Source of the DNA: Elusimicrobiota bacterium
GTDB lineage: Bacteria; Elusimicrobiota; Elusimicrobia; UBA1565
Length of the DNA stretch: 64,000 nucleotides
Direction: 5' to 3'
Assembly: GCA_043827405.1 (NCBI GenBank)
Contig: JBDRPD010000053.1
Span: 64,001-128,000 of the forward strand
In this document: piece after piece, positions 1 through 64,000 of the stretch
Numbering within the stretch: position 1 is the stretch's first letter
Layout of the letters: the number at the start of each line of letters is the position of its first letter
Translations under genes and position numbers: made by a program
The notes under the pieces: model-generated
What the model was told of the DNA's origin: nothing
What the model saw: only the letters and a program-made list of their open reading frames with translations
The model's database searches: none

Positions 1-330
1 AGCAAGGACAAGACCGCGCGGGTATGGGATGTCGCCAGCGGCCGGACGCTGCATATCCTCCGGCAGCCGCGCGGCATCGACGCCGCGGCCTTCTCCCCCG
101 ACGGCAGCAGGATACTGACCGGCAACCGGGACTGGACGCTGACGCTCTGGGACACGGCCAGCGGAAAAGAGCTGCGCGCGTTCCACGGCCACCAAGACTA
201 CATCTACAGCGTCGCCTTTCTTCCCGACGGCCGCCGCGCCGTTACCGCCAGCGTCGACCGGACCATCAAGCTGTGGGACCTCGATGCGGCGTTCGTGAAG
301 ACGGATAAAGAAACGAACGGCTATCGCTGA
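1..330 (+). CDS. WD40 repeat protein, C-terminal part (5' truncated by window edge)
   Basis: Frame 1 translated by hand: SKDKTARVWDVASG...AFSPDGSRILTG...TLWD...GHQDYIYSVAFLPDGRRAVTASVDRTIKLWD, stop TGA at 328-330. Not listed in the ORF track. Confidence 0.9.
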   Translation, partial: SKDKTARVWDVASGRTLHILRQPRGIDAAAFSPDGSRILTGNRDWTLTLWDTASGKELRAFHGHQDYIYSVAFLPDGRRAVTASVDRTIKLWDLDAAFVKTDKETNGYR

Positions 331-1703
331 GCGGCCAGCTCCGCGTAGACGTTATCCGCCAGCACCCGGTTCCCGGCCGGCGTCAGGTGGTCGTTGTCCT
401 CGAGGTAGTCGCCGCGCCCCGCACGCTCGATCAAAGCGCCGAATACGGCGCGGTTGTCGATCAGCGGCAGCTTATGCTTCTCGGCGATCCGCTGGATGGC
501 CGTATTGGCGCTCTGGTACGCCACCGGATAGTTCTGCAGCACCAGGCGCACGCCTTTCTCCCGGCATAGCCGCACCATCTCATCCCAGCTCTCCATACGC
601 AGACGGTTCACGTAGCGCTCGACTTCCTCGCGGTCGGTGAGCAGCTTATGGAAGCTGCGGAAGTCCTTATTCTCTCCCAGCCCCGGATGCTCGCGCCGCG
701 AGCGATCCAGCACCCGCAGGACGTCCGCCGCCGTGTACCGGCTCTGCACCTGATAGGTCTGGACGAACTGGAAGTTCGCGCCGTCGAAGGCGTCGGTCCA
801 AAAGCCGGCGGGAAACGCCCCGGCGATCTCCAGCAGCAGCGCGAAATAATCGTCGTAGCGCGACTGCCGGGTATAAACGCGGCCCGCATAGTCGGCCAGC
901 AGCTCCATAAAGTCGCCGGCGCGGCGCAGGTCCAGCTCATAGCGCCGCGCCTCCGCTCCGAAGACGGGCCGCAGCCGCGCCGTCAGCTCCGGCGCCAGGG
1001 CGCGCTGAGGATCGCCGGCCATGAGCTTCCGGTGCTCGCGATAAACGCCCAGCAGCAATGCGAACTTTTCGTCCGAGTTTGGCTCCGTCTTCCCGCCCGC
1101 CCGCCGATGCCGCCACCGCAGCCGCAGGTGGCGGAAGACTTTGTAGATGCGCAGGCGGTAAAGCCAGCCGGCGGGCAGAACGTCGTGCCACCGCCCCCCT
1201 TCCTCACGCATTCGCTCCCGCATCAGGGGCAGATTGAAGATATCCGCGGCGCCCACGAGAACGACGACGGCATCCGGCGGCCGCTGCGCGCCCTCGGTTT
1301 CAAGGTAGCGCTTGAGCTTGGCGGCCGCGCCGAAGGTGCTCTCCTCGCACTTCCCCATATTATAGACCGCGGCCGGCATTCCGGCGTCGATGAACCGCCG
1401 GTACAGGAAATACGGAAAGCTGTGGTAGCTTTTGACGTTGGTGCCGTTGGTGAGCGAATCGCCGAAGGCGAGGATCAGCCGCGTCCGGCCGTTCGGCGGG
1501 CGGTAACGCTCGAACGTGTCGTCGGCGTCGTGCTCCCCCTCATCATAGGGCGGCAAAAACTCCCGCTGCCGCGAGGCGGTGAGAGCGAAACCGGTCGCCC
1601 GCAGACCCGCTTCCAGCAGCGCCAGGCAGATGAGCAGGCTGACCAGAAATACGGTCAGCTTGACGCCGGGCGAATGTTTGTATTTATTTAGGAATCTCTT
1701 CAC
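321..1703 (-). CDS. Membrane-anchored SGNH/GDSL-hydrolase-family protein (paralog 1 of 5)
   Basis: N-terminal TM helix (…LLEAGLR), block I GDSLT, block III-like VGAAD, block V DNDH; long helical insert between blocks III and V. Confidence 0.8.
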   Translation of the reverse strand: MKRFLNKYKHSPGVKLTVFLVSLLICLALLEAGLRATGFALTASRQREFLPPYDEGEHDADDTFERYRPPNGRTRLILAFGDSLTNGTNVKSYHSFPYFLYRRFIDAGMPAAVYNMGKCEESTFGAAAKLKRYLETEGAQRPPDAVVVLVGAADIFNLPLMRERMREEGGRWHDVLPAGWLYRLRIYKVFRHLRLRWRHRRAGGKTEPNSDEKFALLLGVYREHRKLMAGDPQRALAPELTARLRPVFGAEARRYELDLRRAGDFMELLADYAGRVYTRQSRYDDYFALLLEIAGAFPAGFWTDAFDGANFQFVQTYQVQSRYTAADVLRVLDRSRREHPGLGENKDFRSFHKLLTDREEVERYVNRLRMESWDEMVRLCREKGVRLVLQNYPVAYQSANTAIQRIAEKHKLPLIDNRAVFGALIERAGRGDYLEDNDHLTPAGNRVLADNVYAELAAQR

Positions 1704-1759
1704 GGGCGACAGAGTCTGAAGCGGCGGTGTTTTTGTATTGTAGTATAAACACCGACGCC

Positions 1760-2680
1760 ATGCCTGAAGCCTGGGAAGCCGAATGCCTGCTGGACGCGGA
1801 CAAAGTCCGCCGGCTCCTCGACGCCCAGCTCCCCGACCTGAAAGACGCCCCCGTCGCCTACTTCAACGAAGGCTGGGACACCTGGATCTACGAGGTCGGC
1901 GGGAAATATCTGTTCCGCTTCCCCAAGCGCGAGTCCGCCGACGGCACTTTGCGCATGGAGCTGCGCCTCCTGCCCGAGCTCGAGGAGGCGGTGCCGCTGC
2001 CTATCCCGTCGTTCGAGTTTATGGGCCGGCCGTCGAAGCCCTATCCCTTTCACTTCGCCGGCTACGAGAAGATGCCGGGAATCACCGGCTTCGATGCCAA
2101 AGCCGCGCCGCCGGAGCCCGCGAAGATCGCGCGCCAGCTCGGCGGCTTTCTCACGCGGCTGCACTCTTTTTCGCGCGCGGCCGCGAAGAAGCTCGGGGTG
2201 CCGATCGATGAGAATCTCGGCGCCCTGCCGCTCATCCAAAAGGACGCCCTGGGACGCCTCGACGCGGTGCGCGGGATCCTGCCGCGCAAGTTCTTTCAGC
2301 CGCTGAAAAAGGTCCTGAGCCGGGACACCGCCCTCCTCGGCGGCCCCGCGGGCCCGTCGCGGCTGATCCACAACGATCTCTGCAGCGAGCATATCCTCCT
2401 CGCTGCGGACCGGCGGCGCGTCACCGGCATCATCGACTGGGGCGACGCGGAGTTCGGCGACCCGGCCATGGACTTCGCCGGCCTGCTGCAGTGGCTCGGC
2501 CCCGAGTTCATGGGAAGCGTGCTCGACGCCTACAAGCTGGACATCGACGCCGACCTCCGGGAGCGGGCGCGCTTTCTCGCCTGCAGCGAGGGCGTCCAGG
2601 ATATGCACTACGGGATGGACACCGGCCGCAAAGAGTTCGCCCTGGCGGGCGCCGCGGCGGCGCGCAACGCCTTGAAATAG
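1760..2680 (+). CDS. Aminoglycoside phosphotransferase / choline-kinase-like (APH family) protein
   Basis: EGWD, LFRFP, Brenner motif HNDLCSEHIL and GIIDWGD; ATG at 1760 preferred over 1727. Confidence 0.85.
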   Translation: MPEAWEAECLLDADKVRRLLDAQLPDLKDAPVAYFNEGWDTWIYEVGGKYLFRFPKRESADGTLRMELRLLPELEEAVPLPIPSFEFMGRPSKPYPFHFAGYEKMPGITGFDAKAAPPEPAKIARQLGGFLTRLHSFSRAAAKKLGVPIDENLGALPLIQKDALGRLDAVRGILPRKFFQPLKKVLSRDTALLGGPAGPSRLIHNDLCSEHILLAADRRRVTGIIDWGDAEFGDPAMDFAGLLQWLGPEFMGSVLDAYKLDIDADLRERARFLACSEGVQDMHYGMDTGRKEFALAGAAAARNALK

Positions 2681-2735
2681 TCGCCGAGGCTGTTTTGTAC
2701 AATGGGCTGCGCCCCGCCAGGGGGCGGAGGTCCAC

Positions 2736-5700
2736 ATGACAGCACCCCAACTCGTTCGCGTCGCATGCGCCATCGCCATCACCCTCGCACCCGCCGCCGC
2801 GTTCGCGAATCCGGGCGACGGCTCCTACGAGCTCACGGCGCAGATCAGCAAGACCGCTTTCAAAGTAACGGGAAAGAAGTGGTATGCGAAGACCCTCCAG
2901 TTTTCGGCCGACGGCGGCATCCTGATCGCCTCCGGCGCCAACTCGGAAGACAACGTTTTCCGCTTTTGGGACGTCGCGTCGGGGAAGCTCGTGGCCGAGA
3001 TTCCCGAGATGCAGAACGACAGCAAGCTGGCGGTCACGCCCGACGGCCAGTTCCTAGTGCTGCGCTCGCCGACGACGCTCGTGCTCGCCCGCGCGGCCAC
3101 CGGCAAGATCATCCAACGGGTCGTCATCGATCCCAAGGCGTGGTCCCTTTCCACCACCCGGCTCGCCCTAACCAAGGACGGCGGCACCGTCGCGACGCAG
3201 CACGGCGCGAAGGTCAGATCGTGGGATGTCGCATCCGGCAAGGAACGCAAGCCGCTCGCCGCCGCCAGCGGCAAAAAGGACAGCGAGGTGACGGCGCTGG
3301 CCTTCACGCCGGACGGCGGCACTTTGATCGGCGGCATCAACGATGACGACCGGCTGCACTTCTGGGACATGCGGACGCGGAAACTGCGCCTGGCCGCGCC
3401 CGAGCCGTGCGCGCTCCACGTGACGCAGATGGCCGTCAGCGCCGACGGTGCGCGGCTGATCACCGTAAACCTCAAAGGCCTGCTCTGCGCATGGGATCCG
3501 CGGACGCTGGCCATGGAAGGAGTGCTGACGCGGGACGTCCGCGTCGAGAGACCGCTATTGATGTCCCCGGACGGAAACACCTTGCTCTATTTCGACGCCA
3601 ACCATGCGTTCACGCTTTGGGATATCGAAAAGGAGCGAAAGAAGGCTTCTTTTGCCACCTCGTACGGCACGAACTTCGCCGTGTCGTCCGACTGGAAAAC
3701 CGCCGCCGTAATAGGCCCCATCGGCGACAAGAGCGTCCGCGTCTTCGATGTCGCCTCCGGAGCGCTGCGCGGAGTCTTCAGCTCGGAGCCCGAGACGATC
3801 GATTTCACACTCGACGGCAAGACCCTGATAACCGGCGGCTACACCTCGAACCTTTGGGAGGTATCCACGGGCCGCCGGCGCGAGTTCTCAAGCGGCAACT
3901 CCTACTACTCGCTGGCCATCGCTCCGGACGGCAAATCGTTCGCGGCCTGCGAGCTTTACGGGACCGCCCATTTCTACGGCATCACCGCCGCCCCGACCCC
4001 GCAGGTCCCCGCGCCGACAGCCCCCGCCCTTCTCAGCGCCGAGCACGCTTTCAGCGAGCCGTCCGGCGACGGCGTTCTCGCGGCGGGCGAAAGCGGCACT
4101 CTGCGCGTGACCCTCCGCAACACGGGACGGGGCGCCGCCCATGCCGTCCGTGTAATACCGCGCCTGGAACCCTTCGCCCCCGGGATTCAGCTCTCGCCGG
4201 AGATCGTGCTGCAGACTCTCCCGCCGGCGGCGACCGCCGCGCTCGACATCGTGGTCCGCGCCACGCCCGAACTCGCATCCGGCGAGGCGAAGATCGTCGT
4301 GTCCGTGACCGAAGGCAACGGCTTCGACGCCCCCCCGTTCGCGGCGGCCGTCAAGACGCGGGGCTTCGCTCCCCCCCGCCTGGGCATCGCCGGCGTCAGC
4401 CTCGCCGGCGGCGGCAGCGTCAAGAAGCTGGCCACCAACCGCGTCGCCGTCACCATCCGGAATTCCGGAGAAGGCCCGGCGCAGGGCGTTCGCGCCGCGC
4501 TGGCGGTCGCCGATCCCAACATCTTCCTCGAATCCAAAGAGCCGGTCGCGCTCGGGGACCTGGAGCCGGGCGGCTCCAAGGAGGCGGAGTTCGGCTTCTT
4601 TATCAACAACCGCTACAGCGGAGCCAAAGAGCTTCCGATCACGGTCGGCATCGAAGAGGCGGCGGGCAAGTACGGGGTGAAGCCCGTTTCCCTGCGCCTC
4701 GCCTTGGATGAGCCGGCGCCCGACTGGTCGCGCGCCGCCGCGGCATCCGGCGCAGAGTTCAAGCTCAAGCGCATGACTCTTCTGCGCGGCGACGATGAGC
4801 TGCGCTACCCGGTCAGCTCGCGCGACGGCAAGTGGGCGGCGGCCGGCAGCGGCGGCGGCTCGATCCTCGTATGGGACACGGCGACCGGCGAGCGCCGGGC
4901 GGCGCTGAAGATCAAGCTCGGCAAGCATTCGGAGCTCAAGCCCCAGGCTTTCACGCCGGACGGGGACGGCCTGTACGCGATCGCGGACAACAACGTCTAC
5001 CTCCTGGACCTGGTCAATGAGCGCAGCCGGCCGTTCTGGAGCGGAACCCGCACCCGCTACGAGACGCGGGAGACCGGCAGCGCCTTCCAGCCGATCGCGA
5101 CATTTTCCTACAACTTACTTGAAGCCGCGGCGCTCTCGCCCGACGGGCGAATGCTGGCGCTGGGCGGCTGCTACGAGAAAGACGAGGAATCGATCCTGCT
5201 CGACGTCGAGACCAAGGCCGAACGCGTGCTGCCCAGCGGCAGCGGCTGCGTGCGGCACGCCGTTTTCTCCCCGAAAGGGCGCCACCTCGCGCTCGGCCGC
5301 GAAAGCGGCGGCATGGTCGAAGTATGGGATCCCGCCGCCGCCAAGCGCGTCAGCTCCTGGACGACCGGCAAGGACGCCGCGCGCGCTTTGGCCTTTTCCC
5401 CCGACGGGCAAACCCTGGCGACCAGCTTCGGCGAAAAAGACATCGCGCTGTGGGACCCGGCTACGGGCGCCCGCAAGGGCGTGCTCAAAGGAGACGGCTA
5501 TGCCATCGGTCATCTGGCCTATTCCCCGGACGGCAGCTGGCTCGTTTCCACCTCCTACAACAATATGACGATATGGGATGCGCCCGCCTCCGCGCCCAAG
5601 GAAAAGCTCTCCACCGGCTATTACCGCGCCTTCACCTTCCTGCCGGACGGCACCTTGGCCGCGGCCAACGCGAAATCGCTGATCCTATACAGCCTCTACG

Positions 5701-7298
5701 GCGGCAAAAAAGCGGCACCCAAGCCGAAGGCCCCGGCCCGCCTGGAATTGGACGTCTCCTTTCGCGAGCCGTCCGGCAACCGGGCCTTGGACGCCGGCGA
5801 GGAAGGCGAGCTCGTCGTGAAGATCGCCAACCGCGGCAAGGGGAGCGCCTACGCGGTAAGGCTTCTCGCCGCGCTCGAGAAGCCGGCTCCGGGGCTGCGG
5901 CTCCCCCAGCCCCTGCTGGCGGGCGAGATCGCTCCGGGCAAATCGGTGACGCAGACATTGACGCTGCGCGCGACCGCCGGCATCGGCGCGCAGACGGTCA
6001 CGCTTAAGATCGAAGCGCGTGAAGGCAACGGGTTCGACGCCGCTCCCCAGGTCATCGAGTTCCAGTCCCGCGCGCTGGAGGCGCCGCGACTGGAGATCGC
6101 CGGCCTGTCGCTGGCGGGCCAAGGCGTGGTCAAGGTCAACATGGTCAATAAGCTGACGGTCAAGGTGCGCAACAGCGGCCGCGGCGCGGCGCGGGACGTC
6201 AAGGCCGAGCTTGCGCTCGGCAGCCCGGAGATATTCCCTTCCGGCGAGACCGCGTACGCGCTGGGCACGCTCGCGCCCGGACAGACGGCGAAGGCGGACT
6301 TCGAGTTCTTCGTCAACGCCCGCTTCAAGGGCAAGAAGCTGCCGCTCGCGCTGAGCCTCAGCGAGTCGTTCGGACGCTTCGGCGTGCGGGAACAGCCGCT
6401 GCACCTGGCATTGGACGAGGCGCCTTCAGCGGCGCTGATTCAAGTACAGGAGCGCGAGCGCGAGGGAGCGCCGGCCGCGCCGGCGACGGCGGACGTGGAC
6501 GCGCCCCCGCATACGGAGACCGCGCGTGATCCGGCGGCCTACGCCGTCGTCGTCGGCGTCGAGAAGTACCGGGAGAGCGGCCTCCCCGCCGTGGACTACG
6601 CGGCGCGCGACGCCCAGGCCGTGCACGCTTACTTGACGCAGTCCATGGGGTTCGACTCCCGCAATGTCATTTTGCTGCAGAACGAGAGCGCGGCGAAGAC
6701 CGATCTGGAAAAGTACCTCGGCGCGTGGCTCAACAACCGCGTGACGAAGAAGAGCCGGGTATTCGTATATTTTGCCGGCCACGGCGCCCCCGACCCCGCC
6801 ACCGGAGAGGGCTACCTCATCCCGTACGACGGTGACCCATCTTATACGAAGGAGACCGCCTATCCGCTCAAGAAGCTCTACGCGTCGCTGGCGAGCCTGC
6901 CCGCCGAGGAGGTGACCGTGGTCCTCGACTCCTGCTTCTCGGGCCGCGGCAAGCGGTCGGTCATCGCCAAGGGCGCGCGGCCGCTGGTGCTGACCAAATC
7001 CGAGAAGACGGCCGGGGAAAACACCGTCGTACTCAGCGCCGCCGGCGCCGACCAGATCAGCACCTTTCAACAGGACGCCGAGCACGGCCTGCTGACGTAT
7101 TATCTGCTGCGCGGCCTGCGCGGGGACGCCGACGCGGACGGCAACGGCCGCATCACGACCGGCGAGCTCTTCGCCTACACGCAGCCGGCGGTGGAGCGGG
7201 AGGCGCGGCTGCAGAACGTATCCCAGACGCCGACGCTGGACCCCGCGCTCGACGCGCTCGGGCGCCGCGCGAACCATGTCTGGATACGCCTGAAGTGA
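2736..7298 (+). CDS. Exported multidomain protein: two WD40 propellers, repeated CARDB/Ig-like modules, C-terminal caspase-like (peptidase C14) domain
   Basis: Signal peptide; many FSPDG/WD repeats; duplicated 'F.EPSG...L.AGE.G.L...N.G.G.A' modules; caspase dyad FAGHG and LDSCFSG; GGAGG RBS upstream. Confidence 0.85.
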   Translation: MTAPQLVRVACAIAITLAPAAAFANPGDGSYELTAQISKTAFKVTGKKWYAKTLQFSADGGILIASGANSEDNVFRFWDVASGKLVAEIPEMQNDSKLAVTPDGQFLVLRSPTTLVLARAATGKIIQRVVIDPKAWSLSTTRLALTKDGGTVATQHGAKVRSWDVASGKERKPLAAASGKKDSEVTALAFTPDGGTLIGGINDDDRLHFWDMRTRKLRLAAPEPCALHVTQMAVSADGARLITVNLKGLLCAWDPRTLAMEGVLTRDVRVERPLLMSPDGNTLLYFDANHAFTLWDIEKERKKASFATSYGTNFAVSSDWKTAAVIGPIGDKSVRVFDVASGALRGVFSSEPETIDFTLDGKTLITGGYTSNLWEVSTGRRREFSSGNSYYSLAIAPDGKSFAACELYGTAHFYGITAAPTPQVPAPTAPALLSAEHAFSEPSGDGVLAAGESGTLRVTLRNTGRGAAHAVRVIPRLEPFAPGIQLSPEIVLQTLPPAATAALDIVVRATPELASGEAKIVVSVTEGNGFDAPPFAAAVKTRGFAPPRLGIAGVSLAGGGSVKKLATNRVAVTIRNSGEGPAQGVRAALAVADPNIFLESKEPVALGDLEPGGSKEAEFGFFINNRYSGAKELPITVGIEEAAGKYGVKPVSLRLALDEPAPDWSRAAAASGAEFKLKRMTLLRGDDELRYPVSSRDGKWAAAGSGGGSILVWDTATGERRAALKIKLGKHSELKPQAFTPDGDGLYAIADNNVYLLDLVNERSRPFWSGTRTRYETRETGSAFQPIATFSYNLLEAAALSPDGRMLALGGCYEKDEESILLDVETKAERVLPSGSGCVRHAVFSPKGRHLALGRESGGMVEVWDPAAAKRVSSWTTGKDAARALAFSPDGQTLATSFGEKDIALWDPATGARKGVLKGDGYAIGHLAYSPDGSWLVSTSYNNMTIWDAPASAPKEKLSTGYYRAFTFLPDGTLAAANAKSLILYSLYGGKKAAPKPKAPARLELDVSFREPSGNRALDAGEEGELVVKIANRGKGSAYAVRLLAALEKPAPGLRLPQPLLAGEIAPGKSVTQTLTLRATAGIGAQTVTLKIEAREGNGFDAAPQVIEFQSRALEAPRLEIAGLSLAGQGVVKVNMVNKLTVKVRNSGRGAARDVKAELALGSPEIFPSGETAYALGTLAPGQTAKADFEFFVNARFKGKKLPLALSLSESFGRFGVREQPLHLALDEAPSAALIQVQEREREGAPAAPATADVDAPPHTETARDPAAYAVVVGVEKYRESGLPAVDYAARDAQAVHAYLTQSMGFDSRNVILLQNESAAKTDLEKYLGAWLNNRVTKKSRVFVYFAGHGAPDPATGEGYLIPYDGDPSYTKETAYPLKKLYASLASLPAEEVTVVLDSCFSGRGKRSVIAKGARPLVLTKSEKTAGENTVVLSAAGADQISTFQQDAEHGLLTYYLLRGLRGDADADGNGRITTGELFAYTQPAVEREARLQNVSQTPTLDPALDALGRRANHVWIRLK

Positions 7299-7317
7299 CG
7301 CCCGGATCGCGTTAGGA

Positions 7318-9585
7318 TCAGCGCGGGCAGCCGCCCGGCGGGCGCAGCGGCAGGGCCGCGGCCCGCTGCGCACCGAGCCGCGCTTCCAGCTCCTTCTTAT
7401 CAGCGGCGCCGATCTCGACGCAGGTTACGGCCGCCAGCGGAAAGGAGCGGAAAATCTTCGCTTCGAGATAAGCATCCGTTTCCTCATCGATCAGGCGCCA
7501 AAGAGCGTCATCCGCGGACTCCGCGGCGAGGCGCAGGCGCTCGCGCGACTGCGCCTGCTCTCGATATCCGGCGACGGCCAGCGCCGCCAGCGCTTTGCCG
7601 TAGTCCGCGGCGACAACCGCGTCTTCGGCGAAGGCTTGGCGGGCGCGCGACAGCTGCTCTCCGGCGGGGCGGCTTTGCGGATCGATCCCCATGCGGCCGA
7701 GCAGGTTGGCGCCGGACCGGCGGGTCGCGAAGGAATTCTTCCAGGCCGCGCTCGACAAGTGCACGACGATCGGCCCATACATCTCCGCCCAATCATTTTG
7801 CCCGGCCCCCGCGAACAAGTAGTCCGCCGCGCCGTACAGCGCGTCTTCTCCGGCCGGTATCAGACCGGTCTTTACCTGGGACGCCCCCTTAAGACCGGCC
7901 ACCTGCTTGGGCGATAAAGCCAGGCCGTCTTCCGCCAGCAACGCGAACCGCGCGGCCCAGGTGCGAAAGAGGACGGGGGGATTGGAGGAGGAGACGCGCG
8001 CGACGAACGCTTTCTCGATAGCGCTGAGCGGCCTCAGCGCGTCGAGCATTTCCGCGACGGCCGGCGAAGAGAAGTCCGCCAGCGGCCGCTGCAGGGCTTC
8101 CTCCAACGGATGCCGGTAGGCGCGTTCTCCGGCTTCCAGCCGGAGCTTAAGGCGCTTGGCATAGGCGCGGGCGCCTGCATGACGCAGCACGGCGCGGGTC
8201 TCGGCTAGACGATGGTGCTTGAGCACGGGTTGCGGTTCGGGATAATCGGTGATAAGGTAAGCCGTTCCCAGACGCAGGCCCTTATCGGCGGCCGCCTTGG
8301 CCAGCGCGAAACCCTCGACATCGACCGTATCCGCGAGCGCCGCGGCACGTCTTAGAAACCGGCGCGTCTCAAGCAGCGGGCTCTCGACGGCGATATGGCA
8401 GGGCGGGCGGGCGTCGCCGGAAAGCTCGTTGGGGATATCCAATCGCTCGCCCGCTCGGGAGAGATAGCATGCGGGGTAAGCCAGGGAATAGGGAGGGAGA
8501 TAGGTCAGGGCGCCCGCCGACCCGGCGAAATAAAGGGTCTCAAACTCCACGCCCGATTCCACCAGGCGGGCGATGGATGCGCCGAGGCTTTCGCCGTACC
8601 AGCTGTCTTCAACAGCGACGGCGACCAAAGTAGTCGTCGCGACGCGGACGGTGAACGCTCGCCAGCCTTCCCCGCTCAGCTGCGCGGCGGGCGCGAGCTC
8701 TTCCTTGAGCTCATCGTAATAGCCGAGAGCGAGAACGTCGAATCGCCGCGGCAGCCCGGAGTTCTCCATAAACGGCGCGAGCAGCAGATCATCTCTCGAT
8801 CGGGGAGCGTGATCGTCAAGCCGGAAGACCCGCGGCGCGGCGCCTGCGAGAAGCACTTTAAGCAGCGCCAGCTCGTGCAGGTAAAGAGAGCGGTTCGCGA
8901 AACCGTCCAGGACGAGGGCGTATCCCCCCTCCCGGCAAGCGGAGAACCTGGCCCGGAACCCATTGGTGGTTCCCGGGAAATTGAGCAGGCGGGGAGCCGC
9001 GGCGGCGCAGTGCGGAGGCCAGGGAACGTCCGCCGCGGGAGAAGCCGCGATACGCAGGCCCTCTTCCGACGCCGACGAAGCCAAAGCGCCGAGCGCTCCC
9101 AGCCGGGAGTCCGCATAGCCGCGGGCATCCTCCATCGGCAGATCGGCCGGATCCGCCGCCGCGATTTCCTCCGGCCAGCCTTCCCGCAGCTCCCGCGAAG
9201 TCGACGCACCGGCGATGAACGGCGCGAAGAGCCGGACATCCGGCCGGCCGAAGTAGCGGAGAGTCCGCCGGCCCGCCTCCGCGAGGGCGGCGCGGCCGGC
9301 CGCATCCGATCCGGCGGCATAGCCCTCTTCGACACGGCGGATTAACTCGCGAATGGTGGGGTTGCCGGACCGCGTCTTCGCCTGGGCGGGCTCCAGACCT
9401 GCGGCCAGTTCGGGCGCGAGGCCATAGCGTCCCAGATAGTATTTAAGGCTCCAGGCGGCATCGATCGCGGCCCGGCGGACCGCGGCGTCCTCGGGATTCT
9501 TTCCCGCCGGCGTCCGCACCGGAGCCGCTGCGCAGCCGGCCGCCAGCAGGACCGCGAGCGGGAGGAACAGCCGGCCGCGGGTCAT
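7318..9585 (-). CDS. Lipoprotein with a central nucleoside phosphorylase-like domain and an uncharacterised C-terminal domain
   Basis: Lipobox LAAGC after MTRGR; motifs FAGSAGAL, VDVE, LITD resemble PNP/UDP phosphorylase family; ATG at 9585 overlaps the upstream stop (ATGA). Confidence 0.55.
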   Translation of the reverse strand: MTRGRLFLPLAVLLAAGCAAAPVRTPAGKNPEDAAVRRAAIDAAWSLKYYLGRYGLAPELAAGLEPAQAKTRSGNPTIRELIRRVEEGYAAGSDAAGRAALAEAGRRTLRYFGRPDVRLFAPFIAGASTSRELREGWPEEIAAADPADLPMEDARGYADSRLGALGALASSASEEGLRIAASPAADVPWPPHCAAAAPRLLNFPGTTNGFRARFSACREGGYALVLDGFANRSLYLHELALLKVLLAGAAPRVFRLDDHAPRSRDDLLLAPFMENSGLPRRFDVLALGYYDELKEELAPAAQLSGEGWRAFTVRVATTTLVAVAVEDSWYGESLGASIARLVESGVEFETLYFAGSAGALTYLPPYSLAYPACYLSRAGERLDIPNELSGDARPPCHIAVESPLLETRRFLRRAAALADTVDVEGFALAKAAADKGLRLGTAYLITDYPEPQPVLKHHRLAETRAVLRHAGARAYAKRLKLRLEAGERAYRHPLEEALQRPLADFSSPAVAEMLDALRPLSAIEKAFVARVSSSNPPVLFRTWAARFALLAEDGLALSPKQVAGLKGASQVKTGLIPAGEDALYGAADYLFAGAGQNDWAEMYGPIVVHLSSAAWKNSFATRRSGANLLGRMGIDPQSRPAGEQLSRARQAFAEDAVVAADYGKALAALAVAGYREQAQSRERLRLAAESADDALWRLIDEETDAYLEAKIFRSFPLAAVTCVEIGAADKKELEARLGAQRAAALPLRPPGGCPR

Positions 9586-10274
9586 TTGCATCCCGCCGCT
9601 GCCAGCCGCTGCAGCAGCGCGCGCTGCGCCGGGTGCCAGGCGCATGCGGGCCGGGCCGCGACGATCATACTCTCCGCCTCGGCGACATCCTTGGCCACGC
9701 CGCGCAGCAGCAGCACCGCCGCCGCCAGAGCCGCCGATCGCCCATGACCGTTAGCGCAGTGGATGAATACGCCCCCCTCAGCCGACGCCGCCTGGCGTGC
9801 GAGCTCCATGAACGCGCCTTCCTCCGGCACAAAGGCATCAAGAGTCGGCAGTGACTTATACCCGCGGCGCGGCGCGTATTTAAGCCGGGGGAACTCGCTG
9901 GTCATATCGATAATTAATGTCACCGCCTCCGGGAGCTCCCTTTCGTAAGCGCGCCGCCCTAAAAACAAACCGGGAACGATCTCGTCCAGCACGTTTTCTC
10001 GTGAGAAAAATATCTGCGCGTGCCAGGTCGCCCAATTGATGAGCAGAAAGGGCAGCATGAGGACAACGATCCACCAGCGCATGGTGCCGTCATCGCGCTT
10101 GCCGAATACCCGTCCTGCCAAACCGAAATAAGCGCTGCCGACGGCCAGGCAGTTGGCGGCGGGCCACAGCATCAGCTGCTTCCAGCCGCCGCCGTCAAGC
10201 GACCAATAGACAAGCAGGGCGCCGATCGAGAGGAAGGCGGCGGCTATCAGTTGGTGGGGGCGCTTGCGGCGCAT
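9582..10274 (-). CDS. Membrane-bound dual-specificity protein phosphatase family protein
   Basis: Three N-terminal hydrophobic segments, GLFLG, PTLD, and CX5R loop HCANGHGRS. Confidence 0.85.
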   Translation of the reverse strand: MRRKRPHQLIAAAFLSIGALLVYWSLDGGGWKQLMLWPAANCLAVGSAYFGLAGRVFGKRDDGTMRWWIVVLMLPFLLINWATWHAQIFFSRENVLDEIVPGLFLGRRAYERELPEAVTLIIDMTSEFPRLKYAPRRGYKSLPTLDAFVPEEGAFMELARQAASAEGGVFIHCANGHGRSAALAAAVLLLRGVAKDVAEAESMIVAARPACAWHPAQRALLQRLAAAGCK

Positions 10275-10285
10275 GCTTTACACCC

Positions 10286-11017
10286 TCAAGCGGTCTTTTT
10301 CGCCGTCTTTTTCAGCTCACGGTCCCAGTGCTTGTTGGCGTTGCGGATATAGACATCGTGCGCGATGAGCGGCTTCTCGAGCACGGCGCGGGTCGGCTCG
10401 GAGATCGCGCCGTTTTCGACGACTTCCCGTCCCGCCGCCCGCACGGCCTTCATGTAGCCGCGCAGCATGAACCGCAGCATCGCCGACTCCACCCTGAGGA
10501 GCTCGCCCTCCCCGCGGTAGATCTCGGCGATGACCTCCGAGTGCATATTGCGCGCGATCCGCCGGAACAGCAGCTTCAGCACCTGGAAATGACTCTGCTC
10601 GGGGAAGCCGCAGTTGGAGATGACGACGATCTTCGGCACGCCGACGGCCTTGACGTGCCGGTACTCGCCCGCCGAATCCTTCGCAAAATGAGGATCAATG
10701 AGCGGCACCATCCGGTCCATGAAATTCTTCATCAGGCCCGAGACGTTGTCGACGTAGAGCGGCGTCGCGAAGACTACGATGTCGCTGTGCGCGAACCGGG
10801 GCAGCAGCTCGGCCATATCGTCCGGCATCGCGCATTTGCCGGGAGTTCGCGTCCAACACTTGAAGCAGCCGCGGCAGTGCTTGATCTTCTTCTCCGCGAG
10901 CAGGACATTCTCGACTTCGGCGCCGGCCGCGGCGGCGCCGCCGAGGAACGCCTCCACGAGAATATGGGTATTCCCCTTGCTTGCGCGCGCGCTGCCGTTG
11001 AAGGCCGTGATTTTCAT
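10286..11017 (-). CDS. Iron-sulfur flavoprotein / NADPH-dependent FMN reductase-like flavodoxin
   Basis: NGSAR..GNT, CRGCFKCWTRTPGKC (CX2CX2CX7C), ATPLY, MKNFMDR. Confidence 0.85.
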   Translation of the reverse strand: MKITAFNGSARASKGNTHILVEAFLGGAAAAGAEVENVLLAEKKIKHCRGCFKCWTRTPGKCAMPDDMAELLPRFAHSDIVVFATPLYVDNVSGLMKNFMDRMVPLIDPHFAKDSAGEYRHVKAVGVPKIVVISNCGFPEQSHFQVLKLLFRRIARNMHSEVIAEIYRGEGELLRVESAMLRFMLRGYMKAVRAAGREVVENGAISEPTRAVLEKPLIAHDVYIRNANKHWDRELKKTAKKTA

Positions 11018-12411
11018 TCGGCGAGCACCCCCGCTTTCTTAAGGGCCGCATAGACGTTCTGCGCCAGGAGCTGGTTGCCCACGGGTTTGAGGTGGTCGTC
11101 GTCTTCCATGTACTTCGTGCGCGGCTCCTTGGCGAAGAGCTCGGAATAGAACTTCTCATTGTCGATGAGCGGCAGATCGTATTTCTTCGCGACCTGCGCG
11201 ATAATCCGGTTCGCGCTCTTGTAGGTCACCGGATAGTTCTGCACCACGACCTTGACGTTCTTCTCCCGGCTCATGCGCACGATCTCGTCCCAGGTCTCGA
11301 GCCGCTTGCGGTCGACGTAGCGGTCCATCTCCTCGCGGTCGAGCAGGATCTTGCGAAAATGGCGAAAGTACTCGTTGTGCGCCAGCTGCGGGTGCTTCTT
11401 CTCGGACTCCCGCAGCACCTTGAGGACATCGTCCGCCGTATAACGGCTCTGGACCCGGTAGGCCTGGGTGAAGTGGTAGTTCGCCGAGTTGAAGTAGTCG
11501 TTCCAGAAATCCTCGGGGAAGGTCTGCGCGATATCGAGCAGCAGCGCGAAAAGGTCGTCGTAGCGGTGCTGCAGCTGGTAGAACCGGCCGGCGTAATCGG
11601 TCAGCAGGTCGGTAAAATCGCCGATGACCTCGATGTCGAAATCCGCCTGCTGGATATCATCGGCGAAGGCGGTCTCAATCTTCGCCGCGAGCTCCGGGGC
11701 TAGATTTCTGTGCGGATCCCCGTCCAGGCTTTTTTTGTGCTGCTCGTAGACGTCCAGCAGCAGCTTAAACTTCTCCTCGTTGCTCGCGGGAGCTCCCCCC
11801 GCGTCGATCCCGTGCCGCGCCGCCAGGTTCAGCTTGATGTGCCGGTAGACCTTATAGAGCCGCAGCGTATACAGCCATCCGCGCGGCAGCACGTCGTACC
11901 AGAAGGTATCGTCCTTGAGCTTGCGCTCGCGGATCAGCGGGATATTGAACATGTCGGCGGCGCCGACCAGGATGACGACCGCATCGGGGAGCTGCTCGGG
12001 CGGATTCGTCTCCAGGTAGTGCTTCAGCTTAAGCGCCACCCCGAAGGTGCTGTCTTCGCAGTAGCCGAGATTGTAGACCGCCGTCCACTCTCCGGCGTCG
12101 GCGAAATTCCTGTACAGGTAGTATGGATAGCTGTGGTAGCTCTTGACGTTGCCGCCGTTGGTCAGGCTGTCCCCCAGCGTGAGGATCAGCCGGTCCCGCT
12201 TCGCCTCCGGCCGGTACCGCTCGAAGGTCTCATCGACATGATAGACCCGCTCCTCGAACGGCGGGACGAACTCGCGCTGGCGGGCGGCGGTCACCGCGAA
12301 ACCGGTCAGCCGCAGGCCGGCCTCAAGAACCGCGAGACAAAAGAGGAGGCTCCCGCCGAGTACCGCGAACTTGACGCGCATGGAGTTTCGGTATTTAGCC
12401 AGCTTTCCCAT
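11014..12411 (-). CDS. Membrane-anchored SGNH/GDSL-family protein (paralog 2)
   Basis: TM helix, GDSLTNG, NLGYCEDSTFG, VGAAD, DDDH. Confidence 0.8.
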   Translation of the reverse strand: MGKLAKYRNSMRVKFAVLGGSLLFCLAVLEAGLRLTGFAVTAARQREFVPPFEERVYHVDETFERYRPEAKRDRLILTLGDSLTNGGNVKSYHSYPYYLYRNFADAGEWTAVYNLGYCEDSTFGVALKLKHYLETNPPEQLPDAVVILVGAADMFNIPLIRERKLKDDTFWYDVLPRGWLYTLRLYKVYRHIKLNLAARHGIDAGGAPASNEEKFKLLLDVYEQHKKSLDGDPHRNLAPELAAKIETAFADDIQQADFDIEVIGDFTDLLTDYAGRFYQLQHRYDDLFALLLDIAQTFPEDFWNDYFNSANYHFTQAYRVQSRYTADDVLKVLRESEKKHPQLAHNEYFRHFRKILLDREEMDRYVDRKRLETWDEIVRMSREKNVKVVVQNYPVTYKSANRIIAQVAKKYDLPLIDNEKFYSELFAKEPRTKYMEDDDHLKPVGNQLLAQNVYAALKKAGVLAE

Positions 12412-12420
12412 CGTTAAAGC

Positions 12421-13782
12421 TTATCTTTTTGCGCCCGCGAGCGCCGCGTAGACGCCGCGCGCCAGCTGCTCATAGCCGGCCGGCGTCAGGTGATCGTCGT
12501 CGACCAGGTACGCCTCCCGCCCGTCCTTGGCGATCAGCTCGCCGAACCGCGAGCGGTTGTCGATCAGCGGCAGGCCGTGCTTCTCGGCGACGCGGCCGAT
12601 AATCCGGTTGGCGCTCTTGTAGACCACCGGATAGTTCTGCAGGATCAGCGTGATCTGCTGCTCCCGCGCCAAGCGCGCGATCTCGTCCCAGGCCTCCATC
12701 CGCTTGCGGTCCACGTACTCATTCATCTCCTCGCGGTCCTCGAGCAGCTTCATGAAGTGCTGAAAGTGCTCATTGGCCGCGAGCGCGGGGTGCATATCCT
12801 TTGATTTTACCAGCGCCGCGCGCACCTCTTGCGCCGTAAAGCGGCTCTGCACGCGGTAGGTCTGAATAAGGTTGTAGGATGCGGTATTGTCGGAAACCGC
12901 CAAATCGGGCCAAAAATCCCGCGGCAGGCTGACGGCCATATCCAGCAGCAGCGCGAAGAACTCGTCGTACCTGTGGCGCACCGTATACACGCGGCCCGCG
13001 TAATTGGACATCATCTCCAAAAAATCCGGAACGCTCTCGAAGTCGAAGTCGCCATGCTGGACGTCGCCGCCGAAAGCCGCCCGCAGTTCCCGCGCCGACG
13101 CGGGGGCCAGCGGTCCGCCGTGCTTAAGCTGCTCGAACACCTTGCGCAGCAGCGCCAGCTTCTCCTCGTTGGTCTTGCGGTCCGCACCCGGAACGGAACG
13201 GGGCGTCGCGAGGCTTAGACGAATATGCCGGTAGACTTTATAGAGCCGCAGCGAATACCAGCCGCCGCCGGGCGGAACGTCGTGCCAGAAGGCGTCGTCC
13301 CGAAGCCGGCGGGCGCGCAGCAGCGGGATATTGAACAGGTCCGCGGCGCCGACCAGGATGACGATCGCGTCGGGCTTGCGCTCGGGCCCGGCCGTGCGCA
13401 GGTAGTTCTTCAGCTTCAATGCCACCCCGAAGGTGCTGTCCTCGCAATAGCCGAGGTTGTAAACCGCGGCGCGGCGCCCCGCGTCGGCGAAGCTCTGGTA
13501 AAGGTAGTACGGATAGCTCTGGCGGCTGCGCACATTGCCGCCGTTGGTCAGAGAGTCGCCGAAGGTCAGCACCAGATAATCCCCCTCGCGGCGCGGATTA
13601 AAGCGCTCGAAGGAATCGTCGTGGTGCAGCCCCTCGTCGGGCAGGAACTCCCGCTGCCGCGAGGACGTGACGGCGAAGCCCGTCAGCCGCAGCCCGAGCT
13701 CGGCGGCCGCGAGGCATAACAGCAGGCTGCCCGTAAAAACCGCGAGCTTGGCTCCGCGCGAGTTGCGGTATTTCTCCATCAT
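12421..13782 (-). CDS. Membrane-anchored SGNH/GDSL-family protein (paralog 3)
   Basis: TM helix, GDSLTNG, NLGYCEDSTFG, VGAAD, DDDH. Confidence 0.8.
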   Translation of the reverse strand: MMEKYRNSRGAKLAVFTGSLLLCLAAAELGLRLTGFAVTSSRQREFLPDEGLHHDDSFERFNPRREGDYLVLTFGDSLTNGGNVRSRQSYPYYLYQSFADAGRRAAVYNLGYCEDSTFGVALKLKNYLRTAGPERKPDAIVILVGAADLFNIPLLRARRLRDDAFWHDVPPGGGWYSLRLYKVYRHIRLSLATPRSVPGADRKTNEEKLALLRKVFEQLKHGGPLAPASARELRAAFGGDVQHGDFDFESVPDFLEMMSNYAGRVYTVRHRYDEFFALLLDMAVSLPRDFWPDLAVSDNTASYNLIQTYRVQSRFTAQEVRAALVKSKDMHPALAANEHFQHFMKLLEDREEMNEYVDRKRMEAWDEIARLAREQQITLILQNYPVVYKSANRIIGRVAEKHGLPLIDNRSRFGELIAKDGREAYLVDDDHLTPAGYEQLARGVYAALAGAKR

Positions 13783-15173
13783 GACGGGAATTTCAACCCC
13801 GCCAGTTTTTCATACACATTGCGCGCCAGCAGCTCATTGCCGAGCGGGGTCAAATGATCGTCGTCTTCGAAGTACTTGGCACGGCCGTCCTTGGCGATCA
13901 GCTCGGCGAAGAACCTTGCGTTGTCGATGAGCGGCAGCTGGTGGCGCTCGGCGACACGCCGTAAAACCTCGTTGGCGCTCTTGTAGGTCACCGGATAATT
14001 CTGCAAAACCACCTGAATGCCCTTCTCCCGGGCCAGCCGCACAATCTCGTCCCATGCCTCCTCGCGCATGCGGTCGACTTGGCGGTCCACCTTATCCCGG
14101 TGGAGCAGGATGCTCTGGAAGTGGCGAAACGAATCATTGCCGCGCAGGTAGGCATGTTCCGCGGCGGACCGTTCGAGAACTTTGAGAATCTCGTCGGCGG
14201 TACGCGCGCTCTGCACCCGGTAGGCCTGCACCAGGTTGTAGTTCGCCGTGTCCTCGTCATTGACGCCGGGCTCCGCCCAGAAATCGCGCGGGAAGGCAAC
14301 GGCGACGTCCAGCAGCAGGCCGAAGAACTTGTCGTAGCGGTGGCTCGCCGTATACACCCGGCCGGCATAGCTGGTCAGCAGATCCAGGAACTCCGCCGTC
14401 CTTGAAAAGTCGAGCGGAGAGTAGCGGAGATCATCGGCGAAGGCCGCCTCGATCTTCTCGACGAGCTCGGGAGCCAACGGCCCTCGCTTCCCCTTATGCC
14501 GCTGGTAGGCATCCAGCAGCACCGCGAGCTTCCGCTCGCTGGCCGTCCGGTCCGCCGGCGCTCCGCCCACGCCGCGCCGAACGCCCAGATTGAGCCGGAT
14601 ATGGCGATAGACCTTGTACAACCGCAGCGCACGCAGCCCCCCTTGGGGCAGCATATCCTGCCAGTAGGTATCGTCGCGAAAATGCCCCTGCTGGATGAGC
14701 GGGATATTAAACATATCCGCGGCGCCGACCAGGAAGACGGCGGCGTCGGGCAGCTCGTCGGCCGGATGCGTCTGGATATAGGCTTTCAGCTTCATCGCCG
14801 AGCCGAATGTGCTGTCTTCGCAGTAGCCCATATTATAGACCGACGTGCGGCGTCCGGCCTGGGCGAAGTTTTTATAGAGGAAGTAGGGGTAGCTGTGGTA
14901 GCTCGCGACATTGCCGCCGTTGGTCAGCGAATCGCCGAGCGCCAGGATCAGCAGCTCGCGCTTGCCGTCCGCACGGTAGCGTTCAAAAGTAACGTCGTCG
15001 TCATCCGCCGCGTCCGCAAACGGCGGGACAAACCGGCGCTGCCGGGAAGCCGTTACCGCATAGCCGGTCAGCCGCAGGCCGGCTTCAACGACGGCGAGGC
15101 AGACAAACAGGCTGGCGCCGAATATCGCGAGCTTGACGCCGAGCGAATTATTGAATTTACCGAGCTGTTTCAT
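13779..15173 (-). CDS. Membrane-anchored SGNH/GDSL-family protein (paralog 4)
   Basis: TM helix, GDSLTNG, NMGYCEDSTFG, VGAAD, DDDH. Confidence 0.8.
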   Translation of the reverse strand: MKQLGKFNNSLGVKLAIFGASLFVCLAVVEAGLRLTGYAVTASRQRRFVPPFADAADDDDVTFERYRADGKRELLILALGDSLTNGGNVASYHSYPYFLYKNFAQAGRRTSVYNMGYCEDSTFGSAMKLKAYIQTHPADELPDAAVFLVGAADMFNIPLIQQGHFRDDTYWQDMLPQGGLRALRLYKVYRHIRLNLGVRRGVGGAPADRTASERKLAVLLDAYQRHKGKRGPLAPELVEKIEAAFADDLRYSPLDFSRTAEFLDLLTSYAGRVYTASHRYDKFFGLLLDVAVAFPRDFWAEPGVNDEDTANYNLVQAYRVQSARTADEILKVLERSAAEHAYLRGNDSFRHFQSILLHRDKVDRQVDRMREEAWDEIVRLAREKGIQVVLQNYPVTYKSANEVLRRVAERHQLPLIDNARFFAELIAKDGRAKYFEDDDHLTPLGNELLARNVYEKLAGLKFPS

Positions 15174-15190
15174 CGGTGAGAGAGTATTTT

Positions 15191-15220
15191 ACTATAGCCC
15201 TCACCGACGGGCCGTGTCAA
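15191..15220 (-). promoter_or_regulatory. Sigma70-type promoter for the SGNH operon
   Basis: Minus strand reads TTGACA (15220-15215), 18 nt spacer, TATAGT (15196-15191), 17 nt upstream of the ATG at 15173. Confidence 0.6.
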
Positions 15221-15229
15221 TGAGGGCTT

Positions 15230-16339
15230 TTAACCGCGGTACTTGGCAAGCAGCTCGCGAACCCGGTCCAGCGGCAGCGCCGGAGCGAGATGGCCGTCGG
15301 CGCCGCGCATGCCGTCGGCCATGCACATCGAGTTGAGGATCGCTTCTTCCGTCGCATCGACCGCCGCGGCATACAGCGGGTCCATGCAGTCGTCGAGCAG
15401 GACCTTCATCCGGTAGAGCATCTTGCGGCTGCTGCGCGGAACCGCATTCGCCGTTGAAAAGCCGACGATAATCTCGCCGGAGCCGTGCGCGGCGAACGAA
15501 CCGGCCCGTCCGATTCCCAGACCGACCCGCTTGGCGATGCGGTTGACCTGGTTGGGCAGCAGCGGCGCGTCGGTGGCGAACACGGCGATAATGCTGCCGT
15601 AGGTGTCCTCGCGATGCGGCTGCTGCGTGAAGTCCGGCTTCAGGGAGCGGCCGACGGGGACGCCGTCCATCCGCAGGTCTTCCATGCGGCCGAAGTTGCT
15701 CATAACCAGGACGCCCAGCACGTAGTTCATGTCCGCGGTCTTGATGCGGCGCGACGACGTACCGATCCCGCCCTTGAAGTCGCAGGTAACCATACCCGTG
15801 CCGCCGCCGACGCTGCCCTCGATGACGCGGCCGCTCTGCGCGCTGTCGATCGCGGCGGCGACGTGGCGGGCATGCACGTGGCGCCCGGCGATATCATTGA
15901 GCCAGGAATCGTCGCACTCGCCCACCACCGGAATAACAACGTCCTCGCGGTTGCCGATCTCGGGATGCTTGCCGATCATGTACTGGACCAGCGCCTCGGA
16001 GCAGCGGCCGACCGAAAGCGTATTGGTCAGCAGGATCGGCGTCTCGATCAGGCCCCATTCCATCACCTGGGTCAGGCCCGATATTTCCCCGGCGCCGTGC
16101 AGGACAAATCCCCCGCCCACAACCCGGTTCATGAACACGTTCCCGGCCATGGGGAGGATGGCCGTCACTCCGGTGCGGACCGGCCCGCGGCCGCGCACTA
16201 GCGGCCCCTCGCCTTCGATGAGGGTCGTATGCCCGACCTGGACGCCGGGCACGTCGGTAATGGCATTGTAGCGGCCGGCCTGGAACGTCCCGATACGGAC
16301 GCCCAGGTCACGCACGCGGCATCTTGATTCGTTATTCAT
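15230..16339 (-). CDS. dmpA: DmpA / P1 family aminopeptidase (peptidase S58)
   Basis: NAITDVPGVQVGH, RTGVTAI, VVGECDD, GSVGGGTGM, KGGIGTSS, GSII autoprocessing site, HGSGE; ATG at 16339 overlaps the upstream TGA. Confidence 0.88.
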   Translation of the reverse strand: MNNESRCRVRDLGVRIGTFQAGRYNAITDVPGVQVGHTTLIEGEGPLVRGRGPVRTGVTAILPMAGNVFMNRVVGGGFVLHGAGEISGLTQVMEWGLIETPILLTNTLSVGRCSEALVQYMIGKHPEIGNREDVVIPVVGECDDSWLNDIAGRHVHARHVAAAIDSAQSGRVIEGSVGGGTGMVTCDFKGGIGTSSRRIKTADMNYVLGVLVMSNFGRMEDLRMDGVPVGRSLKPDFTQQPHREDTYGSIIAVFATDAPLLPNQVNRIAKRVGLGIGRAGSFAAHGSGEIIVGFSTANAVPRSSRKMLYRMKVLLDDCMDPLYAAAVDATEEAILNSMCMADGMRGADGHLAPALPLDRVRELLAKYRG

Positions 16340-18381
16340 CACACCTGCAGCAGCAGCTTCCTTTTTTCTCTGAGCCGGCGGATGGCGGGAGACAGTATCT
16401 CGCCGATCAAAGTCCGATAGTCCATCCCCGCGCCTTCCGCGATCAGGCAGAGATCGGACCAGCCGGGGGTCAGCCCCGGCAGGGGGTTGCACTCCATGAA
16501 GTGCGGACGCCCGTTCGCGTCCAGGCGGAAGTCAAAGCGCGCGACATCGCGGCAGCCCAAGGCGTAGAATCCCTTGCGCGACATCCGCTCGAGCTCATTC
16601 TTGAGCCGGTCATCGATCTGGGCGGGAGCGTCATAGCCGATCTGCGCGTTCACGTTCAGCTTGGTGACGAACGAGTAGATCGGGAACTTCTCATCGGCGT
16701 TGAGGAACTTAACCTCCATCGGCGGCAGAACGCGCGGCCGGCGCTCGCCGAGCAAGGCCACCGTAAACTCCCGCCCGGGCAGGTACTCCTCGGCCAATGC
16801 CGCCTGGCCGTATTTGCCGATGAGATCGGCGGCGATCGCCCGGAGCTCGGCCTCATTGTGGACCACGCTGCGGCTGGCCACGCCCTTCGAGCTTCCTTCG
16901 GCCACCGGCTTGACGACCATGGGGTAGTTCATGTGCGCCGGCACCCGCTCTTTCCCCGTCACCAGCAGCAGAAACGCCGGCGTGCGCAGCCCCTCCTCCC
17001 GCACAATGCGTTTGGCCATGCCTTTGTCCAGGGTCAGCGCCATGGTCGCGGAGTCGGAGCCGGTATGCGGGATATTCAGCAGCTCGAGAAGCGCGGGGAT
17101 CTGGGCTTCCCGGTTGCGGCCGCGTATCCCTTCGGCGACGTTAAACACGACGTCGACATTGGACACCGCGAGCAGGTTCGGCAGCTCCGGCGTGGCCTCG
17201 AGCTCGACGACTTCATGGCCGTAGGACGCGATCGCGTCACTGATGGCGTGAATGGTCTTCGGGGCGTCGAACTCCGCCTCCTGATCCGTGTCGTTGTCCG
17301 CCGTGGGAATCAACCGCTTTACGTTGTAGGTAAAGCCCACACGCAGCTTCTTCGCGCCCGCGCTCCTCGCGGTTCCCGTCCGCAGCGAGAAGCCGTAGCG
17401 CTTGGCGGCGCTGGCCAGGATGGTGTTAAGCACGGCGTCCATGCCGTGCAGTCCGACCGCCTCCGCGGCGAGGTAGATTCCCGCTTCGGGCTCCAGGCTG
17501 GGCAAAGCGTTGGCCTCGATGAAATAGATATCCTCCTGCGGCGTGATCCGGAAGTCGATGCGGCCTAAATCCCGTATCCCGAGCGCCGGGAATATCTGCT
17601 GCGCGTAAGCCAACAGCCGGCGCTGCGTTTCGGGGACGAGATCGTCGAGCACCTGCGGCGCCACCTGCTCGCTGTTATCGTTTTTGAGCTGATAATCGTA
17701 GATCTGCAGGGAGCTGTTCGCTTTTTCCGGCGCCAGCTGGAAAGCATAGCCCACCGGCGGCAGGATGCCTTTGCTGCGCGGCGCCGCCCCTTCCAGAAAG
17801 GCGATCGAGACGTCCCGTCCGGGGATGAACTCCTCGGCCAGAACCCCGGCCGCGTAGCGCTCAAGGCCCTGCGCCGTCCGCTCGCGCAGTTCGGCGGCCG
17901 TATGCACCACCGAGAGCTCCGTGATCCCCTTGGAGCTGCCCTCGAAGTTCGGCTTCACGATCAGCGGGTAGCGCAGCCCGAGACTGACCAGATCGTCCAT
18001 CCGCGTGATGAACTTGGAGCGCGGGACCGGAACGCCCTGGGCCGCCAGGAGGCGCTTGGTCATGTCCTTGTCGAGAGTTATCGTGCAGACATAGGCGTCG
18101 GAGCCCGTAAACGGCAGGCCGAGCTGCTCGAACATCCCCGGGAAGAAGGCCTCGCGGTAGCGCCCCGTCGCCCCCTCGGCGGTATTAAAGACGAGCGACG
18201 GGTTGAGCGCCTCCAACCGCGCGATGGTCCGCGACGGCGGGCCGCCCACCTCGACCAGATCGACCCGGTGCCCGAGCCGCGTCAGGGAATCTTTAATGGC
18301 GTCGACGGTCTCCAGACTGTCGAACTCGGCTTCCTCTTCAATGAGACGCTGCCGGAGGTTGTGGGTGAAGGCGATATTCAT
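16339..18381 (-). CDS. Tandem (two-domain) D-Ala-D-Ala ligase-like ATP-grasp protein
   Basis: Two copies of VFNxAEG..GR.REA, TGSD, LDK, KP..EGSSKG and E.N.LP.L; start M-NIAFTHN at 18381 preferred. Confidence 0.85.
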   Translation of the reverse strand: MNIAFTHNLRQRLIEEEAEFDSLETVDAIKDSLTRLGHRVDLVEVGGPPSRTIARLEALNPSLVFNTAEGATGRYREAFFPGMFEQLGLPFTGSDAYVCTITLDKDMTKRLLAAQGVPVPRSKFITRMDDLVSLGLRYPLIVKPNFEGSSKGITELSVVHTAAELRERTAQGLERYAAGVLAEEFIPGRDVSIAFLEGAAPRSKGILPPVGYAFQLAPEKANSSLQIYDYQLKNDNSEQVAPQVLDDLVPETQRRLLAYAQQIFPALGIRDLGRIDFRITPQEDIYFIEANALPSLEPEAGIYLAAEAVGLHGMDAVLNTILASAAKRYGFSLRTGTARSAGAKKLRVGFTYNVKRLIPTADNDTDQEAEFDAPKTIHAISDAIASYGHEVVELEATPELPNLLAVSNVDVVFNVAEGIRGRNREAQIPALLELLNIPHTGSDSATMALTLDKGMAKRIVREEGLRTPAFLLLVTGKERVPAHMNYPMVVKPVAEGSSKGVASRSVVHNEAELRAIAADLIGKYGQAALAEEYLPGREFTVALLGERRPRVLPPMEVKFLNADEKFPIYSFVTKLNVNAQIGYDAPAQIDDRLKNELERMSRKGFYALGCRDVARFDFRLDANGRPHFMECNPLPGLTPGWSDLCLIAEGAGMDYRTLIGEILSPAIRRLREKRKLLLQV

Positions 18382-18525
18382 CAGGTTGTGTATTGTACTA
18401 CGTGTTGAGCCCAAAATGGTTCCTACCGGGCATTGGCGCCGCGGACGGATATTGACCAACACGGGCGTTTTTGATATCAGAGATACTCCGGACCCTTATC
18501 AACCTAAAACCCTCAACCCAAAACC

Positions 18526-19605
18526 ATGGCCAAAATTGACGCGTTCTTTAAACTGATGTTCGAGCAGGGAGCGTCCGATCTGCACCTGGTCTCAGGACAG
18601 CGGCCGATCGTGCGCCTCAACGGCGAGATGGAACGCATCAAGTACGAAGTGCTCGAAAACGACAAGCTCAAAGACATGCTCTACGAGATCGCCCCCGAGA
18701 TCAAGTGCAAGCAGTTCGAGGAAACCGGCGATGTGGACTTCGGCTACGAGGTCGTGGGCATGGCGCGCTTCCGGGCCAATTTTTTCAATCAGCGCAACGG
18801 CTGCGCGGCGGTGTTCCGGCAGATTCCGAGCAAGGTGCTGACCGCGGAAGATCTGGGCCTGCCGCCGATCCTGCTGCAGGCCGCGATGTACAAGAAGGGC
18901 CTGGTCCTGGTAACCGGCCCGACGGGGAGCGGCAAATCGACGACGCTGGCCGCGATGATGGACCATGCCAACAAGAACCGCCGCGACCACATAATCACCG
19001 TTGAGGATCCTATTGAGTTCGTACACCAGAGCCAGGGATGTCTCGTCAACCAGCGCGAGGTCGGCAGGGATACCCGGTCCTTCGCGTCGGCCCTCAAGGG
19101 CGCCCTGCGCCAGGACCCCGACATTATTCTCGTCGGCGAAATGCGCGACCTCGAGACGATCCGTCTGGCGGTGGAGGCGGCGGCGACGGGACACCTCGTC
19201 TTCGGCACCCTGCATACCATCAGCGCCCCCAAGACCGTGGACCGCGTCATCGAGGTCTTCCCGCACGAGGAGCAAAGCCAGATTCGCAACACCTTGGCGA
19301 CGAGCCTGAAGATGGTCGTGGCCCAGAACCTCTTCCGCCGCATCGACAAGAAGGGCCGATGCTGCGCCCTGGAGATCATGGTATGCACCAGCGCCATCTC
19401 CAACCAAATCCGTGAGAACAAAACCCATCAGATGCAGTCGTCGATCGATACCGGCAAGAAGCAGGGAATGCAGTCTTTGGACTCCGGGATCATGGAGCTC
19501 CTGGACAAGGGCTGGATCAGCGCCGAGGAGGCTTTCGACAAGTGCATCGACAAGGCCAAATTCCTGCCGCGGCTAACGGAGAAGCCGGCCGACTACTTCG
19601 GCTGA
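18526..19605 (+). CDS. pilT: Type IV pilus retraction ATPase PilT
   Basis: ASDLHL, GPTGSGKST, EDPIE, LRQDPD, GEMRD, GHLVFGTLH, AISNQIRE (AIRNLIRE variant). Confidence 0.92.
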   Translation: MAKIDAFFKLMFEQGASDLHLVSGQRPIVRLNGEMERIKYEVLENDKLKDMLYEIAPEIKCKQFEETGDVDFGYEVVGMARFRANFFNQRNGCAAVFRQIPSKVLTAEDLGLPPILLQAAMYKKGLVLVTGPTGSGKSTTLAAMMDHANKNRRDHIITVEDPIEFVHQSQGCLVNQREVGRDTRSFASALKGALRQDPDIILVGEMRDLETIRLAVEAAATGHLVFGTLHTISAPKTVDRVIEVFPHEEQSQIRNTLATSLKMVVAQNLFRRIDKKGRCCALEIMVCTSAISNQIRENKTHQMQSSIDTGKKQGMQSLDSGIMELLDKGWISAEEAFDKCIDKAKFLPRLTEKPADYFG

Positions 19606-19615
19606 GCACCCAACT

Positions 19616-20782
19616 ATGAGAAAAGCGCAAATCGACTATATGCTGGGAAGGATGCTGCGCTCCTTTTCCGGCGTCTCGGACCTAAACATCTCGGTCGACC
19701 GGCCGCTGCAGGTCGAATCATCGGGCCAGCTGATGAAGGTGCCCATTCAGCCCGACATCGAAAAACTGACCCCGTTTCAGACCGAGGTTTTTGCCCTCAA
19801 CCTCATCCATAACGACCAGCGCCTGTTCAAAAAACTCCTCGAAGAAGGCTCCTGCGACAGCTCGTACGCCTTAGCCGACGCCCGGTTCCGCGTGAACATC
19901 TTCTCCCAGCGGGGCAAGTACTCGATCGTACTGCGCAAGCTGGAGACCCGGATCGCGACCCTGAAGGACCTCAACATGCCGGACGCCTTCTACAAAATGC
20001 CCAAGGAGAAGAACGGGCTCGTCCTGGTGACCGGAGCCACCGGCAGCGGCAAGTCGACGTCGCTGGCGGCGCTCCTGCGCGAGCTCAACGAAACCCAGTC
20101 GATCCACATCGTTACGCTTGAGGACCCGGTCGAGTTCGTGCACCGGAATATCAAGGCGACGTTCAACCAGCGCGAGCTCGGCGGCGATTTCGACACTTTC
20201 TCCAGCGGCCTGCGCGCCGCGCTGCGCCAGGGGCCGAAGGTCATCCTCGTCGGCGAGATGCGCGATCGCGAGACCGTCGAGCTGGGGATGAAAGCCGCCG
20301 AGACCGGCCACCTCGTAGTCAGCACTTTGCACACCATAGACGCCGGGCAGACGATCAACCGCATCGTCGGCATGTTCAGCCAGGAGGAGGAGCTGCAGGT
20401 CCGCCAGCGTCTCGCCGAGACGATCCGCTGGATTGTCGGCCAGCGTCTGGTGCCGAAGACCGGGGGCGGCCGCCTGGCCATCCATGACATCCTGGGCAAC
20501 AATATGCGGACCAAGGAGTCCATTCTGCAGGGCGAATGCGAGGGCAAGACCTTCTACGAAATCCAGGAGGCGAGCCAGGCCTTCGGCATGCAGACCTTCG
20601 ACCAAGCGCTGATCGCGGCTTTCGAGAAGAATCTGGTTTCCAAAGAAAACGCCGAGCTCTACGCGACCCATAAGCCGGTCGTCCAGCGCGGAATCGACCG
20701 CATTAAGCAGGGCCGCGGCGAGAAGACAACCGAGATCGAGGGCCTGGTCCTTGAATCCGAAGCGGAAGGGGCCGCGGTATAA
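19616..20782 (+). CDS. PilT/PilU-family ATPase (second paralog)
   Basis: GATGSGKS, EDPVE, LRQGP, GEMRD, GHLVVSTLH, GMQTFDQ. Confidence 0.88.
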   Translation: MRKAQIDYMLGRMLRSFSGVSDLNISVDRPLQVESSGQLMKVPIQPDIEKLTPFQTEVFALNLIHNDQRLFKKLLEEGSCDSSYALADARFRVNIFSQRGKYSIVLRKLETRIATLKDLNMPDAFYKMPKEKNGLVLVTGATGSGKSTSLAALLRELNETQSIHIVTLEDPVEFVHRNIKATFNQRELGGDFDTFSSGLRAALRQGPKVILVGEMRDRETVELGMKAAETGHLVVSTLHTIDAGQTINRIVGMFSQEEELQVRQRLAETIRWIVGQRLVPKTGGGRLAIHDILGNNMRTKESILQGECEGKTFYEIQEASQAFGMQTFDQALIAAFEKNLVSKENAELYATHKPVVQRGIDRIKQGRGEKTTEIEGLVLESEAEGAAV

Positions 20783-20785
20783 ACC

Positions 20786-21466
20786 ATGAATATCACCTGC
20801 AAATCCTGTGCCGCAGAGCTAAACCTGCCGGACGACAAGATCCCCCAGAACATTCCCCGCATCACCGTAAAGTGCCCGAAGTGCCAGCAGCCGATCGTGA
20901 TCGAGTTCAATAAGCCGGCCGCCCAAGCGCCCGCGGCCGCGCCGCCCACTGAGGATATCCCTCAGCCGGCCGCCCCGCCGCCGCCCGCCGAGCCCCCGCC
21001 GGAAGAGGAGTTCGACGAAATCGAAGGCCTCGCGGAAGGCGACCGCCTGGCCATGGTCTGCTTTGACGACTCCGCGGCCCGGGACGCGGCAAAGAAGGCG
21101 CTGGAGAACCTTGCGTATGCCGTGCACACCCCCGCCAAGCCGGCGGAGGGAGTCTTCTGGCTGCGGCGCTATAAATACGAGGTCGTCCTCGTCCACCGCG
21201 ACTATGGCGGCTCGGAAGCGGAGAATCCGGTGCTGCGGTACCTGCGGCCGCTGGCGATGTTGCACCGCCGGGAAATGTGCGTCGGGCTGGTCGGCAAGGA
21301 CATAAAGACCCTCGACAATATGACGGCTTTCGCCAAGAGCGCGAACTTTGTCATCGCCGAGGGAGACCTGGAAAAGCTCGAGGATATCACGCGCAAGACC
21401 GTGGCGGATAACGACAAGTTCTATCGACCATTCAAAGAAGCGCTGCGTGAAGCGGGCAAGGTTTAG
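20786..21466 (+). CDS. MJ0042-type zinc-ribbon protein with C-terminal receiver-like domain
   Basis: CKSC…CPKC N-terminal finger, Pro-rich linker, alpha/beta C-terminal domain; follows the pilT pair. Confidence 0.7.
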   Translation: MNITCKSCAAELNLPDDKIPQNIPRITVKCPKCQQPIVIEFNKPAAQAPAAAPPTEDIPQPAAPPPPAEPPPEEEFDEIEGLAEGDRLAMVCFDDSAARDAAKKALENLAYAVHTPAKPAEGVFWLRRYKYEVVLVHRDYGGSEAENPVLRYLRPLAMLHRREMCVGLVGKDIKTLDNMTAFAKSANFVIAEGDLEKLEDITRKTVADNDKFYRPFKEALREAGKV

Positions 21467-21477
21467 CCAAGGATAAT

Positions 21478-22305
21478 ATGCTGTTTGTCGACAAGCTCAA
21501 GCTCCTAAAAGCCATCCCCATGCTGCACCGCCTCCCGGACCGGCAGCTCACGACTCTGGGCGGATTTCTGCGGCCCCGCGAGCTCAAGCACGGCGAGGTC
21601 CTGTTTCAGGAAGGCTCCATGGGGATGAGCCTGTATTTCGTATCGCGCGGCCAGATCCGGATCTCGATGCACGTCGCCGGCGATGAGCACCAGGACCTGG
21701 CGTTCTTCAACCCCGGAATCCTGTTCGGCGAGGCGGCGCTGATCGATAAGTCCACCCGCAGCGCGAGCGCCAGCGCCGTCGGCGACACGCTGCTGTTCGA
21801 GCTCTTCCGCGGAGACCTGGACCGCTGGGCCAAACAGAACCCGCAGCATGCGGTGCAGTTCTTCGCCGAGCTGGTGCACGTCCAGTCGACACGCCTGCGC
21901 CGGACCTCGACCGAGCTCACTTTACACTCGGTGCTGGCGAACCTTATGCTCGACGACAGCGAGTCCGAGCAGGAGTTCATGGCCAAGGTCATCGACGGCA
22001 TTCTGCCGCACCTGGAAGACGGGTGGTCGGCGGCGGCGCAGCTGGACGGTCAAGCCCTGGTCTCGCAGGGCGGCTTCGATTTCACGCCGGTCGCCGAACA
22101 GCTCGGCGAGACCGTGGCCAAGGGCGGCGCCTGGTACGATGACTCGACCTACCATGTCACGCTGCTGGGGGGCGGGGACGTTCTCGGCCGCCTGATCTTC
22201 CATGCGCCCGCCGTGCTGCAGAAAGAGGATCAGGACGAAATCGGCCGGACGCTGAGCGGCGCTTCGCGCATGGTTTCGATCGCGCTCCGAGCCCGGCGGC
22301 CCTGA
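21478..22305 (+). CDS. Cyclic nucleotide-binding domain protein
   Basis: LFQEG…LYFVSRGQI…FGEAALI…RSASA cNMP motif; no evident C-terminal HTH. Confidence 0.8.
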   Translation: MLFVDKLKLLKAIPMLHRLPDRQLTTLGGFLRPRELKHGEVLFQEGSMGMSLYFVSRGQIRISMHVAGDEHQDLAFFNPGILFGEAALIDKSTRSASASAVGDTLLFELFRGDLDRWAKQNPQHAVQFFAELVHVQSTRLRRTSTELTLHSVLANLMLDDSESEQEFMAKVIDGILPHLEDGWSAAAQLDGQALVSQGGFDFTPVAEQLGETVAKGGAWYDDSTYHVTLLGGGDVLGRLIFHAPAVLQKEDQDEIGRTLSGASRMVSIALRARRP

Positions 22306-22313
22306 CCGGCGTC

Positions 22314-22970
22314 GTGAGCGTCAAGCTCCCCCCAAAACGCGCCGCCCTATTCGACCTGGACGGAACCTTGGTCGACACCGAACCCATTCACTGCGCGAGC
22401 ACCAACCGCGTCCTTGAGCCGCTCGGCGCCCGCATGACCTACGAGGAAACGTTCCAGTATATCGGCTGGTCCGAGATACCCTTCTGGGAGGACCTCGTCC
22501 GCCGCTTCAACCTGCGCGTCGATCCCCATGAGCTCAAAGCCCGCCGCTCCGCGGCCTATATCGAGCTGATAGGGAGCGGCAGGCTTGAGCCGCTGCCGGG
22601 CGCACGGGAGCTGCTGCGAGCCTGCCGCGCCGCCGGGATGCCCTGCGCCATCGCCTCCTCCTCGCCGCGCGAACAGATCGCGGCGAATTTACGGGCCTCC
22701 GGACTGGCCGACTTCTTCCAGGCGACGATCTCCGGACATGACGATGTCGAGCGCGGCAAGCCCCATCCGGACATCTACCTGGCGGCGGCCGCCGCCGTCG
22801 GCGTCGCCGCCGCGGAGGCGGTAGCCTTCGAGGACACGGTGACCGGGGTGCGTTCCGCGAGCGCGGCCGGCTGTCTGGTCGTTCTCATCCCCCGGCCCTA
22901 CACCGGCGGGTTGGAAGGGCTCCAGCCGGACTTCGCGGTCGCAAGCCTCGCGGATATCGAGCTCGGCTAA
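22314..22970 (+). CDS. HAD-superfamily phosphatase (beta-PGM-like)
   Basis: FDLDGTLVD, ASSS, GKPHPDIY, FEDT. Confidence 0.9.
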   Translation: MSVKLPPKRAALFDLDGTLVDTEPIHCASTNRVLEPLGARMTYEETFQYIGWSEIPFWEDLVRRFNLRVDPHELKARRSAAYIELIGSGRLEPLPGARELLRACRAAGMPCAIASSSPREQIAANLRASGLADFFQATISGHDDVERGKPHPDIYLAAAAAVGVAAAEAVAFEDTVTGVRSASAAGCLVVLIPRPYTGGLEGLQPDFAVASLADIELG

Positions 22971-24382
22971 TCCCGCCCTGCGGCGGGACCGTCCGCCGTC
23001 AGCGCCCGGTAAACATTCTCCGCCATGATCTCGTAGCCGGCGGGAGTTAGATGGTCGTTATCCTCGAGATAGGCTTCCCGTCCGCCCTTTTCGAGCAGTC
23101 CCGCGAAGTGCTTCCGGTTGTCCACCAGCATGAGACCATGCTTGCGTGCGACCTCCGCGAGCACCCGGTTGGCGCTCTTGTACTCTACCGGATAGTTCTG
23201 CAGCACGACCCGGATGCCGCGCTCCCGGCTCAGGCGGACGATCTCGTCCCAGGCCTCCATGCGCCGGCGGTCGACGTAGCGATCCATAGCGTCGCGATCG
23301 GACAGGTATTTGCGGAAGTTAACGAACATCCCGTTGCCCAGCAGGCCGGGATGCTTGGCGGCGCCCGCATCGAGAACCCGCAGCACATCCTCGGCCGTAT
23401 ACTTGCTCTGCAGCTGATAGGTCTGCACGAAGAAGTAGCTCGCCGTATCGAACTCCGGCGTCCAGAACGCCGCGGGGAACTTCTCCGCCATATCCAGCAG
23501 CAGCGCGAAGAACTTGTCGTAGCGCGCTCGCGGCGTATAAACGACGCTCGCATAGTCGGCCAGAAACGAGGCGAAGTCGGCGGCCGAGCGCATATCCAAA
23601 TCGTCATGCGACGTCTCCTCCCGCGAGAAGGCCTGATGGATCTCGTCCACCAGCGCGGGCGCGAGCGGCTTGGCCTGATCCCCGCCCATGTCCCGCGTAT
23701 GCGCGGCGTAGACCCCCAGCAGGGTCGCGAGCCGCTTCTCCATGGACAACCCCTCTTCCTCGCCGTCCGCGTCCGCGCCGTAGCGCGCCAGCCAGCTCAA
23801 TTTGATGTGACGCCAAACTTTGTACAGGCGCAAAGTATAGACCCAGCCCGCCGGCAGCACATCCGCCCAAGAGGTGTCGTCGGCCGTCATCTTCTTCTCC
23901 ACCAGCGGCAGGTTGAATAAATCAGCGGCGCCGACGAGCACCACGATGGTATCCGGACCCCGGCCCTCCGGGTTTTCCGCCAAATAGCGCTTGAGCTTGG
24001 CCGCCACGCCGAAGGTGCTCTCTTCGCATTTCGCGATATTGTAAACCGCCGCGCGCGCGCCGGAGTCGGCGAAGCGCCGGTAGAGATAGTAGGGGTAGCT
24101 GTGGTAGCTTTTGACGTTGCCGGCATTGGTCAATGAATCGCCGAAGGTCAGGATCAGGCGGCCCCGGCCGCGGCCGTCGCGGTAGCGCTCGAACGCCGAA
24201 TCCGAATCGGCGATGGCGTCATCATACGGCGGGGTAAACGCCGCCGTCCGGCCGGCGGTCACGGCATAGCCGGCGGCGCGCAGGCCGAGCTCCAGCAGCG
24301 TCAAGCTCAGCAGCAGGCTGACGAAGAAAATCCCGAGCTTTACGGCCGGGGAATCCCGATATTTGGAAATCAGCTTCTTCAC
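22967..24382 (-). CDS. Membrane-anchored SGNH/GDSL-family protein (paralog 5)
   Basis: GTG start at 24382 (VKKLISKYRDSPAVKL aligns with the paralog N-termini); GDSLT, NIAKCEESTFG, VGAAD, DNDH. Confidence 0.8.
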   Translation of the reverse strand: MKKLISKYRDSPAVKLGIFFVSLLLSLTLLELGLRAAGYAVTAGRTAAFTPPYDDAIADSDSAFERYRDGRGRGRLILTFGDSLTNAGNVKSYHSYPYYLYRRFADSGARAAVYNIAKCEESTFGVAAKLKRYLAENPEGRGPDTIVVLVGAADLFNLPLVEKKMTADDTSWADVLPAGWVYTLRLYKVWRHIKLSWLARYGADADGEEEGLSMEKRLATLLGVYAAHTRDMGGDQAKPLAPALVDEIHQAFSREETSHDDLDMRSAADFASFLADYASVVYTPRARYDKFFALLLDMAEKFPAAFWTPEFDTASYFFVQTYQLQSKYTAEDVLRVLDAGAAKHPGLLGNGMFVNFRKYLSDRDAMDRYVDRRRMEAWDEIVRLSRERGIRVVLQNYPVEYKSANRVLAEVARKHGLMLVDNRKHFAGLLEKGGREAYLEDNDHLTPAGYEIMAENVYRALTADGPAAGRD

Positions 24383-24423
24383 AGGAACGGAGTCCGACGC
24401 CGACTTATTGTATCCTATCGCTG

Positions 24424-25230
24424 ATGCGACCGCCAACGAAGCTCAAGACCGCCGCCGCCTGCGCCCTGGCCGTCCTGCTGCTCGGCGCCTGCGGCCGGAC
24501 GCAGGAAGAGCTCACCCGGGACCTCTACGAAGCCGCGGCGGTCGGCGATGCCGAGGACGTGCGCCGTCTGCTGCGCAAAAATCCGGCGCTGGCCAAAGGC
24601 TCCGATATCGTTTTCACCCGCAAGTCCCCTCTGCACGTGGCGAGCGAGCGCGAGGTGGTAACGGCGCTGCTGGAAGCCGGCGCCGACATCAACGCGGTCG
24701 ACGTCATGGGGCTGACGCCGCTGCATACGGCCAAGCGGCCCGAGATCGTCGACATCCTGATCGCGGCGGGCGCCGACGTGAAGGCGCAGGGAGCGGTCGG
24801 CGCGACGCCGCTGCATATGGCGACTTTCCCCAATGTCGCCCAAGCCCTGCTGAAGCACGGCGCCGACATCGAGGCGATGTCGCGGGACCGCGGCACCCCG
24901 CTCTACTCGCAGACGCTCGACGGCCGCTTCAGCATCGTCGAGATGCTGCTGCATGACGGCGCGGACGTCGCGCGCGCCGAGCCGTCCAGCGGGCGCACGC
25001 CCCTGCACGCCGCCGCCGCCGCGGGCTCCACGGATATCGTCGAACTGCTGCTGCGCTCCCGCGCCGACATCAACGCCAAGGACAAGGCCGGAGATACCCC
25101 GCTATGCGCCGCCGTTCGCGGCGACCAGCTCTTCACCGCCCGCCTGCTGCTGAATAAGGGCGCGCGGAAAGGGCAAGCGGGCGAGCTCGCGAAAAGCCCG
25201 GAGATGAAGCGGCTCTTCGGCGCCAAATGA
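24424..25230 (+). CDS. Ankyrin-repeat lipoprotein
   Basis: Lipobox LLGAC; repeated TPLH…GADVN/GADIN ankyrin units; stop overlaps the next ATG. Confidence 0.88.
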   Translation: MRPPTKLKTAAACALAVLLLGACGRTQEELTRDLYEAAAVGDAEDVRRLLRKNPALAKGSDIVFTRKSPLHVASEREVVTALLEAGADINAVDVMGLTPLHTAKRPEIVDILIAAGADVKAQGAVGATPLHMATFPNVAQALLKHGADIEAMSRDRGTPLYSQTLDGRFSIVEMLLHDGADVARAEPSSGRTPLHAAAAAGSTDIVELLLRSRADINAKDKAGDTPLCAAVRGDQLFTARLLLNKGARKGQAGELAKSPEMKRLFGAK

Positions 25231-27332
25231 GATTCGCCGCGCTCTTGGCGCTGCTGCTCGCCGGTCCCGCCGCGGCGGGAGAACTCGCGCCGCTGCCGCC
25301 CGTACCGGAGCTGGACAGCGCAGAGGTCGCGCTCGGCCGCACGCTGTTTTTCGACTTCCGCCTCTCCGGCGACGCCACCACGGCCTGCTCGATGTGCCAC
25401 AACCCGGACTATGCCTACACCGACGGCCTGGAGCTGTCCGAAGGCTATCCTTCGACGCTGTATTTCCGCAATACCCCCACCACCTTTAATACGAGCTTCA
25501 AACAGCACCTGTACTGGGACGGCCGCTTCCCCGCCAGCGACCTTAATTCGGTAATCCGGGACCATCTATCCGAGGCGCATTTCATGCAGGCGGACGGACG
25601 GCTGCTGGTCGAGCGCCTGCGGCAAATCCCGGATTACGTCCGTGACTTTCAAAATGTCTACGGCGGCGAGCCGGACTACGGCAAGCTGCTCAAGGCCCTG
25701 ACGGCCTTCGTCAACTCGCAGGTCTCCAAGGATGTTCCGCTCGACCGCTATCTTAAGGGCGACAAAGGAGCGCTCAGCGCGCCGGCGAAGCGCGGCCTGG
25801 AATTATTCAGCGGCAAGGGCGGCTGCATCCGCTGCCATTCCGGCCCCCTGCTCTCCGACGGAAAATTCCATGACCGCAAGGTCCCGGACAATCCCGAAAT
25901 CATTCGCTCGCCCCGGCGGCAGATCGTCTTCCGGCGCTTTTTCCGCACGCTGGGCATCGTCGGCTACCAAAACCTCAAGCGGGATCTCGGCCTGTACGCC
26001 GTAACCAAGAAGCCGGAGGACACGGGGAAATTCAAAACCCCCAGCCTCCGCGAGGCCGCGCGCACCGCCCCGTACATGCATAACGGCTCGCTCAAGACGC
26101 TGGGCGAGGCGGTCGCTTTCGAGGGGCCGGAACTCAGCGCCGGCGAGCGCGAGGACGTAGTGGAGTTCATTAAGGCGCTCAGCGGGAGCGCGGAGCCGGA
26201 CGAACGGCCGCGGGTGCCCTCCTATGCGGCGCTGCCCCTGGAAGAAGCCGCTCGCCCCCCCGCGCCGCCGGCCGCCGCGCCGAAGAAGAAAAAGCCGGCG
26301 CCGCTGGCCCCCCTGCCGCCCGTCCCCGTACCGCCGGACAATCCGCAGACCCCCGCCAAGGTGGAGCTCGGACAGATGCTCTTCTTCGACACCCGCATAT
26401 CGGGCAACCGCGAGAACTCCTGCGCCACCTGCCACAACCCTGAAGCCGGGTGGGGCGACGGCTACGATATCGCGCATGGCTACCTCGGAGCGCAGCATTG
26501 GCGCAACTCACAGACTTTGCTCAACTCGGCCTATTACGCCAAGCTGGAATGGGACGGCGGCCGGACTACGCTCGAGGAGCAGGCGCGCGGAGCGATCCTA
26601 TCCAACATTAACGCCAACGGCGATCCGGCGATGATCGAGGAGCGTCTCGCGCAGGCCCCGATCTACGTGGAGAAGTTCCGAGCGGTCTTCGGCACGGACC
26701 GGCCGCATTTCGAGGATATGATCAAAGCCATCGCCGCCTTCGAACGCGCCGCGCCCGTTTCGCGGGACACTCCTTTCGACGCCTACCTGCGGGGGGACAA
26801 GCGGGCGCTCACGCCGGAAGCCCGCCGCGGTCTGCGGCTGTTCAAGGGCAAGGCCGGCTGCTTCCGCTGCCATAACGGCCCCTTGCTGTCGGACGAGGAC
26901 TACCACGCCACCGGCGTCCCGGACAATCCGGCCTTCCGCCGGGATCCGCTCAAACAGATCACCATGCGCTACATTCTGGCTTCGCAGGGCGTGCCGGAGG
27001 ACTTCTACCGCACGGCGGCAAGGGATCCCGGACTGTACCTGATCACCAAGCGCGAACACGACATCGGGAAGTTCCGCACCCCGAGCCTGCGCGAGCTCAA
27101 GCACACGGCGCCCTATATGCATAACGGCGTCTTTGCGACGCTGCGCAATGTGTTAGACTTTTACGATCGCGGCGGCGGGGATTTCGCCGGCAAGACGCCC
27201 CTGTTGCTGCCGCTGCGTCTTACGGACAAGGAGAAAACGGACCTCGTCGCCTTTCTCGAGTCGCTCAGCGGCGAACCCGTGCTGGTCAAGGCGCCCGAGC
27301 TTCCCGGCTATCCGGGCTCGACGCATAAATAG
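25227..27332 (+). CDS. Tandem di-heme cytochrome c peroxidase (two CCP/MauG units fused; IdrP1-P2-like)
   Basis: Signal peptide; two units, each with LG..LFFD.R.SG, CxxCH, RN(T/S), WDG, second CxxCH, F(K/R)TPSLR, APYMHNG; hemes CSMCH, CIRCH, CATCH, CFRCH; Pro/Ala/Lys linker. Confidence 0.9.
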   Translation: MRFAALLALLLAGPAAAGELAPLPPVPELDSAEVALGRTLFFDFRLSGDATTACSMCHNPDYAYTDGLELSEGYPSTLYFRNTPTTFNTSFKQHLYWDGRFPASDLNSVIRDHLSEAHFMQADGRLLVERLRQIPDYVRDFQNVYGGEPDYGKLLKALTAFVNSQVSKDVPLDRYLKGDKGALSAPAKRGLELFSGKGGCIRCHSGPLLSDGKFHDRKVPDNPEIIRSPRRQIVFRRFFRTLGIVGYQNLKRDLGLYAVTKKPEDTGKFKTPSLREAARTAPYMHNGSLKTLGEAVAFEGPELSAGEREDVVEFIKALSGSAEPDERPRVPSYAALPLEEAARPPAPPAAAPKKKKPAPLAPLPPVPVPPDNPQTPAKVELGQMLFFDTRISGNRENSCATCHNPEAGWGDGYDIAHGYLGAQHWRNSQTLLNSAYYAKLEWDGGRTTLEEQARGAILSNINANGDPAMIEERLAQAPIYVEKFRAVFGTDRPHFEDMIKAIAAFERAAPVSRDTPFDAYLRGDKRALTPEARRGLRLFKGKAGCFRCHNGPLLSDEDYHATGVPDNPAFRRDPLKQITMRYILASQGVPEDFYRTAARDPGLYLITKREHDIGKFRTPSLRELKHTAPYMHNGVFATLRNVLDFYDRGGGDFAGKTPLLLPLRLTDKEKTDLVAFLESLSGEPVLVKAPELPGYPGSTHK

Positions 27333-27344
27333 CGGCAGCATACG

Positions 27345-30098
27345 ATGTCATTAGAGAAGACCGTCACTCCACCGCCCGACTACGTCCCCGCGGAACGCGT
27401 CCCGCTGCCGCCGCCGGACGCCCGGGTCCGCACCACGGTCTGCGACTACTGCGTGGTCGGCTGCGGCTACCGGACCTATGTTTGGCCCGAAGGCCGCGAG
27501 GGCGGCCCGCGGGCGAAGGACAACGCCTTCGGCGTGGACTTTCCCGTCGCGCCGCTGTCCGGCTACTGGGTCACGCCGAACCAGCACACGATCGTGCTGG
27601 TCGGGGGCGAACCCCACCACGCGATCGTCATCCCCGACCCGAAGGCGAAAGTCGTCAACCGCGGCGGCAACCATTCGGTGCGCGGCGGCGCGATCGCGCA
27701 GAAGTGCTACAGCCCCCGCAAGCCGACCCGCGACCGCCTCAAGCACCCGCTGCTGCGCGTCGACGGCAAGCTGGTCCCCGTCTCCTGGGATGCGGCCATC
27801 CGGGTGATGGCGGAGGTGTCCAAGCACGTGCTCGCCAAGCACGGCGAGATATCCTGGGGCATGAAGACCTTTTCGTACCAGTCTTTCGAAAGCATGTACG
27901 CGATCTCGAAGCTCTGCTTCGAATCGATCAAGACGCCCGCTTTCTCCACCCATGACGCGCCGACCGTCGGCGACGAGTCCGCCGGGCTGACCGACTCGGG
28001 CTACCAGACCTTCGGCGCCTCCTACGACGATCTCGCGCAGGCCGAGGTCCTGTTCATCTCCGGCGTCGATCCGTACGAGACCAAGACCGTGCTCTTCACC
28101 GAATGGCTGCGCCCTCCGGCGCACCGGACCGGCCGCAAAGGTCCGAAGATGATTATCGCGGCGCCGCGCCGGACCATGGGCGTCGCCTACGCCGAAAAGG
28201 ACGGCGGGCTGTGGCTGGACGTCAATCCCGGCACCGACACGCTGCTGCACCTGGCCGTCATCCGCTACATCTTCGACCAAGGCTGGGAAGACGCGGAGTT
28301 CCTCAAGGAACATACCGCGAGCGACTGGGAGATCCAATCCGGCTTCGGCCGCGGAACCCGCAACACGCCCTGGCAGTGGCGCACGACCTGGAGCAAGTAC
28401 GGGACGGATTACCTCGGCTACCGCAAGTGGATCCTGAACTATCGTCCCGCCGGCCTGGCGCAGGCGGCGCGCGTCACGGGGATCAGCGAGGAGAAGATTA
28501 TCCGGGCCGCCAAGATGCTGACCGGAGGAGGAGGCCGGCGGCCGAAGTCCTCTTTCGTCTACGAGAAGGGCAACTACTGGACCAACAACTACACCAACAC
28601 CACCTCCTACGCCGCGCTGGCGATCGTCAACGGCGCCGGCCACCGCGCCGGGCGCGTCGTCTGCCGCCTCGGCGGCCATCAGCGCGGCTGGGCGGCCAAG
28701 GCGGCCCCCTATCCCCTGGTCATGAGCCCGGAACGTCTGGCCGGCCGCCGCAAGAAGCCGCTCGATCTGGACCGCTGGGTGGAGTCCGGACGCCTGCGCT
28801 TCGCCTGGGTGATCGGCGCCACCTGGATCCAGGCCATGGCCGCGTCCGATGAGCTCAAGCGGAAATTCCTCGAGCTGACCCGCGGCAGCGAGCACCAGAT
28901 CCGCGCCGCGGACCCGGAGCACGCCGCCGCCGCCCTGATCAAACGGGTGGACGCCGGCGGCATGTTCGTGGTGGACCAGGACGTCTACCTGCGCGAGCCG
29001 ATCGGTTCCGATATCGCCGACCTGGTGCTGCCGGCCGCCGGCTGGGGCGAGAGCGACTTCGCCCGGGCCAACGGCGAGCGACGCCTGCGCCTGTATTCCA
29101 AATTCTACGACCCTCCGGGCGAGGCGCTGCCCGACTGGGAGATCATCGCCCGCTTCGGCCGGGCCATGGGCTTCGAAGACTATAAATGGAGCTCGTCCAA
29201 CGACCTCTTCGAAGAGGCCGCGCGCTTCAGCCGCGACGACATGCTGAACTACTACCCCTTGGTATGGTACGCCAAGGAGATCGGCAAGCCCGCGCATGAG
29301 GTCCTGCGCGAAATGGGGACGACGGGAATCCAGCTGCCCGCCCGCTACCGCTCGCACGCCACCGAAGGCCGGGCCTACATCGAGTACGCCGGGTCCTACT
29401 CCTCGCCCAAGCACCCGGGCATCGTCGTCGGGACCAAGCGCCTGCACGACCCCGAGACCGACTTCGGCACGCCGGAAGGACCGACCACGCATCCGAAGTG
29501 GCTGCGCGTCTTCCAGACGCACAGCGGCAAGGTGCTCCTCCACAAGTCGCCCTGGGAAACCTTCTCCGATTTTTACGCGGCGGTGCGGCCGCAGCAGGAC
29601 GAGCTGTGGGTCACCAGCGGCCGCATCAACGAGAAGTGGCAGTCGGGCTACGACGACCAGCGCCGGCCCTACTCGCTCATGCGCTGGCCCGACAGCTTCA
29701 TCGAACTGCACCCCCGGGACGCCGCCGCGCGCGGCATCGAGAGCGGCGACTATATCGAGGCGTCTTCCGACGACGTGCTCGTCCAGACGGGCGGCTTCGT
29801 GGGCCGCCGCCCCGATGACCTGACCTTCTCCGCGCTGGAGCGCGAAGGCCATATCCGGCGCGGGCGCGGAAGCTTCCGGGCGGTCGCGATCGTGACCGAC
29901 GACATCAAGCCGGGAGTGGCCTTCTCCTACTCCGATTGGCCTACCCAGCCGGCCAACGCCTTGTCGCCGCGGGTGCCCGACCCGATCACCAACCACTACC
30001 GCTTCAAGCTGGGCAAGGGCCGCATCCGCCGGATCGGCGAGTCGCCCTACAAGAAATCGCTGCGCAGCATGACCTTTCTGCCGAGGACCATCATCTAG
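27345..30098 (+). CDS. idrA: AioA-like DMSO-reductase-family molybdoenzyme large subunit, probable iodate reductase IdrA
   Basis: VPLPP; C33-X2-C36-X3-C40-X70-S111 [3Fe-4S] motif (CDYCVVGCGY…HSVRGG); YEKGNYW; RLGGHQRG; ANGERRLRLY; no signal peptide. Family call is firm; IdrA rather than AioA rests on motifs and gene context. Confidence 0.75.
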   Translation: MSLEKTVTPPPDYVPAERVPLPPPDARVRTTVCDYCVVGCGYRTYVWPEGREGGPRAKDNAFGVDFPVAPLSGYWVTPNQHTIVLVGGEPHHAIVIPDPKAKVVNRGGNHSVRGGAIAQKCYSPRKPTRDRLKHPLLRVDGKLVPVSWDAAIRVMAEVSKHVLAKHGEISWGMKTFSYQSFESMYAISKLCFESIKTPAFSTHDAPTVGDESAGLTDSGYQTFGASYDDLAQAEVLFISGVDPYETKTVLFTEWLRPPAHRTGRKGPKMIIAAPRRTMGVAYAEKDGGLWLDVNPGTDTLLHLAVIRYIFDQGWEDAEFLKEHTASDWEIQSGFGRGTRNTPWQWRTTWSKYGTDYLGYRKWILNYRPAGLAQAARVTGISEEKIIRAAKMLTGGGGRRPKSSFVYEKGNYWTNNYTNTTSYAALAIVNGAGHRAGRVVCRLGGHQRGWAAKAAPYPLVMSPERLAGRRKKPLDLDRWVESGRLRFAWVIGATWIQAMAASDELKRKFLELTRGSEHQIRAADPEHAAAALIKRVDAGGMFVVDQDVYLREPIGSDIADLVLPAAGWGESDFARANGERRLRLYSKFYDPPGEALPDWEIIARFGRAMGFEDYKWSSSNDLFEEAARFSRDDMLNYYPLVWYAKEIGKPAHEVLREMGTTGIQLPARYRSHATEGRAYIEYAGSYSSPKHPGIVVGTKRLHDPETDFGTPEGPTTHPKWLRVFQTHSGKVLLHKSPWETFSDFYAAVRPQQDELWVTSGRINEKWQSGYDDQRRPYSLMRWPDSFIELHPRDAAARGIESGDYIEASSDDVLVQTGGFVGRRPDDLTFSALEREGHIRRGRGSFRAVAIVTDDIKPGVAFSYSDWPTQPANALSPRVPDPITNHYRFKLGKGRIRRIGESPYKKSLRSMTFLPRTII

Positions 30099-30100
30099 CC

Positions 30101-30634
30101 ATGGCCGACGACCAACCCTGTTTCAGCCGGCGCCGCTTCCTGCTCGGCAGCGGCTCGACCATGGTCACCATTCTGCTGTCCAGCCTCCCGGGTATGGCGC
30201 ATGCCAAGGGAGTGCTCAAGCTGCGCCGGACCGGCTATCCGCGGACGAAGATCGGCCGCATCAGCCTGCTCGAAAAGGGCCGGCCGGTATTCTTCAAGTA
30301 CCCGGGCCAGCATGCCCACTGCGCCTTCATGCTGGTACGGCTGGGCCGCGAGGCGGCGGGCGGCGTCGGCCCGGACCAGGACATCGTCGCCTTCAGCCGG
30401 CTATGCGCCCACATGGGGGCGCCGCTCGACGGATTCCGCGAGGAGCATTCCACTCTCGGCCCCTGCGCCGAGCACCTCACCGTTTTCGACCTGCGGCGCC
30501 ACGGCATGGTGGTCTCCGGCCACGCCACCGAGACTTTGCCGCAGGCGGTCCTGGAAACCGACGGCGACGACATCTACGCCGTGGGCGTGCTCGGCCTCAT
30601 CTACGGCTTCCACGACAACCAGGACGCGCTCTGA
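30101..30634 (+). CDS. idrB: Tat-exported Rieske [2Fe-2S] small subunit (AioB/IdrB-like)
   Basis: ATG at 30101; twin-arginine SRRRFLL; GGVGPDQDIVAF; CAHMG and GPCAEH ligand boxes; GLIYG C-terminus. Confidence 0.78.
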   Translation: MADDQPCFSRRRFLLGSGSTMVTILLSSLPGMAHAKGVLKLRRTGYPRTKIGRISLLEKGRPVFFKYPGQHAHCAFMLVRLGREAAGGVGPDQDIVAFSRLCAHMGAPLDGFREEHSTLGPCAEHLTVFDLRRHGMVVSGHATETLPQAVLETDGDDIYAVGVLGLIYGFHDNQDAL

Positions 30635-30646
30635 ACGCGCGCGGCA

Positions 30647-31393
30647 TCAGCCCCAACCGGGCAGGCCCTCGCGGGACGCTATCGCCGCCAGGCTCCGGAC
30701 ATAGTCCGTTTTGTTGAGCTCCGCCGGCGCGCCGATCGCGGCCTCCAGCCGCTCGTCGAAAGGGACCGCACCTAGAAATGGGACCTTAAGCCGTGCGCAC
30801 TCCCTCTCGACAAATAAGGCGGAAGACGGCATCCGCATATTCTCGAGCACGCCGATCATGCCCGCATGCAGCTCCTGAAACATGCGGATGGTCTTTTCGA
30901 CCGTCGCGAAAGCCACTTTGGACGGCACCGTCACCAAGACGGACTCCGCCCGCCGCATCAAGCGCAGCACGTCCAGCGCCGCGTCGCTAAGGCCCGGCGG
31001 CATATCGACGATCAGAACGTCGAGCTTGCCCCACTGCGTGATAGCCAAAAGTTCAATAATGGCGTTGGAGATATCGCTCCCGCGCAGAGGCGACGGCTGC
31101 TCGCCGGTAAACATAACCAGCGACAGGAAGCGGATGCCCGCGACCTCCGGCGGCACGATGCCCCGCTCTTCCTCGGGAAAAACTCCCCGGGCGCCCAGGA
31201 TGACGTGCTGGGAGGGGCCGCTCAAGTCCAGGTCCAGCAGACCGACTTTTCGTCCCGCCGCAGAAAGCGCCAGCGCCAGCCCGGAAGACGTGACGCTCTT
31301 GCCGACGCCGCCCTTGCCGCCGGTAACGGCCAGTATTCTGCCGATTCCCGACAGCCGGTCGCTGATAACGCTCAAGCGGGGATCAATGTTCAT
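30647..31393 (-). CDS. Mrp/MinD-family ATPase, probable ATP-type HypB
   Basis: GGKGGVGKS deviant Walker A, DLDLSGPS, DMPPG, ENM; lacks the ApbC CxxC; directly downstream of hypA. Confidence 0.75.
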   Translation of the reverse strand: MNIDPRLSVISDRLSGIGRILAVTGGKGGVGKSVTSSGLALALSAAGRKVGLLDLDLSGPSQHVILGARGVFPEEERGIVPPEVAGIRFLSLVMFTGEQPSPLRGSDISNAIIELLAITQWGKLDVLIVDMPPGLSDAALDVLRLMRRAESVLVTVPSKVAFATVEKTIRMFQELHAGMIGVLENMRMPSSALFVERECARLKVPFLGAVPFDERLEAAIGAPAELNKTDYVRSLAAIASREGLPGWG

Positions 31394-31394
31394 A

Positions 31395-31805
31395 TCATTC
31401 GACCTCGACTTCGTCCAGCCATACCCCGCGTCCCCGCGTCACCTCGAAATCGGGACTCCCGCACTGCAGGCAGCGGACATAGCTGTGCGCCACCTCCGGA
31501 ACGAAGTGGACATACTCCGCCTCTTCTTCCGTGAGCTTCTTTTTCGTCTCCGCGAACAGCCACTCCTTGCCGCAGGCCCGGCATTTAAATGCTGCGTCCT
31601 CTTGAGAGATATCGATGCCGGCCGCGCCGATCGCCGCTTCATGCGTGCCCATCACGGTTTTAAGCCCCATCCGGAAAGCTTCCATATCCATCTGCTGCAG
31701 CTCACCGACCCGCAGCCGAATCCCGGTAATCCGGCGGTAGCCGCCCTTCTTCATTTCATTTAAAGCGGAGACGACCACGCCTTCCGCCAATGCCCACTCG
31801 TGCAT
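31395..31805 (-). CDS. hypA: Hydrogenase nickel incorporation protein HypA
   Basis: MHE N-terminus, VGELQ, CRAC and CLQC zinc pairs, GRG. Confidence 0.92.
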   Translation of the reverse strand: MHEWALAEGVVVSALNEMKKGGYRRITGIRLRVGELQQMDMEAFRMGLKTVMGTHEAAIGAAGIDISQEDAAFKCRACGKEWLFAETKKKLTEEEAEYVHFVPEVAHSYVRCLQCGSPDFEVTRGRGVWLDEVEVE

Positions 31806-31820
31806 TCGACCTCCCGGCGC

Positions 31821-32831
31821 CTAACAAATTCTGGGGAACTGATCCCCGACCAGCATGTCGAGTATGCGCCGCCCCCCCACCGTCGTCCGCAGCAGGACCC
31901 TGCCCGCGGACTCTCCGCTGACCTCGCCGACGACAGCCGCTGCGGCGCCCAGCGGGTGCGCCCGCAGGAGCCGCAGCGCGCGCTCCGCGCCGCCGGGATC
32001 GACGACCAGGACCATTTTCCCTTCGTTCGCTATGTAGAGAGGATCGTAGCCCAGCAGCTCGCAGAACGCGCGGACGGAATCGCTTACCGGCACGGCGGAC
32101 TCATCGACGACTATCCCGAAGTCCCGCCCTTCGGCGGCCTCATTGAGCACCGTGGCCAGCCCCCCCCGCGTCGCATCACGCATGAAGCGGACTCCGCAGT
32201 CTGCGTCCAAAACAGGCTGCACCAAGCTCCACAGCGGAGCGCAGTCGGAGCGCAGACCTTTGAGCCCCATTTGGTGCCGTCGCGACAGCACGGCAGCGCC
32301 GTGGTCGCCGACGGTCCCGTTGATGAGGATCCGGTCGCCGGCGCGAATCCCCTCCGGCCCCAGCGCGGAGCGCCGTCCGAGCTCGCCGACGCCCGCAGTG
32401 TTGATAAAGAGGCGGTCGACGCCGCCGCGCTCCACCACCTTGGTATCGCCGGTCACGATGCGGACTTCCGCCTCCCGCGCCGTCTCGCCCACCGAGCGCA
32501 GGATGCTCCGCAGAAAATCAAACTCCAGCCCCTCTTCAATGACGAGCCCCAGCGACAGGTACCGCGGCGTCGCTCCCGCGGCGGCGAGGTCGTTGACCGT
32601 ACCGCAGACCGCCAGCCGGCCGATATCCCCGCCGGGAAATACCGCGGGGCTCACCGTATAGGTATCGGTGGTGAAGGCGAGACGTCCGGGAGCCGGCTCG
32701 ATCTCGGCGGAGTCCCCCAGCCGCCGCAGAATCGGATCAGGCAGAGCGCGGACGATCTCGCCCACCAGCTCATGCGAGAGCCGGCCGCCGCTGCCGTGCG
32801 CCAAGAGAATCCGCTCAGTTTTCCCGGCCAT
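31821..32831 (-). CDS. hypE: Hydrogenase maturation protein HypE
   Basis: HGSGG, FTTD, GDTKVV, RDATRGG, ANEGK, C-terminal PRIC. Confidence 0.96.
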   Translation of the reverse strand: MAGKTERILLAHGSGGRLSHELVGEIVRALPDPILRRLGDSAEIEPAPGRLAFTTDTYTVSPAVFPGGDIGRLAVCGTVNDLAAAGATPRYLSLGLVIEEGLEFDFLRSILRSVGETAREAEVRIVTGDTKVVERGGVDRLFINTAGVGELGRRSALGPEGIRAGDRILINGTVGDHGAAVLSRRHQMGLKGLRSDCAPLWSLVQPVLDADCGVRFMRDATRGGLATVLNEAAEGRDFGIVVDESAVPVSDSVRAFCELLGYDPLYIANEGKMVLVVDPGGAERALRLLRAHPLGAAAAVVGEVSGESAGRVLLRTTVGGRRILDMLVGDQFPRIC

Positions 32832-33906
32832 ACTTGTAATACGCCGCGCAGGTCCCTTCGCTTGAAACCATGCATGCCCCGACGGGCGCGAGCGGAGTGC
32901 ATACGCCGGCGAAGAGCGGGCAGTCCGGAGGCTTGCGCACCCCTTTGAGAATATCTCCGCACATGCAGCCGGAATCAGTCCGCTCGGCTTCGACCTCGAC
33001 TTCGATTCCCTGCTCCGCGTCGAAAGCCGCGAACTCCGGGCGCAGCGCGAGCCCGCTCCCGGGAATCACGCCGATCCCCCGCCATGCCGCGTCGCATGGC
33101 TGGAAGACCCGGCTCATCGCCGCCATCGCTTTAGGGTTGCCCTCGGGCCGCACGCTCCGCTTATAGGCGTTCTCCAGCTCGCTGCCGCCGGAAACGACCT
33201 GCCGCGCCAAAGAGAGGACGCCGCGCGCGATATCCAACGGCTCGAAACCCGCGACCGCGCAGGGGATATTGAACTCCGAGGCGAGAAATCCGTAGGGCGC
33301 CGTACCGATAATAGTGCTCACATGCCCGGGCAGCAGCAGCCCCTGCACGCGGATATCCGGATCCTGCGCCAGCGCCCGCAGCGCGGGCGGCACGAGCTTA
33401 TGCCCGCTGTAGACGAAATAGTTCGTCAGTCCGGCATCATGGGCCGCGATGACCGACGCCGCCACGCTCGGCGTCGTCGTCTCGAAACCGACGCCCAGAA
33501 AAACGACTTTTTTACCGGGGTTCTCACGCGCGATCGCCGTCGACTCCAGCGCCGAGTAAACGGTGCGCACGTCCGCCCCCGCCGCCCGCTCCTGCTCCAG
33601 GCTCGACGACGAGCCCGGAACGCGGTACATGTCGCCGAAGGTGACCACGATCACGTCCGGCCGCCGGCAGAAAGCGATCGCGCGGTCCATATAGCCGTTG
33701 GCGGTAACGCACACCGGGCAGCCCGGGCCCGAGAGAAGCTCCAGCTGCCGCGGGAAAATCTGCCGCAGACCGCTGCGAAACAGCGCCACCGTATGCGTTC
33801 CGCAGACCTCCATCAGGACCGCGGACTTGCCGTCGAGCGCCTCGGCGATCAGCCGGACCGCAGCCTGCACCGCATCCGCCTGACGGTACTCGTCAAGAAA
33901 CTTCAT
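32815..33906 (-). CDS. hypD: Hydrogenase maturation protein HypD
   Basis: MEVCGTHT, GPGCPVC, GFETT, PGHVS, CMVSSEGTC. Confidence 0.96.
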   Translation of the reverse strand: MKFLDEYRQADAVQAAVRLIAEALDGKSAVLMEVCGTHTVALFRSGLRQIFPRQLELLSGPGCPVCVTANGYMDRAIAFCRRPDVIVVTFGDMYRVPGSSSSLEQERAAGADVRTVYSALESTAIARENPGKKVVFLGVGFETTTPSVAASVIAAHDAGLTNYFVYSGHKLVPPALRALAQDPDIRVQGLLLPGHVSTIIGTAPYGFLASEFNIPCAVAGFEPLDIARGVLSLARQVVSGGSELENAYKRSVRPEGNPKAMAAMSRVFQPCDAAWRGIGVIPGSGLALRPEFAAFDAEQGIEVEVEAERTDSGCMCGDILKGVRKPPDCPLFAGVCTPLAPVGACMVSSEGTCAAYYKYGREN

Positions 33907-34133
33907 GCGCTTTCCTCAGCGTCTCCCGTCAACCGCTGAATCAGCTTGCGGTCTTCCGCCGCCTGCTCCCGATCCAATTTCTGGATGGCAAAACCGGCAT
34001 GCACGATCACGTATTCTCCCGGTTGGGGATCATCCACCAGGTCCAGGCGGACATCCTTCTCAACCCCGCCCATACGGACCGTTCCGACCTCGCCGTTCAC
34101 GGCGACCAGCTCCATAGGAATCGCAAGACACAT
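33903..34133 (-). CDS. hypC: Hydrogenase chaperone HypC
   Basis: MCLAIP N-terminus, VIVHAGFAI. Confidence 0.96.
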   Translation of the reverse strand: MCLAIPMELVAVNGEVGTVRMGGVEKDVRLDLVDDPQPGEYVIVHAGFAIQKLDREQAAEDRKLIQRLTGDAEESA

Positions 34134-34138
34134 ATTTA

Positions 34139-36430
34139 TTAATCCGCAAATAATCCGGCGGCCATCACCTGGCCCAAGCAGATACCCCCGTCATTGGGCG
34201 GCACTTGCCGGTGCATCAGCACGCGAAAGCCGGCTTCCTCCAAACGACGCGAGCTCCATTCTAACAAAAGCGCGTTCTGGAACACGCCGCCGGTCAGGGC
34301 CGCCGTCTCCAGGCCGGTTTCGTCGCGCACCGCGCAGCATGCGGCGGCCGTCATATCGGCGACCGCGGCATGAAACCGCGAAGACATGATATCCGGCGCC
34401 GCGCCGCGCCGCAGGTCCTCGACGACGGCCCGCACCATGGGCACGGGATCAAGGACCAGCAGCCCTTCCGCTTTCTCCAGCGCATAGGGATACGCCCCTT
34501 CCTCCCCCGCGGCGGCCGCCTCCAGCTCAATTGCCGCCTGGCCCTCATAGCGTATCTCGCGGCGCAGGCCGATAATCGCCGCGACCGCGTCAAACAGGCG
34601 GCCCATGCTCGAAGTCAGCGGGCTGTTAAGGTTCCGGTCGATCATCTTGTCGAGCACCGCCCATTTATCCCGGTCGAGCTTGCGCACAAAATCGATATCC
34701 AGCTCCAGGAATTCCGCGCCGAACGCTTCGCGCAGCCACACCGCGCCCATGCGCCACACCTCACGCACCGCCGCGTCGCCGCCCGGCAGCGGGACCGTCC
34801 GGAGACGCGCCGCCCGCCGGTATCCCTTGAAGTCCGCGGCCAGCAGTTCACCCCCCCAGACCGTCGCATCGTCGCCGCGGCCGGCGCCGTCGAAGACCAC
34901 GCCGATGACCGTCTGCGACACCCCGTTGTCCGCCATACAGGAGGCGACATGCGCATGGTGATGCTGCACCTTAACGAGCTCAGCGTCCGGCAGCCGCGCG
35001 CACAGCTTTTCCGCGTACTGCGTGGAGAGGTAATCCGGGTGCAGGTCGCAGGCGATGCGGCGCGGCTTAATGGTCAATAGCCGCGCCAGATGATCTACCC
35101 CTCGCTCGAATGCGTCAAGCGTCTCCAGGTTCTTCAGGTCGCCGATGTGATGGCTCAGATAGGCGTCGGACCCGCGTCCCAAGCAGAAGACGCTTTTAAG
35201 CTCGCCCCCGCAGGCGAGGACCGGCTCCTTGAGCGTCCCCGGCAGGCGGATGGGCGCCGGAGCATAGCCCCGGGAGCGGCGGAGCAGGCGCTCCTCTCCG
35301 CGAAAAACGCGACTCACCGAATCGTCGCACCGCGTTTCGATGCCGCGATCATGCAGCACAAACGCATCCGCGATCCCTCCCAGCCGCGCCAGAGCTTCTT
35401 CGTTAATATGAGCTATCGGCTCGTCGCTGACATTCCCGCTCGTCATGACCAGGACTTCCGGGCAGCCGCCGGCGAACAGCAGCGAATGCAGCGGCGCATA
35501 CGGGAGCATGCAGCCCAAGCGCTTCTGCCGCGGCGCGACCGACGGCGCCAGCGCCGCCGCCTCTACCCGCTCCAGCAGCACGATCGGCCGGGCGACCGAC
35601 TCAAGGAGAGCGGCCTCCTCGCGGCTTACGCGGCAGCAGCGCCGCACCGCGGCGGCAGCGCCGGCCATCACGGCGAAGGGCTTGTCTTCCCGGTACTTGC
35701 GGCCGCGCAATGCGCCGACGGCGCGCTCGTCAAACGCGCTGCAGGCGAGATGGAAGCCCCCGATCCCCTTCACCGCGAGGATATTGCCGTCGCGCAACAG
35801 CGCCGCAGCCCGAGCCACGATTTCAAGGGAATCGCCCTCGATGACCGGTCGGCCGGCGGCATCCGTAAGCCGCAGCCGCGGTCCGCAAACGGCGCAGGCA
35901 TTGGGCTGCGCATGGAAGCGGCGGTTTTCCGGGTCCTCGTACTCGGCGAGGCATTCCGGACACATGTGAAACGACGCCATAGCGGTCGCCGGACGGTCGT
36001 AGGGAACGCTGCGCACTATGGTAAAGCGCGGGCCGCAGTTGGTGCAGTTCAGGAAGGGGTAGCCGCGGCGCCGGTCGGCGGGATCGGCGAGCTCCCGCAA
36101 GCACTCCCCGCACGTCGCGAGATCGGGGGAAACATCGGCCAGCGCCTGCGCCGAGCCGGTGCTGGGCAGGATGCGGAAGTCCTCATCCTCAGCCGGCTCA
36201 ACCTCCCGGGAGGTCAACGACTTGATGCTCGCCTGCGGCGGCGGCTCAAGCTCGAGCACGCGCAGAAATTCCTGCACCTTCGCGGGGGGGCCCTGCACCT
36301 CGATGCGGACCCCGTCGGAGGTATTGCTGATCCAGCCGCGCAGGCCGCGCCTCCGGGCCTGCCGGTACACGGCGGGCCGGAAACCGACTCCCTGTACGCG
36401 TCCGCGTACCTCGATGCGCAGCCGCTTCAT
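34139..36430 (-). CDS. hypF: Carbamoyltransferase HypF
   Basis: GRVQGVGFRP acylphosphatase domain, zinc fingers, KGIGGFH, HHHAH, PPNDGG. Confidence 0.96.
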   Translation of the reverse strand: MKRLRIEVRGRVQGVGFRPAVYRQARRRGLRGWISNTSDGVRIEVQGPPAKVQEFLRVLELEPPPQASIKSLTSREVEPAEDEDFRILPSTGSAQALADVSPDLATCGECLRELADPADRRRGYPFLNCTNCGPRFTIVRSVPYDRPATAMASFHMCPECLAEYEDPENRRFHAQPNACAVCGPRLRLTDAAGRPVIEGDSLEIVARAAALLRDGNILAVKGIGGFHLACSAFDERAVGALRGRKYREDKPFAVMAGAAAAVRRCCRVSREEAALLESVARPIVLLERVEAAALAPSVAPRQKRLGCMLPYAPLHSLLFAGGCPEVLVMTSGNVSDEPIAHINEEALARLGGIADAFVLHDRGIETRCDDSVSRVFRGEERLLRRSRGYAPAPIRLPGTLKEPVLACGGELKSVFCLGRGSDAYLSHHIGDLKNLETLDAFERGVDHLARLLTIKPRRIACDLHPDYLSTQYAEKLCARLPDAELVKVQHHHAHVASCMADNGVSQTVIGVVFDGAGRGDDATVWGGELLAADFKGYRRAARLRTVPLPGGDAAVREVWRMGAVWLREAFGAEFLELDIDFVRKLDRDKWAVLDKMIDRNLNSPLTSSMGRLFDAVAAIIGLRREIRYEGQAAIELEAAAAGEEGAYPYALEKAEGLLVLDPVPMVRAVVEDLRRGAAPDIMSSRFHAAVADMTAAACCAVRDETGLETAALTGGVFQNALLLEWSSRRLEEAGFRVLMHRQVPPNDGGICLGQVMAAGLFAD

Positions 36431-36536
36431 GTGCTAACCATTATCGCCTATAGTGGGCGCAGAGGGATACAGCGTCAAGCAACCGTTCTCCGCTGGTATT
36501 GACGCCGTAACGCTTCGCCTTTACCCTAATAGCGAA

Positions 36537-39500
36537 ATGGCCAAATCCGTAGCCGCCGGCCGGGGGCTCCTTTTCTGCCTCCTGGCGGGCGCGTTGTTAT
36601 TGTGCGGCTTACCGGCTGAGCTTTTCGCCCAGCACGGCAAGCTCTCACCGCGCCTGCGCACCATGCGCCGGCAGGCCGCTGAGGGCCGTCCCGTCACCGG
36701 CTTCGGCGTCGCCGCGGACGCCGGCACGGCGGATCCCATCGTCAGCCTGCTGCTGCGCCTGCGCCCGGGAGCGACCCGGGAAGCCGTCGTCGCGCGCTAT
36801 CCCGGCTCCCACTTCGGCGTCCTCAACGGACGCATCCTGACGGCTCGTCTACGCGCCTCGCTGCTGGACGCCATCGACACCGACCCGGACGTGGACTACG
36901 CCGAGTCGCCGGCGCGCTATGAGCCCGCGCTTGAGATCGCGAAGTCCTCCACCACCAGCGGCTCCGTCTACCTCGGCATCCTCGATCCCAGCTCGGTGGA
37001 CTTCGGCGCCAATAAGGGCCAGGGCGTGGTGATCGGCTTCGTCGACACCGGCATCGACTGGGACCACTACGACTTCCGCGACGACGTCAATGTACTGCAA
37101 AGCCGCATTCTCTCCATCTGGGACCAGACGATAGCCTCCCATGGCGGCGGGCCCAACCCCGCGGGCTACGCCTACGGCGCGGAGTACACCCAAACCCAGA
37201 TCAACAATGAAATCGACGGCCTCCCCGCCGGCGTCCTGCAGACCCTGGACACCAACGGCCACGGCTCCCATGTCGCCGGCATCGCGGCGGGCGACGGCAG
37301 CGACTCGGACGGCAGCCCCGCCGCCGGCACCTATAGCGGCATCGCACCCCAAGCCGATATCATCATGGTCAAGACCAGCTTCATCCCCAGCGACATCCTC
37401 GACGGCGTCAACTATATCGTCGGCAAAGCCGCCGCCGCGGGCAAGCGCGCCGTCGTCAACCTCAGCATCCAGGGCCAAAGCGGCGCCCATGACGGCACGC
37501 TGAGCTTCGAGCAGGGAATCAATACCGTTGCCGCCAGCACGCCGGTAGTCATCGCCATGGGCAACTATCACGACAAGAGCGACCATGCGCTCTACACCTT
37601 CGCCCCCAGCGGCATCCACAGCTTTACGGCCAGCCGGATCCTCGCGGCCTCAACTTTGGAGTTTGAGTTCTGGGCCGCCACCGGCGACGCCTACGACCTG
37701 ACCATCACCGACGGCATCAACACCCCGGTCTCGGTCTCCAACAACCAGGACAAGACCAGCCAGGCCATGGGCACCGCCTCTCTCGATATCTACAACGGGA
37801 CCAACTCGCACCCCGGCGGCGACAAGCAGATTCTGATCACCATCACCGGCACCATCAGCCAGAGCAACTTCACCTTCAGCTTCACCCGCGTCTCCAACGG
37901 CGGCACCGGCAAGCTGCACGGCTGGAATATCTACACCGACTACGCGAACTTTACCAGCGACGTCGACCTGACCAGCACGCTGACCTCCCCGTCGGTAATC
38001 GCCAACGGCATCGGCGTCGGTTCCTACTGCAGCAAACAGACCTGGTACGACGGCACCAATACCCAGCAGACCGACGCCTGCACTTTGGGTGAGATATCTT
38101 CTTTCAGCGGCCACGGCCCCACGCGCGACGGACGGCAGAAGCCCGACATCGCGGCCCCCGGCCATCGCCTCGCCTCGACGCTGAGCACCGACTCCTCCGC
38201 GACTTCGGCCTATACCGCGCAGGACAACCGCCACTACCTCCGGCGCGGGACCTCGATGGCGGCGCCGGTCGTCGCCGGCGCGATCGCGGTGCGGATCCAG
38301 CAGAACTCAACGCTCACCGCCGCCCAGATCAAGTCCAACCTGCAAACCGATACCCACACCGATTCCATGACCGGCGCCAGCCTCCCCGACGGGACCTGGG
38401 GCTACGGCAAACTTAAGGTTTTGGCCTGCGGGAACACCGTCGACAGCGCGCCCTCGGCCGCCGTGCCGGTCACCCTGGGAGCTTCATCGATTTCCTGGAC
38501 CTGGGGCGCGGTCACCAACGCCACGTCCTACAACATCTACTATGCCACCGATACGGGCACCCTGATCGCCAATGTCGCCTCCCCGGCCTACACCTTCACC
38601 AGCCTCGCGGCGAACACCGACTACCGCCTCGAAATCCGCGGACAGAACATCTGCGGCGAGGGTACGGGCGGCGTCTCGCTGACCACGGCGACGCTCACCG
38701 TCCCGGTCTCCGGCAGCGGGACCTTCGCTCAGGAGATCACGCGCGTCACCGTCGGCTACAGCAAGCTCAGCGGGCAGAACGAAGGCTATCTGCTGCATGC
38801 CTCGACCGCCGCCGACTTCACCGGAACGATATTCTCCAGCTCCACGCCAAACTCGGACCTCGGCACTTTGCTGATCGAGGGCTTAAGCGGCTTCACCACC
38901 TACTACTTCCGCATCGGCACGCTCAACCCGCAGGGCGCGTCGGTCTTCTCGACGCTCGGCTCGACTAGAACCGACACCACTTTGCTCGCTCCCGGCACGT
39001 CCACTTTTTCCAACATCTCGGAGAGCGCGCTGCGCGCGAACTGGACCCGCAACGGCAATCCGTCCGGGCTGCAGTATTTCGCGTACCTCTCGACGGCGGC
39101 GGACTTCAGCGGCACGCTGCTGACCGAACAGACAAGCGGCCTTTACGCCGACTTCTCGAGTCTGTCGGCCAACGCCACCTATTATTTCCAGGTCCGCCCG
39201 GCCACCGGCCCATTCGGCGCAGCCTCATCGACGGCCACCCATGCCCTGGCGCCCGGCGCCGTCACGCCGGCCTTTACCGGCGTCTACCTGTCCAGCGTCA
39301 CGGCCTACTGGACCGACGGCGGCAACCCCTCCGGCACCTGGATGCTGGTTGAGTCCTCGACCGAAGCCGGCTTCGGGACACTGATCGACTCATCGAGCAC
39401 CCAGAATACCTCGCGCCTGCTGACCGGCGTCTGGACCAATACCACGGTCTACGTGCGGGTCTCGGCGCTCAACCGCCACGGCATCCCCACATCCTATCTG

Positions 39501-40547
39501 ACGCTCTCGACGGCCACTATGGCCAATCCGCCCGGCCTTGTCGCCGCGCCGTTCGCCAGCGTGACCTCGTCGATCACGGTGCGCTGGACGCCGCTGCCCA
39601 CATCCCCCTCTTCGGCGGCCTGCCAGGGCTATCAGGTGGAGGCCTCCACCTCGCCCACGTTTTATCCGATCGCCACCGCCAACCGCACCGCCGATGCGGC
39701 CGCGAGCTCGCTGGGAGTGGAGGGCCTGCTGTTTCAGACGACGTATTACCTGCGCGTCGGCGCGGTCAACCTCAACGGCGTCCCCACCTTCACCAACTTG
39801 GGCTCCAGCGTAACCGTGATAGCGATACTCTCCAGCAGCACGCTCAACGGGAGCGAGCTGACGCTGTCCATCCTGCCGTCGGTACTGCAGCTCCAATACG
39901 TCGAGGTGAATATCCCGCCCGGCACGCTGCCGGACGGGGTGAGCGTCACCGTCAACGCGAGCGTGCCTTTTGATTTCGACTCATCGGCGGTCAAGCAGGT
40001 AAACCTGACCCCGCTGGGCGCCGGCGTCGCCATCGATATCGACGCGCAGGGAAATCAGCCGCTGGGTCCGGTGGCGATCCGTATGGACTACGATCCCGCC
40101 TTCCTGCCGCCCGGCGTCAGCAAGCACCAGCTGGTCATCGCGCACCTGCGCGACGGCTACTGGGACGTGCTGGAAACGGAAAACGACACCGCCGGCAATG
40201 TCCTGCGGGCGCAGACCCGGCACTTCTCGCTGTTCGCGCCGTTCTATGTCGCCGCGGGCACGGCGCTGGATAATGTGCAGATCTTCCCGATCCCCTGGAT
40301 GCCGGGCTCCGGAGACGCCAATTACGACGCGCCCAAGCTGAGCATCATGAATCTCCCCGCGGGAGGAAGCGTTCAGCTCTATTCCATAATCGGCGAATCG
40401 CTCGGCACCTGGGACGCGAGCGCCGCCGGCATGGTCTACTGGGACGGAAAATCCAAGCGCGGCATGGAAGCCGGCTCCGGGACCTACCTGGTCGTCATCT
40501 CCGGGGCGGGCGCGCGCCGGGTCGAGCGCGTGGTGGTTATCCGATGA
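36537..40547 (+). CDS. Secreted S8 (subtilase) serine protease with FN3-like repeats and a C-terminal T9SS-CTD/FlgD-like domain
   Basis: Signal peptide; triad DTG, HGSHVAG, GTSMAAP; Thr/Ser-rich FN3-like repeats; C-terminal FPIPW…WDGK…SGTYLVVI…VVVIR. Confidence 0.88.
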   Translation: MAKSVAAGRGLLFCLLAGALLLCGLPAELFAQHGKLSPRLRTMRRQAAEGRPVTGFGVAADAGTADPIVSLLLRLRPGATREAVVARYPGSHFGVLNGRILTARLRASLLDAIDTDPDVDYAESPARYEPALEIAKSSTTSGSVYLGILDPSSVDFGANKGQGVVIGFVDTGIDWDHYDFRDDVNVLQSRILSIWDQTIASHGGGPNPAGYAYGAEYTQTQINNEIDGLPAGVLQTLDTNGHGSHVAGIAAGDGSDSDGSPAAGTYSGIAPQADIIMVKTSFIPSDILDGVNYIVGKAAAAGKRAVVNLSIQGQSGAHDGTLSFEQGINTVAASTPVVIAMGNYHDKSDHALYTFAPSGIHSFTASRILAASTLEFEFWAATGDAYDLTITDGINTPVSVSNNQDKTSQAMGTASLDIYNGTNSHPGGDKQILITITGTISQSNFTFSFTRVSNGGTGKLHGWNIYTDYANFTSDVDLTSTLTSPSVIANGIGVGSYCSKQTWYDGTNTQQTDACTLGEISSFSGHGPTRDGRQKPDIAAPGHRLASTLSTDSSATSAYTAQDNRHYLRRGTSMAAPVVAGAIAVRIQQNSTLTAAQIKSNLQTDTHTDSMTGASLPDGTWGYGKLKVLACGNTVDSAPSAAVPVTLGASSISWTWGAVTNATSYNIYYATDTGTLIANVASPAYTFTSLAANTDYRLEIRGQNICGEGTGGVSLTTATLTVPVSGSGTFAQEITRVTVGYSKLSGQNEGYLLHASTAADFTGTIFSSSTPNSDLGTLLIEGLSGFTTYYFRIGTLNPQGASVFSTLGSTRTDTTLLAPGTSTFSNISESALRANWTRNGNPSGLQYFAYLSTAADFSGTLLTEQTSGLYADFSSLSANATYYFQVRPATGPFGAASSTATHALAPGAVTPAFTGVYLSSVTAYWTDGGNPSGTWMLVESSTEAGFGTLIDSSSTQNTSRLLTGVWTNTTVYVRVSALNRHGIPTSYLTLSTATMANPPGLVAAPFASVTSSITVRWTPLPTSPSSAACQGYQVEASTSPTFYPIATANRTADAAASSLGVEGLLFQTTYYLRVGAVNLNGVPTFTNLGSSVTVIAILSSSTLNGSELTLSILPSVLQLQYVEVNIPPGTLPDGVSVTVNASVPFDFDSSAVKQVNLTPLGAGVAIDIDAQGNQPLGPVAIRMDYDPAFLPPGVSKHQLVIAHLRDGYWDVLETENDTAGNVLRAQTRHFSLFAPFYVAAGTALDNVQIFPIPWMPGSGDANYDAPKLSIMNLPAGGSVQLYSIIGESLGTWDASAAGMVYWDGKSKRGMEAGSGTYLVVISGAGARRVERVVVIR

Positions 40548-41569
40548 GGGGCGCGCTCCTGCTGCTGGCGCTTGCCCTTCCCGCGAGCGCGTCGATCAGC
40601 AACACCGGCGGGTCGACGGCGCAGTTCCTGCGCATCGGCGCCGGCGCCCGGGCGCTGGGCATGGGAGACGCCTTCAGCGCCGTAGCCGAAGGCCCGGCCG
40701 CCATATACTGGAATCCCGCCGGCCTCGCGCAGCAGCGCCGGCCCGAACTCGGCTACACCCACATCGAGCTTCTGGATTTTTTCCATCACGAGCATATCGC
40801 CTACGCGCATCCCATTCCCCTGCTGCGCGGAACGCTCGGGACGGCGCTGACCTTCTTCTACGAGGACCGGCAGGATCTGGTCACCAACCGCAATGTGAAG
40901 GTCGGAACCTTTAAAAACCACAGCGAAGTGTTCGCCTTCGCCTATGCGCGCGCATTCCGCATCGGCCACGACTGGGGGATGAGCGACCGCGACGCCTTCG
41001 CCGATCTCTGGCGCCTGGGCGGAGCGGAAATGCCCCTGCGGCCGGCGGACGAGATATGGAACGGCAACCTGCTGCTGGGGCTGTCCCTTAAAGGGGTGCG
41101 CAGCACGCTCTATGATCGCTCCGCGACGGCCTTCGCGGTGGACGGCGGCGCGATCTTCCGTCATTACGCGCTGTCCAAGATGAGTCTCAGCTTCGTTTTT
41201 CGCAATATCGGCACCAAGCACCGCTTTATCAATAAGGCGCAGGACCTGCCCGCCGAGTTCTCGTTCGCCGCGGCCTTCGATCAGCGCTGGGACCGGCACC
41301 GCGTCCTGCCGGTCTTTGAATGCGTGGTCCCCGTCTACGGCGTACCGACGGGGAGGCTGGGGGTGGAGTACAGTTTCCCGGTGAGCGACGACGCCTACGC
41401 CGCGGTGCGCGCCGGCTACAAATCCCTGCAGGCGCATGAGATCGGCGCGCTGTCCGGCTTGACCGGAGGCATCGGCTTCGGCTACCGGCACCTCTCGGTC
41501 GACTTCGGCCTGCAGCCGATGGCGGTGCTGGGCGAAGCCTTCCGCGCCGAGATTTCCTACCGTTTCTAG
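40544..41569 (+). CDS. PorV/PorQ-family outer-membrane beta-barrel protein
   Basis: Signal peptide, FLRIGAGARALGMG, YWNPAGL, C-terminal YRF; ATGA overlap with the protease. Confidence 0.82.
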   Translation: MRGALLLLALALPASASISNTGGSTAQFLRIGAGARALGMGDAFSAVAEGPAAIYWNPAGLAQQRRPELGYTHIELLDFFHHEHIAYAHPIPLLRGTLGTALTFFYEDRQDLVTNRNVKVGTFKNHSEVFAFAYARAFRIGHDWGMSDRDAFADLWRLGGAEMPLRPADEIWNGNLLLGLSLKGVRSTLYDRSATAFAVDGGAIFRHYALSKMSLSFVFRNIGTKHRFINKAQDLPAEFSFAAAFDQRWDRHRVLPVFECVVPVYGVPTGRLGVEYSFPVSDDAYAAVRAGYKSLQAHEIGALSGLTGGIGFGYRHLSVDFGLQPMAVLGEAFRAEISYRF

Positions 41570-41614
41570 CTGCCTACCGGGGACTGGAAGCCTCAACCCC
41601 TTAGTCCATCGAGG

Positions 41615-41678
41615 CAGCTTGCCCCGACGACGACAGGATACTGCGCTGATGCGAAACTGTCGTCGTCGGGGCTAGCTG
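41615..41678. terminator. Strong GC-rich inverted repeat between convergent genes (probable bidirectional terminator)
   Basis: GCCCCGACGACGACAG (41621-41636) and CTGTCGTCGTCGGGGC (41657-41672) form a perfect 16-bp stem, extendable to 22 bp with one mismatch; no clear U-tract. Confidence 0.5.
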
Positions 41679-41911
41679 ATGCTGATCGGAGGGAAGTCCC
41701 CTTTCGACCAGCGGACGTCGCCGTCCGGTCCGACGAAGTAGTACAGCGGCATGCCCCGGACGCGGCACAGCTTCGCGACGCGGCCGTCCGCATCGAGCAG
41801 CATCTTGTACTCCACCTTGCTGCCGCGCAGATAGCCGACGGTGCGCGGGCGCTGCCCGTTCTGGAACAGCTTCGTCCCGATCAGTTCTTCTTCAACTTTT
41901 TTTATCTTCAT
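41672..41911 (-). pseudogene. C-terminal fragment of a TlpA/thioredoxin-like protein
   Basis: YKMLLDADGRVAKLCRVRGMPLYYFVGPDG resembles the TlpA C-terminal half; no N-terminal CxxC; 5' part runs into low-GC DNA. Confidence 0.5.
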
Positions 41912-42134
41912 AGGATTACCTTGCAGACAGTGTACTCCGGGACGGGTTTTTCACTATGAAGCGAAGGGGCAGGCAGATTCGGGTATTGGCTCCAGAACGG
42001 CCTATTCCTAAACTCTCACTAATGTGAAATGGAAGTTCACAGCGGGGAGCGGCTTCCGCATGATTTTTGCGCTCTGCGGACGCTATTGTTAGGGCGCTCA
42101 GTCTGGAACTTAACTTGCTCCTCATTCGTATATA

Positions 42135-42674
42135 TTGGGAGTGGCGTCCTCAAAAGTCCCTATAGTCACACCTTCGCTATATTTTATCCGGGGACAGCAG
42201 GTGATCCTGGACTCGGATCTGGCGGTGTTGTTCGGTGTCTCGACGAAACGGCTTAACGAACAAATCCGGCGCAACCGAGATCGCTTCCCTGTTGATTTCG
42301 CATTTCGCCTAAATTCGACCGAATCCGAATTTTTGAGGTCGCAAATTGCGACCTCAAAAAAAGGACGCGGAGGCCGTCGATATTTGCCTTTCGTGCTGAC
42401 TGAACACGGAGTTGTAATGGCGGCGAACGTGTTGAACTCAGTTCGGGCAGTCGCCATGAGTGTTGAAGTCGTAAGGGTTTTTGTCCGGTTTCGCAAAGCA
42501 CTTCATTCCCGAGGCTCTCTCGCGAAGAAGCTTGAACAGCTCGAACAGGCAGTAAAAACGCGTTTAGACAAGAACGACACGGAAATCGAAGAATTATTCC
42601 AGGCCGTTGAATCGCTCATAAACATTAATGTCGATAGTCCTGGTCCAAATAGAAAAATAGGATTTGTTCCATGA
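42135..42674 (+). CDS. ORF6N-domain DNA-binding protein
   Basis: IRGQQVILDSDLAVLFGVSTKRLNEQIRRNRDRFPVDFAFRL…LPFVLTEHGVVMAANVLNS; C-terminal KIGF; lower GC than flanks. Confidence 0.88.
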   Translation: MGVASSKVPIVTPSLYFIRGQQVILDSDLAVLFGVSTKRLNEQIRRNRDRFPVDFAFRLNSTESEFLRSQIATSKKGRGGRRYLPFVLTEHGVVMAANVLNSVRAVAMSVEVVRVFVRFRKALHSRGSLAKKLEQLEQAVKTRLDKNDTEIEELFQAVESLININVDSPGPNRKIGFVP

Positions 42675-42758
42675 ATCGCTCTAACGGGGGCGCAAATACT
42701 GCGGGGTGGCAGGCCCAGACACCATATGAGCCCGGGATGAGGGATTGGCGGCAGCCGC

Positions 42759-43619
42759 TCAGAACGGCATAACCTTGCGCACCACCGTCTCGATCAGAAA
42801 GAACGCCGTATCGGGTCCCTTGCGGTCGGTGGTGCAGACGTCCGCCGCCTGCACGCTCTGAATCAAATGCGGGTAGTACTCGCGCAGCTCAAGCTCGGAG
42901 GCGCGGGTAAACAGATGCTGCTTCATCATGATGCCGCCGCGCCGGTCTCCCATCTGGTCCCACAGCTTGCGCAGGCCGTCGAGGTTGGGATCGTAGTAGT
43001 CGGTGCGGGGATAGAGGTACACCTTGCCCGCATTAGGGCAGTAGTACTCCCCCTTCTTGTCCTCGGAGACGAGCTTTACCTTGAGCAGACGCTTGAGCGA
43101 CTTCTTCACCACCGGCTGCTGAAATCCCGTCGCCTTGGCGAGCTCCGCGACGCTCCAATGCCCGATGTCGTTGGCCAGCACCGTAAACACCCAGTAGAGC
43201 TCGGATGACGAGTTCACGCAGGAGGCCTGCTCTTTGGTGAAGGGGATGCTGCGCGCCTCGTAGTTGCGCACCATGGCCTTGCGCAGCGGCGCCACCGGGA
43301 CCTCGGCCGAACGCACCGTGGAGGTCATGGCGCTGACGATGAGCTTGAACAAGCTCTCCGTTCCGACCAAGCTCTTAAGATAGGACTCGACGAACTCCTT
43401 GCGCCGCGAGGCGTCGTAGGGCAGGCGCAGGGCCTGCGAGATCTTTTCGACCAGCTTGGCCCCGGGCGCCGACACGCCCTTCTCCACGTTGAGGTACTGC
43501 CGGTAGGTGCAGCCGAAAAAAACCCGGCCGCCGGAATCCTGATAGAACGAGCGCGCCGAGTTATGCCCCGCGTCCGACCTCAGCGTCTGCAGCGTATTGG
43601 AAAAATATTCCCAGGACAT
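42759..43619 (-). CDS. Putative DNA-binding protein (N-terminal XRE-like HTH, central winged helix)
   Basis: YRQYLNVEKG…P XRE-like segment; SVAELAKATG…VKKSLKRL winged-helix-like segment; ATG at 43619. Confidence 0.5.
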   Translation of the reverse strand: MSWEYFSNTLQTLRSDAGHNSARSFYQDSGGRVFFGCTYRQYLNVEKGVSAPGAKLVEKISQALRLPYDASRRKEFVESYLKSLVGTESLFKLIVSAMTSTVRSAEVPVAPLRKAMVRNYEARSIPFTKEQASCVNSSSELYWVFTVLANDIGHWSVAELAKATGFQQPVVKKSLKRLLKVKLVSEDKKGEYYCPNAGKVYLYPRTDYYDPNLDGLRKLWDQMGDRRGGIMMKQHLFTRASELELREYYPHLIQSVQAADVCTTDRKGPDTAFFLIETVVRKVMPF

Positions 43620-43623
43620 AGGG

Positions 43624-44121
43624 TCACCTGTAGTTCTCGAACTGCAGCGCCAGGCCAAAGTCCTTGCCCTTGAGAAAGGAGATCGCCTCCTGCAGCTCGT
43701 CTTTCGATTTGGCCGTCACCCGCAGCTGGTCCTTCTGGATGGACGCCTGGACCTTCAGCTTGGTCTTCTTGAGCTCTTTGACGATCTCTTTAGCCTTATC
43801 GGAAGGAATTCCCTGCGTGATCTTGACGAGCATCCGCGCCGTACCGCCGAGGGCGCTTTCCACCTTCTCATCGACGAAATTCTTCAGCGGTAGTTCGCGC
43901 TTGGCCAGCCGCATATTGAGCACATCCAGCAGCGCCTTCACCTTGAAATCGTCGGTGGACTGCAGCGTCAAAACCGCCGCCTTCTGATCATATTCAATCG
44001 TGGATTTGGTGCCGCGGAAGTCATAGCGATTGCCGATCTCCTTGAGCGCGACCTGAACGCAGTCGCCGATCGCGTGCATGTCGACCTTGGATACGACGTC
44101 GAACGAGAATTCCTTTGCCAT
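43624..44121 (-). CDS. yajQ: YajQ family nucleotide / c-di-GMP-binding protein
   Basis: SFDVVSKVD, RYDFRG, QGI, KVQASIQ, LRVT, LQFENYR. Confidence 0.93.
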   Translation of the reverse strand: MAKEFSFDVVSKVDMHAIGDCVQVALKEIGNRYDFRGTKSTIEYDQKAAVLTLQSTDDFKVKALLDVLNMRLAKRELPLKNFVDEKVESALGGTARMLVKITQGIPSDKAKEIVKELKKTKLKVQASIQKDQLRVTAKSKDELQEAISFLKGKDFGLALQFENYR

Positions 44122-44126
44122 AGCTC

Positions 44127-45788
44127 CTACTCCAGTCCCATGGGAATTTTTACGCCCTTCTTGCGCGCCACCGCTTTGGCTTCGTCGTAGCCGGCGTCCA
44201 CATGGCGCGCCACGCCGATACCCGGGTCATTATTGAGCACCCGGTCCAGCCGCACCGCCATCTCGGGCGTGCCGTCGGCCACGATGACTTGTCCGGCATG
44301 CAGAGCGTAGCCGATGCCCACGCCGCCGCCGTGATGGAAACTGACCCAGGAGGCGCCGGACGCCGTATTGAGCAGGGCATTGAGTATCGGCCAGTCGGCG
44401 ATCGCGTCCGAGCCGTCCTTCATCGCCTCCGTCTCGCGGTAGGGGCTGGCCACCGAACCGCAGTCCAAATGGTCGCGCCCGATCACGATCGGCGCCGAGA
44501 TCTTTCCTTCCTTTACCAGTTCATTGAAGCGCAGCCCGGCTTTGGCGCGGTCCCCCATGCCCAGCCAGCATATGCGGCAGGGAAGGCCCTGGAACTGGAC
44601 CTTCTCCTGCGCCATCAGGATCCACCGCGCCAGCGACTTATCCTCGGGAAAAAGCTCGAGGATGGCCTTGTCGGTCTCCGCGATATCGGCGGGATCGCCC
44701 GAGAGCGCCGCCCAGCGAAACGGCCCCTTGCCCTCGCAGAACAGCGGACGGATGAACGCCGGAACGAAGCCCGGGAAATCATAGGCGTTCTCCACCCCGG
44801 CCTTATGCGCCATGGTGCGGATATTGTTGCCGTAATCGAAGGTAATGGCGCCCTGCTTCTGGAGCTCCAGCATCGCCCTGACATGGACGGCTATCGACGC
44901 CATGGAGCGCTTTTCGCAGCCCTTGGGATCGCGGTAGCGCAGGGCCGCCGCCTCTTCCAGGCTCAAGCCTTGCGGAATATAGCCATAGAGGGGATCATGC
45001 GCCGAAGTCTGGTCGGTCAGCAGGTCGATCTCGATGCCGCGCTTGGCGATTTCCGGCAGCAGCTCGGCGGCGTTGCCCAGCAGACCGACCGACAGCGGCT
45101 CCTTCTTGCGCTTGGCCTCCAGCACCAGCTCCAGCGCCTTATCCAGATCCGTCTCCATGCGGTCGATATAGCGCGTCTCCAGGCGCTTCTTGATGCGCTC
45201 TGGATCGACTTCGATCCCGAGAAAACTGGCGCCGCACATGGTCGCGGCCAGCGGCTGGGCGCCGCCCATGCCGCCCAGGCCGGCGGTCACCAGCAGCCGG
45301 CCCTCCAGCGTGCCGCCGAAATGCTGCCGCGCGGCTTCGGCGAAGGTCTCGTAGGTGCCCTGCAGAATACCCTGCGTTCCGATGTAAATCCAGGAGCCGG
45401 CGGTCATCTGGCCGAACATTATGAGCCCCTTCTTCTCGAGCTCGTTGAAAACGTCCCAGTTCGCCCACTCCCCGACCAGATTGGCATTGGCGATCAGCAC
45501 CCGGGGAGAATGCTCATGGGTGCGGAACACCCCGACCGGCTTGCCGGACTGAATGAGCAGCGTCTCGTCGTTCTCCAGCTTGCGCAGGCAGTCGACGATG
45601 GCATGGTAGCACTCCCAGTTGCGGGCCGCCTTGCCCCGCCCGCCATAGACCACCAGATCCTGCGGGCGCTCGGCCACCTCGGGATCAAGATTATTCATCA
45701 GCATGCGCAGCGCCGCTTCCTGCTGCCAGCCCTTGCAGGTCAGCTGCGAGCCGCGCGGCGCACGAATCGCCGTTTGCGTTGCCGTCAT
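44127..45788 (-). CDS. hutU: Urocanate hydratase
   Basis: [40 protein letters not shown]. Confidence 0.97.
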
Positions 45789-47284
45789 ATGATCCCTCCG
45801 AAGTAGTCCAGCAGTATGAGACGCTGCGTCGTCTCGATCCGCTCCGCGAGCGGTTCATCCCCGCGCAGCGGCTTGACGTGCCGGCGCAGCCGCCGGTACA
45901 GCTCCGCCACGCCCCGGCCGGGCCGCAGCGGCTTATGGAACTCGAGCCCTTGCGTCGCGGCGAGCAGCTCGATCGAAATCACATGCGCGGTGTTCTCGAT
46001 GATCAAGCCCAGCTTGAGCGCGGCCCACATCCCCATGCTGACAAAATCCTCTTTATTGGCGGACGTCGGCACGGAGTCGGACGACGCGGGATGCGCGAGC
46101 GTCTTGTTCTCGGACACCAGCGCCGCGGCCGTAACCTGCGGGATCATGAAGCCCGACTCCAGGCCGGGGTTGCCGGCCAAAAAAGCCGGCAGGCCGGGCC
46201 CGCCCTGGGAGACGACCTGAAATATCCGCCGCTCGGAGATTCCCCCCAGCACGGTCATGGCCTGCGCCGCGCCGTCGAAAGCAAGAGACAGCGCCTGGCC
46301 GTGGAAATTGCCGCCGGAAAGCAGCTCTTTCCCGAAGATCAGCGGATTGTCGGTGACGCTGCCCATCTCGATCTCTACCGTCCGCCGCCCGGCTTCCAGA
46401 GCGTCGATCACCGCGCCGTGCACTTGGGGGATGCAGCGCAGGCTGTAGGGATCCTGCACCCGCTCATCGTCATCGCGGTGCGACTCCCGGATCTCGCTGT
46501 GCGCCAGCAGCCGCCGCATCCGCGCCGCGGTCTTCACCTGCCCGGGATGCGCTTTAACGCGGGAAAGCCGCGCGTCATAGGGCACCGGAGTCCCCTGAAT
46601 CGCTTCCAGGCTCGCCGCGCCGGCGAGATCGGCCGCAGCGCAAACACGCTTGGCGCGCAGCAGCGCCAGGCCGCCCACCGACTGCATGGTCTGCGTGCCG
46701 TTAATCAGGCTCAGCCCTTCCTTGGCGTCCAAAGTCAGCGGCTTGAGCCCCGCCGCCCGCATAGCGCCGGCCCCGCTCATGACGCGCCCGCGGAAAAATG
46801 CCCGTCCCTCACCGATCAGCGGCAGCGCGGCATGCGCCTGCGGGGCGAGATCGCCGCTGGCGCCCACCGAACCGCGCGACGGGATCCAGGGGAGCACGCC
46901 GCGGTTAAGCATCGCCGCCAGGCGCTCCACGAGCAGCGGCCGGCAGCCGGAATAGCCGCGCGCCAGCTCATTGGCCCGCAAAAAAAGGATGCCGCGCGCT
47001 TCAGCTTCGCTTAACGGCTCCCCGACGCCGCAGGCGTGGCTGAGCAGGAGATTGCGCTGCAGGGTTCGTATCGAGTCGAGCGGAATCCGCGTGGACGCGA
47101 GCTCGCCGAAGCCGGTATTCACTCCATACACCGGACGTCCTGACGACAGCGCCCGTTCCAGGCTGCGCTTGGCCCTGGCCGTGCGCGCCCGCGCGGCCGT
47201 CCCGAAGCGCACTTTGCGCCCCCCCACCGCGACCTCCCACAGGTCCGTCAGGCGCACGTGCGAGCCGAGTTCAAATGCTTTCAT
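45785..47284 (-). CDS. hutH: Histidine ammonia-lyase
   Basis: [17 protein letters not shown] (MIO), [23 protein letters not shown]. Confidence 0.96.
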
Positions 47285-47919
47285 TTTTTCACCAGCCTGA
47301 GCAGGTCGCCCAGCGTCTTCGGATGCTTCGCCGGCGGCAGCTTCGAGATCAGATAGCGGAACACCCCGTGCAGCAGGCGCACGTCATGCATCGCGCGGTG
47401 CGCGCCGTCGGAGGTCAGGCCGTGCCGCTGCTTGAACTCCGCGTCGATCTCGCAGTCCACGATATGACCGAGACCGTTGCGCTGAAAGCTGAACTGGCGC
47501 CGGGCCAGCTGCAGGGTGCACAGCTCGGGGATATCCGGCACGGTCAGGCCGGCATCCTGGAACTCCGCCGCCATGAACCGCTTGTCGAACTGCAGGTTAT
47601 GACAGACGATCACCGTCCCCCGGAGCCGCTCCCGCACTTCGGCCGCGATCTGCCGGAAGGTCGGCTTGCCGGCGACCATCTCATCGCTGATGCCGTGAAT
47701 GCGCTGCGCCCCGGGATCCATGGGAGTCTCCGGATCGATCAGCGTCTGGTATTCGTCGATCGTCTCGCCGTTGCGGACAAAGAGAATCGCCAGCTCGCAC
47801 AGCCGCGCGCCCCAGGACGGGGAAAGCCCCGTCGTTTCGGTATCCAGAAACGCGAAGGTAACGTCCTCCAGCGGCGTCTTCAGCCCGCTGCCCTTGGCGC
47901 TGGTGCGTGTTCGCGGCAT
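47281..47919 (-). CDS. DEDDh 3'-5' exonuclease (DnaQ-like)
   Basis: LDTETTG, HNLQFD, HRAMHD. Confidence 0.9.
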   Translation of the reverse strand: MPRTRTSAKGSGLKTPLEDVTFAFLDTETTGLSPSWGARLCELAILFVRNGETIDEYQTLIDPETPMDPGAQRIHGISDEMVAGKPTFRQIAAEVRERLRGTVIVCHNLQFDKRFMAAEFQDAGLTVPDIPELCTLQLARRQFSFQRNGLGHIVDCEIDAEFKQRHGLTSDGAHRAMHDVRLLHGVFRYLISKLPPAKHPKTLGDLLRLVKK

Positions 47920-47936
47920 GCCGATTCCGCCCGGCG

Positions 47937-49082
47937 TCAGCGCTGCACCGCGACGGCCACCGCCTCCCCGCCGCCCAGGCAGATGGCGGCGATTCCGCGC
48001 TTGGCGCCCCGCTTCTTCATCGCGTGCACCAGAGTGGCGACAATGCGGGCGCCGCTGGCGCCGATCGGATGACCGAGGGCCACCACTCCGCCGTTGACGT
48101 TGACCTTTTCCCGGGGGATACCGGCGAGCTTCATAACCGCCAGCGCCACCACCGAGAAGGCCTCATTAATCTCAAACAGGTCGACTTCCTCTACCTTCCA
48201 CCCCGTCTTCTCGAGCAGCTTCTTGATCGCTCCGGCCGGCGCCGTGGTAAACATCTCCGGCTCCTGGCTGAAAGTTGACCAGCCGACCAGCTTGGCCAGC
48301 GGCTCCCTGCCGTCCGCCTTCTCGCTGGAAGCCAGCACCAGCGCGCAGGCGCCGTCGTTGAGCTTGGAGGCGTTGGCGGCGGTCACGGTACCGTCCTTCT
48401 TGAAGGCGGGGCGAAGCTTGGGAATCTTGGCGAGCCTGGCCTTGCCCGGTTCCTCGTCGACCTCGAACTCATCAACGGGGACGATCTCGTCCTTGAAGGC
48501 GCCGTCGGCCACCGCTTTCTGCGCCAGCTCGTAGCTCTCGACGGCGAATTTGTCCTGCTCCTCGCGGCTGATCTGCTCCTGCTCCGAGCAGGTCTCGCCG
48601 CACATCCCCATATGCTGGTCCTTGTACGGGTCCCACAAGCCGTCATGGATCACCGAATCAATCAGCTTGCCGTGGCCGAGCCGGTAGCCGCCAGAACGGG
48701 CCTTGTCGAGCAGATAGGGCGTCCTGCTCATCGACTCCATGCCGCCGGCGACGACGATATCGGACTCGCCGAGGAGAATGGACTGGCCGGCCATCATGAT
48801 CGCCTTCATGCCCGAGCCGCAGACCTTGTTGACCGTGGTCGCGCCGACGGAAACGGGGATGCCGGCCCCGATCATGGCTTGGCGCGCCGGAGCCTGCCCG
48901 ATGCCGGCGCCGACCACGTTGCCCATGATCACTTCCGAGACGTCCTCGGGCTTCACGCCGGCGGCTTCAACGGCGGCCTTAATGGCCTTGGCGCCGAGCT
49001 GCGGCGCGGTATAGTTGGCCAGCGCGCCGTTGAACGAGCCGATAGCGGTGCGCTTGGCGCTCAAAATCAGAATTTCCTTCAT
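47937..49082 (-). CDS. atoB: Acetyl-CoA C-acetyltransferase (thiolase)
   Basis: VCGSG, NEAF, GHPIGASG, CLGGG. Confidence 0.93.
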   Translation of the reverse strand: MKEILILSAKRTAIGSFNGALANYTAPQLGAKAIKAAVEAAGVKPEDVSEVIMGNVVGAGIGQAPARQAMIGAGIPVSVGATTVNKVCGSGMKAIMMAGQSILLGESDIVVAGGMESMSRTPYLLDKARSGGYRLGHGKLIDSVIHDGLWDPYKDQHMGMCGETCSEQEQISREEQDKFAVESYELAQKAVADGAFKDEIVPVDEFEVDEEPGKARLAKIPKLRPAFKKDGTVTAANASKLNDGACALVLASSEKADGREPLAKLVGWSTFSQEPEMFTTAPAGAIKKLLEKTGWKVEEVDLFEINEAFSVVALAVMKLAGIPREKVNVNGGVVALGHPIGASGARIVATLVHAMKKRGAKRGIAAICLGGGEAVAVAVQR

Positions 49083-49191
49083 AATCGCCTCCGAGGAATA
49101 ATTACTGCGGATAGTGATTTTGAGTATAGCAAAGGGCTTATTGCGCGAGAAAGCGCATATCCCTATCTGTCTGCGCCGCGGCTGGGCCGGC

Positions 49192-51405
49192 CTACTTCGA
49201 CGTCAGGTTAAAGACCCCGTCCCAGATAGCGGGCGGCGGAATCACCAAATAGTCCTTGCAGGCGTTGTGATAGAGCTTGGTCGGCTTGTCATCGGGCAGC
49301 AGCTTAAGCACTTTTTCGAAGTCCGTTTTCGCGTCCTCGAAGCTGCGCTTGAGGTACTTCTCGATGGCGCCGTGATAGAGCGGCAGGGCCTCCGTCCACT
49401 CCTTGGAGAGCTCGCCCTTCTTGGCCAGCAGCTCGTAGACCATAATGGGGATATCCTTGCCGACGACGCGCACCGAGCCGAGCCGCCGGGCCTCGACCGC
49501 CTCCTTGGCTCCCTCATAAGTATCTTCGCTGCACATAACCACCGAGCCGAAAAACTTGTTGGCGCCCTCGAGACGGCTGGAAAGGTTCACCTCGTCGCCC
49601 AGCACCGTATAGGCCAGCTTGCGCGCCGAGCCGGTATTGCCGACGACGACCTCGCCGGAATTCAGGCCGATGCGCACGGCGGGCTTTTCCGGCATGGTGG
49701 GATCGACATACTCATCATTGAGCCGCTGGATGGTCTTGATGCAGCCGAGCGCCGCCAAGCAAGCCTGCTCACGGTGTTTGTGAACCTTGAGCGGGGCGTT
49801 CCAGAAAGCCATGATGCAGTCGCCGATATACTTATCAACCACGCCTTTGCTTTCCAGGATGTCGTCGGTCAGCGCCGTCAGGTAGCGGTTGAGGAAGTTG
49901 ATGAGGGCTTCCGGCGTCATCTTCTCCGAGATCGACGTGAAGTGCGCGATATCGAGAAAGAAGATCGTCATATCCCGCTTCTCGCCGCCGAGGCGCAGCT
50001 TGCTGCGGTCTTTAACGAGAATGTCGACGATCTCCGGCGCCACGTACTGACCGAACATGGCGCGCACCTCCTTCTTCTGCTGCTGTTCGAGCATGGTCTT
50101 GTGGACCATCAGCACGCCGAAGGTCACGCCGAGCGACAGCATCGGCGCCCAGAACTCCAGCACGTAGAGGTTGACGAAGGCGAAATAGGTCGCCAGCACC
50201 CAGCCGACGAGCAAACCCACGAACGCCAGGCCCGCCGTCAGCGCCGGCAAGGACACCAGCCAGTAGGCCGCGCAGGCCAAGGCAAAGATCATAATATAGC
50301 TGACCGCGCGCGGCGCTTCCCGCAGATAGCGGTTGTTGAGCAGATTATCCACCAGCGTGGCATGGGACTCGACTCCGGGCGTACTGCCGCTGAAGGCGGT
50401 GGGAAAGTGGTCGTAGGCGCCCTGCGCCGTGGCGCCGACCAAAACCAGCCCGCCGTCGAGCTGCTTCTTGATCAGCTCGCGCTCGGCCGACATCAGCTTA
50501 TCCAGCTCAAGAATCTTCCAGGCCGGAATGCGCTTGATGCCGTAGCGGGCCGGTCGCGCGACGGGCTGGAGCTTATTATTGTCGTCGATCTCAAAATCCT
50601 GAAACCCCGGGATCTCGCCGCGCAGGTTCAAACGAATCTGGTTGCGGCCATGCTCCTTGACGTAGCTGTCGGGCTCGCGCTCCTCGAAGGCGGCGAGAAC
50701 TTTGAGGCCGAAGCTGGTCACCCGTTCTTTATCCGTAGTCCAGGTATCCCGCATCGGAACCTGGGCGTTGACGCCCACCAGAAACGGGATCTCACGCACC
50801 GTCCCATCGTTGTCGGACAGCGGCTGCTGGACCAAGCCGTAGTTCTTGTAGACTCCCTCGAGCTCGTCAAAGAACGGCAAATCGAAATCCCAGACCTGGT
50901 TAAACTGATATAACTCGCCGCGCGTGTCCAGCGCGATCGCGTGCACGAGCTTTTTACCGGCCTTATTGGTCCAGCGTATCAGCGCCCGGTCCTTGGGCCC
51001 CGGGATCAGCTTCCCGCTCTTGTCCCGCTTGCTGTCGTTGGGATCGAGAAACAGTATATCGAGGCCGACCGCCTTGGTCCCGGAGGCGTAGAGATTGTCG
51101 AGCAGCTTGCCGTAGACGTCGCGCGGCCAGGGATAAGCGCCCACTTTCTCCAGCGAGGTATCGTCGATCGAGACCACCGTTATCCGGGGATCCCCTTCCT
51201 CCATGCCGCGCCTGCGAAACAGGGTATCCACCCAGGCATCATCGTGGGAGCTGAACACAAAAAAGAAATTCAGGGCGGCCAGCAGCAGCGCGAAGCCGGC
51301 GGTGAATCGTTTATGAAAGGCGTACTTCGCCGACTTCCCCTCACCGTCGCCGGCGTCGGCGGCTCCCATTGCTTTGGCTTTTTCACTAGCGGTTTTTGTG
51401 GCCAT
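49192..51405 (-). CDS. CHASE2-domain class III adenylate/guanylate cyclase
   Basis: YPWPR, GVESHAT (CHASE2), three TM helices, LDIAHFT, DKYIGD, GDEVNLSSRLEG; Lys in DKYIGD suggests adenylate specificity. Confidence 0.92.
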   Translation of the reverse strand: MATKTASEKAKAMGAADAGDGEGKSAKYAFHKRFTAGFALLLAALNFFFVFSSHDDAWVDTLFRRRGMEEGDPRITVVSIDDTSLEKVGAYPWPRDVYGKLLDNLYASGTKAVGLDILFLDPNDSKRDKSGKLIPGPKDRALIRWTNKAGKKLVHAIALDTRGELYQFNQVWDFDLPFFDELEGVYKNYGLVQQPLSDNDGTVREIPFLVGVNAQVPMRDTWTTDKERVTSFGLKVLAAFEEREPDSYVKEHGRNQIRLNLRGEIPGFQDFEIDDNNKLQPVARPARYGIKRIPAWKILELDKLMSAERELIKKQLDGGLVLVGATAQGAYDHFPTAFSGSTPGVESHATLVDNLLNNRYLREAPRAVSYIMIFALACAAYWLVSLPALTAGLAFVGLLVGWVLATYFAFVNLYVLEFWAPMLSLGVTFGVLMVHKTMLEQQQKKEVRAMFGQYVAPEIVDILVKDRSKLRLGGEKRDMTIFFLDIAHFTSISEKMTPEALINFLNRYLTALTDDILESKGVVDKYIGDCIMAFWNAPLKVHKHREQACLAALGCIKTIQRLNDEYVDPTMPEKPAVRIGLNSGEVVVGNTGSARKLAYTVLGDEVNLSSRLEGANKFFGSVVMCSEDTYEGAKEAVEARRLGSVRVVGKDIPIMVYELLAKKGELSKEWTEALPLYHGAIEKYLKRSFEDAKTDFEKVLKLLPDDKPTKLYHNACKDYLVIPPPAIWDGVFNLTSK

Positions 51406-51495
51406 CTAGATCACCTCGTATGCGCGATAGGCTAGCAGGCTATGAGTGAGTTGGCAATACCACCACCCGGCGCCCCACCCGGTACCCCACTACTC

Positions 51496-51571
51496 GGTAC
51501 CGGTTATTAACATTAACTTTCGTAAGCAGTATTTAGCACCAATGCGAAAGTTAATGTTAATAACCGGTACC
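51496..51571. repeat. Perfect 27-bp AT-rich inverted repeat with 22-nt spacer
   Basis: GGTACCGGTTATTAACATTAACTTTCG (51496-51522) and its exact reverse complement (51545-51571). Confidence 0.95.
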
Positions 51572-51573
51572 AA

Positions 51574-52305
51574 CTATAGTCCTAGGCCTCCAAAGAAACG
51601 GGTCCAGGACGGAAAAAACGACAGCGGCCAGGTCGCCAGACGGGAAAACCAGCCGGCCGCCAGCACCGCGCCAAGCAGGATCAGCAGAATACCCGCCCCG
51701 CGCTCAATGGCGGGCAGCTTCGGCTTGATGCGGTTGAGCAGCGGGATAGCCCGCTCCAGCGCCAGCGCGCAGAGAAACAGCGGCAGCGCCATGCCCAGCG
51801 AGTAGATGCTCAAAAGCAGCACCCCGGTCCCGACCGAACCGCTGCGCCCGGCCATCACCAGAATCGCGCTCAGCTGGGGCCCCACGCAGGGCGTCCAACC
51901 GGCGGCGAAAGCCGCGCCGACAAGCACATTGCCCAGCAGGCCCGCCGGCTTCCGGTCGAAGTGGAATCGCCCTTCCTTATGGAGAAAGCCCACTTTGAGC
52001 ACGCCCACCATCCACAAGCCGAACAGGACCAGCGCGATCCCGCCCAGCCGTTCGATCCAAACGCGGTAAGCGAACAGCACCCGGCCGAGATACGACGCCG
52101 AAGCGCCCATGGCGATGAACACCAGCGAGAAGCCGAGGATGAAGAAGCCGGCATTGATCAGCACCAGACGCCGGGGCGTCTTCGAGGTCAGCTCATCGAA
52201 GGTCGCACCGCTCAGCGTCGCCAGATACACCGGTATCAGGGGCAGGACGCAGGGCGACACGAAGCTGGCCAGCCCCGCGACGAAGGCCAATCCGACTTCC
52301 ACCAT
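51574..52305 (-). CDS. ccdA: Cytochrome c biogenesis protein CcdA
   Basis: SFVSPCVLPL and GWTPCVGP, six TM helices. Confidence 0.92.
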   Translation of the reverse strand: MVEVGLAFVAGLASFVSPCVLPLIPVYLATLSGATFDELTSKTPRRLVLINAGFFILGFSLVFIAMGASASYLGRVLFAYRVWIERLGGIALVLFGLWMVGVLKVGFLHKEGRFHFDRKPAGLLGNVLVGAAFAAGWTPCVGPQLSAILVMAGRSGSVGTGVLLLSIYSLGMALPLFLCALALERAIPLLNRIKPKLPAIERGAGILLILLGAVLAAGWFSRLATWPLSFFPSWTRFFGGLGL

Positions 52306-52308
52306 CCG

Positions 52309-53211
52309 CTAGACGGAAACGGCTGCGCCCTTCATCGTCCGGGCGACTACCTCTCCAATCTCGCTGAGATTCTCGACCACATGGATGCCGACCCGCCGCA
52401 GCGCCTCGACCTTGGCGGCATAAGTGCCCGATCCGCCCTCGATGATGGCCCCCGCATGTCCCATCCGGCGCCCGGGAGGCGCGGTAGAACCGGCGATAAA
52501 GGCGTAGACCGGCTTGGACATATGCTGCTTGTAGTATTCGGCGGCGTCCTCTTCCGCGGTGCCGCCGATCTCGCCGATAAGGACGCAGAGCTTGGTCGCG
52601 TCGTCTTCCTCGAACATCTTCAGCGCGTCGGTATGGCTGGTGCCGGCGATCGGATCACCGCCGATCCCGACCACGGTGGACTGCCCGATGCCCTGGGTAG
52701 TCAGCTGCCATACCGCCTCATAGGTCAAGGTCCCCGAGCGCGACACCAGGCCGACCGGGCCCGGCTTGTGGATATAGCCCGGCATGATGCCGGCCTTGCA
52801 CTCGCCCGGCGTGATCACGCCCGGGCAGTTGGGTCCCACCAACCGGACCTTCTCGCCCGCCGCGCGGCGGCGGTCCAGATCGGCCTTCACCCGCGCCATA
52901 TCCATCACCGGTATGCCCTCGGTAATGCAGATAATCACCTCAATGCCGGCGTCGGCTGCTTCGAGGATCGCGTCGCCGGCGAACGGCGGCGGAACGAAGA
53001 TCAGCGTGGCGTTGGCGCCGGTGGAGCGCACCGCGTCCTCGACCGTATTGAAGACGGGGCGGTCGAGGTGGGTCAGGCCGCCCTTGGTGGGCGTGACGCC
53101 GCCCACGATCTGGGTGCCGTATTCGATGCACTGCTTGGCGTGGAACGTGCCTGTTCCGCCGGTGAAGCCTTGGACGATGATCTTGGAATCTTTATTCAGC
53201 AGAATGCTCAT
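52309..53211 (-). CDS. sucD: Succinyl-CoA synthetase alpha subunit
   Basis: [29 protein letters not shown] at 53211. Confidence 0.96.
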
Positions 53212-54377
53212 TTCCCCCCCCCTACGGCCGCGACCGCTTTCTGCGCCGCGCTCCAAAGACTGTCGGCCAGCGTCATGGAGATTCCGGAATCCGCCATGAG
53301 GGCCTTGCCCTTTTCCACATTCGTCCCCTCGAGGCGGACGACCAGCGGCACCTTGAGCTTCACTTTCTTGGCCGCGGCGATCACGCCCTCGGCGATCACG
53401 TCGCAGCGCATGATGCCGCCGAAGATGTTGACCAGGATCGCCTTGACCTTCTTGTCCTTGAGTATGATCTGGAAGGCCTTGGTGACCTGCTCGGCGGTGG
53501 CGCCGCCGCCCACGTCCAGGAAGTTCGCGGGCTGGCCGCCGGCGAGCGCGATGGTGTCCATGGTCCCCATCGCCAAACCGGCGCCGTTGACCATGCAGCC
53601 GATATTGCCGTCGAGCCCGATATAGGACAGCCCGGTTTTCTTGGCTTCCCGCTCTAGCGCCGTCGCCTCGGTATCCTTGCGTTTGGCGAGGTCCTTTTGC
53701 CGGAACAGCGCGTTGTCGTCGGTTACGACCTTGCCGTCGAGCGCCACCAGCTCGCCCTTGGCGGTGATCACCAGCGGGTTGACTTCGACCAGCGAGGCAT
53801 CAAGCTTGATAAACACCTGCACCAGCCGCGTCGCCATTTGCGCGAAGGCGCCGAGCAGCTTCGGCGGGATGTCGAGCGCGAAGGCCAGACGCCGGGCCTG
53901 GTAGCCCTGCAGCCCGGCGACCGGATCGACGGGCTCCTTGAGGATCGCCTGCGGCTTGGTCTTGGCCAGCGTCTCAATCTCCACTCCGCCCTCGGCCGAG
54001 GCGACGATAACCGGGCGGCCGGCCCGCCGGTCCATGGTGATCGAGAAGTATATCTCGCGCGCGATCTTGGAGGCCTGGTCGACGAGGACCTCCTTGACCT
54101 TCAGCCCCTTGCCCTGGGTCTGATGCGTCACCAGCATCATGCCGACCATATTCTTAGCCGCCTCGCGCGCCTCTTTCGGGGTCTTGACCAGCTTGACGCC
54201 GCCGCCCTTGCCGCGGCCGCCGGCCAGCACTTGCGCCTTCAGCACCCAGGGGCCTTTGCCGGCGCGCTTAAGCGCCGCCGGCAGCTGGCGGGCGTCGGTT
54301 ATGACTCCTCCGGTCGCGGGGACCGCGATGCCGAAGGACCGGAAAACATCTTTGGCTTCATATTCAAGTAGTTTCAT
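53208..54377 (-). CDS. sucC: Succinyl-CoA synthetase beta subunit
   Basis: [41 protein letters not shown]. Confidence 0.96.
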
Positions 54378-54458
54378 CGGGGATGGGCTCCAAGCGGAAA
54401 TTTAGTCCGATTTGACTCCGCATAATTTGAGCAAATGGTAACATATTGAAAAAGCGGC

Positions 54459-57300
<2,842 letters not shown>

Positions 57301-57304
<4 letters not shown>

Positions 57305-57340
57305 CTTTCTCTGACATTTCCTGACACCCCCTGACATGTA
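57301..57340 (+). repeat. Four CTGAC direct repeats at exact 10-bp spacing
   Basis: ctgactttct / ctgacatttc / ctgacacccc / ctgacatgta starting at 57301, 57311, 57321 and 57331. Confidence 0.8.
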
Positions 57341-57405
57341 CGGTATTGCCCCCCCGCATCCGGCGCCGCATAATATCGTACGGACGATTCCTCCCCCCTT
57401 TGACC

Positions 57406-57834
57406 ATGAACGCCGACTACGACATGTTCCGGGCCTCGCGCCCCAAGAAAGTGCTGATCGTCGACGACGATAAGGATCTCCTCGAGGTGTATCAGGACGC
57501 GCTGCGCCGGCTGGATTTCGCCGTGGAGATATGCGCCGACGGCTACGCGGCGCTGCGGCGCATGGAGGAAACGCTGTTCGACGTCGTAGTGCTGGATTTG
57601 ATGATGCCCAACTGCACGGGCTTCGAAGTCCTGCTGCAGCTGCAGCGCAAGGAGGGGCCCAAGCCGGCGGTGATCGTCATCACCGGCGCGCACAAAGACC
57701 CGGATACCGTCGAACGCATTCGCCGGGAGCCCGTAGTTTTTGACTTCCTCTTCAAGCCCTGCCGGCTGATGGTATTGGCGGATACGATACGCCGGGCCGT
57801 TCCGGCCCAGCTGCCGGGCTGTCCTACTTCTTAG
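57406..57834 (+). CDS. Single-domain response regulator (receiver)
   Basis: VLIVDDD, LDLMMP, ITG, FKP. Confidence 0.88.
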   Translation: MNADYDMFRASRPKKVLIVDDDKDLLEVYQDALRRLDFAVEICADGYAALRRMEETLFDVVVLDLMMPNCTGFEVLLQLQRKEGPKPAVIVITGAHKDPDTVERIRREPVVFDFLFKPCRLMVLADTIRRAVPAQLPGCPTS

Positions 57835-58516
57835 CCTTGTTCTTGGTCTTCTTGGCGGGCTTGCCCAGCGAACGCAGATAGGCGACCAGGTCAGCGATCT
57901 CCGACTCCTTCAGGTTGCTGGCGTATTTCGGCATCCGCTTGCCTTTGCCCTGGGTGGTGAAGCCGATCAGGGCTTTATCGCTCTGCGTGAGCGTCCCCTC
58001 GTCGGTCAGGTCAAGCGCCGGAAGCTCCAGCTTGAAAGCCTTGGCGATTCCCGCCTTACCCTTGGCGTCCTCACCGTGGCAGCCGCCGCATTTCTTGGCG
58101 AACAGGGCCGCCGTCTCGGGGGCGACGGGCTTCTCCTCAGAGCCCTTGGTTTTCGCCGTCTTTCCCTCGCCCTTGCCCAACGAGCGCATGTAGGCCACCA
58201 CGCCGGCCACATCGGAGGCTGAGAGCTTCCCTTGGTAGGACGGCATTTTGCCCTTGCCGCCGGTGATGAGAGCGATAAGCTGCTGGTCGCTCTGTTGGCG
58301 CGTCGTTTTATCCGTGAGATCGAGCGCGGCGGCCTTGAGCTTGAACATCTTCGCCATCTTGACGTTGCCCTTGGCATCCTGGCCGTGGCAGGACGCGCAT
58401 TGTTTCGCGAAGACACCCCGGCCGGCCGGGCCCTCGGCGCGCACCGGACAGGTCAGGATAGCCGCCATCAGCCCAAAAGCAACCGCCACGACAATCAGTT
58501 CATCCCCGGCATCCAT
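57824..58516 (-). CDS. Di-heme class I cytochrome c (two tandem domains)
   Basis: Signal peptide; CASCH…GKMP and CGGCH…KRMP; GGAGG upstream of ATG 58516. Confidence 0.88.
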   Translation of the reverse strand: MDAGDELIVVAVAFGLMAAILTCPVRAEGPAGRGVFAKQCASCHGQDAKGNVKMAKMFKLKAAALDLTDKTTRQQSDQQLIALITGGKGKMPSYQGKLSASDVAGVVAYMRSLGKGEGKTAKTKGSEEKPVAPETAALFAKKCGGCHGEDAKGKAGIAKAFKLELPALDLTDEGTLTQSDKALIGFTTQGKGKRMPKYASNLKESEIADLVAYLRSLGKPAKKTKNKAKK

Positions 58517-58581
58517 GTCCAATACCTCCGCAGCCAAATCCATCCATAAAGTACAACATCCTTATCGGCTTATCTGAAAAA

Positions 58582-59040
58582 TTATTTCCCGCAGCGGCAG
58601 CGCCCTTCCACCGCTTTATAATAGTCGCTGGAAATCACCATGCACTGACCGGCGATATTGATCAGCAGCGCATTAAACTTCTCCTGCCGCGCGAACTCAA
58701 TGAGCTGAACGGGCGAGAGCTCGAGCCAGTCGACCACGGTATCGTGCGCCTTGAGCGCCCCGATATCGGAGAATACCAGCAGCGCGGTCTCACCGGTCCC
58801 GTTGTCGGCCAGCAGAAAATCCAGCTGCTGATCGGATTCGACGACTCGGCGGGCGGCGCGCAGTTCCTCCGGCAGCGCCCGGACGCCGACCAGCGGCCGG
58901 CTCTTGGCCAGCGCCGCGCATACCGCGCCGAAGGCCGCGGCGGACTTCAGCAGATCGCCCTTAAGCGCCAAAAACTTATCCATCGCCTTATCCAGCTCGG
59001 GATTAACCGGAAGCTCGACGCCGTTCTTGTTGTTGGCCAT
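58582..59040 (-). CDS. Hypothetical protein, SseB-like
   Basis: NPEL N-terminus, 'LLVFSDIGAL' and 'LLINIAG' resemble the SseB N-terminal domain; GAGGGG RBS. Confidence 0.45.
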   Translation of the reverse strand: MANNKNGVELPVNPELDKAMDKFLALKGDLLKSAAAFGAVCAALAKSRPLVGVRALPEELRAARRVVESDQQLDFLLADNGTGETALLVFSDIGALKAHDTVVDWLELSPVQLIEFARQEKFNALLINIAGQCMVISSDYYKAVEGRCRCGK

Positions 59041-59313
59041 GCTCTTCCCCCTCTAAATCCTATACGCTGGCGCAGGCCGGCGGATATGGGACCTGCTGAT
59101 ATTATAGCGCCTCACATACGCCATATGCCGCCGGGACTTCCTTCGCGCGCTAAAAAAATCTAAAATACAGCCGCTAGGAAAGTCCTGCGGCGCATGCAGG
59201 ACCCCTGGGCCAGCTTTAGCCGGTTCCGACAGACCCCATCGGCGCTCTTGCCGAACTTCCGGGGTCCCGGTGGTAGGCGCCCTCACTACATCATCTGTAC
59301 AGAGGAGGATATT

Positions 59314-60642
59314 ATGGCTGAGGCCAAGAAGATTATCATCATTGGAGCCGCGGGACGGGATTTCCACAATTTCAACGTCCATTTCCGCAACAACCCCGAA
59401 TACGAGGTGGTGGCGTTTACCGCCTTCCAGATCCCCGGCATTGCGGGACGAACTTATCCCCCGGAGCTTTCCGGAGAGCGCTACCCCGAGGGTATCCCGA
59501 TTCACGACGAGAGCGAGCTCGCCGACCTCATCCGGAAACATAAGGTCGAGGCCTGCATATTCTCCTACAGCGACGTCTCGCACAACGACGTCATGCACCG
59601 CGCCTCGCTGGTGACCTCCACCGGCGCCGACTTCGTCATCCTCGACGCGAGCAAGACCATGATCAAGTCCAACAAGCCCGTCATTTCCGTCTGCGCCGTA
59701 CGCACGGGCTGCGGCAAGAGCCAGACCTCGCGCGCGGTCGCCCAGCTGCTGCGCGCCAAAGGCAAGAAGGTCGTCCTGGTGCGCCATCCCATGCCGTACG
59801 GCGACCTGAGCGCCCAGCGCTGCCAGCGCTTCGCTTCGGTCGAGGACATGGACAAGGCCGATTGCACCTTCGAGGAGCGCGAGGAGTACGAGGCGCATAC
59901 CCAGCTCGGCCTCGTGGTCTATGCGGGCGTGGATTATGAGGAGATTCTGCGCTCGGCGGAAAAAGAGGCGGACATCATCCTGTGGGACGGCGGCAACAAC
60001 GATACCCCCTTCTTCAAGCCCGACCTGAGCATCGTGCTGGTCGATCCGCACCGGGCGGGCCATGAGGTCCTCTACCATCCGGGAGAGACCAACCTGCGGA
60101 TGGCGGACGTCATCCTCGTCAACAAGGTCGGCACCGCGAAGGTAAAAGACATCGCGACGGTCGAAGCGAATGCCAGAAAAGCCAACCCCAACGCCCTGAT
60201 CATCCGCGCCGAGTCGACGGTCACCGCCAAGGACCCCGACGCCATCAAGGACAAGAGGGTTCTGGTGATCGAGGACGGACCGACGCTGACCCACGGCGAG
60301 ATGACCTTCGGCGCCGGACATGTGGCGGCGCGCAAGCACGGCGCGGCGGAGATCGTGGACCCGCGGCCGTACGCGGTCGGCTCGATCAAGAAGACCTTCG
60401 AGAAATACACCCACCTGACCGACATCCTGCCGGCCATGGGCTACGGCGACACGCAGACCAGAGAGCTGCAGGAGACGATCGACAATACTCCGTGCGACGT
60501 GGTTCTTGTCGGCACGCCCTTCGATATCGGCCGCATCATCAAGAGCGACCGGCCGATGATCCGCGTGACCTACGAAATGGACGCCACCGGCAGAAATGCG
60601 CTCGGCGGCATTATCGACGAGTTCCTGACCAAGCACAGCTAA
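59314..60642 (+). CDS. arcE: COG2403 P-loop enzyme (cDPG-synthetase-like), probable arginine synthetase ArcE
   Basis: GAAGRDFHNFN, RTGCGKSQ, RHPMPYG, EEREEYE, WDGGNND, EDGPTLTHG, PAMGY; GAGGAGG RBS; directly upstream of carbamate kinase. Confidence 0.72.
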   Translation: MAEAKKIIIIGAAGRDFHNFNVHFRNNPEYEVVAFTAFQIPGIAGRTYPPELSGERYPEGIPIHDESELADLIRKHKVEACIFSYSDVSHNDVMHRASLVTSTGADFVILDASKTMIKSNKPVISVCAVRTGCGKSQTSRAVAQLLRAKGKKVVLVRHPMPYGDLSAQRCQRFASVEDMDKADCTFEEREEYEAHTQLGLVVYAGVDYEEILRSAEKEADIILWDGGNNDTPFFKPDLSIVLVDPHRAGHEVLYHPGETNLRMADVILVNKVGTAKVKDIATVEANARKANPNALIIRAESTVTAKDPDAIKDKRVLVIEDGPTLTHGEMTFGAGHVAARKHGAAEIVDPRPYAVGSIKKTFEKYTHLTDILPAMGYGDTQTRELQETIDNTPCDVVLVGTPFDIGRIIKSDRPMIRVTYEMDATGRNALGGIIDEFLTKHS

Positions 60643-60663
60643 GGCGTCGTCGCGAGGCGGCAT

Positions 60664-61629
60664 ATGAGCACCCGTAAGTCGAAGCGGCCCAAAGTTGTGG
60701 TCATGGCGCTGGGCGGAAACGCCATCATCCAGCCCGGCCAAAAGGGAACGATCACCGAGCAGTTCGCCAACACCCGCACGGCGCTGGCCGGCGTGACCAG
60801 CCTGATCCGCATGGGCTATCGCGTCGTCATAACGCACGGCAACGGGCCGCAGGTAGGCAACCGCCTGCTGCAGTCCGAGGCCGCCTCGAAGAAGGTCCCC
60901 GACATGCCGCTGGGCGTCCTGGTGGCCGACAGCCAGGGCGGCATGGGCTATATGATCCAGCAGTCGCTGCAAAACCTGCTGTGGCGGCGCAGGATGAAGC
61001 GGCCGGTGGTGACCATGCTCACCCAGGTGCTGGTGGACCGCAAGGACCCGCGGCTGAAGAAGGCGACCAAGCCCATCGGGCCGTTCTTCAGCCCCCAGGA
61101 AGCGCGGCCGCTGATGCGCAAGAAGGGCTGGATCATGAAGGAAGACGCCGGACGCGGCTGGCGCCGCCTGGTCCCCTCGCCGATGCCGATCAAGATCGTG
61201 GAGCACCGGACCATCAAGCGCCTGATCAAGGCCGGCATCATCGTCATCGCCGCCGGCGGCGGCGGCATCCCGGTCGTGCTTGAGCCCAACGGCGACTTCG
61301 AAGGCGTCGACGTGGTGGTCGACAAGGACCTCGCCTCGACCATCCTGGCCATCAACGCCAAAGCCGAGACGCTGATCATTACCACCGGAGTCGACAAGGT
61401 CGCCCTGAACTACAACACTCCGCAGCAAATAGAGCTGGACCGCCTGACGGTGAAGGAGGCCAAGCGCTGCCTGCGGCAGGGGCACTTCCCCGCCGGCAGC
61501 ATGGGGCCGAAGATCGAGGCCTCCATCATGTTTCTGGAGAACGGCGGCAGCAACGTCATCATCACCTCGCCGGAAAAAGTGCTGGACGCCATCCGCGGCA
61601 AAGCGGGAACCCATATCGTGAGGAAATAA
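60664..61629 (+). CDS. arcC: Carbamate kinase
   Basis: ALGGNA, THGNGPQVG, KPIGPF, GGGGIPV, DKD, GSMGPK. Confidence 0.96.
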   Translation: MSTRKSKRPKVVVMALGGNAIIQPGQKGTITEQFANTRTALAGVTSLIRMGYRVVITHGNGPQVGNRLLQSEAASKKVPDMPLGVLVADSQGGMGYMIQQSLQNLLWRRRMKRPVVTMLTQVLVDRKDPRLKKATKPIGPFFSPQEARPLMRKKGWIMKEDAGRGWRRLVPSPMPIKIVEHRTIKRLIKAGIIVIAAGGGGIPVVLEPNGDFEGVDVVVDKDLASTILAINAKAETLIITTGVDKVALNYNTPQQIELDRLTVKEAKRCLRQGHFPAGSMGPKIEASIMFLENGGSNVIITSPEKVLDAIRGKAGTHIVRK

Positions 61630-61630
61630 C

Positions 61631-62863
61631 ATGAGCAAGACCCAGGATTATCTCGACAAGGACAAGAAGTACGGGGCGCAGAACTATGCCCCCCTGCCCG
61701 TCATTCTCGAGCGCGGCGAAGGCGTCTTCGTCTGGGACGTCGAAGGCAACCGCTACTTCGACATGCTCAGCGCCTACAGCGCGGTCAACCAGGGGCACAA
61801 CCATCCCAAGATCATCGCCGCCGCCAAGAAGCAGATGGACGTGCTGTGTCTGACCTCGCGCGCCTTTCACAACGACCGCATGCCGGACTTTCTGGAGAAG
61901 CTGTGCAAACTCTCCGGCAAGGAGAAAGCCCTGCTCATGAACACCGGCGCCGAGGGCATCGAGACCGCCATCAAGGCTATGCGCCGCTGGGGCTATGAGA
62001 TCAAAGGCGTGGAGAAGGATAAGGCGGAGATCATCGTCTGCCGGGAGAACTTCCACGGCCGCACCACCACTATCGTCGGCTTCTCCACCGATCCGGTCGC
62101 CTATGAGGGCTACGGCCCGACGACGCCGGGGTTCGTGATCATCCCTTTCGACGATCCGGACGCCCTGGAGAAAGCGGTCACCCCGAACACCGTGGGCTTT
62201 TTGGTCGAGCCGGTACAGGGCGAAGCCGGCGTGCGCGTCCCGGCCGAGGACTACCTCAAGAAGGTCCGCGATATCTGCACCCGGAACAAAGTGCTGCTGT
62301 GCGTCGATGAGATCCAGACCGGGCTCGGCCGCACCGGCAAGAACTTCTGCTTCCAGAACAGCGGCATCACGCCCGACCTGATCGTCATGGGCAAGGCGCT
62401 CTCGGGCGGCGTATATCCGATCTCCGCCGTGGTCGCCGACGCCGCGGTCATGGACGTGTTCAAGCCCGGCACCCACGGCAGCACCTACGGCGGCAACCCG
62501 CTGGCCGCCGCCATCGGCAGCGCCGCCATCGACGTCCTGCTCGAGGAAGACCTGCCGGAGAAGGCCATCGAGCTCGGCGCCTACTTCCGGGCCAAGCTCG
62601 ACACGCTCAAGAACGGCAAGGTCAAGGAGGTCCGCAGCAAGGGCATGCTTCTGGCCATCGAGTTCACCGAACCCATCGCCAAAAAGTTCTGCAAGAAGAT
62701 GATGGCCGGCGGCATCCTGGCCAAGGACACCCATGACGTCACGGTGCGCTTCGCCCCGCCCCTGGTCATCACCAAGGCGCAGATCGACGAAGCCTTCGCC
62801 GTGATCGAGAAAGCGTTTAAGGAGCTGTTCGCGGAAGGCGCCTGTTCCTGCTCCTGCGGCTGA
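61631..62863 (+). CDS. rocD: Ornithine--oxo-acid aminotransferase
   Basis: NYAPLP, SAYSAVNQGH, LTSRAF, EPVQGEAG, DEIQTG, GKALSGG, HGSTYGGNP. Confidence 0.93.
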   Translation: MSKTQDYLDKDKKYGAQNYAPLPVILERGEGVFVWDVEGNRYFDMLSAYSAVNQGHNHPKIIAAAKKQMDVLCLTSRAFHNDRMPDFLEKLCKLSGKEKALLMNTGAEGIETAIKAMRRWGYEIKGVEKDKAEIIVCRENFHGRTTTIVGFSTDPVAYEGYGPTTPGFVIIPFDDPDALEKAVTPNTVGFLVEPVQGEAGVRVPAEDYLKKVRDICTRNKVLLCVDEIQTGLGRTGKNFCFQNSGITPDLIVMGKALSGGVYPISAVVADAAVMDVFKPGTHGSTYGGNPLAAAIGSAAIDVLLEEDLPEKAIELGAYFRAKLDTLKNGKVKEVRSKGMLLAIEFTEPIAKKFCKKMMAGGILAKDTHDVTVRFAPPLVITKAQIDEAFAVIEKAFKELFAEGACSCSCG

Positions 62864-63793
62864 TCAGCCCGCGAGCAAGGTAATCAGCGCCTTCTGCGCG
62901 TGCAGGCGGTTTTCCGCCTCATCGAGCATGGCGCACTGCGGCCCGTAGGCCACGTCGTGCGTAATCTCCTCGCCGTAATGCGCGGGGAGACAGTGCAGGA
63001 CGATGGCGTCGGGCTTGGCGAGCTTCACCAGTTCGGCGTTCACCTGATAGCCGGCGAACTCCTGGCGGCGCTTCTCGGCCTCTTCTTCCTGCCCCATAGA
63101 CGCCCAGACATCGGTGTAGATCACGTCGGCGTCTTTGGCCGCCTCTTTGGGATCATCGAGCACGACCAGGCTGCCGCCGGTTTTCTTCCCCGTCTCTTCG
63201 GACCAGGCGCGCACCTCGTCGACCACTTTATAGCCGGAAGGCGAAGCCACCGCCACCTGCATGCCGAAGGGGATGCCGCCGAAGGCCAGCGAGTTGGCGC
63301 AGTTATTGCCGTCGCCGATAAAGGCCAGCTTCAAGCCGTCGAGCTTGCCCTTGCGCTCGATAATGGTCTGCATGTCCGCCAGCGCCTGGCAGGGATGCGC
63401 GAGGTCGCTGAGCCCGTTAATGACCGGGACGTCCGCGTACTTGGCCAAATCCTCGATGATCTTATGGCCGAAGACGCGCGCCATGATAATGTCGACCTGG
63501 CGCGACAGCACCTTGGCGATGTCCTCGGTGGTCTCGCGCTTGCCCAGGCCGATATCGGAAGGCCCGAGGTACATCGCCGCGCCGCCCATCTGGAACATGC
63601 CGGTCTCAAACGATACGCGCGTGCGCAGCGACGGCTTCTGGAAAATCATCGCCATCATCTTCCCCCGCATCGGCAGGGGACGCTCGCCGGCCTTGTAGGC
63701 CTTCTTCATGGCGGCCGCGGTATCCAGGATGTGCTGGATCTCATCTCGGGAAAAGTCCTTGAGCGTTGTCAGACTCCGGTTCTTAAGGTTCAT
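62864..63793 (-). CDS. argF: Ornithine carbamoyltransferase
   Basis: SLRTR, HPCQ, DGNN, YTDVWASMG, HCLP, AENR. Could act catabolically (ArcB). Confidence 0.94.
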   Translation of the reverse strand: MNLKNRSLTTLKDFSRDEIQHILDTAAAMKKAYKAGERPLPMRGKMMAMIFQKPSLRTRVSFETGMFQMGGAAMYLGPSDIGLGKRETTEDIAKVLSRQVDIIMARVFGHKIIEDLAKYADVPVINGLSDLAHPCQALADMQTIIERKGKLDGLKLAFIGDGNNCANSLAFGGIPFGMQVAVASPSGYKVVDEVRAWSEETGKKTGGSLVVLDDPKEAAKDADVIYTDVWASMGQEEEAEKRRQEFAGYQVNAELVKLAKPDAIVLHCLPAHYGEEITHDVAYGPQCAMLDEAENRLHAQKALITLLAG

Positions 63794-64000
63794 TTCGCTG
63801 TTGTCTCCTTGTAATCGTGAATGATTCGGACCACTTCGGGAATATCACGCTCTTGCACGCTGCCGAGCGCCAGGCGCAGCGCGCCCTCCTGCCCGGGTCC
63901 AAAGAAGCTGCCCGGCAGGAGGATGGTATTGCTTTTTTCGACGAATCCCCGGCCGACCTCCTCCGCCGTCGCGGGGAGGTCGAAATTCAGATAGACGAAA
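63790..64000 (-). CDS. Class I/II PLP-dependent aminotransferase, C-terminal part (truncated by window edge)
   Basis: Hand translation: FVYLNFD…ILLPGSFFG…LRLALG…KETTAK*, stop overlaps the argF ATG. Confidence 0.65.
   Translation of the reverse strand, partial: FVYLNFDLPATAEEVGRGFVEKSNTILLPGSFFGPGQEGALRLALGSVQERDIPEVVRIIHDYKETTAK

Follow-up and report, generated by a model that had tools for sequence, protein, structure and literature searches.

Within a 64,000-nucleotide stretch of DNA (the window), we found a plus-strand operon that probably encodes a periplasmic dissimilatory iodate reductase, transferred within or into the Elusimicrobiota and then remodelled, with an expanded capacity for oxidant handling. 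Read from its open reading frames, the operon (24424-30634) runs ank, fused idrP2-P1, idrA and idrB (Table 1), and all four packed genes described in an earlier note on this DNA were recovered.

Table 1. Features of the operon and its 5′ boundary (window coordinates)
Feature	Position	Strand	Remarks
Short, AT-richer spacer from the divergent SGNH gene to the ankyrin start	24383..24423		SGNH start from gene caller
Ankyrin-repeat lipoprotein	24424..25230	+	268 aa; first operon gene; Pfam Ank
Fused IdrP2-IdrP1 tetraheme protein, bCcP/MauG superfamily	25227..27332	+	701 aa; double CCP_MauG
IdrA, Mo-bisPGD subunit	27345..30098	+	917 aa; TIGR02693
IdrB, Tat-exported Rieske [2Fe-2S] subunit, 3′ of idrA	30101..30634	+	177 aa, ATG; TIGR02694

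Gene order and assembly of the locus

The earlier note rightly called the arrangement unusual, but its description of peroxidases placed upstream instead of downstream did not hold. The name idrABP1P2 runs backwards: the genes are transcribed P2-P1-B-A in Pseudomonas sp. SCT, Denitromonas IR-12 and M. iodofontis (PMC10989891), and we found P-P-B-A in Azonexus NCP973, so that upstream peroxidases are canonical and the real departure, from idr and aio alike, is A before B. Among 58 related idrA loci, many of them incomplete, B precedes A in 52, no B is visible in 6, and the A-B order occurs in none. Because the order here is ank-P2P1-A-B rather than P2-P1-B-A, we counted the locus as a variant of IdrABP1P2.

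The genes are tightly packed, with 2-12 nt around idrA and idrB and a 4-nt overlap between the ankyrin stop and the IdrP2-P1 gene. The gap before the ankyrin gene is presumed to be a promoter region shared with the SGNH gene; in or near it the minus strand has one sigma70-like site (TTGGCG-18-TACAAT, 24436-24407), and none was scored on the plus strand. No regulator or cytochrome c gene adjoins the operon.

The A-B order is known from a single assembly. One Logan contig (run X1) covers 27072-35000 with zero differing letters and another covers 21000-27098; X1 is possibly the source sample, and this agreement is therefore not independent. Among the 32 pieces listed, with 1303 more beyond the listing, no piece of an independent run spans the join of A and B. 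Runs X3-X5, which contributed small shares, were not counted as evidence, and no RNA run was among those listed. The break between the two Logan contigs falls within a repeat no longer than 33 bp, common to paralogs and shorter than a read. For segments 5′ of the break the nearest sequence is P0262, a stand-alone homolog (64% and 75%); for the 70 residues 3′ of it P0262 and one paralog tied at 70%. Mis-assembly or mis-binning is unlikely, since the repeat is short and the flanks (pilT-pilT-zinc finger-cNMP and mrp-hypAECDF) keep the same order in same-family genomes, with PilT at 79-86% identity. Furthermore, we found no sign of a recent island: no tRNA or Rfam match was detected at the locus, the GC content of the operon is 0.672 against 0.633 for the genome, and GC3 of the operon genes is 0.83-0.91 against a genomic 5-95% range of 0.74-0.89.

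The molybdenum and Rieske subunits

Judged by its sequence, the molybdenum subunit is IdrA and not AioA, in agreement with the Idr-family assignment first proposed. It falls in the IdrA clade that includes Azonexus NCP973 and Roseovarius azorensis (support 100/100), and the grouping of the query with AioA was rejected (AU test, p = 0.00127). Identity is 52% to the IdrA of NCP973, a tested iodate respirer, 52% to that of R. azorensis, and 30-32% to six AioA; identity to the cluster that contains OGH62377.1 is 61% and to K23_9 59.5%, and both appear in Fig. S1 of PMC8692401. These trees held 30/67 and 20/67 rows, used no mixture model and left out the published ‘unknown clade’ (Halorubrum, Dehalococcoidia). 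A position of the Elusimicrobia subclade outside all other IdrA is compatible with the data (p = 0.43), and the subclade is thus not placed as bracketed by tested IdrA, all placeable members of which are proteobacterial.

The cofactor motif is exact (C33-X2-C36-X3-C40-X70-S111), as previously noted. This CX2CX3CX70S [3Fe-4S] motif is described for IdrA (PMC10149662) and is also present in AioA, so it does not separate the two. The motifs CDYC, FSYQSFE, HDAP and RLGGHQRG, pointed out earlier, lie at 33, 176, 203 and 441; the AioA counterparts that the earlier note listed are present in NT-26 AioA, and in our alignment the HNRPAYNSE and GGHQEG of AioA are replaced. Signatures in common with tested IdrA are TFSY without the GGAG insert, HD-x-P, the GFGRGTRNTPWQWRTTW insertion and EKGNYW-x-NN. 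The pocket stretch reads HDAPTVGDE, with a Glu at the AioA Glu position, versus HDKCSATND in NCP973 and HDKPMRGPD in R. azorensis, and it varies in other IdrA too. The protein scores 437.5 bits against TIGR02693 (cut-off 359) and has the AioA fold, AioA being the nearest solved structure (TM about 0.75-0.83; by target 0.82-0.84). Read by eye, its N-terminus has neither a Tat motif nor a hydrophobic stretch.

IdrB carries the Tat motif SRRRFL and a Rieske site C-x-H-x17-C-x2-H, a spacer within the 17-20 range of IdrB versus 15 in two AioB. It scores 121 bits against TIGR02694 (cut-off 95.65) and is 61% identical to the IdrB of Elusimicrobia MAG L025, 56% to that of NCP973 and 35-46% to AioB.

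A fused IdrP2-P1 protein and its WD40 paralogs

The fused protein has a Sec-type N-terminus and four CxxCH heme sites (54, 200, 399 and 545), and was modelled by AF2 with a pLDDT of 94.2 and a pTM of 0.92. Its N half groups with IdrP2 (support 95) and its C half with IdrP1 (99), in the canonical P2-then-P1 order. The fusion is no novelty in itself, being already present in 4/40 IdrA-type loci. A total of 138 of the 8000 proteins scored matched it at 1e-150 or better.

Classical CcpA has a distal Gln and a Glu-Met motif at the peroxidatic heme and a Met ligand at the second heme. At the sites compared, the N half has Val/Phe and the C half Gln/Asn, and the second-heme position is Glu in the former and Tyr in the latter; in these residues the fused protein departs from classical CcpA. 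The C half keeps Tyr646, aligned with MauG Tyr294 and the Tyr of 6e1c, while the N half has Glu299 at that position and lacks the loop that comes after. Thus, of the two IdrP units, the C half has Tyr at the distal position of the second heme and the N half does not; the presence of this Tyr in both is a criterion from our own alignment rather than a published one. Aligned residues show IdrP proteins carrying a predicted MauG/MbnH-type Tyr instead of the CcpA Met.

The genome carries 11 secreted WD40-IdrP paralogs, ten of them in tandem 25-56 kb upstream of the operon. They share the Tyr loss with the operon protein and form its sister clade, the ligand Tyr in the fused and WD40 family being replaced by Glu, Met or Gln. 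Together they make up a single 23-row clade (99), whose sister is the canonical pair of L025 (97). The role of IdrP1/P2 has been stated as unclear (PMC11445184, PMC10149662). Our search of papers open without subscription found no paper on a link between IdrP1 and MauG, on AioA residue numbers, on WD40 with cytochrome c peroxidase in Elusimicrobiota, or on the MbnH/BthA/MauG tyrosine with cytochrome c peroxidase; a search for fused idr with idrA and iodate returned Shewanella papers only, none of them relevant.

The ankyrin protein begins with a lipobox-like LGAC. An ankyrin gene coupled 5′ of idr was seen in 0/58 related idrA loci (many incomplete); a paralog lies elsewhere (G000:C87), a homolog was found in 1/40 relatives, and an ESM Atlas search returned generic ankyrin clusters only. 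By analogy with AnkB/KatB-type systems, in which an ankyrin gene shares an operon with a periplasmic H2O2 heme enzyme (PMC10294975), it is possibly an AnkB-like helper of the heme protein.

The host and its supporting genes

The host is probably a member of the Elusimicrobiota, as the earlier note supposed, a placement made by RpoB identity only: a MAG titled ‘uncultured Elusimicrobia bacterium’ gives 65-78% and a same-order genome 68-75%, against 41-64% for two outgroups, Stieleria and Roseovarius. The clusters of 7 marker proteins contained no named member. The phylum is not known to respire iodate: no IdrA was found among 400 Elusimicrobiota genomes searched, ‘Elusimicrob’ is absent from the available supplements of PMC8692401 and PMC13455634, and a search of papers open without subscription on Elusimicrobiota and iodate returned animal gut-microbiota titles only. 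The sample comes from groundwater, from which iodate respirers are known and respiring Elusimicrobia have already been described (10.1101/765248).

The proposed fermentative anaerobe needs revision: the genome encodes NapA over cut-off, an aa3-type oxidase with CoxB over cut-off and CoxA at 663 versus 671 bits, a quinol-oxidising ACIII/Qrc-type cluster, several multiheme cytochromes and two cytochrome c assembly genes, and the organism is not purely fermentative. Of the partner genes suggested earlier, those for molybdenum cofactor synthesis (moaA; moaC/moeA/moaE/mobA-like) and TatC are present. For the suggested chlorite dismutase, one PF06778 match (34.6 bits) lies on a different contig; it is weak and partial, spanning model positions 5-106 of 189, has no evident signal peptide and was not counted as Cld. 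For molybdenum transport, ModA and PF12849 were not found in the 98% complete genome.

Proposed mechanism and alternatives

In known systems, IdrA is exported together with IdrB, electrons pass from the Rieske centre through [3Fe-4S] to Mo, and iodate is reduced to HIO; the HIO then disproportionates to iodide, and H2O2 forms as a by-product. IdrP1 and IdrP2 migrate together with IdrAB, and their presumed task is to clear the peroxide. Here, the fused protein would fold as a P2-P1 heterodimer within one chain, its C half keeping a His/Tyr heme of the MauG/MbnH type. The Tyr-to-Glu change may retune or open a heme in the P2 half, and electrons plausibly enter there, since no small cytochrome c is encoded in the operon. 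The ankyrin lipoprotein may tether the heme protein or mature it, in the way that AnkB acts on catalase. After the fusion and the Tyr loss, a copy would have joined a secreted WD40 propeller and been amplified to 11 genes, most simply an enlarged pool that handles H2O2 or hypoiodous acid.

It is conceivable, although rather unlikely, that in one Elusimicrobiota lineage the fused P2-P1, having lost the Tyr ligand of one heme, left the operon and became a set of secreted WD40 tetraheme enzymes with their own chemistry; IdrAB could also be the earliest-branching IdrA. The WD40 family would then oxidise iodide or bound substrates via a MauG-like high-valent heme, the propeller picking the target, and the cell would both make reactive iodine with IdrAB and use it with the 11 paralogs. 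An earliest-branching IdrAB would be the best test case for the origin of iodate specificity from an AioA/IdrA ancestor.

Other readings of the operon are less probable than iodate respiration. An IdrA-clade enzyme, maybe of an early-branching Elusimicrobiota lineage, whose main substrate is a different oxyanion (bromate, chlorate, antimonate or similar) and whose reactive intermediates IdrP handles, is improbable. The compatible basal position, the altered P2 heme ligand and an HD-x-P loop without the Lys of both tested enzymes compared would fit it, but SAR324- and Vibrio-type IdrA lack that Lys too, E. coli carrying a SAR324 idr cluster taken from another MAG reduced iodate, and IdrAB with IdrP is reported for iodate reduction only in the parts of the literature consulted. 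We consider it quite improbable that iodate reduction serves detoxification or redox balance when oxygen is low, rather than growth. R. azorensis does so, reducing iodate in static culture with no anaerobic growth on it (PMC11445184), and both the aa3-type oxidase with NapA and an operon without its own quinol-oxidising or cytochrome c gene agree with such a role; however, the ACIII-type cluster and the multiheme cytochromes could supply electrons.

An unused relic, in which selection acts on the IdrP-derived heme family, we regard as very improbable: IdrP-type modules outnumber idrAB 12 to 1 in the genome and the operon is rearranged, but A and B are intact with their cofactor motifs, their terminal branches (0.21-0.22) are like those of relatives, and the gene spacing is tight. 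The database labels would make the enzyme a divergent arsenite oxidase, which is hardly credible. Both TIGR models score over cut-off, the nearest solved fold is AioA and an acr3 efflux gene lies elsewhere in the genome, yet these models also hit the tested IdrA of NCP973, and the locus differs from AioBA in clade, in motifs and in lacking a B-A order without peroxidases. In line with what the earlier note called typical of aio loci, none of the six we fetched has such peroxidases.

If the operon does encode an iodate reductase, predicted iodate respiration would extend to groundwater Elusimicrobiota, with L025 as a second MAG in support, which bears on how iodide becomes enriched and how radioiodine moves in aquifers. 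Screens that require the canonical gene order would miss members such as this locus. A single-chain P2-P1, one altered heme ligand and 11 paralogs apart from IdrAB would also amount to a natural experiment on the role of IdrP.

Comparison with known systems

Compared with IdrABP1P2 of Azonexus hydrophilus NCP973, R. azorensis, Pseudomonas sp. SCT, Denitromonas IR-12 and Azoarcus DN11, the locus is alike in its four components, [3Fe-4S] motif, Tat-Rieske subunit, P2-then-P1 diheme units and a peroxidase 5′ of the Mo enzyme. It differs in having A before B, P2 fused to P1, Glu for the P2 Tyr, an ankyrin gene in front, 11 WD40-fused paralogs and an Elusimicrobiota-type host. Furthermore, the regulator and cytochrome c genes adjacent to idr in NCP973 are absent beside this operon, and its order is not the conserved idr order by which PMC8692401 defines membership. 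In Elusimicrobia MAG L025 (66%), the closest relative with a name, the order is the canonical P2-P1-B-A. The deep-branching loci of Planctomycetota, Ca. Lindowbacteria and NC10 (IdrA 58-62% identical, same tree region), which PMC8692401 and PMC10989891 give as predicted only, retain B ahead of A and a Tyr in each P unit, neither of which is found here.

AioBA of NT-26 and Alcaligenes faecalis shares the fold, the [3Fe-4S] and Rieske centres and Tat export via the small subunit, but has about 30% identity, other pocket motifs, no peroxidases and the order B-A. MauG/MbnH and CcpA-type proteins have a similar fold, whereas two units are joined per chain here; the Glu-Met motif of classical CcP is missing from both halves and from every IdrP row aligned, and the CcpA-type Met position is Glu in the N half. 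The AnkB/KatB helpers serve a catalase partner as opposed to the c-type heme protein here, and with generic ankyrin repeats on our side the likeness is one of analogy only.

An idr operon in a new arrangement

The four genes claimed by the earlier note were all found as described: an ankyrin lipoprotein gene, a fused idrP2-P1 gene (P), the Mo subunit gene (A) and the Rieske gene (B), joined by a 4-nt overlap, then 12 nt, then 2 nt. The operon is real and of the known Idr kind, its arrangement is new, and its host phylum is probably new for Idr. The source genome is 97.97% complete with 0.48% contamination. Two groundwater sequencing runs contain the operon stretch: X1, a possible source of the assembly, with all sampled words, and X2, from another study, with 53%. 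A single X1 contig covers the end of P and the whole of A and B with zero differences, and the sole contig break in X1 falls within a repeat, 33 bp at most, common to the WD40-IdrP paralogs; among the pieces listed, none from an independent run bridges the A-B junction.

Immediately beyond idrB lies a hydrogenase maturation block whose synteny is found in genome G003. Many membrane-anchored SGNH/GDSL hydrolase-like paralogs (two Pfam-confirmed, three in tandem) border both the operon and the WD40-IdrP array, and tandem amplification of exported proteins seems to be a tendency of this lineage. The window also encodes an exported caspase-domain protein.

Features of the window and of other contigs of the source genome (G000); window positions unless a contig is named (C53, JBDRPD010000053.1; the window spans C53:64001-128000)
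Feature	Position	Strand	Remark
Ankyrin lipoprotein	24424-25230	+	gene call
Double CCP_MauG protein, four CxxCH	25227-27332	+	gene call
Mo subunit, 917 aa	27345-30098	+	C33-X2-C36-X3-C40-X70-S111
Tat-Rieske protein	30101 (ATG start)	+	
mrp-hypA-hypE-hypD-hypC-hypF	30647-36430		convergent
Ten tandem secreted WD40 + IdrP2-P1 tetraheme genes	C53:31963-63154		847 bases short of window start
Eleventh WD40 + IdrP2-P1 gene	C108:46811-49804		
SGNH/GDSL hydrolase-like genes	321-1703, 11014-15173, 22967-24436; C53:307-1608, 30662-31858		
Exported WD40/CARDB protein	2736-7298		1520 aa, caspase (C14) domain at C-terminus
napD-napA-tetraheme cytochrome	C105:14638-20544		beside ArsR-type regulator (putative, named by eye) and ACR3 arsenite efflux gene
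Multiheme cytochrome cluster	C12:587-8837		10, 4, 11 and 19 CxxCH

Family of the Mo subunit

NCBIfam labels the Mo subunit an arsenite oxidase, an annotation likewise carried by the IdrA that Azonexus hydrophilus NCP973 encodes on a plasmid; this strain is described as a tested iodate respirer (PMC13455634). The Mo subunit is 52% identical to this IdrA and to that of Roseovarius azorensis, also described as tested (PMC11445184), and 30-32% identical to six AioA, from which its IdrA signatures are absent. The phylogeny agreed with the earlier note in placing it as Idr-type and outside AioA: all IdrA-like rows formed one clade with 100/100 support (30-row quick tree and 20-row bootstrap tree, drawn from 67 collected rows, with the "unknown clade" of PMC8692401 outside the sampling). 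Arsenite oxidase was ruled out by the AU test, which rejected a grouping of the query with AioA (p = 0.00127), and by the low AioA identity; judged from its sequence, the Mo subunit is IdrA.

Within IdrA, placement of the query's five-row subclade outside all other members is compatible with the data (p = 0.43), and the inner branching is without resolution. The Mo subunit is 61% identical to the cluster containing OGH62377.1 and 59.5% to K23_9, both of which appear in Fig. S1 of PMC8692401; in section 10 of that paper, Planctomycetaceae and Ca. Lindowbacteria are counted among the deep members of the IdrA clade. The AF2 model (pLDDT 85) has AioA as its best PDB match, and a sequence search of the PDB found no IdrA.

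Host

An Elusimicrobiota host, as the earlier note supposed, is probable because RpoB is closer to an "uncultured Elusimicrobia bacterium" MAG (65-78% identity) and a same-order genome (68-75%) than to Stieleria and Roseovarius (41-64%). That MAG also carries the nearest named IdrA (locus L025, 66%), in canonical order. Samples of 60 same-order and 400 phylum genomes, with two candidates scored per genome, yielded no IdrA; the pilT and hyp blocks that flank the operon have counterparts in same-family genomes, where idr is not adjacent.

The note's picture of a fermentative anaerobe is contradicted by a NapA above cut-off and an aa3-type oxidase adjoining an ACIII/Qrc-type cluster, from which the host can be predicted to respire. 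Its respiration genes agree with those described for lineage IV groundwater Elusimicrobia (10.1101/765248). The genome check that the note proposed turned up Moco genes (moaA, moaC and moaE-, moeA- and mobA-like genes, also on C53), TatC and two cytochrome c assembly genes; ModA was not found in the genome, and the Cld family gave a single match, weak and partial. In the account of PMC8692401, cld is lacking in all except two of 145 idr genomes.

Elsewhere in the genome, a nap cluster stands beside arsenic genes, and a multiheme cytochrome cluster is a possible extracellular electron-transfer conduit (Table). The MoaA model gave 36 radical SAM matches (C74, C101, C3, C63 and others), many in tandem; radical SAM suites are described in groundwater Elusimicrobia.

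The fused heme protein and its paralogs

The N half of P clusters with IdrP2 and the C half with IdrP1, a fusion widespread among homologs, and its predicted model is one compact unit (pTM 0.92). Tyr294 of MauG is a distal heme ligand that supports high-valent chemistry. Every canonical IdrP row aligned has Tyr at this position and lacks the CcpA-type Glu-Met motif. The operon protein retains Tyr646 in its C half and has Glu299 in its N half, without the loop that comes next. Among 121 fused homologs, the residue after the first motif is Tyr (96), Glu (20), Met (2), Gln (1) or His (2), and the 23 Glu/Met/Gln rows form a single clade (99*), sister to the L025 pair (97*), in a 47-row tree. About 49 of the 121 (lying within P0276-P0365 of our numbering), mostly 800-900 aa long, contain a fifth CxxCH, probably an added cytochrome c domain serving as a built-in electron donor.

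The clade divides into four stand-alone fusions including the operon protein (99*) and 19 WD40-type rows (99*), comprising 15 full-length and 4 partial proteins. Eleven of these paralogs belong to the host, and ten of those form an array that lies upstream of the operon at a distance of 25-56 kb. The eleven hold 44 of the 171 CxxCH motifs in the host's gene calls. Their heme parts share 52-62% identity with the operon protein and 54-75% with one another, their propellers are mutually 39-62% alike, and nine of the ten tandem copies, all checked, have a hydrophobic N-terminus as called. In a search space of 5.8 billion proteins (with WD40 proteins crowding the 8000 candidates scored), at least 15 full-length WD40-IdrP were present among the 120 matches listed, namely the host's 11 and four from other metagenomes, two of which apparently share one 11.8-kb contig. 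None occurs in the 60 relatives (best 214 bits versus 647-926). In one relative, G019 (L135:4908-6857), WD40 is joined to a single ordinary CCP, possibly the host chassis for this family. Same-order genomes (L129, G034:C13; L130-L131, G042:C13; L132-L134, G041 and G034; L135, G019) also contain clusters of CCP-like proteins of 340-890 aa with one diheme unit and extra domains.

Tree and common ligand change tie the array to the operon, and point to a derived heme site and a privately expanded heme module. The role of IdrP becomes testable through the changed ligand and through the detached paralogs, whose function we infer.

Proposed mechanism

The core function is predicted from an already known family. 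We consider it likely that Tat would export IdrAB, that electrons would flow from the quinol pool through an ACIII-type complex and c-type hemes to IdrAB, and that iodate would be reduced to HIO and then iodide. Even if the query subclade is basal, iodate would be a reasonable guess, since the AioA/IdrA family is argued to have had iodate reduction as its ancestral function (PMC10100899). The fused IdrP would be attached to IdrAB and would clear peroxide or pass electrons on; co-migration of IdrP is reported in SCT and DN11 (PMC10149662). By analogy with ankyrin proteins described as assisting catalases (PMC10294975), the ankyrin lipoprotein may help the heme protein.

Comparison with known idr loci

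The earlier note took idrABP1P2 as the order of transcription; the actual order is the reverse, P-P-B-A in NCP973 and idrP2,P1,B,A in SCT, IR-12 and M. iodofontis as given in PMC10989891. Among 58 IdrA-like loci (37 genome, 3 plasmid and 18 metagenome, several near-duplicates), 52 have B-A, none has A-B, and B was not seen in six. Four of these six are truncated; in another, L008 from a Planctomycetaceae MAG, the IdrA-like gene (58%) is full-length, and the 8 kb to each side of it contain neither IdrB nor IdrP. The last, L079, is the closest locus with context (70% identical to the query). Because P stands immediately before A in L079 and B was not matched in the remaining 218 bases, B has been displaced on more than one occasion in this subclade, or prior to the split between the query and L079 lineages. 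None of the 58 loci, whose flanks vary, yielded an ankyrin gene. The operon's own has a paralog in the source genome, and one relative out of 40 has a homolog of it; it therefore looks host-derived. Another rearranged layout departs from the canonical order in two Pirellulaceae loci (L010 and L019), where B-A is followed by two peroxidases 4-6 kb downstream.
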